From Eledone cirrhosa (Eukaryota): 64,000 nucleotides of DNA. Under the pieces are notes generated by a model that ran no database searches, was not told the DNA's origin, and saw nothing but the letters and a program-made list of their open reading frames with translations. Each line of letters opens with the position of its first letter. Position 1 is the first letter of the stretch. Below are positions 1 through 64,000 of the stretch, piece after piece. The stretch is taken from contig OZ024744.1 of NCBI GenBank assembly GCA_964016885.1, positions 50,034,001-50,098,000 on the forward strand, written 5' to 3'. The translations under genes were made by a program, and so were the position numbers.

Positions 1-39
<39 letters not shown>

Positions 40-53
<14 letters not shown>

Positions 54-675
54 CAGGTACACATACATACATGCACGTATTAGTTTAGCGGACGCTTATT
101 ATAACTCCGCTTTGTTCGTTTGTAAACAAACTGAACAGCCTGAATTTTATGCCGTACGGTGTTAAGGCAACCACGTCACCTTTTTGTTCAACACTGACAC
201 AGGAACGATGTACTAGTTTTAAGCTTGTTAGCTATCATCAGCACCGTGTACCCTTCTGCCAGATAGTTGAATGTTCGAAAGTATATACTTTCCTCATGAA
301 AATTAACGGCTGAGCAGCCTAATTTGCATATCGAGTGAGTTAAGTCGGTCAGGCATACCGAAAACGATAAGTTGAAATAAAATGAAAACGAAATTTCATT
401 TCTCACTCTTAGTACGGCACTTACTTAAATGTAAGTATGTGTGTATACGTACATACATATATGTATACAGACGTACAGTAGCATGCGTATATATATATAT
501 ATATATACATACAGGTACACATACATATATGCACGTATCAGTTTAGCGGACGCTTATTATAACGCCGCATAAAACGGCATAAAATTCAGGCTGTTTAGTT
601 TGTTTACAAACGAACAAAGCGGCGTTATAATAAGCGCCCGCTAAACTGATATGTGCATATATGTATGTGTACCTG

Positions 676-712
<37 letters not shown>

Positions 713-832
713 GCATGCTACTGTACGTCTGTATACATATATGTATGTACGTATACACACATACTTACATTTAAGTAAGTGCCGTACTAAGAGTGAGAAA
801 TGAAATTTCGTTTTCATTTTATTTCAACTTAT
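40..832. mobile_element. ~490-bp HHR-carrying repeat (family A, PLE pseudo-LTR/retrozyme-like): minus-strand tandem copy folding back into an inverted copy
   Basis: Same sequence as the units at 34371-35837. 368-568 is inverted at 619-832. The HHR at 205-247 (-) has GAAA changed to AAAA. Confidence 0.8.
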
Positions 833-1087
833 ATATATTCATATATATATATATATATTCACATATATATATATATATTCATATATATTCATATATATAT
901 GAATATATATATATATATATATTCATATATATATATATATATATATATTCGTATATATATATATTCATATATATGGAAAGTTATATTTAAAATTGTTGGG
1001 TTACAACTGCCAAATCAACCTCTTCAAATGCAAGTCGATGTTGTTACGGTATGTCGAATCTATTTATCTATAAAACTGTTTATATTG

Positions 1088-1153
1088 TATTTTGTCTGAG
1101 GAAGGCATAGCATATTGTTAATATGATATCCCTGAAATATATATAATGAAATA
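1088..1153 (+). ncRNA. type I hammerhead ribozyme (family B, pseudo-LTR of the PLE at 24520-27720)
   Basis: TATTTTGT-CTGAGGA-AGG..CATATT/AATATG..CCT-GAAA-TATATA-TA-ATGAAATA; stem I pairs with two GU. Confidence 0.75.
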
Positions 1154-1189
1154 AATATGGTTTTATAAATATAGTTTCCATTTATTTAA

Positions 1190-3827
<2,638 letters not shown>

Positions 3828-3919
3828 ACGAAGGAAATGTGGTAAGGAACCAGGTGGACCATAACGCACCAAAGTACTCAATACTTAGGGTAGTAGAGTG
3901 GGTAATAGGAACAAGTAAG

Positions 3920-4014
3920 ACCCCGACGGCTGAGCTCAAGCCGTTTCGACGGCTAATTCTGTACTTAATGAAAAATTAATTCTGGTATTTAAATAGCCGA
4001 ACTTATCAAGGGGT
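3920..4014 (-). ncRNA. type I hammerhead ribozyme, U3-A8 core variant, long stem II (family C)
   Basis: Minus strand: ACCCC-TTGATAA-GTTCGGCTA...TAGCCGTC-GAAA-CGGC(TTGAGCTCA)GCCG-TC-GGGGT; GUC cleavage triplet. Family also at 54060-54188 and 61980-62174. Confidence 0.7.
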
Positions 4015-4336
4015 AATTCCATATATGGTCAAAGAGATAATCACCAGGATTGGTCACATCACAAGTTAGTAGTAAATCTGTGATGGCAAGTTGGTGGGGG
4101 AAGGGGTAGCTAAACCTGCCACTAGGAGAAAAGGGGAGAGGGGGTGGAATAGACCCATTTAGGCGTTGGTAGTGCCAGCTACAGCTGGGTGTGAGGTCAA
4201 AGAGGATAATGGGGAGGGGGAGGAGGAGGAGGTCGAAACGGTAAGTAGAACAATGAAAGGTAAAACTGTAAAAGGTACTGAGATAGAAATTAAATAAACA
4301 AATAAGTGAATAAAAGAATAGATAAATAAAGTTAAA

Positions 4337-4372
<36 letters not shown>

Positions 4373-4780
4373 GTAGAATAAAAAAATAAATGATAATAAT
4401 AGAAAAAAACTAGGTGGGACGGAAATAAAGGGACCCTTATATGAGGTATAAGTGCGTGTATCGTACGGTGACGGGTCAACAAAAGGGGGGCGAGAATACT
4501 AAAGAGACTACCACGAAAATAATAAAGGTTTCTACCCCAAACACAGGGCCAGCAACCACCCAGTGCAAGAAAGTAAACTAGTACGAGAATATAATTCAGG
4601 GTCCTGCAAAAAAATACTGGTGCTAACTCTAAGGGTACCGCCACGAAACAAAAGGTCTTATACAAGCTACATGAAAGATCGTACAAAGTAAAAGTAAAGA
4701 ATGGAAAATTAATACAGGAACAAATATATATATATGAATATATATATATATTCATATATATTCACAGATATATATATATA

Positions 4781-5840
4781 TCATCATCATCATCAACATC
4801 ACCGTTTTACGCCCGTTCTTCCACGCTAGCATGGGTTAGACGGGTTGTCCTGTTGTGGGCAGTGTCTGGTCGGCTGACCATGCCTTGCTCATACAGGAAC
4901 TGATTTGGCTTGATTTCTACAGCTGGATGCCCTTCGTAACACCAACCTCATTTACAGTGAGTGCTGGGTGCTTTTACGTGGCGCCTACACGTCCACTTTA
5001 CAGTGTAGGCTGGGTGCTTTTTTGCCGTGGCACCTCCACGACCACCTTGCGGTGGGGCGTGTGGGGGCATATTATCTATATACTTCAGCTTGTACCCATG
5101 GGAGGTCGGGTACTCTCTATTACTGCGTGACGCCAGAGGTCACGGTCGTGTGTCATTGCCTTTGAGAGGTGTAAATGGGTAAGGTCAGCTTTTATCACCT
5201 CATCCCAGGTCATCTTGGGTCTCTCCACTCCGCGGTTTCCATCGACTTCTAGTGCTCTGCACCTTTTTATGCAGCTGTCATCCTTCATACGCATCACATG
5301 TCCATACCAGCGCAATCACCTCTCCTGTACACAGCATTTGATTCCTCTTATGTTCAGTCTCTCTCTCAATTCATTTATGCTTTGTCATTCACGTATATTA
5401 CTGTTACACATCCATCGGAGCATGCAGGCTTCCTTTCTCTCTAATCTACGTAAGTCTTCCACCTTCAGTGCCCAGATCTCACTACCATGCAACATCGCTG
5501 TTCGGATACACGCATCATACAGTCTGCCTTTCATTCTGAGGGAGAAGCCTTTTGCAGCTAGCAGTGGTAGTAGTTCCCTAAACTTCTTCCATCCCGTTCT
5601 TACCCTAGTTATTGTACTTTCTAAACACCCACCTCCGCTGCTAATTCGGTCACCTAGGTAGCAGAAGCTGTCTACTGTTTCTACAGAGCCCTCCCAGAGA
5701 TTGGTGGTACTTGTTTCCTGTGGCTGTTTGCTGCTTGCTGTCCCAGTACAGCTGCTGCATGTGAAGCCTACATTCTTAGTTAAGCTTCCTGAGATCCCGC
5801 TACATCTCTTGTGTACCCATTGTTTGCATTTGGGGCAGAG
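4781..5840 (-). mobile_element. RTE-clade LINE, 5'-truncated, with PHD-like Cys cluster and (GAT)n tail
   Basis: CPKCKQWVHKRCSGI, FCYLGDRIS, MLHGSEIW, RWYGHVMR; (TCA)n tail at 4781. Confidence 0.9.
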
Positions 5841-5859
5841 AACATATATATATATATAA

Positions 5860-6152
5860 ATAATAATAATGAAATTATTGTGTACAGTGCTCAGGTGCAC
5901 TACAACTTGTCAAAGGCTCATGTATAGTACATAGAATAATATACAAATGTCAGGGAAGTGAATAGTGTATGAGTCATGATATACATGTGTGTATGTGTAT
6001 GGAGGGGGAACATTAGGTGAAGTTTTGGCGAATCTCGGGAAGCATGGAGGTTTTAAAGGATGCAGTGACTCAACAGCTAACAACTGATGCAGGTAGTTTG
6101 TTCCATGCTTCAGCAACTCTGAGCGTGAAAAAATGTTTCGAAAGTCATGGGA
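5860..6152 (-). mobile_element. CR1-like LINE 3' end
   Basis: Minus frame HFFTLRVAEAWNKLPASVVS..TASFK, a typical CR1 ORF2 C-terminus. Confidence 0.7.
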
Positions 6153-6289
6153 ATGATATATATATATCACGATAAATTAACGGAGCCATAGACTCTCGCT
6201 ATTCCCTGTCAATAATGTGCTCAAAGGAAAAGGAATCCTGAGCTCTTTAAATTACAATATGTTGAAAAGGTAACACACTAGAGAGAGAT

Positions 6290-8519
6290 AGATGTTGGCA
6301 CTCTAACAGGTAGATCTGGTGAGATAGTGGAGATGTTGGAGAGAAGGCATGTGGATGCATGCTGCGTGCAAGAAGTGAGATGGAGAGGTGCCTCTGCAAG
6401 ACTAATCGCAGGCAAACATCTTAGTTATAAGCTTTTCTGGGTGGATAATGATGATGGGTTAGGTGGGGTAGGCATTTTACTGGCTGAGAGATGGATCAAT
6501 AAGACAATAGAGGGAGTTAGAGTTAATAATAGAATAATTAAGCTTAGATTAGTTGTAGGCAATAGACTGCTGACAATCATCTCTGCCTATACTCCCCAGG
6601 CAGACCTAGGTAAAGAAGTGTAAGATTGCTTTTACGAGCAACTTTTACAAACAGCCACAATGACAGAAGACGGAGACATTGTTATGCTAACAGGAGATTT
6701 CAATGGTCATGTTGGACAGCTCCAGGATGGATACACTGGGGTACATGGTGGGCACGGTTATGGCTCAAGAAACAAAGAAGGAGTGAGGCTTCTTTAATTT
6801 TGTGATGCAAGCACACTAACCATTTGCAACACTAACTTCAAGAAACCTACCAACCACCTAATAACCTACAAATCAGGCGAGCATATAAGCCAGAATAACT
6901 TCTTACTAGTTAGGCAGTGAGAGACAGATGGTGTCAAATACTAAGGCATACCCCAGGGAAGAATGTACCCCACAGCAGAGGTTAGTCGTTAGTGACATCT
7001 CAGTAAGCAAGAGACAGAATGACACATACAGAAAGGTCTGGAAGCAAAAAGACCTTTCACTAAAATATAAATTTAGGAAAGCCCTTCAGGATGTGTATGA
7101 CGAAAAGGAAAATGATTTAGAGTCGTATGACATAGATGATAATTGGAATTTCTTATGTGACAACTTACTGCAGGCTACTGAAGAAACTTGTGGCTGGAGC
7201 AGAGCTCCAACCAATCAGAGAGTGACCTGGTTGTGGAACAGCATGGTAGATAGGGCCATTAGAGATGAAAGACTAGCAAGGAACGCTTGGAAAAATGGTG
7301 GGAGTAGAGAAGGATATACAGCCGCCAAGAGAGAAGTTAGACATCAGGTGTATTTAGCATACAGGGAGGCTGAGAGTAGGAGGTTTGCTAATGTTTTGCG
7401 ACGGGAAGATCAGAGACGTGCGGTGTTCCGCATTGCAAGGCAGTGTGTCAGTGCAAATCAGGATGTTTTTCAAGATAAGTCTGTCTGAAATGATGCTGGT
7501 GTACTTAGTGTCATGAATGATCAAAAAAAGGAGGTCTGGAAATGTCATTATGAGAGACTGATGAATGTGGAGAACGAATGGGACAGAGAGAAATTACCCC
7601 AGTAGACCTGACAGAGAGACCAGCTATTGAGATTGACGAATTAAGGAAATGACAAATGGTAAGGCCGCTGGACCATCGGGAATAGTTGCTGAGATACTGA
7701 AGGCATCAGGAGAAGTAGGCACTAAACTGGTTACATATATATGGCGGTGTCATACCCAAAGACTGGTGCAGCAGTATTCTCATAAATTGCTACAAAGGTA
7801 AAGGGGATGCTCTGGAGAGGAGCAATTATAGGGATCAGGTTATGAAAGTGGCAGAGAGAATATTAGCGCAACTGATTAGAGAAAGGGTCAAACCAAATGA
7901 GATGCAGTTTGGTTTTCTGCCTGATAAAAGTACAACAGATGCCCTCTTCTTGGTGAAACAATTACAAGAGAGGTTCTTAGAGAAGAATAAGCCACTATAC
8001 TTAGCTTTTGTTCACCTAGAGAAGGCTTTGTTGACAAAGAAGGGTTTCTCCCTGCATACGAAAGGATGCCTGTTTGATATGCGCGATGCTGCATGGTAGT
8101 GAGACATGGGCAGCAACTACAGAGGATATGCGACGGCTGGAGAGAAATGAAGCAAGCATGCTCCGTTGGATGTGCAATGTCAATGTGCGTGAGTGACCAA
8201 GCATAGATGAGTTGAGAGAGAAACTGGGTATAAGAGGGATAAGTTGTGGCGTGCAGGAGAGAAGACTGAGATGGCATGGACATGTGATACGCATGGAGGA
8301 TGACCGCTGGATAAAGAAGTGCTAAGAAATCCCAGTAGAAGGAAGACGCAGTAGAGGTAGACCACGAAAAACATGGGGAGAGCTGACCTCAGATCGCTGA
8401 AGCTCACAGAGGAGAGGACGAAGGACCGTGACAAGTGGAGAGATGTTGTGCTGAATAGGATCCATCCCACCCTTGCAAGCAGGGAAAAGTGGATGTAAAA
8501 TGATGATGACGATGATGAC
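6290..8519 (+). mobile_element. RTE-clade LINE relic: APE endonuclease plus RT with an internal deletion near 8027
   Basis: CVQEVRW, GDFNGHVG, QFGFLP..ST; LAFVHLEKA joined directly to LLTKKGFSL; (GAT)n tail. Confidence 0.92.
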
Positions 8520-8627
8520 ATACATATATATGTATATATATATATACATATATATATACACATTTATATATACACATATACATATACATATACATTTATA
8601 TATACACATATACATTTATATATACAC

Positions 8628-8658
<31 letters not shown>

Positions 8659-8684
8659 TGTCTAATGGAGAAAGAGGATATGAT

Positions 8685-9003
8685 CCAAAATCAATAGACG
8701 TGTCTGAGGAACCTGCCAGAGTAGAGTCAGGTAGATCCACACATGGATCGCACCTAGAGCTGTTCGCCAGGGAAACAATTGTAACACAATAAATTGAGTT
8801 CTGATGCATCACTGACTTTTCGTTTTCCATTCTACATACATACATATATAGAATAGAAAAGGAAAAAATCAGTGATGCATCTGAACTCAATTTATTGTGT
8901 GTTACAATTGTTTCCCCGGGGAACAGCTCGAGACGCGATCATTGTGTGGATCTGTCTGATTCTGGACCCGCAAGTTCGACGGACACGTCTAATGATTTCG
9001 GAG
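8685..9003. repeat. diverged inverted repeat, ~150-bp arms
   Basis: 8685-8833 is an imperfect reverse complement of 8850-9003. Confidence 0.8.
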
Positions 9004-9009
9004 CATTCA

Positions 9010-10164
9010 GAGCATTCAGAGAGATTGCTTTGATGCTGTTGCCTGTACAGTTTGATATGTATTCTGTTTTACCCTCATTGAGATGAAGGCCAATGAAGGC
9101 AGCTGCTTCCTGGAGAGATGTCAAAATTTGTTGCGCATTTTCTAGGTAATCTGCAAGAAGTGCAATGTCATTCAAAAAGTCAAGGTCAGTGATATGTTTA
9201 GAGGGATGCCTAGAGCTCATGCAATGAAAGAATAATAGGGCAAGAGTGTCACCCTGCAGCACTACTGTTGAGATGTCATAGACTCTGTTGGGCCATCAGG
9301 GGTGATGATAGTGGCACTTGTGTTGAGATACAGAGTCTTAATTGCTTCCACAAGTCTTGCCGGTATGCCATACAAGGGTAGAATTTCAAACAGAATGTTT
9401 ATGCTGTCAAAAGCTTTTCTAAAGTCAACAAAAACTAACGCCATTTGTCTGTTGGAGTTTCTCATCTCTTCCACTACTCTTCCCAAGGTGAAAATCTGTG
9501 CAAGTGTAGATCTACCACGCCTAAAACCGTTTTGGTTGATACGAAGGATTGGATCAATATACGGAACTAGACAGTTGAGGATTAGCTTGTTGTAGATCTT
9601 GGCAGCAATGGGCATAAGTGATATTCCCCAGTAGTTTGGGTGAGAGGTCAGCTTTTTGGGGGACAGGAACTATGCCTGCTTTTAGCCAGCTTGGAGGAAT
9701 TTTGTTGCTTAAGGTGTCGTTGCAGATTGATAATAGGACAGAAATCCAACTGGTTTACTGAAAAGTGAAATGACCCAATGCAAAAAAAGACTTTGATGAG
9801 GCATACACAACTGCTCTTGCAGAGTATGTAGAAGGAAAAATAAACAAACTTAAGACCTTTCATGTAAACAAACAGCACACAGCTGTATGAGCTTTAATCA
9901 ACGAAATAACTGGCAGAAAAGAGAAGCCTTCATCCATCATCAAAGGAGGTTCTGAAGAAGCTAGAAAAAAAAGCTGGACTGACCACTTCAAGGACCTACT
10001 GGGCGAACCATCCCTTGTAGAAGACGATCTCCCAAGACGATCACCTGAACTCGACATCTCCACTGGACTTTTCACCTTGAGTGAGATCAACCAGGTGATC
10101 AAAACACTTGAAAATAAAAAAATAACCCGGTCTCGACAACAAACCCAGTATAATTTGGAAAGAC
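9010..10164 (-). mobile_element. RTE-X-like LINE with inverted 5' segment (RT on minus 9010-9743; upstream linker on plus 9744-10164)
   Basis: ISLMPIAAKIYNKLIL, QNGFRRGRST, FVDFRKAFDS, LQGDTLA on minus; INEITGRK..WTDHFKDLLGEP..PGLDNKPSIIWKD on plus. Confidence 0.85.
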
Positions 10165-10255
10165 ATATACATAAACATACATGCATACATATGTATATCT
10201 ATATACATACGTTTACTTTGAATTGTACACAAAATATACCGTAGAATTTACTCAC

Positions 10256-10443
10256 TTAGAAGTCAACACCCTCGAACAACTTGCTATGTCGTTAAAATCG
10301 CACAATGCCTTGAATGATGGGTCATTTTCTCTCCGTATCTCGATATATATTGCATACAAGCTCAGGAAAATTCCGAGGACACTTAAAATGATCCTGTCAA
10401 TGGAATTTCCCATGAATATGTAAAAGATTTCGTAACTTTGCAT
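10256..10443 (-). CDS. VKORC1: vitamin K epoxide reductase complex subunit 1-like, first coding exon (alternative start at 10413)
   Basis: LGIFLSLYAIYIE..DPSFKALCDFNDIASCSRVLTSK matches VKOR TM1 and the loop cysteines (human GLVLSLYAL..ALCD..ISCSRVFSSR). Phase-2 donor AA|GTGAGT at 10255 is at the position of human intron 1. Acceptor TTTTTGCAG ends at 10458. Confidence 0.9.
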
Positions 10444-10465
10444 TATTTGAGCACGATCTGCAAAA

Positions 10466-10512
<47 letters not shown>

Positions 10513-10513
<1 letters not shown>

Positions 10514-11242
10514 TTTCATTTATTAGCCACAAGGGCCGACATGTAGGGGACAATACAAAGACAGGGACAGTGGGGGTTTACAATAAGGTCGAGTAAAAGT
10601 GCACAATGGCAAGACTAATTTAACAATGAAAATATAAAAATATAAAATAAACTATGCATAAATATAACAAAATAAATTCCCCGATAGGGGGTGGACGACC
10701 CTGGGGTGATTCGGGTACCCCACCAATCCTGAACCACCCTGCGCTTCTAGGGCACCCAGGAGAGCACCCCTCTCCTCAAGTTAGCCAGCCTATAGGCGCA
10801 TGGTCAGAGTAGGCCCATTCACACGAGCCATTCTCGCCACATTCACCCACCTTTTAGCAAATGTACTGGGGGGCAGCACTTCTCTCTCCACCCTCACCCT
10901 CCTTTCCAGGTGAAACTTGAAGAAGTTGATGAGGGATTGGCCGAAGAGAAAGTGTCTGTCTTTAGTCCTTTCAACCTGGTCCACCATATAATCTCTTTCG
11001 CAACTGCCACCAGACAGAGGAAAATGTCCTGCTCTTCCTGACCTAAGGAAGGTGGCGGCTCGATCTTCACTATGGACTCGTCCGATAGTCGGATTCGTTC
11101 CACACACGACAGTAGCTGTTCGACATAACTCCACAAGTCAGTAATGCACGGACATTGGACAAGTGCGTGCAGAACGGTTTCGTCGTTCTGTGCGCATCTT
11201 GGACAGGTCCGTCTGACAGCACTTCCGTGCCTGTAGAGTTTA
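10513..11242 (-). mobile_element. Tx1/L1-clade LINE 3' end inserted in a (TAA)n tract
   Basis: CPRCAQNDETVLHALVQCPCITDLW zinc knuckle, AKEIIWWTR; (TAA)n at 10469-10511 and 11243-11258. Confidence 0.8.
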
Positions 11243-11901
11243 TAATAATAATAATAATATTGTTAAGAAAAGGGGGCGATATCCAATTTTAGCGGTCTAA
11301 ATGCCGCTTACTTGCTGTAGTTGCTGCTTACTTCAATGTATGAGGCTATTCCAACAAATTTACATTCCCCTTTTTTTAGCCGTTAAAAGAAATATAGATT
11401 TATTTATTGTTTTTTTTTTTGCGATTTATTTGCCACTGGGGCATAGATTTCTTTATTTGTCCCTTTTTTGCGATTTATTAGCCTTTTGGGGTCACACACA
11501 CCCTCGTAGAAAGTGTGCGACCTTTCTGCCAGGGAGCACAGAGAGAGGGGGGTGCTCCCTTCTTCTCTTATCTGTACAAGCCGATATAGAGAGATGGCCC
11601 ACTTACACGGGCCATTATTGTTACTTTCACCAATCTTTCATGGAATTGGCTGGGACTGAGTGCCTTTTTCTCCACCTTGATCCTTCTTTTGAAGTGGAAT
11701 CGGAAGAAGAGGACCATTTGTTGGCCGGCGACATATCCCTACAGCTTCCTCGTTGCAAACGCATCTGGGACATTTCTTTTCCAAGGGGTTTCCGTCCCGG
11801 AATCCGTGTCTGTAGAGCCTTTCCCGAACGGGCAGGGCCCCTCGGTATAATAGTAAGTATTAGTGGTTGTAATAAAAATGCAATCAAAATGTAATAAATA
11901 C

Positions 11902-12037
11902 CTTCACTGATTTCTTTCCTTATATTATCAACAGAAGTTGGTATGTCACCCAAAGTTCGCTTTGTATGTTCCCGAATAGCAGTGAATTTTGATAAAACTG
12001 TTTCTAATTCCTTCTCCACAGTAAGACAAATATCCAT
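11902..12037 (-). pseudogene. RMND5: RMND5/GID2 (CTLH complex E3 subunit) first coding exon, captured copy 1
   Basis: MDICLTVEKELETVLSKF vs human RMND5A MDQCVTVERELEKVLHKF; ends GAA G|GTATTT; possible acceptor TTTACAG at 12143. Confidence 0.8.
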
Positions 12038-12191
12038 GTGTAGTCCAAAAAGATATAAATCTTCTGTATTATTATTTTCTTTTTCTGTAAATAATTATTT
12101 TTCTATATATCTCAAACCCTGCCAAACACCACATCTGTCCATCTGTAAATTTAAATGACTATTCTTTCATACTTATCCTCTTCAACTACAC

Positions 12192-12327
12192 ATGGATATT
12201 TGTCTTACTGTGGAGAAGGAATTAGAAACAGTTTTATCAAAATTCACTGCTATTCGGGAACATACAAAGCGAACTTTGGGTGACATACCAACTTCTGTTG
12301 ATAATATAAGGAAAGAAATCAGTGAAG
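12192..12327 (+). pseudogene. RMND5: RMND5/GID2 first coding exon, captured copy 2 (inverted duplicate)
   Basis: Same 45 codons and donor G|GTATTT; only ~7 nt of upstream sequence shared with copy 1. Confidence 0.8.
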
Positions 12328-13585
12328 GTATTTATTACATTTTGATTGCATTTTTATTACAACCACTAATACTTACTATTATACCGAGGGGCCCTGCCCG
12401 TTCGGGAAAGGCTCTACAGACACGGATTCCGGGACGGAAACCCCTTGGAAAAGAAATGTCCCAGATGCGTTTGCAACGAGGAAACTGTGGGGATATGTCG
12501 CCGGCCAACAAATGGTCCTCTTCTTCCGATACCACTTCGAAAGAAGGATCAAGGTGGAGAAAAAGGCACTCAGTCCCAGCCAATTCCATGAAAGATGGGT
12601 GGAAGTAGCAATAATGGCCCGTGTAAGTGGGTCATCTCTCTATATCGGCTTGTACAGGTAAGAGAAGAAGGGAGCACCCCCTTCTCTCTGTGCTCCCTGG
12701 CAGAAAGGTCGCACACTTTCTACGGGGGTGTGTGTGACCCCAAAAGGCTAATAAATCGCAAAAAAAAAAAAATAAAAAATAAAAAAGGGGCAAATAAAGA
12801 AATCTATGCCCCAGTGGCAAATAAATCGCAAAAAAAAAACAATAAATAATTCTATATTTCTTTTAACGGCTAAAAAAGGGGGAATGTAAATTTGTTGGAA
12901 TAGCCTCATACATTGAAGTAAGCAGCAACTACAGCAAGTAAACGGCATTTAGGCCGCTAAAATTGGATATCGCCGAAAAGGGTACTAACTGATATAGAAA
13001 TTGATCAGATCAAGCAATTAGCACAAAGTCAGCGAAGGGAAAATGAAACATGTGTCAGTGAAAGGAGGTAAATTGTAACACTTCGAATCCCAGGGTTGTG
13101 GCGGAAGTAATTGTTTAAATATAAGTGTCCGAAATAGTTTATGAACATAAGCTCGTTCGCGTGTTATGTAATTTAAGGTTTAAAAATCACAAACAGCTAT
13201 GTGTGTTTTATAAAAATAATAAATACGACAATATATAAACTTACTCAAAAGTAACTAAAGACTATAAATATTTTTGTGCATTATATTTACGAGGTTCATA
13301 GCAATACTTAATCATTAGAGGTTGCCCGGTTACCTCGCTGCTGTCTTTTGCTCTGATGTTTGCTCGGTTGTTCACCCCTTCCTTTTCATTTTCTTTAATA
13401 TTGTAACATTAATAGAATATATCCTTCTGAAAAAATCGTGAGCAATTCATAATGTTATCTAAGCATTTGTAATGTAATTTATGTATATATTTAAAACATA
13501 TTGGTTATGCTATTCTACTGTAAAATTATTTATATGCTTTGTATAATAAAGATACTTAATTGTATTTATTATATGTGTTTATATT

Positions 13586-13690
13586 TTCCCGCCGAGGTTG
13601 ACTTTGCCTTTCATCCTTACGGGGTCGATAAAATAAAGTACCAGTAATGCACTGCGTATTACTGGCCTTGTGCCTAAAGTAGAAACAATT
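13586..13690 (+). mobile_element. tRNA-SINE, 3' fragment
   Basis: ACTTTGCCTTTCATCCTTACGGGGTCGATAAAATAAAGTACCAG central domain. Confidence 0.85.
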
Positions 13691-14085
13691 AGATGTGTTT
13701 ATATTTTCATTCTATAAGTTTTAAGGATTATAAACAATTTGTAATGTTATTTATACAACTGAGGATAAAACACACATGCTCTTTTGCAAAGTCTTCCCCA
13801 CATTGACTATCATTTTTACAAGGTTTTCAAAATAGTTGACAATCTTGTGGTAGGGGTATAAAAACACACGTGTCATTGTGTAATCACACACTTACATAGG
13901 TATACAAATATACTTACCGTGAGCATGTATATAAATTGTTTCGCAGTGTAGCCAAGGGGAGACGACTGCTCTATTCCTTCCAACGACAACTGTAAAGCTG
14001 ACTGTCTCTGCCCAATTGTGATATATATTTATATACTGTAAATAAAACCCTTTTTGTACAGCCGACCATGTTATTCTTCACTTTT

Positions 14086-14153
<68 letters not shown>

Positions 14154-15065
14154 TAAACATGTATTGAGAATAAACAATTATAAATAATCAAATCATACAC
14201 ATCCACACACACATATGTGTGTGGATGTGTGGATGTGTTTTATTATTTATAATTGTTTATTCTCAATACATGTTTCACTCACAGAGTTGACTTAAAAACC
14301 ATTGATAATTACATAAATATAAAGAAGAAAGATAAAAATAAAATTAATGGGAAAAGGGGAAAGGTGTATAGAAGGGCAGATCAGGCTATTATATGTGTGT
14401 GTGTGTTCGAGTGTATTTGAATATATGTGGCTTCTCTTCTTATTTTCCCTTCTAATTAATTTTCATCGATTTTCTTTTTCTGGACCTTTACTGGCTTCAG
14501 TCAGTTACTAGTCATGCTGGGGCACTGCCATTGAGAGAGATTTAGGGTGAACTTAAGGTAGATACAACTACCGTTTATGAATTAGAAATTTTAGCTGTTG
14601 AACAAACAGGTGACGATCGATCACCGGCTCATCTTCAAATCGGGCCGTTTGTTTACAAACGAATCGAACATTATTATTAATGTTCGATATAACCCATACG
14701 TATATGTATATATGTGAATATATATATATGTGTGTACGTGTGCATACTTACACCCACCCACCCTCTCACACACACACACACAAATATATATATATATGGT
14801 TTCAGTTGATCCCTAAAAGGGTGTAGCAGCGATTCTTTGCTTAAACCTTAATCTATACATATAAGTATTTGCTCTACGGGTTATATATATATATATAAAA
14901 TAACAAAATAAGATGTTGATGTTACATATATCGTTTAATCATAATAATTATTTCCATGGTTCTCCATGCATTTGCTGTTGGTTATGAGAACGGAATCCTG
15001 AGATGAAAATCGATGTTTGATATGTCGCTGGCAGGAAAAACACGTCTTAATGCCTGTGTGCCCAG

Positions 15066-15113
<48 letters not shown>

Positions 15114-16172
15114 CTAGCAGAGGTACCCGGCGTTGCTCGGGTATTAAATAGCAGTTGTGTATACCATTTATGTCAATACTTCAGTGCTGCTTCGAAAACT
15201 ATACTTTTACAAAATCACCGGCTTTTTCCAAAAGGAGGTTCCTGCCCCCAGGAGTACCCTACTCAATATGTGCCAATTCTGAGTGTTCACATTCATCTGT
15301 AGGACAAACGTAGCCCATGTGTCAAGTTTTGTGAAAATCGGTTGCGAACTCCAGAAGTTATGACATTTTGTTGCATTGCACTGCAGTGCTTTAGTCGACT
15401 CCAAGGAAGTGGTTAAAGGGGGTTATCTGCCGGGAGGCCCTATATTCAATATCTGGAAAAATTAAAGTGTCCATGACCATCCGGACTGCATAAGTAACCT
15501 ATGTCTTAAGTTTGGTGAAAATACTATAGAAATGCATAAGGTTTATAGATACGCGCGTGCGTGCGTGCATGTGTGTGTGGGTGTGTATGTATTTGTGTGT
15601 GCGTATGTATGTGTATGTCCGTCGGGGCATACGTATGTACTGGCCTAAATCTTCACTATTTACTTTTACTATTTTAATAACCTCTGTCATTTTCGTTTTC
15701 AATTTTATTTACATTCATTCTTAAACTCCGGGGCTGGAAATCATTCTGTTATTTTAAATAGAATATTAGTCTAACGACTCCATTTATACCATAACCTTGG
15801 TCTTGTCTTTGCATGAAATTGTTCTTTACGATCCACATAACGACGTATTATCCTCGCTTTTTTTCCTTTCATTACCAGGGAACGTCTTCACGAACCAAAA
15901 TATCGTCTTCCTGTTTTCCTTCGCTTGCAACGTTTCTCGAAATATTTACTTCTGCGTTCACAGATTACTCTCAGTTCAATTTGAATGGGAAATTCCTGTT
16001 TCATCGATTTTCTCCGTAACCATGTAAGCTTGTAGCTTGAAAGTCGACCCAACGCCTCCTCGGAACATTCTGCATAACTGTAAATTTTCGCTGCATTCCA
16101 CCAAGCTGTTTCGACGTTTATCGACTACACCTACATATACAACGTCCGACCACTTCCAATTTATATAGTAGA
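15114..16172 (-). mobile_element. non-autonomous Helitron
   Basis: Minus strand A|TCTACTATATAAA ... hairpin CCCGAGCAACGCCGGG, 8 nt, CTAG|T. Confidence 0.75.
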
Positions 16173-16181
16173 TATATTAGA

Positions 16182-18496
16182 GGCTTTCCGAGTGGTCGTT
16201 TCCGCTCGTGCGGGTACCACTCAGCAACTGCGCGGGTCCACCGATTATCGGTGAACCGAGCGACGTGTCCAGCTCATCTGAACTTGCTGCGCATATATTC
16301 CGTGATGATGTCCCTCACACCGGACTTATGTCTGATTACTTCGCTCCTGATGTGCTCTCTCAACGAGATTCCTAGCATTGATCTCTCCATGGCTCTTTGT
16401 GCCGTTACCAGCCTCTGCTCTTCTCTCTTCATTGTAGCCCAAGTTTCACTGCCGTATAACATTGCAGGTAAAACTGTGCTATTGAAGAGGTTGGCGCGGG
16501 TGGTCTTGTCCAACCTCCCCTTGAGCACATCCTTTATGCCATTGAATGCCTTCCATCCGAGCCTTACTCTCCGCGAGATCTCCCTCTCAATGTCTCGGCG
16601 CATGTTCACTTCTTGTCCTAGGTAGACGTATTCCTCCACCTCTATTTCATCACCGCCAACCACCATTCGACCTGTTGGTACGTTGTTGGACCGCATGAAC
16701 TTCGTTTTCATGCGGTCCATATTGAGGCCTACTGCAGAGCTTTTGATGTCGAGCTCCGTTAGCATGGTCTGAAGCTGATCCGTGGTTTCAGCGATGAGTA
16801 CGATGTCATCAACGAAACGGAGGTGGGTAAGTATCTCGCTTTGCCAGTCAATGCTTCTGTTGATCTGCTCGAGACACGCGGTGAAAAGTTTTGGAGTATC
16901 ACCTTACTCCACTCCCTTCTCGACCGACCGGCACTCGTACGGGTGATGACAGCAGAGCTATGTCGGTGGTGCATCCGGAACTCGCCTCCCTCAGCAGTTG
17001 AACGTATTGCGCCTCGACTCCTTGCCTCTGCAGCAAGTCCAGCACTGCGTTGATTTCAACGCTGTCGAAGGCCTTCTCGTAGTCTACGAACGCGACGCAA
17101 AGAGGCATCTTGTACTCTTTCGCTCGCTCAAGCAGTTGTGTCAGAGTAAATATGTGGTCCATCGTGCTGTAGTTCTTCTGGAAGCCGGCTTGCTCTCTCG
17201 GTTGCTATTCGTCCAGATGACGTGATAACCTGTTCAGGATTATCTTCGTGAACAGCTTGTACACGTGAGACAGCAGGCATATGGGCCGGTAGTTCTTCAG
17301 ATCTTCTCTATCGCGCTTCTTGTATAGCAGCATGGTATGCGACTCTTTCCACTGCGAGGGTATTCTTCCCTCCAGATAGTGTGTGAATCGCTCGGCGAGG
17401 ATTTTCCGGAGCTGCTCTCCGCCTGACTTCAACACCTCCGATGTTATGCCGTCTTTCTCTGGCGCCTTTCCGCTTTTCATCAAGCCGACGGCTCTTCGAC
17501 CTCACTGACAAGGATGAGTGGCACATTATCTTCCTGTTGGAGTGACGGCAATGGCTGCACATTCCTGGCAGACTTGAAGAGTTTGGTGTAGAATTCTTCG
17601 CAAACCTTTTCCACCTCTTGTCGCTGACCGGTACTCCAGCTGTGTTCTTCAGGGTCGTCACCTCCGATCTGTAGATTACCATGCCCCACTCGCATTTATT
17701 AAGGCTCTTCTTTTCCTCTGCGGCCTTCAGGAGCTTCTCCATCCGGTATGCCTCGAAGTCTCTCTTCAGTTGTTGACGTATCACTCTACTGAGAAGGGAA
17801 TATTCGAGGGGATCTTGAGGTGTCCTCTTCATATTCTTCCTCTTCTCAAGCAACTTCATAGTTTCCTCCGAGACTCTTCCCTTCCGCTCCCTTGGGCACA
17901 CACCCTTAGCCTTCCTCAAGTACTCCTTCAGTTTCCCTATCAGTGAGTCGTAGTCAGCGTCTATGCCGTCTCCTTGACGCCGGTTTTCCTACATGATGGC
18001 TTCCTGCGGCTGCACCTCGTTGAAGACCCGGACGCGTTCTCCCTTCAACGCCAAATGCAGCGCCTTCTTATCCCTCGTCCGGTCGATGACGACCTTCGCC
18101 CTCACCAAACGATGATCACTGCCAGTGTTGAATGGCGTTATGACGGAGACGTCCTGCAGTATGCGTCGCTTGTCAACCAGGATGTAGTCGATCTCGTTTC
18201 GGTGCTCAGAATTTGGCGATACCCAGGTCCATCTCTTCTCCTTTTTCTTCCTGAATAGGCTGTTTCCGATGTAGAGCCGTCTCGCCTTCGCCATGGTTAC
18301 CAGACGCTCTCCTAGGCCGAATCTTCCGACATACTCTTCTCCTTGCCGTCCACGAAGGTGGAGTTACGATTTTAGGAATACGATTGGGACTACATGGATG
18401 AGGAAAGCACGATCCAGAGAGGAATGGATGGCGTGCTGTGACCAGCGGCGCCAAATGGATGCCCGACAGACTGGTCGGTCAAGGTGATCAAGGTGA
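16182..18496 (+). mobile_element. GC-rich RTE-1-like LINE with a 2.2-kb inverted 5' segment (minus 16182-18348) and a short plus-strand 3' end
   Basis: WTWVSPN..NEIDYIL, GSDHRLVRAK, NYRPICLL, FVDYEKAFDS on minus; PRRW..EEW and (TCAAGGTGA)2 tail on plus; TSD TATATTAGA. Confidence 0.92.
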
Positions 18497-18559
18497 TATA
18501 TTAGAAAGTGAGGTTTTTTTTACAAAATGAAAAATAATCGAGGTGCCCTACACGAGTGA

Positions 18560-19880
18560 AAGTATAAGGAAAAAAGATGAAATCGAAAATGCAACTGGAG
18601 TCTTTTTAAAAATGTATATATATTTTTTTGGTTCCTTTACCGGTTTCGCAGTACTTCTGCTTTTCAAAAGTAGAATTGAGATGGAGGGTTTGTGGTTTTC
18701 CTCACATCTGGTTGGTCTTTGAATGTTACTTGTTTTATATGGAAAAAAGTGGCTCGAAATGCCAGGTTTTTAGAGAAGTAATTTGGTTGGTTGGTTGGTG
18801 ATTAAGTATAATAAATTTTGCGCCAATTCGTGTTACAAAGTTCTTATTATATTTGTCTTCAAACAAAGGTGTGTGGGGGTGGGAGTGGCTCAGGTTGTTT
18901 TTTCATATATGAGTGACGTTTGGTTGGTTGATGCAGTCACGTGAATAAGCACATCAGCTTTCGTGCCAGTTTGTGTTTGAATTTCATTTTACTTAAAAAA
19001 AAGTGGCTCACGAAGGTTTTTTTTTTTTTTTTTTTATAAATGTAATTTGATTGGTTATAAATGAAATTATGACTGTCACGTGAACAAGTACATTACATTT
19101 CGCGCCCATATTTTGGAAATTTTTTATAGCCATTTAGAGAATGTTGTGCCAAACATAAGATAATGGTAAAAAAAAAAGGGATTGAGAGAGTTGTTCTGAG
19201 TATGACTGATGTGCTGAAATGTAATTTGATTGGTTATAAATGAAATTATGACTGTCACGTGAACAAGCACATTAAATTTCGCGCCCGTATTTGGGAATTT
19301 ATTTTGTTGCCTTTTAGAGAATTTTGTGCCAAACAAAAGATAATGGTCAAGAAAAACGGGATGGGGAGAATTGTTTTGGTTCAGTGAATATGGCTGGTGT
19401 GCTGGGGTGTCAGAATTCAGACTTTCTATTGAAATAAAGAAAGTAGGAATATGTATGTTTATTTGTGTGCTTGTGTGTAGGAAGATGATTCTATTGGTCG
19501 AAATGGGGGAGTGAGTTGTGTGTGTGTATGTGTGTGTGGGAGTATGGTTAGCATGTTAATATGGAGAGAATATATATATTTTGTGTGGGTGCGTATGTGT
19601 AGGAAAAAGATTCTATTAGTAGAAATGGGTGAGGGAGTTGTGTGTGTGTATGTATGGGTGTTATGTGTGTGTGTATAGGTGTTATGTGTGTGTGGTTATG
19701 TTAAGATGGATAGAATAAATATATTTTTTGTGTGCGTGTGTATGTAGGAAAATGATTCCGTTACTAGAAATGGGGAGGGAGTTATGTGTGTGTGGGGTGT
19801 GGTTAGCATGTTAAGGTGTTAGAGTATTAACGTATGTTAAGGTTTATTTAGTTCTGGTTTTTATTTTCTAAAGTAGGTGT

Positions 19881-19913
<33 letters not shown>

Positions 19914-21750
19914 CTGTTTGGATGATTAGCATGTTATGGTGTTGATATAATGTATATTAAACTATATTTAATGCTGGTCTATATTTTTGAATAAACATAT
20001 TTTCCTTATATATTCGTATTTGTTCTGTTGTATTGTCAGCGCAAAGATAAAATGGGAAGACTTGGAATTTGGGTGTCTTATTACTTGCGCATATGTCTAG
20101 ATATGCATTTAGAGGTATCTGTCTCGTGGTTGGATCTCGTAATTGTTGGTGATGAATTATCATTCTGTTTCTGAGTGTGAGTTTAGCATGTCCTATATAA
20201 ACTTGATTGCATCCTTTACATTTAATGGCAACATTATAGTTAAGGAAGCGGACAAGGGAAGTACTGTCGTCATTATGGATGTTGAACAATATAACATTTC
20301 TATGTTCTCCTCTTACAAAATACTAACTACTATGAAAGAGTAAAAAAACTACCAGCAATCAAAAACGATGACCAGATTCATTTGTCGATACCAGGAAGAC
20401 TTAACTAAAAAGGAACGCGATTATTTAACACGTTTTGAATACAATACCAGCAACCTTTACGGACTTCTGAAGATCCACAAGTGTAAAATAATTACCGATG
20501 CCTGTAAACAATCCACCTCAACCTGCGTGAGCACACAATACCCCACAAAACTTAAATTAAGACCAATTGTAGCGGGCCCACAATGTGAAACAGACTAAGC
20601 AACTTTATAGACATACTACTGAAACCAATTCTCAAACATATACCAAGCCTTGTAAGAGACGATCTGGACCTCTTAAACCACCTCCCAAAACATGTCAATA
20701 ACCACACTATTATTGTGTCATTCGGTGTAGTGAATCTCTACACAACAATCCCACACCAATACGGACTAGAAGCAATAGGATTTTGGCTAGAGAAATATCC
20801 CAATGAGATACCTGACAGAATAGAAAAAAGCTTAATCACCGAGGGATTAAAATTTATTTTACAGTACAACTTTTTTTATTTCGATGGCAGTACTTACAAG
20901 CAAATATCGGGGACTGCGATGGGTACAAAAACCGCTCCAACTTATGCCAACTTAGTCATGGCATACTTGGAAGTCCAGATATATGAAAAGTCCAAATAAA
21001 AATACGGATTGAACTTCCACAAATATTTATCAGAGAATTGGAAACACTACTTGGATGATTGTCTCGTTCTTTGGTCTCACACACTCGACCAAATAAATGA
21101 TTTAAAAAATTTAATTAACGGCATCAATAACCACATCCAATTCACAATGGAATACATCCAAGATCAACTTGAAATAAAAGACTTCAAGAATTAAAGGAAA
21201 TTCTACTCGAAAGACAGTACCCACCATTACTAATAAATAATGGAATAGAAAGGGCTAAAGCAATAGGCATTGATGAATTACGAAAACAGAAACAAATTCA
21301 AGGTACGTCCAATATTCTATCATATATCTCAACACACAGCACAAGAAATGCGGAAGCTTACAACACTATTCACAAGAACATCCCAAGACCCAAGAATGAA
21401 AAAAGCCATTGAAACACAAAATAATCAAAAGCAAAGGACAACTGAAATCACTAAAAACATTACTCACCAATGCCAAATTACCTACCACAAACCCACAACC
21501 AACTGTCAAAAAGTGTGGTCGCTCTAATTGTGGAAGCTGCACTCACCTCATTGAAGGCAACACGTATACATTTCAATCAAGACAACATTTTGCTGTAAAA
21601 ATCACTTCACTTGCTCATCAAAAAGTCTACTTTATGCCATTAAATGTAAAGGATGCAATGAAGATTATATAGGACAAAATAAACTCACACTCAGGATTCC
21701 AAGTCTTCCCATTTTATCTTTGCGCTGACAATACAACAGAACAAATAAAT
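18560..21750 (-). mobile_element. Penelope-like element: pseudo-LTR, 3'UTR and GIY-YIG end on minus (18560-20230), with RT/EN segment inverted on plus (20230-21750)
   Basis: KEADKGS, LRPIVAGP, GTAMGTKTAPTYANL, YLDD, CKGCNQVYIG. Confidence 0.9.
18632..18675 (-). ncRNA. minimal hammerhead ribozyme, U3-A8 core variant (family D)
   Basis: TTCTACTT-TTGAAAA-GCAG(AAGTA)CTGC-GAAA-CCGG-TA-AAGGAA, in the sense orientation of the PLE 3' end. Confidence 0.7.
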
Positions 21751-21919
21751 GGATAGTTCTTGCGGGCTTCCATTGAAAAGATAAACTCTCATCAGAAGGT
21801 TCTTTTCACTCGGAGAATATAAAATTACGAACTGGCGCTATTCAAAATTTTTCCCGAGATAAGAATGAATGATGTGGAAGCAATTCTGTCCAGTATATAT
21901 ATATATATATATATATATA

Positions 21920-23011
21920 GGGCATCAACATATGTCGTCCTTGGTCTCCCACTTCCAGTGTGTGCCACAGGACCACTGAATGTCGGTGAGCATGTCCAGC
22001 TAACCTCAGTCTCCTCTGTGCTACTTTCGAGCTGACGTTTGGGAGGCTCCCGTACAGCTCTGAGTTCTTCATCCTCAGTGTATACTGATTAATGTTCAAA
22101 GCCATCCTTAGAATTCTCATTTAGCACCCGTACAACAGCACAGTCTCCACTGTAGCGATGAAAAGACGGATCTTCAGGTCTTTACGAAGATTCGCCTTCC
22201 ACACTCACCTCAAATTGTGGCATGCCGCCCAGGCTTTGCTCTTCCTCTCCACTATATCCTATTCTGTCTTCCTAATCTTTGCCCCCAGATACAAGAAGTC
22301 ATCAAACAACTCTAGCAGCTTCCTGTCTACATTCATAATCTTCTCTGGCTTCTTAATATTCTCTACCAGATACTTCGTCTTAATCTCATTCATTCTCAGC
22401 CCCAAACTCATCGACACAGTCTCCACCCCCTGCATCAACTCCTCTGCCTCCTTCACTGTGATTGTCACCAGAACTATGTCGTCGGCAAATTCAACATCTG
22501 ATATCTTTTTTGGCCTTAACTCTCCTGCTCTGATCCAGTGTTACAGTGAAGCCAGAGTCCTGGTGATTCTCCAGAGCAAGGTGTATACAATAGTTCACTG
22601 CGATGATAAAAAGGTAGGGAACCAATGTATTTCCCTGGAGCACTCCAGCCAGTATCTCAAAGAACTCCCTCATTCCGTCAGGTGTAATAACTTGGGTTTT
22701 GGTGTTGGTGTAGCGCGGTGATACCAGGTCCACAATCTTCTCGTGGATTCCATAAGCCTGCAAGATCTTCATCAGGCAGTGACAGTCCTCAGAATCAAAG
22801 GCCTTCCTAAAGTCAATGAAAACCATGACAGCAGGACACTCTTTGCTCTAACTCCTTCTAATATCCTCTTCGGTATTAGGATGTGATCTTACCTCTCTGA
22901 AGCCGTTCTGGTTGTCCCTTAGCTTCTTCTCCACCTCGGGCTAGATCCTGTTAAGAATCATCCTGTTGAGGGTCTTTCCACAAGTGACGTCAGTCAGATC
23001 CTCTTCATCTG

Positions 23012-23012
<1 letters not shown>
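21920..23012 (-). mobile_element. RTE-X-like LINE, RT to C-terminus
   Basis: FIDFRKAFDS, GVLQGNTL, FADDIVL, RRLRLAGH. Confidence 0.88.
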
Positions 23013-23088
<76 letters not shown>

Positions 23089-23092
<4 letters not shown>

Positions 23093-23781
23093 GCGTCGCT
23101 ATAAAGCCCTTAGAAAAACCCTTTAAATAAAAATGCACACCATATTGAAACTAAAATTTATTTATTCTGCAAAATATAATCTCCATGCAATAACATCTTT
23201 ACAGTGCTTATGCAAGCTTTTTCTGTCGGCAATTGTCGAAATCTGTGCAACGATTCATCTATTACCTCTTCTAATGAAGCGGAACCTAATTTTCTTTGTT
23301 TTTTCCAGTAACATGTGCAATGTAGTGCAATAATAGTTTTGGTTCTGCATCAATGATGCTTTGAATGAGTTGAACGTTGGCCTAAAAACTGGTTGTGCAA
23401 GGACGGCCAGTAGTATCAGTAAGTGATGATCTACTGCCATCTTTGAATTGTTTCACCCATTGATGAATGGTTGAATTTGATGGAACGTTGTTAATTCCAC
23501 TCTCCTTTAATTGTGCTATAATATTTGTTGCTGATTTGTATCGTTTCCATCCACTAAAAGCATACGTTCAAAAGTTTTCTTCACTTAAATCCATTCGATG
23601 TTTGTATTATAAACTCACAAGAATTACAACAAAATAATTATGCATGGGCCTGTGACAAAATACAACATTCATACAGAATATCACACGTGTACAACAAAGT
23701 TCAAATTCCAACTTATATTAACTACATTTACTACATATACGGCACAGTCTACAAATCTAAAGACTTTATTGTCACGCCAAG
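23089..23781 (-). mobile_element. internally deleted mariner-like transposon
   Basis: From ATG at 23594: MDLSEENF*..VPSNSTIHQWVKQFKDG..TGRPCT (mariner HTH region); similar termini TGGCGTCGCTATAAAG and TGGCGTGACAATAAAG. Confidence 0.75.
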
Positions 23782-23789
23782 TATATATA

Positions 23790-24340
23790 TATATTGTTAT
23801 ACTTTATAAATTTCCCGTTGGTTGGTTGGTTCCACAACCAGACGATTGTTCATATATTCGTCACACATTCTGTGACCTCTTCAGTGACTGGGGGTTCTTT
23901 TCTTTGTTTTTGTGCCTCTCCTTTGTTCTGTCCTACGCCATCTTGTTTTTGTGTGTATTGTGTGCTTAGTTTGCGCATGTGTTACATCCGGGTGTCTGTG
24001 TGTGTTTATATTTTATTTGTTTATTTATTTGTTTATTTACATGTTACTGGCTGGTTGTTTGTTCTATTTCACCGTTCCCCTATACTACGAGCTGTCTCAC
24101 CTATGTACACTATATTCTTATCTTTACATTGTCCTTCAGTACATTTTTTGGTATATACTACATAAAAAATGTATAACTGTAAAACTAGATATGTAGTATA
24201 TAGCAAAAAATGTACTGAAGGACAATGTAAAGATAAGGATATAGTGTACATAGGTGAGACAGCTCGTAGTATAGGGGAACGGTGAAATAGAACAAGTTTT
24301 ACAGTTATAAATTTTTCTAGTTTTACAGTTATACATTTTT
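23790..24340 (-). mobile_element. PLE 3' end relic (GIY-YIG fragment) with foldback 24057-24294 and a decayed HHR near 23850-23897
   Basis: IVYIGETARSIGER present on both strands; TCA-CTGAAGA-GGTCACA..TGTGAC-GAA-TATA-TGA. Confidence 0.7.
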
Positions 24341-24408
24341 CTTATCTATCTATATATATATATTCTTATCTCTCTCTATATATATATATATATATTCTTA
24401 TCTCTCTG

Positions 24409-24521
<113 letters not shown>

Positions 24522-24650
24522 AAAGTTATATTTAAAATTGTTGGGTTACAACTAGTAAATATTTATAACTGATATAAAAGCACTCGACAAATATTTGGAG
24601 TATATTTACAATATTAAATAAATGGAAAACTATATTTATAAAACCATATT

Positions 24651-24716
24651 TATTTCATTATATATATTTCGGGGATATCATATTAACAATATGCTATGCC
24701 TTCATCAGACAAAATA
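24651..24716 (-). ncRNA. hammerhead ribozyme family B, sense pseudo-LTR copy
   Basis: TATTTTGT-CTGATGA-AGG...CCCC-GAAA-TATATA-TA-ATGAAATA. Confidence 0.75.
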
Positions 24717-25074
24717 CAATATAAACAGTTTTATAGATAAATATATTCGACATACCGTAATAAACATCAACTTCATTTGAAGAGGTTTACGCTAGCAGTG
24801 AAAATACAGAGAGAAAGAAAGAGAGAAAGAAAAGAGGGAAAAAAGAAAGAAAGAAAGACAAAACGAAGAAAAGGAAGAAAAAGAAGAAAAAGAAAAAGAA
24901 GAAATGCATGGAACAAAATAGAGAGATGGAAAAATAGATAAAGCGAAGAGCTTCATGTAAAGAGACAGAAAGATATATATATATATAGAGAGAGGAAATA
25001 GAGATAGATACATATATATATATAGAAAATTAGGTAGTGGGAGGTCATTTTGAGTAAGTGTATCAATGATACAT

Positions 25075-25109
<35 letters not shown>

Positions 25110-25789
25110 GCTCAAGTATTAATGTAAGGGAGATATATAGAGAGATATAGAGAGATATAGAGAGATATATAGAGAGAAAAAAATTTAAAAATAGCCAGAC
25201 ATATTCGAGGCGTAGAAAACCCTATGTTTTAATGTATTAGTATTTATAAAACTTACACTATATTGTAAATATCAGTATTCCTGAATGAAACAAGTATTCA
25301 CAATGTGTGAAAATTCATTATCTTATGTTTAGTTTTAAAAAATTCATATGTTTATGTGACAGCTACAAACATCAATGTGAATCCAACTGATTCACTCCGC
25401 AAACTCTAAGTTACCGGAAAACATTCTCAATGTGGTATAAAAATTTGAGCGTATTATTATTCTTGCGATTACTCTACAAGATTATCTATCAAGCAGAAAT
25501 AGAGAGCAGATTTCAATATACTAATCGAAAATATATATTATATTATAAACAAAGATAACAATAATAATAATAATAAGTAAAAATATATAAAAATATAGAA
25601 TAGAAAACTAAAAAAATATTACGAAAGAATATTACATAATAAAAATATTGCATATTAAAAATACTACGTATTAAAAAATATTACGTATTAAAAATTTACA
25701 TATAAAAATATTAAAAATAATTAAAAATATTAAAAATAAAATAAAAAATAACAAATAAAAATATTATAGAATACTACAATACTAAAAGA

Positions 25790-26056
25790 ATAAAAATAAA
25801 AATAAAAATAAAAATAAAAATAAAAATAAAAATAAAAATAAAAATAAAAATAAAAATAAAAATAAAAATAAAAATAAAAATAAAAATAAAAATAAAAATA
25901 AAAATAAAAATAAAAATAAAAATAAAAATAAAAATAAAAATAAAAATAAAAATAAAAATAAAAATAAAAATAAAAATAAAAATAAAAATAAAAATAAAAA
26001 TAAAAATAAAAATAAAAATAAAAATAAAAATAAAAATAAAAATGAAAATAAAAATA
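25790..26056 (+). repeat. (AATAAA)n microsatellite inside the PLE 3'UTR
   Basis: Direct reading, over 40 units. Confidence 0.97.
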
Positions 26057-27612
26057 AACCACAAAGAACAACCCTTCAAAGTTAATTGACAATATATTGC
26101 CAAGTTCATTATAAGACAAAGCCAAAAATTATCTATCAAATCACATCTAGCAAAGAATATCGCAAAAAGATTATGATGTCCAATAATGTCTACATATGTT
26201 CCTATATTTAATATAGAAGTTTATCTAGTGTAAGGTTAATTCAAAAAATTTGGAGCATCGGCTTTTAGGGTAGCTTAATTTTTCATGAGGAATGTTTAGA
26301 TAAAAATAAAAATAAATAAAATAAAATAAACAATAAAAAGAGTAAAAAGAGGGAATCAAAGATTTAGGAATCAAAATATTTATCGGCTAGTTCTCAAATA
26401 AATATAAATCAAACCAAACATACTACATTTTAAATTTAAATTTATATTTAAACGTTGAGTTTAATCTATGTTTGCAACAACTGAATAAATTTGTCCGTAG
26501 GTTAAGGGAATTTTTAGATTTTAGTATAAAGAATATCTCCTCTGCGCAGAGGTCACATGTCTCAGAGGATGAATTAAAAGGAATCCCTCTTGAGACTATA
26601 TTCCAAGCCGTCGAATATCCAACGTTATCTAGCTTAAGTTGCCAGAGTACCCCTGATAGTGCCGTTGAAGATTTTTTATTTGGATCTGTGAAAGAATTCT
26701 TGTGGTTATTATAGCGAAGTTTAAATTCCGTCGATGTGGAACCGACGTAGTTAAAAGAATTAGAGTCAGTATTAACATTACAATTGTATACTATATTTTT
26801 AACTAAGCAGTTGTTATTTAACGGACATTTAGATCTATCTCTACAGTTACATTTGTTAACTTGTATATTATTTATGCTATTATCAGTAGGTTTTAAGTTC
26901 CTATTATTTATTCTATTAATATTTTGTGCTAAATTTTTGGTGGATGAGTAGGTTAATTTAATTGTATGCCTATTGAAGATTGAGTGATACCTATGTGTTC
27001 TAGGGAAGCGATTATCAAGAGCTTTGAAAAATCATTTAGCGATGTGGGTTTTAATGTTTAGTGAGAAAGGGGGGGGGGGGGCAAACCAAATTATGTTCCT
27101 AGTTCTATTTCTTTTTTGTCCTTTGGAATTATTGTAATGCTTTCTATTATAGTTGTTAATGTTGTTGCCGTAATTAAAAAAGTTGTTACTTTGTTTAGTT
27201 TGTCTATCATTATCTATGTACACAATCTTATCAGCATACCCTGCCCTAGCTAGTGCATCATTATAGTATTGGGCCTTTTCGTCAAAAATCTTTCTATTCG
27301 ACGAGATCCTAGAGATACGTTTTTGGACTGAGTTTACTATAGTGTTTTTGACAGATCTTTCTGTCTCTTTACATGAAGCTCTTCGCTTTATCTATTTTTC
27401 CATCTCTCTATTTTGTTCCATGCATTTCTTCTTTTTCTTTTTCTTCTTTTTCTTCCTTTTCTTCGTTTTGTCTTTCTTTCTTTCTTTTTTCCCTCTTTTC
27501 TTTCTCTCTTTCTTTCTCTCTGTATTTTCACTGCTAGCGTAAACCTCTTCAAATGAAGTTGATGTTTATTACGGTATGTCGAATATATTTATCTATAAAA
27601 CTGTTTATATTG

Positions 27613-27678
27613 TATTTTGTCTGATGAAGGCATAGCATATTGTTAATATGATATCCCTGAAATATATATAATGAAATA
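27613..27678 (+). ncRNA. hammerhead ribozyme family B, inverted pseudo-LTR copy
   Basis: TATTTTGT-CTGATGA-AGG...CCT-GAAA-TATATA-TA-ATGAAATA. Confidence 0.8.
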
Positions 27679-28061
27679 AATATGGTTTTATAAATATAGT
27701 TTTCCATTTATTTAATATTGTATATATATATATATATATATATGGGAGGAGGTTATAGTTCACTTGAAGCATTGTGTAATGAGGTATAAACGTTTGAATA
27801 TGTATAATAAAGCCAAAACAATGCAGGTATGGACATAGAAAAAAGAATGCAATTGCAAAAGATATTGTTGACAATTCGTTTTTTACCTTAGATTTATTTA
27901 AATGTCCTTAATTTTCGAGATCATATCTCTTCTTTCCGTATATCGTTTTCGGTGCGCTCGGCCGATTAACTCACTCGATATGCAAATTAGGTTGCTCAGC
28001 CGTTAATATGCATAAGGAAAGTATATACTTTCAGACGTTCAATCATCTGACAGGAAGGTAT

Positions 28062-28104
28062 ACGTTGCTGACGATAGCTAATAAGCTTGAAACTAGTACA
28101 GCGT
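28062..28104 (+). ncRNA. minimal hammerhead ribozyme (family A-related, in repeat 27940-28320)
   Basis: ACGTTG-CTGACGA-TAGCT(AATA)AGCTT-GAAA-CTAG-TA-CAGCGT. Confidence 0.85.
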
Positions 28105-28319
28105 TCCTTTGTCAAAGTTGAACAAATGAGCAACGATGGTTGCTAGACACTGTACGGCTTAATTCGGGATGTTTGTTTACAAACACACCGAGCATTATAA
28201 TAAATGTTCGGTGAATCCATACGTACATATATATATATGTGTGCATGTATGTATATATATATATGCATACTACTGTACGTCTGTATACATATATGTATGT
28301 ACGTATACATACTTATATT

Positions 28320-31300
28320 TAAGGTTTATTTAGTTCTGGTTTTTATTTTCTAAAGTAACAGGTGTTATGTGTGTGTGTGTATGTATGTGTCTGTCTGATG
28401 GTTAGCATGTTATGGTGTTGACATAATGTATATTAAACTATATTTAATGGTGGTGTATATTTTTGAATTAACATATTTTCCTTATTTATTCGTATTTGTT
28501 CTGTTGTATTGTCAGCCCAAACGTATCTTAAGGTTTATTTAGTTCTGGTTTTTATTTTCTAAATTAGGTGTTATGTGTGTCTGTATGTATGTGTCTGTTT
28601 GGATGATTAGCATGTTTTGGTGTTCCTTATTTATTCGTATTTATTCTGTTGTATTGTCAGCGCAAAGGTAAAATGGGAAGACTTGGAATTTGGGTGTCTT
28701 ATTACTTGCTCATATGTATGGATGTGCACTTAGTGGTATCTGTCTCGTGGTTGGATCTCGTAATTGTTGGCGATGAACAGTCATTCTGTCTCTGAGTGTG
28801 AGTTTATTTTGTCCTATATAATCTTCATTGCATCCTTTACATTTAATGGCATAAAGTAGATTTTTTGATGAGCAAGTGAAGTGATTTTTTACAGCAAAAT
28901 TTTGTCCTCATTGAAATGTATACGTGTTGCCTTCAATGAGGTGAGTGCAGTTTCCACAATTAGAGCGAACACATTTTTTGACAGTTGGTTGTGGGTTTGT
29001 GGTAGTTAATTTGGCATTGGTGAATAATGTTTTTAATGATTTCGGTTGTCTTTTGCTATTGGTTATTTTGTGTGTTTCAATGGCTTTTTTTTCATTCTTG
29101 GGTCTTGTTTCAATAGTGGGGTGTTCTTGTGAATAGTGTTGTAAGCTTCCGCATTTCTTGGGTTGTGTGTTGAGATATATGATAGAATATTGGACGTACC
29201 TTGAATTTGTTTCTGTTTTCGTAATTCATCAATGCCTATTGCTTTAGCCCTCTCTATTCCATTATTTATTAGTAATGGTGGGTACTGTCTTTCGAGTAGA
29301 ATTTCCTTTAATTCTTGAAGTCTTTTATTTCGCGTTTCATAATTGGAGACAATTGTACAAATTCTTCTTGCTAGATTAAAAGGAATGTTCGTCTTCGTGT
29401 GCTTTGGATGGTTGGAGGTGAATAGCAGGTATTGTTTGGAATCTGTTGGTTTGTAGTGTATGTCAGTTTCAATATTTGTGTCTTTTTTTAAAGATTAAGA
29501 TGTCCAGAAATGGGAGTTGATCTTGGTTGTATTCCATTGTGAATTGGATGTGGTTATTGATGCCGTTAATAAATTTTTTGAAATCATTCAGTTGGTCGAG
29601 TGTGTGTGACCAAAGAATGAGACAATCATCCAAGTAGCGTTTCCAATTCTCTGATAAAGATTTGTAGAAGTTCAATCCCTATTTTGATTTGGGCTGTTCA
29701 TATATCTGGACCTCTAAGTATGCCATACTAAGTTGACACAAGTTGGAGCGGCTTTTGTACCCATCGCAGTCCCCGATATTTGCTTGTAAGTACTGCCATC
29801 GAAATAAAAAAAGTTATTCTGTAAGATAAATTTTAATCCCTAGGTGATTAAGCTTTTTTCTATTCTGCCAGGTATCTCATTGGGATATTTCTCTAGCCAG
29901 AATCCTATTGCTTCTAGCCCGTATTGGTGTGGGATCGTTGTGTAGATTCACTACATCGAAAGACACAATAATAGTGTCGTTGTTGACATGTTTTGGGAGG
30001 TGGTTGAAGAGGTACAGATCGTCTCTAACAAGGCTTCGTATGTGTTTAATAATTGGTTTTAGTAGTATGTCTATAAAGTTGCTTAGTCTGTGTGTTTCAC
30101 ATTGTGGGCCCGCTACAATTGTCTTAATTTAAGGTCTGTGGGGGTATTGTGTGTTCACGCAGGCTGAGGTGGATTGTTTACAGGCATCGTTAATTATTTT
30201 ACACTTGTGGATCTTCGGAAGTCCCAAAATGTTGCTGGTTTTGTATTCAAAATGTGTTAAATAATCGCGTTCCTTTTTAGTTAAGTCTTCCTGGAATCGA
30301 CAAATCAATGTGTTTAATCTGGTCATCGTTTTTGTTTGCTGGTAGTGTTTTACTATTTCATAGTGATTAGTATTTTGTAAGAGAGAGAACATAGAATTTT
30401 TATATTTTTCAGCATTCATAATGACGACAATACTTTTCTTGTCCGCTTCCTTAATTATAATGTCCGTATTGTTTTTAGTTCATGGATAATCTCCAATTCC
30501 CTTCGACTCGTGTTAGGTTTGCGTTTAGGTTGGGGTAGTTCATGGTATGGGAAAGTTGCTATGTGGTCACAAAATTTGTCCAGAACTCTGTTTCTACCTT
30601 TTGTTGGGTTGTAACTGCTTTTATTCCGTACAATTGATTGGTCGTTATTCTCCTTGTCAAAGACTTCCTCTGTGAGACATAATTTTCTACAGAAGTGTGA
30701 GATATCGTCATTTATCTCATTGAGGTTAGAGTATTGCGGTGTTGGTGTGAATTTCAGTCCTTTGGAGAGAATTTTAACTTGTTGGGCTGAGAGCTTTGTA
30801 TTTGAAAGGTTGGTTATTTTCGGTTTTTCAAAATCGGTTTGTGCCACCGGGTGCCGTGGGTCCTGTAGCCTTGGTCTAAAAATGATTTTTCTGGAATGTT
30901 TTTTCATGGGTATTATTATATCTAATGGCATTTCCCCTGTTGTTGTGTGGTCTTGTAGAGAAGTTTCGGACGTATTGAGGTTCGGTTTGTTGATAGTCCG
31001 GGTTGTAGATTGTGTTCCTTTGTGTGGGTTGGGATCTACGATTTTGGAACAGGTTCTGTGTGGGTTGGGGTCTACGGTTTTGGAATAGGTTTTGTGTGGG
31101 TTGTGATCTGCGGATCGGGTCCTGTTTTGTGTTGGGGGATCTTCGGTTTTTGTTAGTAGGGTTATAGTTTTGTCTATGGGTTCTGAGATTATCGTCATAG
31201 TTTTGCTGGGGGTATGTTGGACGTTTTGTTACTTTTTTTGTTATTTGTTGTGCGTGTTGTGTGTGAGTTTTAGTTTGTTTTAAAAATGGGTTACCTGTAT

Positions 31301-31871
31301 GTTGTTCATTTTTGAAATCCATTTCATAGTTGTTGAACCAGGTGGCGTTTGTTTCCAATTGATTGGTCGTTATTCTCCTTGTCAAAAAATTCTCTTTCCA
31401 AATTTTCTTTCCAAAGTTTTAAGGTTTTTTCATAAAGTAGGCCTTCAGAGTGCCTTGAGATTTCTGTTTCCATCTGTTGGTCGAGTGACTTGAATTTTTC
31501 TTCGTTTAAGTAAAAAGAAATTCAAACAAACTGGCGCGAAAGCTGATGTGCTTATTCACGTGACTGCATCAACCAACAAAACTTCACTCATATATGAAAA
31601 AACAACTTGAGCCCCCCCCCCCCTTGTTTGAAGAACTTTGTAACGCGAACTGGCGCGAAATTTATTATACTTATTCACCAACCAACCACTTTTTTCCATA
31701 TAAAACAAGTAACATTCAAAGACCAACCAGATGTGAGAAAAACCACAGACCCTCCATCTCAACTCTACTTTTGAAAAGCAGAAGAACTGCGAAACTGGTA
31801 AAGGAACCAAATAAATATATATATTTTTTTAAAAATAAGACTCCAGTTGCATTTTCGATTTCATCTTTTTT

Positions 31872-31880
<9 letters not shown>
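28320..31880 (-). mobile_element. Penelope-like element, long decayed ORF (RT + GIY-YIG), with inverted pseudo-LTR at 31510-31880
   Basis: LSKGLKFTPTP, GLPKIHK, WKRYLDD, LPFLDI; same family as 18560-21750. Confidence 0.92.
31764..31806 (+). ncRNA. minimal hammerhead ribozyme, U3-A8 core variant (family D)
   Basis: TCTACTT-TTGAAAA-GCAG(AAGAA)CTGC-GAAA-CTGG-TA-AAGGAA. Confidence 0.68.
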
Positions 31881-31924
<44 letters not shown>

Positions 31925-32133
31925 AATATAAGTATCTATACGTACATACATATATATATACAGACGTACAGTAGTATGTATATACATACATACATGCACA
32001 CATATATATATGTACGTATGGGTTTACCGAACATTTATTTTAATGTTCGGTTTGTTTGTAAACAAACAGTCCGAATTAAGCCGTACAGTGTTCGGCAACC
32101 ATCGTTGCCTTTTTGTTCAACACTGACAAAGGA

Positions 32134-32176
32134 ACGATGAACTAGTTTCTAGCTTATTAGCTATCATCAGCACCGT
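32134..32176 (-). ncRNA. minimal hammerhead ribozyme (family A-related, in repeat 31925-32410)
   Basis: ACGGTG-CTGATGA-TAGCT(AATA)AGCTA-GAAA-CTAG-TT-CATCGT. Confidence 0.85.
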
Positions 32177-32662
32177 ATACCTTCCTGTCAATCGATAGAA
32201 CGTTTGAAAGTATATACTTTCCTTATGCATATTAACGTCTGAGCATTATAACAAATGTTCGGTAAACCCATACGTACATATATATATGTGTGCATGTATG
32301 TATGTATATATATACTACTGTACGTCTGTATACATATATGTATGTACGTATACATACTTATATTTATGTATCAGCCGTGCTAAGAGTGAGAAATGAAATT
32401 TCATTATTTTCCATTTATATATATATATATATATATATAACAATTAAGTTAAAAATGTACATCCACATATGTATACTGAAATACTAGTATGCATATGAAT
32501 ACACACGCGTGTACATATGTAGATGTACCGAGTTTTTCACTGGACACTTTACTGTGAGTGTCCAGCTATTCTGTATGTAAACACACAGACAAACCGGTTT
32601 TTAGAGTCATACTGGTTTTCGAGGAAACACCTTTCCTCTATTCTCCAGAAAGCCAGACAAGG

Positions 32663-32707
32663 AATATTGGACTAGTTTCGATGTTGTTACATCTCATCAG
32701 CAATATT
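32663..32707 (-). ncRNA. canonical minimal hammerhead ribozyme (family E)
   Basis: AATATTG-CTGATGA-GATGT(AACA)ACATC-GAAA-CTAG-TC-CAATATT; perfect stems I and II, GUC site. Confidence 0.93.
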
Positions 32708-33295
32708 TACCTATCTTCCGGCCTTTCTAGAGAATCGTAAAAGCACATATCGTCATATGCTTTTTCTATGAAAATTAGTAGTGGGCAGACTAATTTGCAT
32801 AGAGCGTGAGTACGTACCGGTTCAGCGGAGACGATAAAAACAAATAACGAAACGAAATTAAATTTCGTTTCGTTTGTAACTCACTTTTGTATGTCTGACG
32901 CTTAAACAATTAAGTTAAAAATGTACATCCACATATGTATACTGAAATACTAGTAAAGTGTCCAGTGAAAAAAAGTAAAGTGTCCAGTGAAAAACTCGGT
33001 ACATCTACATATGTACACATATGTACACGTGTGTGTATTCATATGCATACTAGTATTTCAGTATACATATGTGGATGTACATTTTTAACTTAATTGTTTA
33101 AGCGTCAGTCATACAAAAGTGAGTTACAAACGAAACGAAATTTAATTTCGTTTCGTTATTTGTTTTTATCGTCTCCGCTGAACCGGTACGTACTCACGCT
33201 CTATGCAAATTAGTCTGCCCACTACTAATTTTCATAGAAAAAGCATATGACGATATGTGCTTTTACGATTCTCTAGAAAGGCCGGAAGATATGTA

Positions 33296-33340
33296 AATAT
33301 TGCTGATGAGATGTAACAACATCGAAACTAGTCCAATATT
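33296..33340 (+). ncRNA. canonical minimal hammerhead ribozyme (family E)
   Basis: Identical motif on the plus strand. Confidence 0.93.
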
Positions 33341-33642
33341 CCTTGTCTGGCTTTCTGGAGAATAGAGGAAAGGTGTTTCCTCGAAAACCAGTATGACTCT
33401 AAAAACCGGTTTGTCTGTGTGTTTACATACAGAATAGCTGGACACTCACAGTAAAGTGTCCAGTGAAAAACTCGGTACATCTACATATGTACACGTGTGT
33501 GTATTCATATGCATACTAGTATTTCAGTATACATATGTGGATGTACATTTTTAACTTAATTGTTTAAGCGTCAGTCATACAAAAGTGAGTTACAAACGAA
33601 ACGAAATTTAATTTCGTTTCGTTATTTGTTTTTATATATATA

Positions 33643-33731
<89 letters not shown>

Positions 33732-33817
33732 GTACGTTATTCCGGGTTGAATCGGAGGTAACCACAGTAAGTAAGGTACTCAATACATTGCAGAGTATAA
33801 AAGTTTTAATATAGATG

Positions 33818-33868
33818 AGATTCTACAGGACTAGAACTGTTTCATTCTTTAGAAATCATCAGGAATCT
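33818..33868 (-). ncRNA. hammerhead ribozyme (family F) in the perfect palindrome 33803-33926
   Basis: AGATTC-CTGATGA-TTTCT(AA)AGAAT-GAAA-CAG(TTCTAGTC)CTG-TA-GAATCT. Confidence 0.8.
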
Positions 33869-33923
33869 GATGATTTCTAAAGAATGAAACAGTTCTAGTC
33901 CTGTAGAATCTCATCTATATTAA

Positions 33924-33974
<51 letters not shown>

Positions 33975-34012
33975 CAGTTGAAAATTGCAAACTTTACTGT
34001 CACCACATAATA

Positions 34013-34051
34013 TGAACCTGAAGATTGCGAAAGCATGAAAGTACTTGTTCA
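34013..34051 (+). ncRNA. 39-nt minimal hammerhead ribozyme (family G)
   Basis: TGAAC-CTGAAGA-TTGC(GAAA)GCAT-GAAA-GTAC-TT-GTTCA; GNRA-capped stem II, palindromic stem III. Confidence 0.85.
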
Positions 34052-34209
34052 ATTAACACTTAACATTTAATATTCTACCATACTATTTCATTCTAATACC
34101 ATTATAAATTTTAAAGGATTGTAAATAAAACGAGTAAATCAGACAAAGTTGGAATTCCTTTTATATATATATGTATATATATATATGTGTATATATATAT
34201 ATGTATATA

Positions 34210-34328
<119 letters not shown>

Positions 34329-34487
34329 GTGTGTGTATATATATATATATATATAAATGTAAGTATGTATGTTTTCGGTATGCCTGACCGATTTAACTCA
34401 CTCAATATGCAAATTAGGCTGCTCAGCCGTTAATTTTCATAAGGAAAGTATATACTTTCGAACGTTCAGCTATCTGGCAGATGGGTA

Positions 34488-34532
34488 AACAGTGCTGATG
34501 ATAGCTAACAAGCTTGAAACTAGTACATCGTT
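34488..34532 (+). ncRNA. minimal hammerhead ribozyme, array unit 1
   Basis: AACAGTG-CTGATGA-TAGCT(AACA)AGCTT-GAAA-CTAG-TA-CATCGTT. Confidence 0.85.
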
Positions 34533-34977
34533 CCTGTGTCAGTGTTGAACAAAAAGGTGACGTGGTTGCCTTAACACCGTATGGCATAAATTCAGGCTGT
34601 TCGGTTTGTTGACAAACAAACGAACAAAGCTGCGTTATAATAAACGTCGGCTAAACTGATGCGTGCATATATGTATGTGTACCTGTATGCATATATGTAT
34701 ATATATGTATATATATATATATATATGTATATATATGCATGCTACTGTACGTCTGTATACATATATGTATGTACGTATACATACATACTTACATTTAAGT
34801 AAGTGCCACACTAAGAGTGAGAAATGAAATTTCGTTTTCATTTTTTTTTTTCAACTTATCGTTTTCGGTATGCCTGACCGATTTAACTCACTCAATATGC
34901 AAATTAGGCTGCTCAGCCGTTAATTTTCATAAGGAAAGTATATACTTTCGAACGTTCAGCTATCTGGCAGATGGGTA

Positions 34978-35022
34978 AACAGTGCTGATGATAGCTAACA
35001 AGCTTGAAACTAGTACATCGTT
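34978..35022 (+). ncRNA. minimal hammerhead ribozyme, array unit 2
   Basis: Same motif as unit 1. Confidence 0.85.
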
Positions 35023-35197
35023 CCTGTGTCAGTGTTGAACAAAAAGGTGACGTGGTTGCCTTAACACCGTATGGCATAAATTCAGGCTGTTCGGTTTGTT
35101 GACAAACAAACGAACAAAGCTGCGTTATAATAAACGTCGGCTAAACTGATGCGTGCATATATGTATGTGTACCTGTATGCATATATGTATATATATG

Positions 35198-35228
<31 letters not shown>

Positions 35229-35469
35229 GCATGCTACTGTACGTCTGTATACATATATGTATGTACGTATACATACATACTTACATTTAAGTAAGTGCCA
35301 CACTAAGAGTGAGAAATGAAATTTCGTTTTCATTTTTTTTTTTCAACTTATCGTTTTCGGTATGCCTGACCGATTTAACTCACTCAATATGCAAATTAGG
35401 CTGCTCAGCCGTTAATTTTCATAAGGAAAGTATATACTTTCGAACGTTCAACTATCTGGCAGATGGGTA

Positions 35470-35514
35470 AACGGTGCTGATGATAGCTAACAAGCTTGAA
35501 ACTAGTACATCGTT
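35470..35514 (+). ncRNA. minimal hammerhead ribozyme, array unit 3
   Basis: AACGGTG/CATCGTT stem I fully paired (one GU). Confidence 0.9.
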
Positions 35515-36547
35515 CCTGTGTCAGTGTTGAACAAAAAGGTGACGTGGTTGCCTTAACACCGTATGGCATAAATTCAGGCTGTTCGGTTTGTTGACAAACA
35601 AACGAACAAAGCTGCGTTATAATAAACGTCGGCTAAACTGATGCGTGCATATATGTATGTGTACCTGTATGCATATATGTATATATATGTATATATATAT
35701 ATATATGTATATATATGCATGCTACTGTACGTCTGTATACATATATGTATGTACGTATACATACATACTTACATTTAAGTAAGTGCCATACTAAGAGTGA
35801 GAAATGAAATTTCGTTTTCATTTTTTTTTCAACTTATATATATATATATATGTATATAGAATTAGTCTCTTAATAGACTAACTCTATTTAGTCAAATACG
35901 GCGTAAACATAGGTTACTACCTAATTTTCAAATTCGCTAGCCCTTTCTAAACAAAGCTTGCTTTGTGTCTCCCTATTTATATACATATTAAGTATTCCCT
36001 TAAAAAATTGTTTTCATTTTTTTTTGTCTACGTTCGTTCTTTAGTCCTTTGTTCGTTTTCTCAAGTTTATCTACTAATGTGACGAATGTGTTATCTCTTC
36101 TAAAAAATTTATTGTTATGGCTTACATTTTCTACCACGATATCATACTTTCTTTTTTTTTTTTTTTCTTACTTTCTTTTTTCCTTTGTTTTACTTATATT
36201 TCGCGGACTATGTGAGGCAGCAGACATTTACCCTAACGTTACACAAAATTGTATATGTTTTGTAGCTTAACAACTATAAATTACTATATATCTTTTGACT
36301 CTTACTCCTTTGGACAGCGTTTGCCTCATGTCAGACGCTGTGACTCCGGACGGACCAGCAGTACTGTTGGTAGGGGTCGAAACTGCGCAAGTCCATCTCA
36401 ACGGCCGATAACCATGGAGTTCTCTGTCCTTCGTTTGTATATTTATTTTTCTTTAAATAATTTTGTTAAGGTTTCCCCTTAAAAAATTGTTTTTCGTTTT
36501 GCTTTGTTTCCATTCGTACTCTTGTCCTTTGTTAATTTTCTTAAGTT

Positions 36548-36649
<102 letters not shown>

Positions 36650-37183
36650 CATGACTAATTCTCACTAGTAAGAAGTTATAAGGCTTTATTCCAATGTTCA
36701 TTGACAATAGAAAATTATGGACACTTGCAATTTGTGTTGCCAGATTCCCACGTAACTACGTAGGTTGCACCAACTAACGTGGTGGCAGCTGATTGGTTGA
36801 TTCAAACGAATTTCATAATAATTTATATAAACCGTTCATGTTGGATGGTTTAACTGATGGATTGATCTTGTCATTGCCATTAGTAGGCTGTGATACAATT
36901 ACAAAAAGCACTCAATGTTGTGTGTAACATCCATCATAGATTTGGTATCTTGTTGTTGATGCAGGAACGAAGTTGAATACTTCAATGAAAAAAGAAGGTC
37001 GGATTCCAATATGTTTCTGTAATATTTTGTAAATACACAATACGTATTTCTATGGCTGGTGGCTTATGTCACCATATCATGGCGATGTCTCTGTCAATCA
37101 ACGTGATACTCCTTTATCTTTTGCATAGTTTGTTTTACCATATTATAACATGTTTTACATAATAGCGTAAATACTACACTGTA

Positions 37184-37328
37184 TGCGTAGGAAAACCTTC
37201 ATGGTTGGGTCTACGGTATAATATGTATGTTGCAGGGCCTACACTGTATGCGCACAAAGCGCATACAGTGTAGGCTCTGCAACATACATATTATACCATA
37301 GACCAGACCATGAAGGTTTTCCTACGCA
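37184..37328. repeat. imperfect hairpin palindrome, ~70-bp arms
   Basis: TGCGTAGGAAAACCTTCATGG...CCATGAAGGTTTTCCTACGCA. Confidence 0.85.
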
Positions 37329-37494
37329 CCAACTAGTATATGGAGTGTTTATAACTTTTTATAATTTTATGACTTTGTATTATGATATATAATTTAGGCA
37401 GTATGTAGGCTAGTGCCGGAGTTAGGACAAATGAGGCCTTGTGCTAGTTGAGTTATGAGGCTCCTTACTCGTAAAATCTTTGTTTGCAGGAAGA

Positions 37495-37712
37495 TGTCCC
37501 TCCCTCAACACCTAAACATAATGGTAAGATAGCCCCCGCCGCCAACACATAAACACAATGGTAAGATGTACTTTCCCCCAACACCTAAACACAATGGTAA
37601 AGATACCCCTCCCCCAACACCTAAACTCAGTGGTAAGATACCCCTCACTCAACACCTAAACTCAATGGCAAAAATGCCCCTCCCCCGCGTTAACCTAAAC
37701 ACAATGGTAAAC
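37495..37712 (+). repeat. ~37-bp minisatellite, about 6 units
   Basis: Repeated CCCAACACCTAAACACAATGGTAAGAT. Confidence 0.85.
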
Positions 37713-37961
37713 TCGGCAATGATAATGACGTATACTTTATATATTTTTTTAATATGTTATTTGTAAATTTAGATATTACTTGACCCAATATCTATTCTAA
37801 ATCTATTACTTATTTCATTAAATAATTAATTAATTTCTTCTCAATTAATTAACTACATTTAATACATTCATCACATTTATGACTTACTATTGTAATTATA
37901 CAGTTTTCATAATTATTTTCATTTTAGAATTTATTCACCTTTTACGATACATCAACCTTTT

Positions 37962-38905
37962 GCAGTATCGGTAGGGGGTCGGACGCCATGCTTTGCAGCA
38001 TAGAGTTATGCCCCTTTGAGTTCAAATCCCGCCAAGGTTAACTTTGCCTTTCATCCTTACGGGCTCGATAAAATAAAGTACCAGTAATACACTGGTTTGG
38101 ACTTGTGCCAAATATAGAAATAATTATTTACTATTGTGATTCTTTCGTTAGTACAGGGTGGTGTTTCTGACATTGTTTTCAGCAAGAATTAACGTTTTAA
38201 GTGCATACAACATATGTGTGATGGGTGTTACAACAGCTTGCTATTAATATCTGCTACGTTAGGGCGGTGGGTTGGCAGTATCAATAGAGCGCCGAACACC
38301 ATGCTCTGCAGCATAGAGTTACGGCCCTTTATGATCTGAGTTCAAATCCCGCCGAGGTTAACTTTACCTTTCATCCTTACGGGGTCGATAAAATAAAGTA
38401 CCAGTCACGCATTGGAATCGATTTAATCGACTTTCCCCACCCCAAAATTGTTGGGTTGTGCCTATAAATGAAACCACTGGATTGGCAGTATCGGTGGAGG
38501 GTCGGACGCTATGCTTTGACGCATAGAGTTGCGGCCCTTGCCATTCTGAGTTCAAACCCCGCCGAGGTTAACTTTGCCTTTCATCCTTACGGGGTCGATA
38601 AAATAAAGTACCAGTAATGTACTGGGTAATTGCTGGCCTTATGCCAAAAGTAGAAACAATTATTATCTGGTACGTTAGGGCTGTGGATTGGCAGTATCGG
38701 TAGAGCATCGGACACCATGCTTTGCAGCATAGAGTTACTGCCCTTTACGATCTAAGTTCAAATCCTGCCAAGATTAGCTTTGCCTTTCATCCTTACAGGG
38801 TCGATAAAATAAAGTACCAGTAATACACTGGCGTCGATTTAATCGACTTTCTCCTCCCCCAAATTACTGGCCCTGTGCCTATAGTAGAAAGTATTATCTG
38901 GTACG
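37962..38905 (+). mobile_element. cluster of four tRNA-derived SINEs (starts near 37962, 38261, 38478, 38677)
   Basis: A box TGGCAGTATCGG, B box GAGTTCAAATCC, conserved central domain. Confidence 0.92.
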
Positions 38906-39591
38906 TGTTGCATCATGAATCGACTACTTATCTGTCCTCATAATTACCTCGGTGCCGGCATCTGATTCTTACCTGGGGTGCTTCGAATAAATTGAACTTA
39001 ATGTTAAAAAAATTCCCTATTTTCATATATTGAACCTCTTCCTGAATCATTGGGACCAGGGGAACGGTGGGTGGATCGAGCTCATAAACAGGCCAAGCCA
39101 TAGAATATTTTCATCATCAAATTAATATCGATTCACACATGTACACAAGAATAGGCCTTTTAACCAATTACTTTTTAAATTAATTATTTTTTATTTTTTT
39201 ATTTTTGTAAGTAATTACTTACATTATAATTATAATTAGTCTTTCTCTGACACCTGATACTTCGTATAACCTTTTAGAACTTTAACTATTTAACGTTGTT
39301 TTCTTCTTTTTTGTAATCTTTGTAATCTACAGTCTTTGTTACGCTATTCACTACAGACTTTTATATCCTGTAAGAGATTCACGGTCACGCTACACCGGAT
39401 TTAGGCCAGCAACCAGCGCTGCTATAGCAGCATCTATGGCGCCACTACACGTTCATAAAGACACTAAAACCAGAGGCTCTCAAAATGGGCGCTACGTCCT
39501 CTCCTCCTGGGGCCTAAGGGGTGGGGGTTTAGAGACGATATAATAGTATATTAAATATCAAATGATACATATTATATATAAATATAATAAA

Positions 39592-40275
39592 ATATCTTCT
39601 CCATGAGCCTTGCCCTCCTTGATCGTCTTCTTGGCTCTCTGAAGCTCCTCTCTGGTGAAGGGTCCTGTCTCAATATCTAGTTCCCCAAACAGCCGCCCGA
39701 TCTCCCCAGTATTCTGGGCTGTGGAGGGCGGCTCTCCTAGTAGGGTCCTAAAATGGTCTAGCCATTTCCTCTTCCTATCCTCGGGCCCTGTTCCCTGGAT
39801 CTGACTCGAACACCTCTTCCTCCCTGTGATCTCGTTGATGATCATCCAGCTCTCCTTACATCCAGACCTGTCAACCGCTCTCTCCACCCTTCTGATCTTC
39901 TCTATCAGTGCCTCCTCTCTGGCCTCAGTGTAAGCGGTACAGAGTTCTTCCCTCATCTCCTCCGTAGGATCAGCATACAATTGGTCCTTGGCAGCTTTCA
40001 TGTGTTCTCTGGCTGCACACACCTTTGGGTCTGCAGAGCTGACATGCTTCCTCTTCTTCTCTCTCCTCGGCACCAGAGTCTCACTTGCTTCTGCCACTGC
40101 AGTGGGGAAGTACCCGTACCCACTCATCACATTCTCCTCAGTCCCTCTATCTCTCTCTCCTCTGCCTCTCTACACAGAGCACTGAACCCGTGAACCTCTC
40201 CTGTAGCTTATCATCTTCCTTGAAAGCTCCCCAGTCATAGATTGCCCTCTGGGGCTGAGCCTTGCTTTTTCTTAA
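39592..40275 (-). mobile_element. RTE-X-like LINE linker fragment
   Basis: SWMIINEITGRK..WLDHFRTLLGEP..GPFTREEL..EGKAHGED; homologous to 9744-10164. Confidence 0.8.
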
Positions 40276-40665
40276 TGTGTGTGTGGGGGTGGGGGTGAGG
40301 GGTGAGAGAGACATAAAAAACAAAACACTCATAAAACTTCCTTATTAGGCTGGGGGAGTAAACTGCCGATTAAATGGTAGCATTGGCCTTGGATTTAAAT
40401 GTTGTGAAATAACCATAGTCAGTATGATCTCTTTCAGCCCCAAAAGACATCATCTGAAACACAGCAATGTACCATATAACATTGCTTCTGAAGTGTTTAG
40501 CTTCGTTAGTACGGACAGTAAGTAGTATATGGATAAAGGTTGGCGGGTAGATTAATTTCAAATAGTATCAATTTCTCTTTGTTCTGTAAAATCAAAGGCT
40601 AAAATGACTTTATAAAAGCTAACGCAATATTGTTAAACCTTCAACTGATACACTTTTGTGGGACA

Positions 40666-40780
<115 letters not shown>

Positions 40781-40888
40781 GTTAGAATATGTGTAATAAG
40801 GCCAAGTAATATGTGTAATTTGGCCTTATTACACATATTCTAACGTTTATACCTCATTACACAATGCTTCAAGTGAACTATAACCTCC

Positions 40889-40949
<61 letters not shown>

Positions 40950-40957
<8 letters not shown>

Positions 40958-41287
40958 TAAAAAAATAATGAATAAAACAATGAAACAGTTCCTTATATTA
41001 AACAAAAAAAGTTCATTATTTAACGATCGTTTCTAGGATATATATGTGTTAGAATTGGCATGCATATTCAACAGATCTATGTACAAAATTATATATAATA
41101 TAATTATATATTATATATAATATAATTATATATTATATATAATATAATTTTGTACATAGATCTGTTGAATATGCATGCCAATTCTAACACATATATATCC
41201 TAGAAACGATCGTTAAATAATGAACTTTTTTTGTTTAATATAAGGAACTGTTTCATTGTTTTATTCATTATTTTTTTAATATTTTAT
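40950..41287. repeat. near-perfect foldback palindrome, ~165-bp arms
   Basis: Direct reading; arms contain GAAA-CGATCG-TT, resembling the 3' half of an HHR. Confidence 0.92.
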
Positions 41288-41418
41288 CTTGACTCTGTAT
41301 TCCGTTTATCTTTCACCGAAAGTGATTTTTCATTGCATCTCTTCTTTCCATGATATCCGGATTACATTGAGTTCTTCATACGGATTGGACACTACCGTAA
41401 ACTCTTGGTAGATTTATC

Positions 41419-41487
<69 letters not shown>

Positions 41488-42921
41488 TTCTTTCTTTCTC
41501 TCACTCACTCCCTCTCCCATCCTCTGAATATCTAACACTTTAATTGTCTCTCTTTCTATCTCTCCCTCTGTGTCTCTCTCTCTTTAGATGTGTGTATATG
41601 TATTTCTGTGTGTGTGTGTGTGATTCAACCAGCCATCCAACCAATAAACAACTTTCAATAAGCAACTTTCTTTTATATTATATATAGATTATTGATTGTA
41701 TATAAATTAACAAGTTTATTTATTATACATTATTTACATTTTGGGTGTAGACAAGTGTATCTGCGCACACAGTTTCTCCTTGTTGTTGTTATGTCTTTCG
41801 ACTGTAACAAATGTTAATTCCAGTGTTTCTATCGAGAAACTTTAATAAATCATTATCTATAAAAGGCAGATTGTTGTTGTGTGTGTGTGTGCATGTTCCA
41901 TGTTTATACAATTGCAGAATTTCAAACCGATTCGACTCAAAGTCTGTAAGAATGTTGTAAATGGTATAACTTAGGTCAACGACTATTTATTTCATTCAAC
42001 AATTACGGAAATAATCGATAAAACTAAATACATGACGCTATACGCCTCTAATACAATCTGATTTACTTTCTCTACTCCCCTTAAAATTCGATAAAACTAC
42101 ATACATGCTGCAACTTTCTCTTATATACGATTAAACTTACAAACTTTAAGAGAGAGAGAGAGAGTGAGAGGGAGAGAGAGGGAACGTTTGTTTTTGAGTG
42201 TGGAACGGTCAAACATTTATTTATTTCAATGACAAAGAGAACTTATTACATTTCAAACGAATCAACAATTATTCAAAAGCAACAGATATATTTACACATA
42301 TATTTTTTCCTCTGCTGCCACCCGTCTGTTTCTTTCCTTGTATCTTTACCCTTTCTAGCAGTCTCTCTCTCTGTTAGCCTCTTCCTCAACCTTCACTCAC
42401 TCATACCCTGTCACTGCCTCTCCTCCTCTCCTCTTTCTTCCCGCTTGACCTGTCCGATTTCTTTTCTCGCGCACTCTTGGCCAAGCCGGTATGAAATTTT
42501 TTTTCTCTCTCTCTCTCTCGTCTGCGTCTTCACAGAACTTATGTTTACCGAATTCGCAGACCAGACCCCTTCTTCTTCCCCCCGTTAGACCTGTGCAAAA
42601 TTCCTTCCTTGCTCACATTTCAACCAGGTTTGATGGTCTTTATTCTCTAGTTCACGATTTTATCGAGTTTATATTCATAGAAATCTGGGACTTGTCTCTT
42701 TCTTCTCACTTTCTGTTGCTTAAACCATTTTGTTTGTTCACCCTAACGTTCTCTTTATTTACGTGTCCCAACGACTTTTTTTAGCCGTTGTTCGCACCAA
42801 CCTGAGGTATATGGCCCTTAAAGCGATGAAATGCCTGGGACGGTTGGAGGGTCACTGATGAAGGACTCACTTTTTCATATGTATCCCATTTGCAACACCG
42901 CAGCTCCATTATTATCATATT

Positions 42922-42960
<39 letters not shown>

Positions 42961-42991
42961 AGATCAAAAGATGTTAAAGGAGTTCCATGTA

Positions 42992-43058
42992 TTTTATTAT
43001 GCGCATTTCAAAAACAAACATCATCATGCAATAATATTTGTGTTTTCATCAGATAAAA
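42992..43058 (-). ncRNA. hammerhead ribozyme with extended stem II (family H)
   Basis: TTTTAT-CTGATGA-AAACACAAATA...TGTTTGTTTTT-GAAA-TGCGCA-TA-ATAAAA. Confidence 0.8.
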
Positions 43059-43204
43059 CAGGAGGACATGATATGAAGGCTAAAAAACACTTGTGGATAG
43101 TGCAGTTTTAAATCAACATATGTATACTCCAGTCCTACAAACTGTAGAGTGCTTCTTATCCGATATCTGCATTGCTTTATTGTACTACAATAAAACTCAC
43201 CTCC

Positions 43205-43250
<46 letters not shown>

Positions 43251-43257
<7 letters not shown>

Positions 43258-43626
43258 AGTAAGTCAAACATGTAACATTTTTTAGCTTCGTTTATTATAA
43301 ATTCTCTGGTATATATATTTCGGTGACGGCTATTATTGGCTGTGACCTCTTCAAGCAGTACAAATTAATGTGGAAAAGACAAGTAAACATGTTGTTGAAA
43401 TGTGTTCAACTCTGTAAATACATCGATATGTCCAGCTCCTGGGTGTGTTGTTAGGACTAACTATTGACAGAGTTGAACACATTTCAACATGTTTACCTGT
43501 CTTTTCCACATTAATTCGTGCTGCCTCAAGATGTCACAGCCAATAATAGCCGTCACCTAAATATATATAGCAGAGAATTTATAATAAACGAAGCCAAATT
43601 TTACATGTTTGACTTACTTATTTTAC
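43251..43626. repeat. older inverted repeat, each arm with a decayed hammerhead (43306-43358 minus, 43521-43573 plus)
   Basis: Consensus of the arms: CTGC-CTGAAGA-GGT...ACC-GAAA-TATATA-TA-GCAG. Confidence 0.8.
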
Positions 43627-43720
43627 ATTACTCCGGAGTAAACAAACCAGCCTGCGTATTTCGTCGAGTGCTCCAATCTTCATACTGAGGTGTCGGTAAA
43701 CAACCAACATATACTCAATA

Positions 43721-43790
<70 letters not shown>

Positions 43791-43794
<4 letters not shown>

Positions 43795-44269
43795 TAAGTG
43801 TGTTTTGAAACAGTGAGCGAGTTTGAAATTAGAAAATATATAGCTTTCACCGTATTTTAACTAAAGGAATTTTAGCTTGATAACGGGGTTTAGAACCCTC
43901 AGATAAATGGAAAAAGATGAGTATTGACGTACAATACTCATCTTTTTCCATTTATCTGAGGGTTCTAAACCCCGTTATCAAGCTAAAATTCCTTTAGTTA
44001 AAATACGGTGAAAGCTATATATTTTCTAATTTCAAACTTGCTCACTGTTTCAAAACATACTTACTTGCCATTTAAACTCGCTACTAAGAATGTAGTTTCT
44101 AATTTGAATGGAAAGAGATGGGTGATGTGTTGGTGTAATGGTAGCACAGTGGTCGCGATAACCACAGATGTGGCTCCCATGTACGTCAATACTCATCTTT
44201 TTCCATTTATCTGAGGGTTCTAAACCCCGTTATCAAGCTAAAATTCCTTTAGTTAAAATACGGTGAAAG

Positions 44270-44305
<36 letters not shown>

Positions 44306-44325
44306 CTTTCACCGTATTTTACTTA
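43791..44325. repeat. nested foldback: palindrome 43791-44066 plus a third partial copy 44181-44320
   Basis: Direct reading. Confidence 0.88.
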
Positions 44326-44516
44326 TATATATATATATGTATACTCTGGGATTGTTTACATAAGCTTACCTATTGAGTATCCTGAGATGCAACCGGTACT
44401 AGCAGGAAAACCTTATGCTAGTCCCGTCAACTTATTTTTATTTTCTCCCAACTAACAAACTCACAATTAGAGTAAGTTGAACAATTTTCCACATTTTTTA
44501 TTGTTTTTGTATAATA

Positions 44517-44887
44517 CTAGCAGTGTATCCCGGCGTTGCACGGGTAAGAACATTGGTAATAGCACCTCCAATGAGAAACATTTATTTGTAAGTGCCTGTT
44601 AAAAATCACGAACTGGCCACGAGTATCCCTCGGAAGTTTTCCCCCTATTGGGGAATTTTTGTTGTTTGAATATTTTTATAATTCTATCTTCTTGTTACAA
44701 CCTTTTTTTTATACGGCCAAAACCCACGCTGGAGAGAACTCGTCCATGGATCTCGGGAATTTTGCTCGCCCTAGATAGATAGATAGATATATTTTTATAT
44801 GTATATTTATATATATATATGTATATGTGTATATATATATATGTGTATATGTGTTTGTCTATGTATATTTATATATGTATATGTATG

Positions 44888-44959
<72 letters not shown>

Positions 44960-45164
44960 TGGCGAAGATAATACGTCAAGAGGTGTTGGTCATAATGTCG
45001 TTATGCAGACAGCCAGACATACAGACAGATATTATAAGGGCTCGACGGCAATCGATAACTGGCGCCAAACAACAGAAAATCGGAGTAGAAATGTGGATTT
45101 TTATAGACTTTGCAAAAATGAGGACACACACCCAGACAACTACAGTTTTATATATATGTATAGA
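44517..45164 (-). mobile_element. non-autonomous Helitron
   Basis: Minus strand A|TCTATACATATATAT ... CCCGTGCAACGCCGGG hairpin then CTAG|T; 3' end similar to the element at 15114. Confidence 0.7.
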
Positions 45165-45959
45165 TACGCTCTAATACTTGTTCTATTTTTCTCTCGGACT
45201 CACCTATTTAATCGTACAAGTTGTGAAATTGATCGGTTTTACACACGTGGTTGGTTGAAATATCCCGAATTCGAATTCTAACTAACGCGCTAACTTTATA
45301 TCGCTGTCTAATTGCCTGTGGCATTAATGTCCAGAAAGGTTTTAGACACTACCATTGTTTACTGTCGCACGGTGTTCGTCATGATACTTGGAGACTAGAG
45401 CCGAATGCTACCATTCTATTGCACCACGATTCGAGGCAGACTTTCTTTAATAACCGATTTTTTAGCTCACTTGTGAATTTGTGTTTGATTTGAGATATAT
45501 TGGATGAGTCCTTATGAATAAAAATTTCTGAACCAGTGGTCAATCGGTTGAAGGTATTTTGATGACGCGTAGGGATTTCAGTTACTAATGTACTACTGTG
45601 CCGCCTGTCGCATTTACTGCCATAGGCGGCACGGACTGGAATCGATTTCTGTTGTTCGACTGGTTATTAATTAGGTGAGACCCACTGATAAAGCCACATG
45701 CGCCGATCGATTGTGCATTGTTGCATAATAAATGCAGACAATAGATTATGTCCGCTCTCTTGCTGAATTAAGTGTAGCCGAAACTCGAGTACGGGTATAG
45801 TTTTATGGTACCTATTTACATGTGTTGTATTGAGGCAAATAAATTTGGGTCTACTCTGGGATTTTTACATAACCTTACCTATAGAGTACCCTGAGATGCA
45901 ACCGGTACTAGAAGGAAAACCTTATGTTAGTCCCGTGAGCTTCTTATTATATATTTATG

Positions 45960-47960
45960 CTGATTGCTTCCTCTTTGCAGATGATTGCCGTCTCCCTGTG
46001 CACCCCATCAACCATCACCAACCCCAGACGTCGGTCCATGGCCCCTTAGGTGGCTTTTAAGTCCAGCATTAGATATGCACGGTTTGCAGCAAATGTGACA
46101 GACAAAAGGTGTGCCCTCTATTTGATTTATTGGATCAGTTTGTGGGATGTCATCCTTATGTACCCTCATATGCCTTTTAAGACCAGAGATTGATTTGCAG
46201 GTCTTTTTGCACACCTCACAGGTTGTCTCACCTAGCGTTGGATGGATACAGTTGGCGTTTTAAGTGATTTTAAATGAGTGATCTACCCAGATTTAGTGAG
46301 CAGTAAATGACCACACATCTCACAACTCCAGCCCCCATGTTCTTATTGAGGTTCATACTGTGGCTCTTTCGAAGCTGACGTTTAAGTTTTCATGATCAAG
46401 ACGTCTCTCTTCAAACATTCTGCAGCCTTCCATCACATGTCCTTTCCAATCAACCCTCTTTAAAGCAAACACTTCCCAGTTCTGAACTTCAAACCGTTGA
46501 TCTTTAAGGTTGTTTTTTGTGCAATCCTTATATCTTTTTCATAGTTTGTGCTGAAGGCGTTTCCCAGTGTGCAATTGACTGTAAAATATTTGTTTTGGGA
46601 GTCTTTTCTCATTCATGCGAACAACATGGCCTTCCTAGCGCATTTGAGAGGATATGGTAGTAGATTCAATGCTCGTGCAACTAGCATCTATAAGGATTTG
46701 TGTGTCCGGTATATTTGTTACCATTTGATATTTAGGATTCGTCTTAAACACTTTTGATTAAAGTGTTCAAGCAGTTAAGGTGTCTACGATATACTGTCCA
46801 CGTTTCGGAAGAGTACAACAGACCACTCAGAATGTAGACTTTGTACACACTAATCTTGGTCTTGATATTGATGCCATGATTTGGCCACACTCTTGTTTCA
46901 AGTTTTACGAAGGCTACAGAGGCCTGAATGCGGAGATGTATTTCTGCATCCAGTAAGCCACCCCTTTATAATGCACTACCCAGGTAAACAAAAGTGTCAA
47001 CTACACCCAACCTAGTTCCATGCACCATTATATAGGTTAACTTTGCCTTTCATCCTTACGGGATCGATAAAATAAAGTACCAGTAATACACTGAGATAAT
47101 TTCTGGCCCTGTGCCATTATATTTGGCTCAATATATACTTCCCCAGGTGATAGGGTAAACATTACCTTGGTCTTTTTTAGATTAATTTTCATACCAAAGG
47201 CATTACAAGAAGCTGCAAAACAATCCATGATGTGTTGCATGCCATCTTGAGAGTGAGCTAAAAAGACAACATCGTCTGCATATAGGAGTACTTTAATTAA
47301 CATTTGGAACACCTTGGATTTGAAATTGAACCTTCTTTTGTCAAAGATTCTTCCTGTAGTTCTAACTTGCAATAGAACACCCTTTGCATAGTCCTGGCAT
47401 GCCTGAGTCAGCATCACAACAGAAAATATTGAAAACAGTGTGGGAGCTGGGATATCTCCCTGCTTCATGCCATCATCAACTGGGATTTCATTGAACAATT
47501 CTCCATTCAAGACAACCCCACCTTTCATATTTCTGTGCAGTTGGACAAACATATCAATAAACTTGAGTAGGCCCCAATTTTCCCTAATATTTTCCACAGT
47601 GTACCTCTGTTCACCGTATCAGAGGCCTTTGTCAGCTCAACAAAAACCTGATACAGAGGAGCCCGCTGCTCAATACATTTCTCCTGAATCTGCCTTGCAG
47701 AGACAATCGTATCAATCGTCCTTCTGCCAGATCTAAAACCACTTTGTGATTGAGAGATAACTGTTCAACAATAATCTAGCAAGAACTTTGTCCACAGACT
47801 CCAACAGAGTGATGCCATGGTAGTAATGATCACAGATTCCTTAATCCTCTTTACTTTTAAACAAGGTCACTAGAATACCATCTATCCAATCTTGTGGTAT
47901 AGGAGCTCCAGCCCAGCCCTCTGTGATGAGATGGAGTACTGTTTGTGTTATGCTATTACC
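45960..47960 (-). mobile_element. RTE/BovB-like LINE with C-terminal C2H2 zinc fingers; SINE fragment inserted at 47033-47115
   Basis: GMKQGDIPAPTLF, LLYADD, CKKTCKSISGLKRHMRVH, CHICCKPCISNAGLKSHLRGH. Confidence 0.88.
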
Positions 47961-48218
47961 AAATAAATAATGTGTGTGTTTATGTGTGTGTGCGTGTGTA
48001 GCAGTAATTTGATACTCTATTCAATAGGGTTTCTTTCACTCTATCAAGGACTACCAAAACTTTGACCTTGTGTGGCCTCATAGATCAATTTCTATTGTAA
48101 TCATTTTTTTAGGCGTCATGGTGTCTACCATCTTGACATACACATCGGCATCCGCTTAGTCTCAAGTTCTGGAGACTGAATGAAATTTATAAACGGACTC
48201 TACCCCTGTACTCTAGAG

Positions 48219-48405
48219 CAGACATGGCAAACATGCGGCCCTTTACAAGCACACCTGTGGTCCGCACAAAGCTTTTTACAGCGCGAGCGTAATATAAAAT
48301 TAAAATATTATTTGAAATGTGCGCAACTAGTTGTCATGTGTGGCCCTCAGACAACACATATGTGACCCATATGGCTTGCGGGGAACCCTCAGTTTGACAT
48401 GCCTG
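48219..48405. mobile_element. hAT (Charlie-like) MITE
   Basis: TIRs CAGACATGGCAAAC / GTTTGACATGCCTG; 8-bp TSD CTCTAGAG on both sides. Confidence 0.9.
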
Positions 48406-48413
48406 CTCTAGAG

Positions 48414-48735
48414 AACTTATTTCCATGTTTTTACTAGCTAGTCCTATCTCTGTCCTTGCAGGATTTATTAACCTACAACTAGGCCTGTTTGTGAAATCGA
48501 ATTTGTGATCCTTCAGGATAATGAAGGCATCAGGTTCAACTAAGTGTTCTACTGTATTGTCTATTTTTAAATTTCTAACAATATTTTTGACCTCATTATT
48601 TGTCATGTTATAGGTGTTAGGCTTGGCCTTCTGGTATTTATATTATGCCATTAATGATCAGGCCGTTGAAATTTTTTTTCTTATCTAGTTCATACAAATT
48701 TTTTTTTTATCCGAAAATACCAGCACGCTCGAAAC
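48414..48735 (-). mobile_element. Penelope-like RT N-terminal fragment
   Basis: AFIILKDHKFDFTNRPSCRLINPARTEIG. Confidence 0.75.
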
Positions 48736-48741
48736 GTTACC

Positions 48742-49720
48742 TCAGGCGATGGCGAGGCTGATGCGCTGGAACAGCCAAGCGCCTTCTCGAGCATCACCAG
48801 TTACCTCGGTTAGACGAGCCGCCAGTGAAGACAAGAACTTCGTAGTTAGCGGATTAACTCCCCCAAACGTCGCAGGCTTGAAAATGTAGTTATCCAAAAA
48901 ATCACGGTATTTCAGAAATTTGCTCCATTCGGCTGCGGAAGCTGTAACTCTCGCCCTAACCGCAACATCCAGGATGTGAGAAAAAGCAAAAGAGTCACAA
49001 GCTGTGATGTCCCAGATAAGACACCTGCCTATTATCCAGGGCACTAGGTAAGACCGTCAGACCTTTTCCCATCAACTATGGACAACCCAGACAATTTCAA
49101 AATTGAGGGAGTGTTTGTCCGGGCCAAAGCTCTCTTGATAATTAGTTTTAACTCAATGTGACGCACGAAGCGACCGCCATTCAAGCGGCAAGACAGACCG
49201 TGAAGGCCCATGGAGTCGAGGAGTTTGCCACACCAACACCTCAGACCCGTAGAGACGTCGGCTTCCACTCTGAGAGCAATGGAGATACGAAGCTCGTCCA
49301 AGCTGAGTAGTATGCCACCAATGTTAGCCATGGGTAGGACATCAACACCTGAGTATTTGACGTTAGCAGACAGTAAGCGGCACCTTGAAAACTGATCTAA
49401 CTGGTCAAAGAGAGAGTCAAAGGTGGCCTTTGAATGTATGTTGTCCCAAACACTCTGTCTCCATTTGTCCTGCACCTTGTCAGGAACAGACAAACCCAAA
49501 TCTCTCCATCGTAGAAGAGCTTCATCCATCTCCCCGTTGTAACTAGTCCGTGTTGGGAAGGAGAGGATGCTGCTCCCCAGCGTGGAGCAAGCATGGGTGG
49601 AGGAAAGGAAGCAAAGGAAAGAGAGGGACGAGCATTTAAGTAGACCAAGGCCTCGAAATTGCTTGGGCAACGCAGCCTGGCCAAGGGACTCTGGAGAGAG
49701 ACTGACATTGACCAAGCACG
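48742..49720 (-). mobile_element. CRE-clade non-LTR retrotransposon C-terminus (CCHC plus restriction-like endonuclease)
   Basis: CWCG..LDSMGLHGLSC..GRFVRH, GKRSDGLT..PW..GRCLIWD, LFQRISLAI. Confidence 0.8.
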
Positions 49721-49726
49721 AGAGAG

Positions 49727-49788
<62 letters not shown>

Positions 49789-49978
49789 TCAGAGGTGTCA
49801 GAATGATCCAAAATATAATTGTGTAGACATGTTTTCTTGGAGCTCTGCTAGAGTTAACAGCAACACACACACATCTACGTGTTGCTACAAAAAAAAAAAA
49901 AAAAAGACGAAATAGAGATATGTATGTATATATATCTAAATATCGATATTATTATTTACAGATGTCTCATTATGTATA

Positions 49979-51446
49979 CTAGCAGAAAAACCACCCCACG
50001 GGTGGTTTTCTGCTAGCATGTGTAGTGTGTATATTGATATTATACGCAAGTATATATACATGTAGATGTGATACATCAAATAAAATCGTAATTGACAATA
50101 TACACAGAAATTGAACGAAGACGTTGTTACGCTGTCTTATGTAATCAGTAACGCACCCATGATACATTAAAAAAATACGATATCTAATATATATTTGTGA
50201 AATGGGTGGTGGTTGAAATTCAGATGTGCACGGGTAAATGGTAGTAGACGTGGTCGGACGGACATGAAAATTTACACATGTAAATTGTGCCAAGGAAGCA
50301 AATAGACGAGGTTTCAAATCTCTAACTTGAAAAATGTGGTCCCTAGGGCCCCCAAACGGTCTATTTACTATCGCGTTCGGTGAGTTATTTCCCCCTGTTC
50401 TAATACTTGGATGAGTTATTTACAATTTCATACAAATTTTTAAACTCATCAACGTTGTTTCGCTGTTAACATACAGTACCAATAATTTGAAAAATATTAT
50501 TGAAAGTTTATTATAAAGAAGCAGTTTCAGGAAAAAAAATAGAAATATGCACTTGGGGCTGGACAGCGTACAATGAGAAGTGGAGTGACGTGAAAAGCGT
50601 TGTTTATTAACAGCGAAATAGCAATGTCGATGATATGCAAGTTTGAAAATGCAGATTAATAAACTGTTGCCTTCTCCAGTACGTTTCATTTTCACAGTAC
50701 CGTTTTATGAAATCGATTCTGCAGTACGGTCACTGTTTTCCATCAAAAGAAATAAAACCCTTAAATTGCGAATACATGTTAACCAGTAAGTAGTATTTTT
50801 CAAATTGCATATCATCGACATTGCTATTTCGCTGTTAATAAACAACGCTTTTCACGTCGCTCCATTTCTCATTGTACGCCGTCCAGCCCCAAGTGCATAT
50901 TTCTATTTTTTTCCTGAAACTGCTTCTTTATAATAAACTTTCAATAATATTTTTCAAATTATTAACTTAATAAAAAGTGGCCCCGGGTGCAACCGGGCTC
51001 AGCTGCTAGTTATATATAAACTGCATTAGGAGAAAATTAGTGACAGAAAATTAGTATGTTTATTTAAGTGATCGCCACCGGAAGTGTTGACATCGCACAC
51101 TCTCTCTTTCTATATATATGGTAGTTCAAGGGGTGGTGGTGGTGGCAACGATATACCGGAAGTGCAACTTGGAAAAGAAATCAATTTAAAATGATTTATT
51201 TTTACGAAATTATTTTTGTTTACGAAATTTAGTAGATAAATTATGTAATATTCATTCATTATTTATTCAAAGTAATCCAACTTATTTTACTAAGGGGATA
51301 AAAAAAAATAAACTGTACGCAGTCCCGCAGATCTTCCTTTATTATAGCTTAGATTATTTATTCAAAGTAATCCATCTTATTTTACTAACGGGATAATAAA
51401 AAAAATCGTACGCAGTCCCGCAGACCTTCCTTTATTATAGTTTAGA
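49979..51446. mobile_element. composite of Helitron termini with an internal inverted repeat (about 50481-50650 vs 50797-50962)
   Basis: Plus-strand 3' end CCCGGGTGCAACCGGG..CTAG|T at 51009; CTAG hairpin at 49979-50016; two tandem minus-strand 5'-like ends ATCTAA.CTATAATAAAG at 51353 and 51446. Confidence 0.5.
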
Positions 51447-51594
51447 TATGTTTATTAATGCATACAGTGATTTGTGACAATGTTTACCTGATAAATGTTG
51501 TGGCACGTGTTTGAAGAAATACAAAACCCAATAACAATAAGCCAATCAATCACCTGTGAGAATATTTACCACATATTAATGTAAATATAATTAA

Positions 51595-52021
51595 TATAAA
51601 GTACCAGTAATGTACTGGGTAATTGCTGGCTTTGTGCCAAAAGTAGAAACAATTATTATAAACGTCACCAGGGCGGTAGATTGGCAGTATAGGTAGAACG
51701 TCCGACACCATGCTTTGCAGCATAGAGTTACGGTCTGAGTTCAAATCCCGCAGAGGTTAACTTTGCTTTTCATCCTTACAGGGTCGATAAAATAAAGTAC
51801 CAGTAACGTACTGGGTCAACTTAATCGACTCCCCCTTCTCCTTAGGTTGCTGGCCTTGTGCTTTGCAGCATAGAGTTACAGCCCTTTACGATCTGAGTTC
51901 AAATCTGTCGAGGTTAACTTTGCCTTTCTTCCTTACGGGGTCGATAAAATAAAGTACCAGTAATGCAATGGGATAATTGCTGGCCTTGTGCCAAAAGTAG
52001 AAACAATTATTATAAACGTCG
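51595..52021 (+). mobile_element. tandem tRNA-SINE cluster (tail, full copy, partial copy)
   Basis: A and B boxes plus central domain. Confidence 0.88.
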
Positions 52022-52059
52022 CCACAAATAGCATATTCATTTACATATAACGAAGTATA

Positions 52060-53743
52060 TAAAGCCATACGGACACCCAAAAACAATGATCAGGTGAGAA
52101 AAATGATGGCACATGCAAAAGGGGCTAGTATTAAAACTACCCTAAAGGGCCATATGTTTAAATTTAACTTAAAGATCTACACCCAAAATGAGGGAGCAGC
52201 CATTGGTGTTAGCATAGCTGGTGATGTTGCCAATCTATTTATGGTATGGTGGGAGAGAGGATTCAGAGAACTACTTGATGAGAGCTCCATAGACCTCGTC
52301 ATGTACTCTCCTTACGTAGACGATATTAATATAGTACTAAGGACACTCCCATAAGGGAGTACTAATAAACATGATTTAGAAAATAGCACAATGGAAAACA
52401 TCCAGCAGATAGCTAACTCCATACACCAGAGTATAACTGTAACTGTTGACTACCCTTCCAAACACCTTTACAATAGATTACCAGTATTAGACACGGAACT
52501 CTGGATTAACACTATAGACGAGATGGCCCAAATTCTCCACTCACACTACGCTAAACCCATGGCCTCTAAATACCTGATACTCAAAAATTCAACAATGTCC
52601 AGTAGTGCTAAGTTTAATATTCTGATTGCAGACATGGTAAGAGTGATGAAGAATGTGTCCTGCATGTGCGACCCAACTGGAATGGAAAGACACATCCAAC
52701 ACTTCCTCAACCACATGCCATTCTCTGGCTACAACCAAAGAGACAGAATTAGAGTATACAAAGGAGCCACGGAGAAGTATAAGACCCTCATAGAAATTGA
52801 CATGAAAGAGATATGTTCATTTTACAGGAGTAAATCATGGAATAGCTTAGATAGGACTAAACATAAGATAGGGAAAGCCACTTCATAGTACGACAACCAG
52901 AGATACCAGAGTGTCATGTTCGTGGATGCTACCCCTGGAGGGAAATTAGCTAACCAATGTAGAAAGGCCCTAAGAAAGACACATTTAGAGATTGAAGTGG
53001 TAGAAAAGCCAGGAACTACCATAAAATCCCTGATCAGCAAGACATACCCCTTTAAGAAAACCCATTGTACAAATAAAAAAATGTGTTATATGTAAAATGA
53101 ACCCCCAGATAAATTGTAAAACTAGAAATGTAGTCATAGCATAAGATGTATAAGGGAACTTGCAGAAACATGACAACGACAAACAAAGGTGAGACAGCTC
53201 GAAGCATAGGAGAAAGAATAGACCAACACTGTGGGAGGGGGGTGGGCTAAAAGGACAAAAAATGGTTCAGTACTATACGAACACGCCAGACAAAGACATG
53301 ACGGTAATATAGACAACATAGAAATTAAAATAATATCTACGCATAGAAATGACTCAAGAGGTAGGCAAATCAAAGAAGCAACTGAGATAGAACTAAGAAG
53401 ACCGAAATCGAACAGAAAGACCGAATGGAATAACAACAACAACCATACCCAAATAAACAATACTGGCTTAAGGGAAATATAAATAAATAAATAAATAAAT
53501 AAATATATATACACAAGTACAATAACAACAAATACATATAAACACACACTAGTGAACAAAAATAGAATACGAAAACACATACACTCAAACGCGAACACAC
53601 GCAAACGCATGTGCAGAGACAGAGACAAGAAGAAATAAATTAATTAAAATAAAAATGACGTAGACATTACAGTACAATACAATAGGAGAAAACATAATAG
53701 TACCACTGATGATGTTGCAGATGTGCAACGAAAGAACTTTGAT

Positions 53744-53750
<7 letters not shown>
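52060..53750 (+). mobile_element. Penelope-like element (Neptune-like), decayed RT + GIY-YIG, ending in an HHR
   Basis: YTQNEGAAIG, YVDD, LPVLD, GETARSIGERI, RQIKEA. Confidence 0.88.
53701..53744 (+). ncRNA. minimal hammerhead ribozyme at the PLE 3' end (family I)
   Basis: TACCA-CTGATGA-T-GTTGCA(GATG)TGCAAC-GAAA-GAAC-TT-TGATA; one stem I mismatch. Confidence 0.7.
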
Positions 53751-53796
<46 letters not shown>

Positions 53797-54003
53797 TTGT
53801 ATTTTTAACCGATGGTCAGTGAATGGTAAACATTGATTGCCAAATAAATTAACTATGGAGATATAAAAGATACAGAAGCGAAAACCAACCAAACAGTGAG
53901 TGTGTTCTGTTATTATTTCTGGCAATATTTTAACAATATGACCCTGCCCAAGTATAACAATATTTGTTTCGACACACGATTTCATATAAAAGAAACCTTC
54001 CAA

Positions 54004-54061
<58 letters not shown>

Positions 54062-54185
54062 GCCGTTTCGGAGTTCAGCCACCGGGGTCGTCCTGACTCT
54101 TTTCCTAATGCCAACTTCTACTATTCTAAATATCGAGTACTCTGGTGCGTTATGGTCCACCTAGTTCGTTACCACACTTTCTTTG

Positions 54186-54224
<39 letters not shown>

Positions 54225-54390
54225 TATTAAGGATACTATTTATGGTTATGTATGTAATAAAACCTTTAATGGTAATATATTATTTATACAAACCTTAAAT
54301 AGTGAAAGATAGTCATTAATTACTATCCTATTACCAGTAAGATAAATAGCTCAATGTAATAACATCAGTTGTTTTACAGAGCAGTTATAT

Positions 54391-54842
<452 letters not shown>

Positions 54843-54872
54843 AAAGAATAGAGGTGTAACACACAAGTTATG

Positions 54873-55399
54873 ATATATTGGTAAACGGAAAAGAAAATGC
54901 TGACAAATTTTTCACAGTGAAAAATAGTTTAATTAGGAATAAGTGAGAATTAGTAATAGTATTGGTTAGTATTCAGTTTTGGTTTTAAGTTTCACCGGTT
55001 GCGCATTTCTAATGCTTTTCAAAAATAATTTTGAGATAGAGCGTCCGTAATGTTTGCTCTAATCTGATTAGTTTTGGAAATTCTACCTGTTTTTATGTTA
55101 AAAAAGTGGCTCCAGCGGTATTAAAATAAGTTTTGCGCCAACTTATTTTAATACCGCTGGAGCCACTTTTTTAACATAAAAACAGGTAGAATTTCCAAAA
55201 CTAATCAGATTAGAGCAAACATCACGGACGCTCTATCTCAAAATTATTTTTGAAAAGCATTAGAAATGCGCAACCGGTAAAACTTAAAACCAAAACTGAA
55301 TACTAACCAATACTATTACTAATTCTTACTTATTCCTAATTAAACTATTTTTCACTGTGAACAATTTGTCAGCATTTTCTTTTCCGTTTACCAATATAT
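54873..55399. repeat. foldback palindrome, ~260-bp arms, related to the family D pseudo-LTR, with decayed U3-A8 HHRs
   Basis: TTT-TTGAAAA-GCAT(TAGAA)ATGC-GCAA-CCGG-TA-AAA at 55247-55282; mirror copy at 54990-55025. Confidence 0.88.
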
Positions 55400-56045
55400 A
55401 TATATATATATATATATATTCAGAAGAGAGATTGTTTTGGTAAAAACAGGAGTAAACAGGAGAAAGCTCTCTACACTCGTAGCTTGTAGTTACGGTGGAG
55501 ATTCACTATAAGAATAACATGAATAACATTAAGAAAGATGCTGATGTTACATAAATCGTTTATTCGTAATAATTATTTCAATGGTTCTCCCATGAGATGT
55601 AATTCATACCTTTGTTGTTGTTATGAGAACGGTATCTTCAAATGAAATTCGATTTTGTGATATGCTGTAGTCAGAAAAAACGCGCCCTTCTGTTCGTGCG
55701 CCCGGTAGACATATAAGTTCCTAAAAGAGTATTTCCCAGCTGTCGTGTTTTCATTTTCTGGAGTAAAGTGCTATCTCTGTGTCCATTAGCGAATCTGGAC
55801 TCATGTACCCCCCCCCCCCCCCACACACACACACGCCGAATTAGGGTCGTAAATTATCAAAGGATAACCCTTCAATTGAGTTGTAGTGACCTACACCAGA
55901 CAAGAGTCTATGCATAGCTAGATTCCAGCAGATAGTGGAAGCAATAAACAGAACTCTGAGGGAGGGCGATATAGACAGTGTGATAACAGCTACATTCAAG
56001 ACAACAACAACAGCAACACTGACCACTTGTCAATTTATATTAAAA

Positions 56046-58230
56046 GCGGTGGATTGGCAGTATCGGTAGAGAGTCGGACACCATGCTTTGAAGCATAGAG
56101 TTACGTCTCTTTATGATCTGAGTTCAAATCCCGCCGAGGTTAACTTTGCCTTTCATTCTTACGGAGTCGATAAAATAAAGTACCAGTAATGTACTGGGTA
56201 ATTGCTGGCCTTGTGTCAAAAATAGAAACAATTAAAATTAATTCACATGTATACTGATTAAAGTTAAAATAGATGTAAAAGTTATAACGAAGAAATATTA
56301 TAATAATTATTTGGTCTATTTAGCTTTATTAGCTATTTAGAAATAAAAAATAAAATAGCTTAAAAACTATATATAAAGAAATTCTATATAACTTATTTAA
56401 TAATCTATCAAATTTTATTTAAAATTTAACTAAATACCCAATGAAACGTTTTGCTAAACTTGTGAAGACAAGAACTGAAGATTTCAGAGCGTTTATTTAT
56501 AATTAATTGTCAATCAACTGGAACCTACCTCAGACTATACAAATTAGCAGCGTAGTTGTACTGGCTATGGTCTAGTAAAAGCTTGACCATGTGAACCGGG
56601 CATGGCCGCACACCGACCCTAACCTCGGGCGAATCCTGGATAGCCTGTGTGCGTCCGCCCTGAATCACACTACCACCATTCTGTTATGCACATATAGGAT
56701 TGTATACTCACAACATGAAGGTCCGTGTTTTATATCCCTTTGTTCCTTGTTCCTTGTTTTCCGTATGTATACCTGCACTTGTATCTATATACCAATATGT
56801 ATGTTTTTTGTTCCTTTGTTCGCTACCTACCACTCGCATCCACAGTCTAGCAGTCCTCTTTTGTCCTGGCGTTGTTGTTACCAGTGTTATTATTAATACC
56901 ACTATAAGGGCGGTGGATTGGCAGTATCGGTAGAGCGTCAGACACCATGCTTTGCAGCATAGAGTTATGGCCCTACACGATCTGAGTTCAAATCCCACCG
57001 AGGTTAAATTTGCCTTTCATCCTTACGGGGTCAATAAAATAAAGTACCAGTCACGCACTGGGGTCAATTAAATCGACTTTCCCTCCCATGGCCTTATGCC
57101 TATATAAGAAACCATTATTAACACGACTCTGGTCGATAAAATAAAGTACCAGTAATGCACTGGGGTAATTGCTGGCCTTGTGCCAAAAAGTAGAAACAAT
57201 TATTATGCAGAATTGGCAGTATAGGTAGAGTGTTGGACGCCATGCTTTCTAGCATAGTTACGTCCCTTTACGGTCTGAGTTCAAATCCCGTCGAGATTAA
57301 CTTTGCCTTTCAACCTTACGTGGTCGATAAAATAAAACACCACTAATGTACTGTGCCAAAAGTAGAAACAATTATTAGGCACTGAGATTATTGCTGGCCT
57401 TGTGCCAAAAGGTAGGAACGATTATTATTATTATTAGGTGGATTGGCAGTAGCGGTAGAGGGTCTGACGCTATGCTTTGCAGCATAGAGTTACGGGCCTT
57501 TACGATCTGAGTTCAAATCCCACCGAGGTTGACTTTGCCTTTCATCCTTACGGGATCGATAAAATAAAGTACCAGTAATACACTAGGATAATTGCAGGCC
57601 TTGTGCCAAAAGTAGAAACAATTATTATTACTGTAGGAATTTATTTACAGCGATCGACACCACCAGAGCATTTTTTGTTGCCGTCGTCGTCGTGACGGAT
57701 TCATTACTAGTGCTGTTGTTGTTGTTGCCGCTGCCTGGCTATCGGCTATAGTTGTTGCCATTATCAGGGTATTATTATCACTGCTACTACAACGGCCAGT
57801 GTAGGCGAACACGTCAATACCAACTGTAATATGTCTCCCACTCATATATCTTTTGTGCTGAGGTTGTTTTTTCAAAGAATATGCTTGCCGGCCACAGATC
57901 TGAACAGCTCGTCTGACCGCCTGCATACCATTGAATTTCTACATCTCCCGTGAAGATAACATATTTTGGCTTATGTTATACAGAAGCCTTGCATCTTCAA
58001 AATACGTATAATAAAATATATTGGGATGGTCTAAAGTAACTGTCTTTCGTTTATTAGAGGGTCGGACGCCATGCTTTGCAGCAAAGAGTTACGGCCCTTT
58101 ATGGTCTGAGTTCAAATCTCACCGAGGTTAACTTTGTCTTTCATCCTTACGAGGTCGATAAAATAAAGTACCAGTAATGCACTGGGATAATTGCCGGCCT
58201 TGTGCCAAAAGTAGAAATAATTATTATAAT
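56046..58230 (+). mobile_element. region containing about six tRNA-SINE copies (near 56046, 56907, 57132, 57213, 57437, 58056)
   Basis: Repeated A/B boxes and central domain, all on the plus strand. Confidence 0.9.
57790..58040 (-). pseudogene. decayed coding segment, possibly protein-kinase-like
   Basis: TLDHPNIFYYTYFEDARLLYNISQNMLSSREM*KFNGMQAVRRAVQICGRQAY..ITVGIDVF; paralog at 60368-60518 differs mostly at synonymous sites. Confidence 0.45.
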
Positions 58231-58379
58231 AATAAAACTCCGGATAAACATATACTGTTGAGTGCTTGACATCTGTTATATAAAGGTCAGCTGATTCTAA
58301 ATCAACTAACTCATTTTAATTGAACAAATTTATGCTCCTATATTTGTTGAGCGCTTTATTCTATAACAGATACCGAAAG

Positions 58380-60310
58380 GATGGAATGCTTTAATATCTC
58401 CTCATCACTTAAGGATGTATCTATACCTGGTAAAATTGAAAAAACTAATTTGTTCGTATGAAGAATGCGATGGCGTGCTTATCACTTTGATATGAAGACA
58501 AAAGAAAAGCTTGATAATTCAGGGAAGAACAATCTCGAATGGATATTTAAGTCTAGGAAAAACCCACCATATAACAAGTATCTAGCGGAATTTGAAAATA
58601 AATTAACCAATATTATTCAAGGTATTAAATTTAAGAAAGACCCATACAGAGGTCAAGAATATCTAAAAAAAAAACCTAAGGGACAAAATTAATGAACTCC
58701 AAAACCCCAAAAGAATTCTGGTGCACTCTGACAAAACCAACATCCTCTAGGGTCTTGATAAAGATGAGTATAATAAACTAATAATCAGAGAACTTAGAAA
58801 AAAACTACCGTAAAACAACTTATGAAAACATTGAACCTATCAATAAAGAAGCAAATGAAATTGTCACCAAACTTGGGATTGAACACCGGACTGAACCTTT
58901 CATACCTAAAACACTGAGAATAAATATGAAAGACCATAAAAATAATTTTGAATCGGAGCTACTGGTTAGACTTATAGCACCATCTAAATCTGGTTTAGGA
59001 ATTATAAGAACATTCTAGATAGAATAATACCAACATTAAAGCTACGACCCCAACTTAAATTATGGAATGGAACCAATGAAGTTATTGATTAGTTCATTGA
59101 ACTTCAAAATAAAAACAGGATTAAATATATACAAATGGACATAACTAGCTATTATTCTTCTGTTTCACCAACACTACTAAACAGAGCCTTACTATACGCG
59201 ATGAAATATACTGATCTTTCGGGTGAGGAAATTAATGTTAGTCTTACAGCTAGGAAAACGATAATTGATTTCAATGGAGGATTATGGATCAGAGCCGATC
59301 AACCTGGAACTTTTGACATCACTATGGGATCCACAGACTCGGCTCAGGTTACTGAATTTGTTGGAGTTTTTATCCTGAACATAATTTACAGAAGATTACC
59401 TGAACTTAACGGAGGTTTGTATCGTGATGATGCTCTTTTCACGTTAATTAACCATGATAATAGCGCCCTTATTTGGAAAAAGAAATTAATAATGGATTTT
59501 AAAAAATAATTAGAAAATAACAATAGAGTAATTAACTACCTAGACATAACGTTAAAACTTAATTCTGGCCTTTACTACCCATACCATAAATTAAATGAAA
59601 ACCCCAATTATGTTAGCTTTTACCCCCCCCCCCCCCCCGAAACGTTGAGAAGGCCATAATTAATAGTGTAGAGCAGAGAATCTCTAGACTCTCAACTAAT
59701 AAGGAAATATTTGATAGTAAGGCTAAATACTATAACACTGCTTTAAGGAGAGCAGGTTACCATGATAAAATTGAGTATACAGATATTTATAAAAATAATT
59801 ACACCAAACCGCATGGAAATAAACAAACAATAGATATTAACACCAATATACATACGGTTTATGACAATTGTAATAATGTGGCTATCCGAAACCTAAACTA
59901 TAGAGTAAGGACAAATCAGATTTCGAATGGATATAACTTTTATACAACTAATAAGTCATATAAAAAGGTTCGACTCCGCTCTGTTCTATGGAATAATCCA
60001 CCACTCTCCATTGAAATTAAGAATAATCTAGCTCGACTACTAAAAATATAGCCCAGATCATAGCAAAAATTAACAATAGAAATCTGGGAAGTAAACATAA
60101 GGAAATAACTCACAATAATAATGATAGAATCACTAATGGAATAAACAGCATCTCATATAACAGCTATAATTGCATTAACATAGACGAGGGAAACCTACCG
60201 ACACTGAGTGGGAACTTTAAATAGTAACGTAAGTAATTGTAATGGTAAAAACCCTAATCTTTGCCTACGTAATAATAACTGCCTGGATCGTAACTTAGTT
60301 TATAAATAAA
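58380..60310 (+). mobile_element. Penelope/Poseidon-like element, decayed RT ORF
   Basis: RMRWRAYHF, SDKTN, KDHK, FDITMGSTDSAQV, GGLYRDDAL, INYLDITL, WNNPP. Confidence 0.9.
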
Positions 60311-60367
60311 TAGACTAACGATCAATATTTGTTTTTGTTTTGATTTTTTTTTACTAATTCGGTAACA

Positions 60368-60518
60368 TCATACTCCTGCCAGTTCAAAAACGTCAATACC
60401 AACTGTAATATTTCTCCCAATCAAATGATACCTTCTGTGTTGAGGTTTTTCTATCTCATATGCTTGCCGGACACAGATCTGGACAGCCCGTCTAACTGCC
60501 TGCATATCATTGAATTTA
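60368..60518 (-). pseudogene. paralog of the 57790-57938 coding segment
   Basis: KFNDMQAVRRAVQICVRQAYEIEKPQHRRYHLIGRNITVGIDVFELAG. Confidence 0.45.
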
Positions 60519-60530
60519 TATATATATATA

Positions 60531-61876
60531 TCATCATCATCATCATCATCATCATCTTTTAACATCAATCTTCCACACTAGCATGGGTTAGACAGTTTTG
60601 TTCCATTTGATGCAGGAATTGTCGGGAGACCATGTTTCGCTCGCACGGAAGCGTCGCTGGCAGGTTTTTTTTACAGCTGGATGCCCTTCCTAATACCAAC
60701 CACATTTACAGTGTGAACTGGGAGCCTTTTCTCCGTGTTTCCTACATGGCCAGCTTACAGTGTGGATGTTGTGTCATCGACACAGTGGACGGGACGGGAG
60801 AGGCAGGATGGTGTAGAGGTGTTGGGGTGGGGTGTACATTGGGTTAAGAGGTGCCTGCTGACTGTAGGTTTCTATGCAATGGTAGCCGAGTCTTCTGATC
60901 AACTGCATGGCCCCAAAGGTTTCGATCCAGTGTCATTGTCTTAGAGAGGTGTAAGTGAGCAAGGTCAGTTTTTATCACCTCGTCCCAGGTTTTTCTTGGT
61001 CTACCCACTCTGCAGCTTCCATCAATTTTCATTGCCCTGCACTTTTCTATACAGCTGTCGTCCTTCATACACATCACATGTCTATACCAATGCAATCTCC
61101 TCTGCAGAACACAACATTTGATACCTCTTATGCTTAGTCTCCCTCTTAGTTCGTTTATGCTTTACTTTTCGTGCACGTTACTATTACACATCAATCGAAG
61201 CATGCAAGCTTCATTCCTTTCTAATCTACGCAGGTCTTCAGCACTCAATGCCCAAGTCTCACTACCATGTAATATCGCTGTTTGTATACATGCATCATAC
61301 AATCTGCCTTTCATTTTTAGAGAGAAACCTTTTGTGTCCAACAGCAGTATTAGCTCTCTGAAAATTTTCCATCCCGTTCTAACTCTGGCTACTACACTTT
61401 CAGAGCACCCTCCTCCACTGCTGATTTTTTGTCACCCAGGTAATGGAAGGTGGCTACTTCTATAGAACCATCTGGGCAGTTGAAGGAGATAGTATCCAAT
61501 GGGCCCTTGATACACCTGAGCATCGGCCACATATAAAATCTACATTCTTAGATAGCTTACATCTAATCCCACTACATTTTTTATGTACCCATACTTTGCA
61601 TTTGGGACATAGAATGCAGTTTCTGCCTACTCATTTCCTACACACTGAGCATAGCCATTTCCCAGAGGGTACCTGTGCATTATTCTCCTTTCTACATTCT
61701 AGAACCTTAGTCTTAGACAAGTTGACTCTAAGGCCTTTTGATTCAAGGCCATGGTTCCATGTTTGGAACATCGTCTCTAATTCAGCCATGGATTCAGCTA
61801 TGAGAGTTAGATCATCTGCATATAGAAGTTCCCATGGGCAGCCAGTCCTAAACCCCTCTGTTATAGACTGTAGGAT
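60531..61876 (-). mobile_element. RTE-clade LINE, 5'-truncated (same family as 4781-5840)
   Basis: PWELLYADDL, GLRVNLSKTK, HWYRHVM, GRPRKTWDEV; (GAT)n tail. Confidence 0.92.
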
Positions 61877-61919
61877 AATAAAAAATATATATACATATAT
61901 ATACACATATATATATGTA

Positions 61920-62325
<406 letters not shown>

Positions 62326-62413
62326 GAAAAATTGAACAGGGACAGAACAGAGAGGCAGTACGACAAATGTTTATTAAATTCACGCTCAGGAGAGTGGGGG
62401 GTAGGTGGGGGAC

Positions 62414-62476
<63 letters not shown>

Positions 62477-62758
62477 GGAAGCAGGAAATTGGTTATTGTG
62501 AACCAGTTCGTGGTTAAGAAAGCCAGTTTCATGGACTGTTTCAACGTACAGTTAGGGGTAACTCCACAAGTTTGTAAGAATTCCGTTCAATCTTGGAGTA
62601 TAAAGTATAAAAGAGAAAACACAGGTAAGCATTAAGAAAAGGATTTTATCCAGGTATTTACAACCGTTTCATTGGTAAGTGCAACCTTATATTGCTACAC
62701 TGCAAATAGCAGCCACTGAATGATAATTGTTGTTCACGAAACGGTGTTTTCTCTTTTA

Positions 62759-62832
<74 letters not shown>

Positions 62833-62965
62833 GATATTAAACAAATGGAAACTATATTTATTTCGTTATATATATTTCAAAGCCTACTCCAAAAACTGTT
62901 GAGTGCTTTTATATCAGTTATAAAATATTTACTCGTTGTAACCCAACAATTATAAATAAAACTTT

Positions 62966-63062
<97 letters not shown>

Positions 63063-64000
63063 CATATACCACAGTTGCGTCATCCACATTTTTTTTTTAC
63101 TGTAGAGTTCATTGTGAGGGTCGAATGGACTTTGGCCTGTGTAAGGATGTTTTTTTTATGGCAAAAAAATCAAGGTCAATGTTGATGATTTCTTCTAAGT
63201 TAAAATACCAAGATAGATATTTTTAGAAACAATGAAAGGTCACCCGACCTTTCAAACTAATCCTAGCCATTCCTGAAAGGGACTTTCACCACAACAATCT
63301 GCCACCAAACTTATCGCCTGCCTCCTACTTCTTCTTCTCCTCTCCCCTTCGTTTTTTACCCTATCCTCCTCCTTCTCCCCAAACTACTACCAGTCAAAAC
63401 CAAACTATTAACAGAGAAAGAAGGACAGACACGATAGAGAAATGAACTCTCCTCTCTGAATATGTTGGTGAAAATTAAATAATAGTTATTATTATTATTA
63501 CTATTACTTATAATAATTATTATTACTATCATTTGTTTAAATATGCAACTTAACAATATTATGCATATCCGCAATTGACAATGCATATAATGCTGAGTTG
63601 GTGGTATCAATCACCATGACCATAAATAGTAACAACAACAATGGCAACGGCAACAAGCACCAACACCGCCCATCACCCACCCCGTTCGTCGCAGTAGTGG
63701 TGGTATCATCTATGTCAGTATTAAGCCATTGGTAACACCACCAATAACAAGAACAACAACACCAGTGATGATCACCCCATGAAGCAACGCTTCCATGAAA
63801 AATAAACTAACCATAATAGTAGTCCGTTGAAACAAGGAAGTGAAAATGGGATAGAACATAGATGGGTATTTATATATATAAACAAATACATTCCCAGTTA
63901 ATACAATCCTCTTGTAGTGACCTACATTTCGAGGGCTCATGGATACATTCTCCGTGCGTTGTTTGGCTCAATTCAGCCAATCACCGCCAACGTAGGAGAA

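Follow-up and report, generated by a model that had tools for sequence, protein, structure and literature searches.

Does the 1.7-kb inverted structure that places an RMND5 exon on both strands of an Eledone cirrhosa contig belong to a mobile element family, how did it come by its cargo and its symmetry, and does it act on the gene from which that cargo came? These questions arise from a sequence-only reading of a 64,000-nucleotide stretch (hereafter the window; GCA_964016885.1, contig OZ024744.1, positions 50,034,001 to 50,098,000, forward strand), which had proposed a Pack-TIR-like foldback transposon.

Structure of the window element

The element spans positions 11275-12974 of the window (1700 bp, no strand as a whole; C28:50,045,275-50,046,974), has the termini GGCGAT...ATCGCC and lies between two exact copies of an 8-bp target-site duplication (TSD), GAAAAGGG, at 11267-11274 and 12975-12982 (+ strand), a TSD length that holds family-wide. 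Its arms, 11275-12044 (770 bp) and 12185-12974 (790 bp), pair across a 140-bp spacer; arm lengths, spacer, ends and TSD are all as first proposed. From the outside inward, each arm consists of an end region, ~370 bp of LINE sequence, 48 nt of RMND5 intron with its GT donor, and a 136-nt exon. The left arm, on the - strand, comprises a Merlin end and subterminal region that is an inverted copy of the right end (11275-11479), a LINE fragment from the zf-RVT region with an internal deletion (11480-11850), the first 48 nt of the RMND5 intron beginning at the GT donor (11854-11901), and the first coding exon of RMND5 with six derived amino-acid changes (11902-12037, 136 nt). The right arm, on the + strand, runs from the same exon, ATG to donor (12192-12327, 136 nt), through the intron start with its GT donor (12328-12375) and the LINE fragment (12379-12749) to the Merlin subterminal region and end (12750-12974). 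The arm piece is assigned to a LINE because its longer form, in locus L094, matches zf-RVT (E 1.8e-9). Between the arms, a fold-back/deletion junction with a 3-bp AGT microhomology (12042-12044, no strand), exact at 37 sites, adjoins the unpaired spacer (12045-12184, +), which holds ~17 bp of Merlin 3' flank followed by RMND5 5' sequence from which 16 bp present in the host are deleted. The window copy contains no transposase, and no Rfam match was obtained in 9000-15500.

Sixteen substitutions and two indels (of 1 and 21 bp) separate the two arms, all confined to the outer part; over 299 bp (11746-12044) the match is perfect. This inner identity, together with the absence of a contig spanning the whole element, would suit a mirror artefact of the assembly, or an inverted duplication that arose by chance at a single locus; however, the outer arms differ, the same junction recurs at 37 sites with different flanks, and 16 of the 25 bounded copies bearing it have an exact 8-bp TSD. 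Copy number thus refutes this explanation, whose remaining probability is vanishingly small, and the earlier view of a real palindrome with diverged arms is upheld.

Six of the nine derived substitutions scored in the left arm (11296-11745) are C>T on one strand, five of them outside CpG, an excess that involves small numbers and possibly reflects single-strand damage. The 3' part of a zf-RVT LINE (10897-11243, -) adjoins the element and belongs to the same clade as its LINE cargo; the two share only 67% DNA identity, and the neighbour is therefore not the cargo donor. Elsewhere, a 38-bp inverted repeat (97%) with a 45-bp spacer lies beside a TA microsatellite (14155-14275), and just beyond the right end of the window a 487-codon open frame (L180:5599-7059, +) with a reverse transcriptase and a weak GIY-YIG match is Penelope-like.

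A multicopy Merlin family

Genome searches yielded 527 candidates with the outer arm and 115 with the exon region, of which 40 each were scored. Exact patterns were found at 37 fold-back junctions and 150 terminal 22-mers, and a 26-mer specific to the element-type exon occurred 100 times at 71 loci, with no occurrence in controls in any case. Including a sister subfamily nested in hAT elements, the total comes to at least 122 exon copies at 84 loci. Among 68 distinct bounded elements in the loci examined, 49 had an exact 8-bp TSD and nine had one with a single mismatch, whereas none had an exact TSD of 6, 7, 9 or 10 bp and only two of 4556 cross-pairs matched. The outer arm is thus multicopy, with 8-bp TSDs and with RMND5 and LINE sequence as cargo. 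An empty site for the window copy was not seen among the joints listed.

A search with PF12762 (DDE_Tnp_IS1595) located Merlin transposases beside some of the exon matches (L083, E 6e-8; L078, E 4e-15), and the same ends and cargo flank such a transposase in more than ten loci. The sequence-only reading had noted neither these transposase-bearing relatives with their cargo nor the second, LINE-derived cargo of the arms. Both ends of the window element start with 5'-GG, as in Merlin, for which a finer terminal consensus is GGNRM. GG ends, an 8- or 9-bp TSD and a PF12762 transposase define Merlin in the available part of PMC8101967, and all three are present here, with TSDs of 8 bp. None of the 12 transposase starts read (14 loci) gives a full open reading frame, no active source being seen among them, and the D, D and E residues of the family's transposase presumably lie where known DDE motifs would place them.

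Mutator-type elements (Pack-MULE/FB) carry a Mutator transposase and 9-11-bp TSDs, and 8-bp TSDs also fit hAT. Although long arms with captured cargo recall MULE/FB elements as far as these are described in the available text of PMC8277862, the transposase linked to these ends and this cargo in more than ten loci is of the IS1595 type, which refutes a Mutator-like or hAT identity, and the TSDs are never 9 or 10 bp. We regard such an identity as highly improbable; the preference for Merlin over MULE voiced at the outset is supported.

No cargo-free family member occurs among the close matches, and the capture junctions and mechanism are therefore not readable directly. Nine more distant relatives (68-77%) have neither RMND5 nor the shared ends, and a homologue search with the transposase returned nothing closer than 61% identity.

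Family members have repeatedly inserted into one another (L157, L158, L182, L183 and L037/L038), in L158 within the RMND5 exon and beside its donor. The TSD and the near flanks of L095 recur at L157, which lies on another contig. Four incomplete copies with the same flank (L185-L188, on C10, C11, C15 and C19) lie within ~1 Mb of listed contig ends or on the coordinates' short arms and likely spread by segmental duplication rather than transposition.

RMND5 cargo and its parent gene

By itself the element exon is hard to place: its 45-aa peptide matches human RMND5A weakly (E 0.036) and gave no Pfam match and no homologue in a homologue search. A CTLH-domain search of the same genome led to the parent RMND5 on C5, where positions 79,536,190-79,536,519 align with the element at 89% identity over 330 columns, intron included. 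Exon 2 of this locus matches RMND5A (E 1e-12), the peptide of its exon 1 is identical to that of Octopus and Argonauta RMND5A, an identity that assigns the genome to the octopods, and the two exons join in frame; the cargo is identified as RMND5 on the strength of these matches. A 1435-nt contig of run X4 joins RMND5 exons 1, 2 and 3 with zero differences, and the run is treated as RNA because of this contig. The parent gene is therefore intact and expressed, and the element does not hold the only RMND5 exon 1, spliced to downstream exons, an outcome that would have spoken against a captured copy. The first coding exon with its GT donor and intron was confirmed in both arms, on both strands. 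Capture at the DNA level, as had been claimed, is borne out by the retained intron, 48 nt in the window copy and ~85 nt in L094, L162 and L164; in the longest family forms the RMND5 piece reaches ~380 bp including intron.

Thirty element RMND5 pieces differ from one another by 1.5% and from the host by 6.9%, sharing 20 near-fixed substitutions and the 16-bp deletion. This one common set of differences suggests a single capture, which would have taken place well before the burst of copies. Six coding changes in the element exon, all non-synonymous, are absent from Octopus and Argonauta RMND5, and the exon appears to have decayed without constraint. A tree of the pieces resolved only the split between host and elements with good support; no inner branch was well supported, and the bootstrap had not settled. 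A copy on C5, 2.4 Mb from the parent, was considered as founder and rejected as an ordinary deleted derivative. The exon in the window copy is likely a neutral passenger, whose demonstrable side effect is that an ATG-exon-GT donor unit is offered on both strands.

Element pieces were also recovered from runs X5 and X6, labelled as two other organisms. Compared over window positions 10900-13400 and L177, these consensus-like contigs, which give single-locus estimates and may represent contamination, differ from the window at 0/142, 3/265, 0/104 and 3/240 positions, whereas the RMND5 regions of the same runs differ at 13/178 and 30/412. Horizontal transfer or introgression is a rather unlikely source of this pattern. 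Depth at the ends relative to inner sequence is not a reliable test for contamination, given that family ends are only ~1.5 times as frequent as exons in the genome.

Origin and maintenance of symmetry

All members examined are built from one half-unit on one or both strands, in the order centre, 5' UTR, Merlin transposase, RMND5 piece, LINE piece and end; transposase-bearing relatives accordingly read transposase, RMND5, LINE, end. The half-unit covers ten of 13 bounded elements fully, the window copy included, and the other three differ by internal insertions and not by a distinct left end. Locus L083 is a complete 3.8-kb palindrome in which two divergent transposases, both with the same two stop codons, point away from a short quasi-palindromic centre. 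Both arms of a 1.3-kb sister palindrome contain the long form of the intron, and the left sides of lopsided copies are different inverted pieces of the right half. Unique left-end sequence was found in none of the longer relatives examined, which suggests that the master was likely a whole head-to-head palindrome that deletions later shortened and that copying between the arms kept symmetric.

Arms were compared in 14 near-full copies among the 25 bounded junction-bearing ones; the other 11 were left out because of their arm length. In these 14, no fixed substitution distinguishes left from right arms, and arm distance is 1.55% within copies against 1.9% between them. Variants with two carriers, counted outside a T-rich zone of 120 bp, fell in both arms of one copy in nine of 21 cases, against 0.8 expected (share 0.037; P 2.6e-8). 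By this comparison of sequences, symmetry is being maintained between the arms. The copying is patchy: 90 private variants are one-armed, and of five long palindromes L083, L087 and L159 have their own arms closest, whereas in L081 and L095 these are not closer than the arms of other elements. By analogy with what is proposed for maize Mu, the route is likely to be break repair from the opposite arm.

The window subfamily probably derives from one deletion joined at the 3-bp microhomology. In the scheme that we favour, template switching or gap repair would have placed the RMND5 piece downstream of the transposase stop codon in one arm, and the second arm would have acquired it, along with subsequent deletions and point changes, through repair templated by the first. 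The 1.7-kb subfamily would then have been founded when a central deletion, closed at the microhomology, took out the two transposase genes together with the central promoter region, and it would have amplified, generating 8-bp TSDs, through movement in trans by the family's transposase. The window element is most probably such a non-autonomous Merlin copy, likely derived from the palindromic master by internal deletion and likely moved in trans.

Symmetry could also have come after capture. An asymmetric Merlin would then have taken up RMND5 close to the right end, and fold-back copying of the right half, with the native 5' hairpin as primer, would later have replaced the left end on several occasions. 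Lopsidedness is indeed seen in the three transposase copies with long cargo (L094, L162 and L164), whose left side is short or incomplete; many palindromes pivot at the same quasi-palindromic centre; and maize Mu elements are proposed, in the available part of PMC10401008, to regain symmetric ends in this way. No full palindrome with long cargo and transposase was found. Lopsided copies of this kind also fit mirroring after capture. On the other hand, L094, L161 and L162 each have a left side made of a different inverted right-half piece, none with unique sequence, the long intron form lies in both arms of the 1.3-kb sister, and a second Merlin family of this genome is a whole palindrome as well (L082, L084 and L085). 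We consider this course unlikely, if still a serious competitor, and retain the palindromic master.

The second Merlin family, only distantly related, is palindromic over the whole element, has 8-bp TSDs and contains two divergent transposase genes (L082:2751-6035, L084:2943-5988 and L085:2971-5807). Whole-element palindromy is not general in Merlin, since at 19 top-scoring Merlin loci from other families the inverted repeats within 3.4 kb are all short.

Predicted hairpin formation and the host gene

The sequence-only reading had envisaged a read-through hairpin containing RMND5 double-stranded RNA (dsRNA) that might act on the parent gene. The first part stands: if transcribed through, the element would fold with 764-779 arm-to-arm pairs and a 299-bp perfect stem. 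The second is so far not supported: only 22 of the 279 duplex 21-mers match host mRNA exactly. Endo-siRNA action in particular is made a weak proposal by the reported absence of a dedicated pathway in molluscs, where DICER2 and siAGO are described as lost (PMC11114477) and a survey including an octopus found no endo-siRNAs (PMC12479628), in each case as far as the available text of these sources goes, and no host gene was found nearby. Among the 100 longest of 180 candidate open reading frames in the window and 10 kb on each side, no host-gene domain was detected and the domains present are of retroelement type only.

Regulation of RMND5 by the element, through siRNA, piRNA or ADAR recruitment that would lower or edit host mRNA, draws some strength from the extent of arm pairing and from the 96 of 279 duplex 21-mers that match host mRNA with at most one mismatch. 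RNA-like run X4 also contains contigs with element alleles, at a depth of 31.5 compared with 99.5 for host mRNA, and captured fragments can silence donor genes in maize according to the available portion of PMC13317346. Yet that X4 depth could be background from ~100 copies, and the contigs over the element are unstranded, none spanning both arms. Besides the mollusc reports, the paucity of exact 21-mers and the lack of a neighbouring host gene, the central promoter region is missing from the 1.7-kb form, the exon decays neutrally, and the antisense strand would probably be hidden in cis by the fold-back. We judge a regulatory role decidedly improbable and keep to the neutral passenger.

One X4 contig runs from a family terminus into the unique flank of a 768-bp copy (L019, C28:55.92 Mb), and at least this family member likely lies in transcribed DNA.

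An RMND5 donor upstream of a hAT transposase

Two X4 contigs depart from the element exon precisely at the donor; their consensus is mixed, and host exon 2 is one of its components. When host exon 2 was subtracted, the tie-break being alphabetical in 17 of 17 columns, the residual pattern had seven matches in the genome and none in controls. All seven are preceded by a pyrimidine tract and TAG, and the deduced acceptor sequence, which comes from the loose end of one contig in this one run, yields the same agreement, 0.53, as had been reported. A hAT transposase has its ATG 11 nt downstream of this acceptor. An RMND5 donor is found upstream in six of the seven loci, at 535-544 nt in five and 1842 nt in one, and this co-location makes a chance splice signal unlikely.

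The donor resides in the 1.3-kb sister Merlin palindrome, which is flanked by an 8-bp TSD of its own, has the family alleles and is devoid of the LINE piece. Its hosts form a 4.4-kb hAT family (L208-L214; for example L210:3434-7872, and C2:364.15 Mb) with 15-bp terminal inverted repeats (TIRs), exact and distinct 8-bp TSDs in five of seven copies, and an intact 883-codon transposase frame in two of seven (PF05699 and PF14291). In this family the nested palindrome, upstream of the transposase exon, has one shared TSD; a marker of the sister subfamily occurs 22 times at 13 loci, and an exact pattern for the empty site of the nested insertion had no matches. The RMND5 donor of the sister subfamily, though not that of the window copy, is likely spliced onto the hAT transposase exon, and the predicted product has a 31-codon upstream open reading frame ending 6 nt before the transposase ATG.

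We tentatively entertain the broader possibility that palindromic Merlins serve as exon-mirroring vehicles. Anything captured in one arm would be copied into the other, each insertion would offer an ATG-exon-splice donor on both strands, and the RMND5 exon may in this manner have been relayed to hAT as a leader tuning its activity.

Relation to known systems and significance

The family shares GG ends, 8-bp TSDs and a PF12762 transposase with the Merlin superfamily, which is abundant in Octopus bimaculoides (PMC8101967). The sections of that source available give TIRs of 24-462 bp and mention no cargo; the family's arms (770-1900 bp) exceed this range, but 1000-bp TIRs are tabulated there for two zebrafish entries, Merlin-1_DR and Merlin-N5_DR. 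Unlike the Merlins so described, the present family combines a whole-element palindrome, two divergent transposases, and host-gene and LINE cargo inside the arms.

With Pack-TIRs, as far as PMC8277862 describes them in its available parts, the family shares DNA-level capture from a parental host locus with the intron kept, and spread by transposition to sites remote from the parent, several copies having distinct TSDs. Examples there include the frog Pack-hAT-N8_XT, with three copies where the present family has at least 122 exon copies at 84 loci, and Drosophila Ssk-FB4; the main text does not mention Merlin, which in the supplements searched appears only as a column head. Pack-TIR cargo lies between the transposon ends in that account, whereas here it is duplicated in the arms, also on transposase-bearing members, and its likely relay into hAT sets the family further apart. 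In maize Mu homomorphs one end is copied onto the other, giving long near-perfect arms (PMC10401008, available part), likewise here; unlike in Mu, which belongs to another superfamily, arm copying in the present family carries cargo, deletions and stop codons, up to a whole half-element. Neither a prior description of the family nor a multicopy gene-carrying Merlin was found in the literature searched; subscription papers, Repbase entries or bioRxiv supplements could hold a description of the family.

The hairpin-RNA silencers Mu killer in maize and hpRNAs in Drosophila are likewise inverted duplications with gene sequence from which long dsRNA is possible, and the clade of the host is known for heavy RNA editing. 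In contrast to those silencers, the present hairpin is known from sequence and stands in a phylum reportedly without siRNA machinery (PMC11114477 and PMC12479628, available text); the element provides a defined long-dsRNA substrate in a clade reported to have no endo-siRNAs.

Multicopy gene-carrying DNA transposons are rare in animals, with four multicopy Pack-TIR cases in a 100-genome survey according to the available text of PMC8277862. Here, forms that range almost without gaps from transposase-bearing palindrome to short derivatives make arm copying and cargo spread datable and measurable in one genome, across which more than 120 copies of a ubiquitin-ligase first exon with its splice donor have spread. 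One lineage appears to use the RMND5 donor in the mRNA of another transposon; if the tentative relay is correct, a host exon would have passed through two transposon superfamilies to become a leader that tunes hAT's own activity.

Follow-up and report, generated by a model that had tools for sequence, protein, structure and literature searches.

Retrozymes and their origin from Penelope-like elements (PLEs) have already been described in print, and the array reported here is a further member of that class. Animal retrozymes were tied to PLEs by distribution and by pLTR homology (Li 2026, 10.64898/2026.07.22.740005), and in the text of a 2020 review metazoan retrozymes were stated to show no motif that reveals a partner (PMC7761336). 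PLE insertions are recognised by tandem copies that are partial, by an inverted arm placed head-to-head and by a tail on one side only (Craig 2021; Arkhipova 2013, PMC3846280); the tails reported are of 30-40 bp. The tail was traced to two internal start sites of reverse transcription, both DNA strands being nicked at AT-rich sites and then extended (Frangieh 2024). The Hydra clade of PLEs is reported to target (TA)n and to carry hammerheads in every case (Craig 2021). Recently active Penelope-like families were reported in O. vulgaris, and the passages that describe them do not mention ribozymes (PMC13282606). No published cephalopod report of such retrozymes was found, and supplementary lists may hold octopus examples; supplementary material aside, no published description of PLE tails on retrozymes was found either. 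The present locus adds evidence at the level of single junctions, namely ORF-less units that carry the PLE-specific tail and inverted arm, with an ORF-bearing control nearby, and it names two start sites of reverse transcription.

The window comprised 64,000 nucleotides of Eledone cirrhosa contig OZ024744.1 (assembly GCA_964016885.1, positions 50,034,001 to 50,098,000 of the forward strand); all positions are those of the window. A tandem array was located by TRF at 34371-35837 (period 492, 3.0 copies, 98% matches), where the initial annotation had placed it, with unit starts at 34371, 34861 and 35353. The array and its flanks comprised the following parts.

34162-34353, strand not applicable: left (TA)n tract, the insertion target (TRF period 2, 97 copies)
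34354-34372, - strand: short head-to-head inverted arm (unit positions ~407-425), tailless, ending at 3' site i and overlapping U1 by 2 nt
34371-34860, + strand: unit 1 (U1), 490 nt, beginning exactly at the unit boundary
34861-35352, + strand: unit 2 (U2), 492 nt, equal to U1 save for one extra TA
35353-35837, + strand: unit 3 (U3), 485 nt, with the ancestral base at all three diagnostic sites
35639-35777, + strand: long AT-rich imperfect hairpin of U3 (one per unit), ending at 3' site i (35777)
35778-35837, + strand: 60-nt tail between 3' site i and site ii, containing a short hairpin
35838-35851, strand not applicable: right (AT)n remnant of the target

The array had been described as lying inside (TA)n. 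It was flanked by such sequence on both sides, with a left tract of ~190 nt but a right one of only ~14 nt. Both array ends fall within (TA)n, so that a target-site duplication, which exceeds 4 bp in those non-LTR retrozymes that have one, is unreadable there. Insertions into TA tracts have piled up one after another across 31875-35851. The units contained no ORF, as had been claimed: the longest stop-free frame in six frames was 86 aa and of low complexity. No similarity to PLE proteins was found in the unit by blastx against 32 of them (best E 0.69). GC content was 35%, below 50%. The predicted monomer circle folded at -160.5 kcal/mol with 67% of bases paired (z -10.2, 40 shuffles), a z score that came mostly from the AT hairpin; the first 288 nt alone gave z -3.65. 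No tRNA was found in the window (ARAGORN), and Pol III box patterns gave no match. Tandem ORF-less units, a type I hammerhead in each, GC below 50% and a self-paired predicted circle support the retrozyme-like identity first proposed.

Copies related to the array had been noted at three places and were present at all of them. A decayed piece was found in addition at 14596-14716. Together with the array these constitute family A, sampled here as five loci, all within the window. The dispersed copies and a sister family were as follows.

2-832, - strand: copy O1, ~94% identical to U3; its long arm crosses one unit junction and exits the window
27941-28323, + strand: copy O2, ~85%, running from unit start to site i, with a G.U to U.G swap in stem I
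31917-32415, - strand: copy O3, ~88%; its long arm ends at site i and its inverted arm (32243-32415) bears the tail
32440-33634, + strand: sister family B, unit of 464 nt; both of its head-to-head arms have a hammerhead and a unit junction, and only one has a tail (70 nt)

The inverted arm of O1 occupies 576-832 and ends at site ii, and its hammerhead core is broken (GAAA to AAAA). O1 adjoins, together with a family C fragment, an interrupted (TA)n array of 2.6 kb (1189-3827). O2 adjoins, in head-to-head orientation, an unrelated sequence of 200 nt (27745-27940), the TA-abutting end of which recurs at 40819-40888 (region 40778-40890); possibly this was one insertion primed on two different RNAs. 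O2 and O3 were considered as inverted repeats of the Neptune element that lies between them. This was ruled out, as they are 84% alike, compared with an arm divergence of 0.3-5% within one insertion; O3 is also set apart from the Neptune element by its own TA tract. Family B was 68% identical to family A over aligned columns. Its hammerheads scored best (Hammerhead_HH9, E 5e-7 and 1e-5, below the Rfam gathering threshold), its arms differed at 2/397 sites and its successive laps at 0/183. Of the two, family B rather than the trimer is the better candidate for an active element.

One hammerhead motif was located in each unit of the array.

34474-34542, + strand: type I hammerhead of U1; stem I is extended and mismatched (A.C) at pair 1.4; core 34495, cleavage predicted after 34525
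34964-35032, + strand: type I hammerhead of U2, core 34985, predicted cut after 35015, A.C mismatch as in U1
35456-35524, + strand: type I hammerhead of U3, intact, core 35477, predicted cut after 35507, palindromic helix III ACUAGU, U.U at stem II base

All three (3/3) comprised CUGAUGA, a stem II of 4 bp that has U.U at the base, GAAA, a helix III of two pairs with a 2-nt loop, and GUA, and the predicted cut after GTA was at unit position 155 throughout. The CTGATGA cores gave the spacings of 490 and 492 nt noted earlier. A strict type I scan returned 11 matches in the window, whereas none of 20 shuffles gave any. The statement that each unit carries one hammerhead stands for the motif, but the strict scan was passed by U3 only (1/3). 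Similarly, the stem I quoted as ACGGTG/CATCGT is that of U3, whereas U1 and U2 read ACAGTG. It is the change at unit position 121 that places the A.C mismatch in stem I; it takes the extended stem from -16.1 to -10.9 kcal/mol, and the four proximal stem I pairs had probability 0.0 in U1/U2 versus 0.18-0.8 in U3. Since two of the three stems I are weakened by ~5 kcal/mol, efficient release of monomers from the array locus is, on these predicted energies, doubtful.

No Rfam match reached the gathering threshold; below it, Hammerhead_HH9 scored 18.5 bits on U3 (E 0.029) and 12.8 bits on U1 (E 1.9). Matches to miRNA families in E-value mode were rejected as noise from the TA-rich hairpin, being far under gathering scores. 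Minimum-energy folds of the 51-nt hammerheads gave alternative pairing, not the active core (z -0.2 to -2.0). Over eight aligned hammerheads (seven distinct), helix positions were paired in 93.9% of 147 cells, and pairing dropped to 33-44% when the partners were slid. Two-sided change was seen in 7 of 21 pairs, mostly from two family B rows and with the structure drawn from the same sequences. The covariation ACGTTG/CAGCGT claimed for stem I is real and was seen in the copy at 28068. Across the families, covariation implies that the hammerhead was selected during propagation of the lineage. Stem I runs on past a bulge, and the GUA before the bulge and three loop-2 A's were invariant in the eight rows; the extended stem and these invariant bases suggest a canonical rather than a minimal hammerhead, with a possible tertiary contact between loops 1 and 2.

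Helix III is palindromic, and the hammerhead families of the window have four different palindromes between them; ATATATAT, AGTACT and ATGCGCAT are among those that vary by family. The palindromic helix with its 2-nt loop, and the several palindromes across families, support the proposal that adjacent hammerheads supply a dimeric stem III. Weak palindromic helix III has been described together with dimeric cleavage (PMC4209133). Within a dimer, each unit would be cut by the catalytic half of the other, so that U3 could cut U2, while U1 and U2 are predicted to be poor enzymes. More type I hammerhead motifs, of other families, were located at 1096, 24708, 27621, 34018, 43052 and 33862. A covariance model built from the eight window hammerheads gave strong matches to those eight only (the other 10 of 18 had E of at least 0.08), and it returned no additional family A or B hammerhead adjoining a PLE ORF in the window.

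The 3' ends of family A were at two fixed sites. Site i is unit position 425, where the short arm of the array ends, and site ii is position 485, 60 nt on, where the long arm ends. All six clearly visible 3' ends lay at site i (34354, 28321, 31923) or at site ii (35837, 832, ~32415). Of the remaining ends, that of the decayed copy lay near site i and one was beyond the window. The permuted end points that had been anticipated among copies were not seen: 3' ends are fixed, and variation is confined to the inner 5' junctions. Among five long arms, those of the trimer and O2 begin at the unit boundary, numbers too small to interpret. An extension on one arm only was present in all six two-ended insertions (the trimer, O3, family B and three family C copies), and tail lengths were 60 nt in family A, 70 nt in family B and 93 nt in family C, all above the published 30-40 bp. 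Two-armed insertions with a one-sided extension place the PLE signature on retrozyme ends. The tail, the inverted arm and the (TA)n target thus support copying by a PLE reverse transcriptase, as the initial annotation had proposed. That annotation had also considered that copies might occur only as the termini of full-length PLEs. Within the window this was not so: a seamless tail-to-start junction with no ORF between recurred five times in three insertions (two in the trimer, one in O1 and one in each arm of family B).

Two kinds of ORF-bearing PLE lie close to these insertions.

24516-27720, - strand: family C, a Hydra-type PLE truncated at the 5' end, with an ORF and a hammerhead; its long arm bears a 93-nt tail and its inverted arm none
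28319-31874, - strand: decayed Neptune-type PLE with RT and GIY-YIG, inverted arm at 31505-31874

Family C, being ORF-bearing, served as an internal control for the end signature. Its assignment as Hydra-type is based on two things, a custom profile and a linker motif known from the literature: all five relatives of its ORF matched the custom profile of 20 Neptune-like proteins (E 3e-17 to 5e-8), and the ORF carries CxCx5C, the linker of the Hydra clade that targets (TA)n. Neither this ORF nor its five relatives were recognised by Pfam. Named relatives of the Neptune-type ORF were from Octopus bimaculoides (76%), Mytilus (56-72%), Argonauta (66%) and O. sinensis (65%), which points to a mollusc as the probable host, and the TA-rich landscape is octopus-like. 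A second decayed copy of the Neptune-type element lies at 18567-21747 and is ~91% alike in the ORF. In the 3' region of the Neptune-type element a short GC-containing motif occurs three times at intervals, and scans returned no hammerhead there. Further decayed PLE-like ORF regions lie at 52064-53640 (+) and 58393-60051 (+), the latter Hydra-like.

A PLE ORF in sense adjoined none of the five family A loci, and no clear sequence sharing between the unit and an autonomous PLE was found within the window. The Neptune end resembled the retrozyme tail end weakly (p 0.0024, 5000 shuffles; best non-self match of 113 ends, a multiplicity at which this value fails). The Hydra- and Neptune-type ORFs in the window are decayed and no intact partner PLE was found there; the Hydra-type (family C) and Neptune-type PLEs are the two candidates for a partner.

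Other repeats were recorded in the window. At least 11 long fold-back (palindromic) inserts of unrelated sequence, most of them abutting (TA)n, were located at 8680-9006, 14155-14275, 24059-24295, 33803-33926, 37184-37328, 40952-41284, 43253-43623, 43793-44270, 54396-54732, 54879-55393 and 62060-62171; these are probably truncated two-armed insertions of PLE type. A partly tandem repeat of ~206 bp was located at 38243-38851 and in ~15 dispersed pieces (13534-13691, 47034-47116, 51592-52015, 56046-58229). It resembles a tRNA-derived SINE; the ARAGORN scan found no tRNA. An inverted duplication of ~800 bp (95%) at 11275-12974 contains a short exon-like frame that may be RMND5-like, for which no homologues were found by search.

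Taken together, the unit is most probably a non-autonomous PLE derivative (a non-LTR retrozyme) that was mobilised in trans by a PLE protein with two fixed start sites. Of a PLE terminal repeat, the 490-nt unit would retain the cis signals, together with a hammerhead but no ORF. Tandem copies would be transcribed, and their hammerheads, pairing through the palindromic helix III, would cut the multimers. A PLE protein supplied in trans would nick both strands of a (TA)n tract, and reverse transcription would begin internally at the two fixed sites, which are separated by 60 nt; the products would be two cDNA arms, head-to-head, with a tail on one only. The long arm would be copied through intact hammerhead sites from a circle or an uncut multimer. 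The last step to the three-unit state would most simply be a tandem duplication or conversion after insertion, copying an already mutated unit. The structure, the fixed ends, the covariation and the variant pattern were observed directly, and from them we infer cleavage, RNA circles, mobilisation in trans and the kind of partner.

The nature of the template was constrained by the arms. Six arms extend far enough to meet the cut site; all of them continue past it, and no 5' end was seen at 155/156; the 5' end nearest to the cut site is at position 173, in the decayed copy. Since no arm stops at the cleavage site and the 3' ends are unpermuted, the template was a circle or an uncut multimer, and linear self-cleaved monomers were not the template. 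As template of the long arm, a circle and an uncut multimer are about equally probable.

Dispensing with the circle altogether, the trimer may be a one-pass copy of an uncut read-through multimer, transcribed from a donor array whose units already differed. Weakened hammerheads would let the multimer survive, and the 5' end at position 1 would be the transcript start. We give this account somewhat less than an even chance. It accommodates the shared variants (see below), the integer length and the read-through, and it fits the near-unformed proximal stem I pairs of U1/U2 and the start of O2, likewise at a unit boundary. PLE reverse transcription in vitro used mainly unprocessed RNA and cleavage was dispensable (Frangieh 2024), and eight of nine Xenopus dimers were uncleaved in vitro (Li 2026, 10.64898/2026.07.22.740005). 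However, the covariation across families implies a hammerhead under selection during propagation, retrozymes of coral, mussel and axolotl accumulate as circles (PMC7229834), and the donor array is not visible in the window.

Rather unlikely, and put forward tentatively, is that families A and B are minimal PLE parasites that replicate via circular RNA. A PLE dimer would start on the circle at the two fixed sites, run through the hammerhead and tend to stop back at the protein-bound start, giving whole-number arrays. The hammerhead would be inactive in the monomer circle because helix III needs a partner. If true, such a reading would provide direct genomic evidence that target-primed reverse transcription can be templated by a circle, which has so far been no more than a proposal, and would show where the cis signal lies by which retrozymes recruit the PLE machinery.

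The units are not the exact trimer first described. U1 and U2 differ by no substitution in 490 nt and by one TA indel, but U3 departs from both by three substitutions in 485 nt plus indels. The substitutions are at unit positions 99, 121 and 437. Among informative outgroup segments, the U3 base was found at site 99 in 2/3 (the third having another base), at site 121 in 3/3 and at site 437 in 3/3. Since the dispersed copies carry the U3 base, the three changes common to U1 and U2 are derived. A-to-I editing as their source was ruled out, the changes being A>G, G>A and T>C. Copy O1 was considered as a further case of shared derived variants and was likewise ruled out, its differences being private to each segment.

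Shared derived changes mean that three laps on one RNA circle are insufficient alone, and the trimer cannot be taken, as had been suggested, for the clean rolling-circle product of a single circle. Near-identical tandem units are in themselves no proof of rolling-circle copying. The strict form of that model, in which the trimer records three consecutive RT laps round one 490-nt circle and has not changed since, has on its side a whole number of units (3.0), copying through all three hammerhead sites, seamless junctions, identity of 98-100%, a stable circle fold (z -10.2) and the absence of differences between successive laps in family B (0/183). Independent laps should nevertheless give private errors, the fold score is largely due to the AT hairpin, and by a back-of-envelope estimate the chance that independent laps repeat or revert three given sites is ~1e-7. 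The model would survive only with later conversion, a template switch between two circles or mosaic assembly, and in its strict form it is improbable. Judged from the aligned units, an extra step is needed: a later duplication or conversion at the DNA level, a mixed template, or a mosaic assembly. Unequal exchange within the first 98 nt of a dimer would yield the U1/U2/U3 pattern.

That the units are instead pLTRs of an autonomous PLE, left by 5' truncation, amplified as a minisatellite and never mobilised without an ORF, has little probability. The end architecture does equal that of ORF-bearing family C, a model of local amplification is given in Li 2026 (10.64898/2026.07.22.740005), and the variant pattern points to a DNA-level step. 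Against this, the ORF-less junction occurs in insertions of two families that are 68% alike, including both arms of family B, and the adjoining sense ORF expected of a PLE is missing at each family A locus. An assembly artefact, with the third unit arising from an expanded dimer or from merged alleles, would suit the lack of substitutions between U1 and U2, the position in long TA tracts and the known trouble that PLE structures cause in assembly (Craig 2021), but the TA indel between U1 and U2 and the canonical junctions make it improbable as well, and the identity of the element is unaffected either way.

The favoured reading, a non-autonomous PLE derivative, was compared with four known systems. 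Plant LTR retrozymes are alike in being non-coding and hammerhead-bearing and in having a proposed circular intermediate. The array differs from them in its type I rather than type III hammerhead, and neither an LTR-internal-LTR layout nor a purine tract of at least 10 on the sense strand was present. The hammerhead repeats of newt and salamander satellite 2 (summarised in PMC7229834) are alike, by description, in a weak palindromic helix III suited to dimeric cleavage and in tandem units of a few hundred bp; in contrast to these, the array belongs to dispersed low-copy arrays with fresh insertion signatures.

Metazoan non-LTR retrozymes (PMC7229834; Li 2026, 10.64898/2026.07.22.740005) are alike in that their repeats are tandem and lack an ORF, each unit has one type I hammerhead, GC is below 50%, the predicted circle is self-paired and PLEs co-occur; axolotl HHR_Amex2 shares the U.U at the base of helix II. 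The 490-nt unit is longer than the 150-450 bp given in PMC7229834 and within the 51-972 bp of Li 2026. Retrozymes classed as active by Li 2026 have at least two consecutive complete hammerheads; the trimer has one complete hammerhead in three by the strict descriptor used here, which is other than that of Li 2026. The array differs in a helix III loop of only 2 nt, and its cleavage and circles are predicted. Its (TA)n site, PLE tail and inverted arm are not among the features described for retrozymes in the text of PMC7229834 or of Li 2026.

PLEs of the Hydra and Neptune clades are alike in partial tandems, an inverted arm, a one-sided tail, a repeat-borne hammerhead and (TA)n targeting. The array differs from them in that its whole repeat unit is 490 nt and its tail is 60 nt, not 30-40; in contrast to the minimal form of PLEs, its hammerhead has an extended stem I and helix III. 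By these features the array would function like a PLE end, yet, having neither an RT nor a GIY-YIG ORF, it is not an autonomous PLE.
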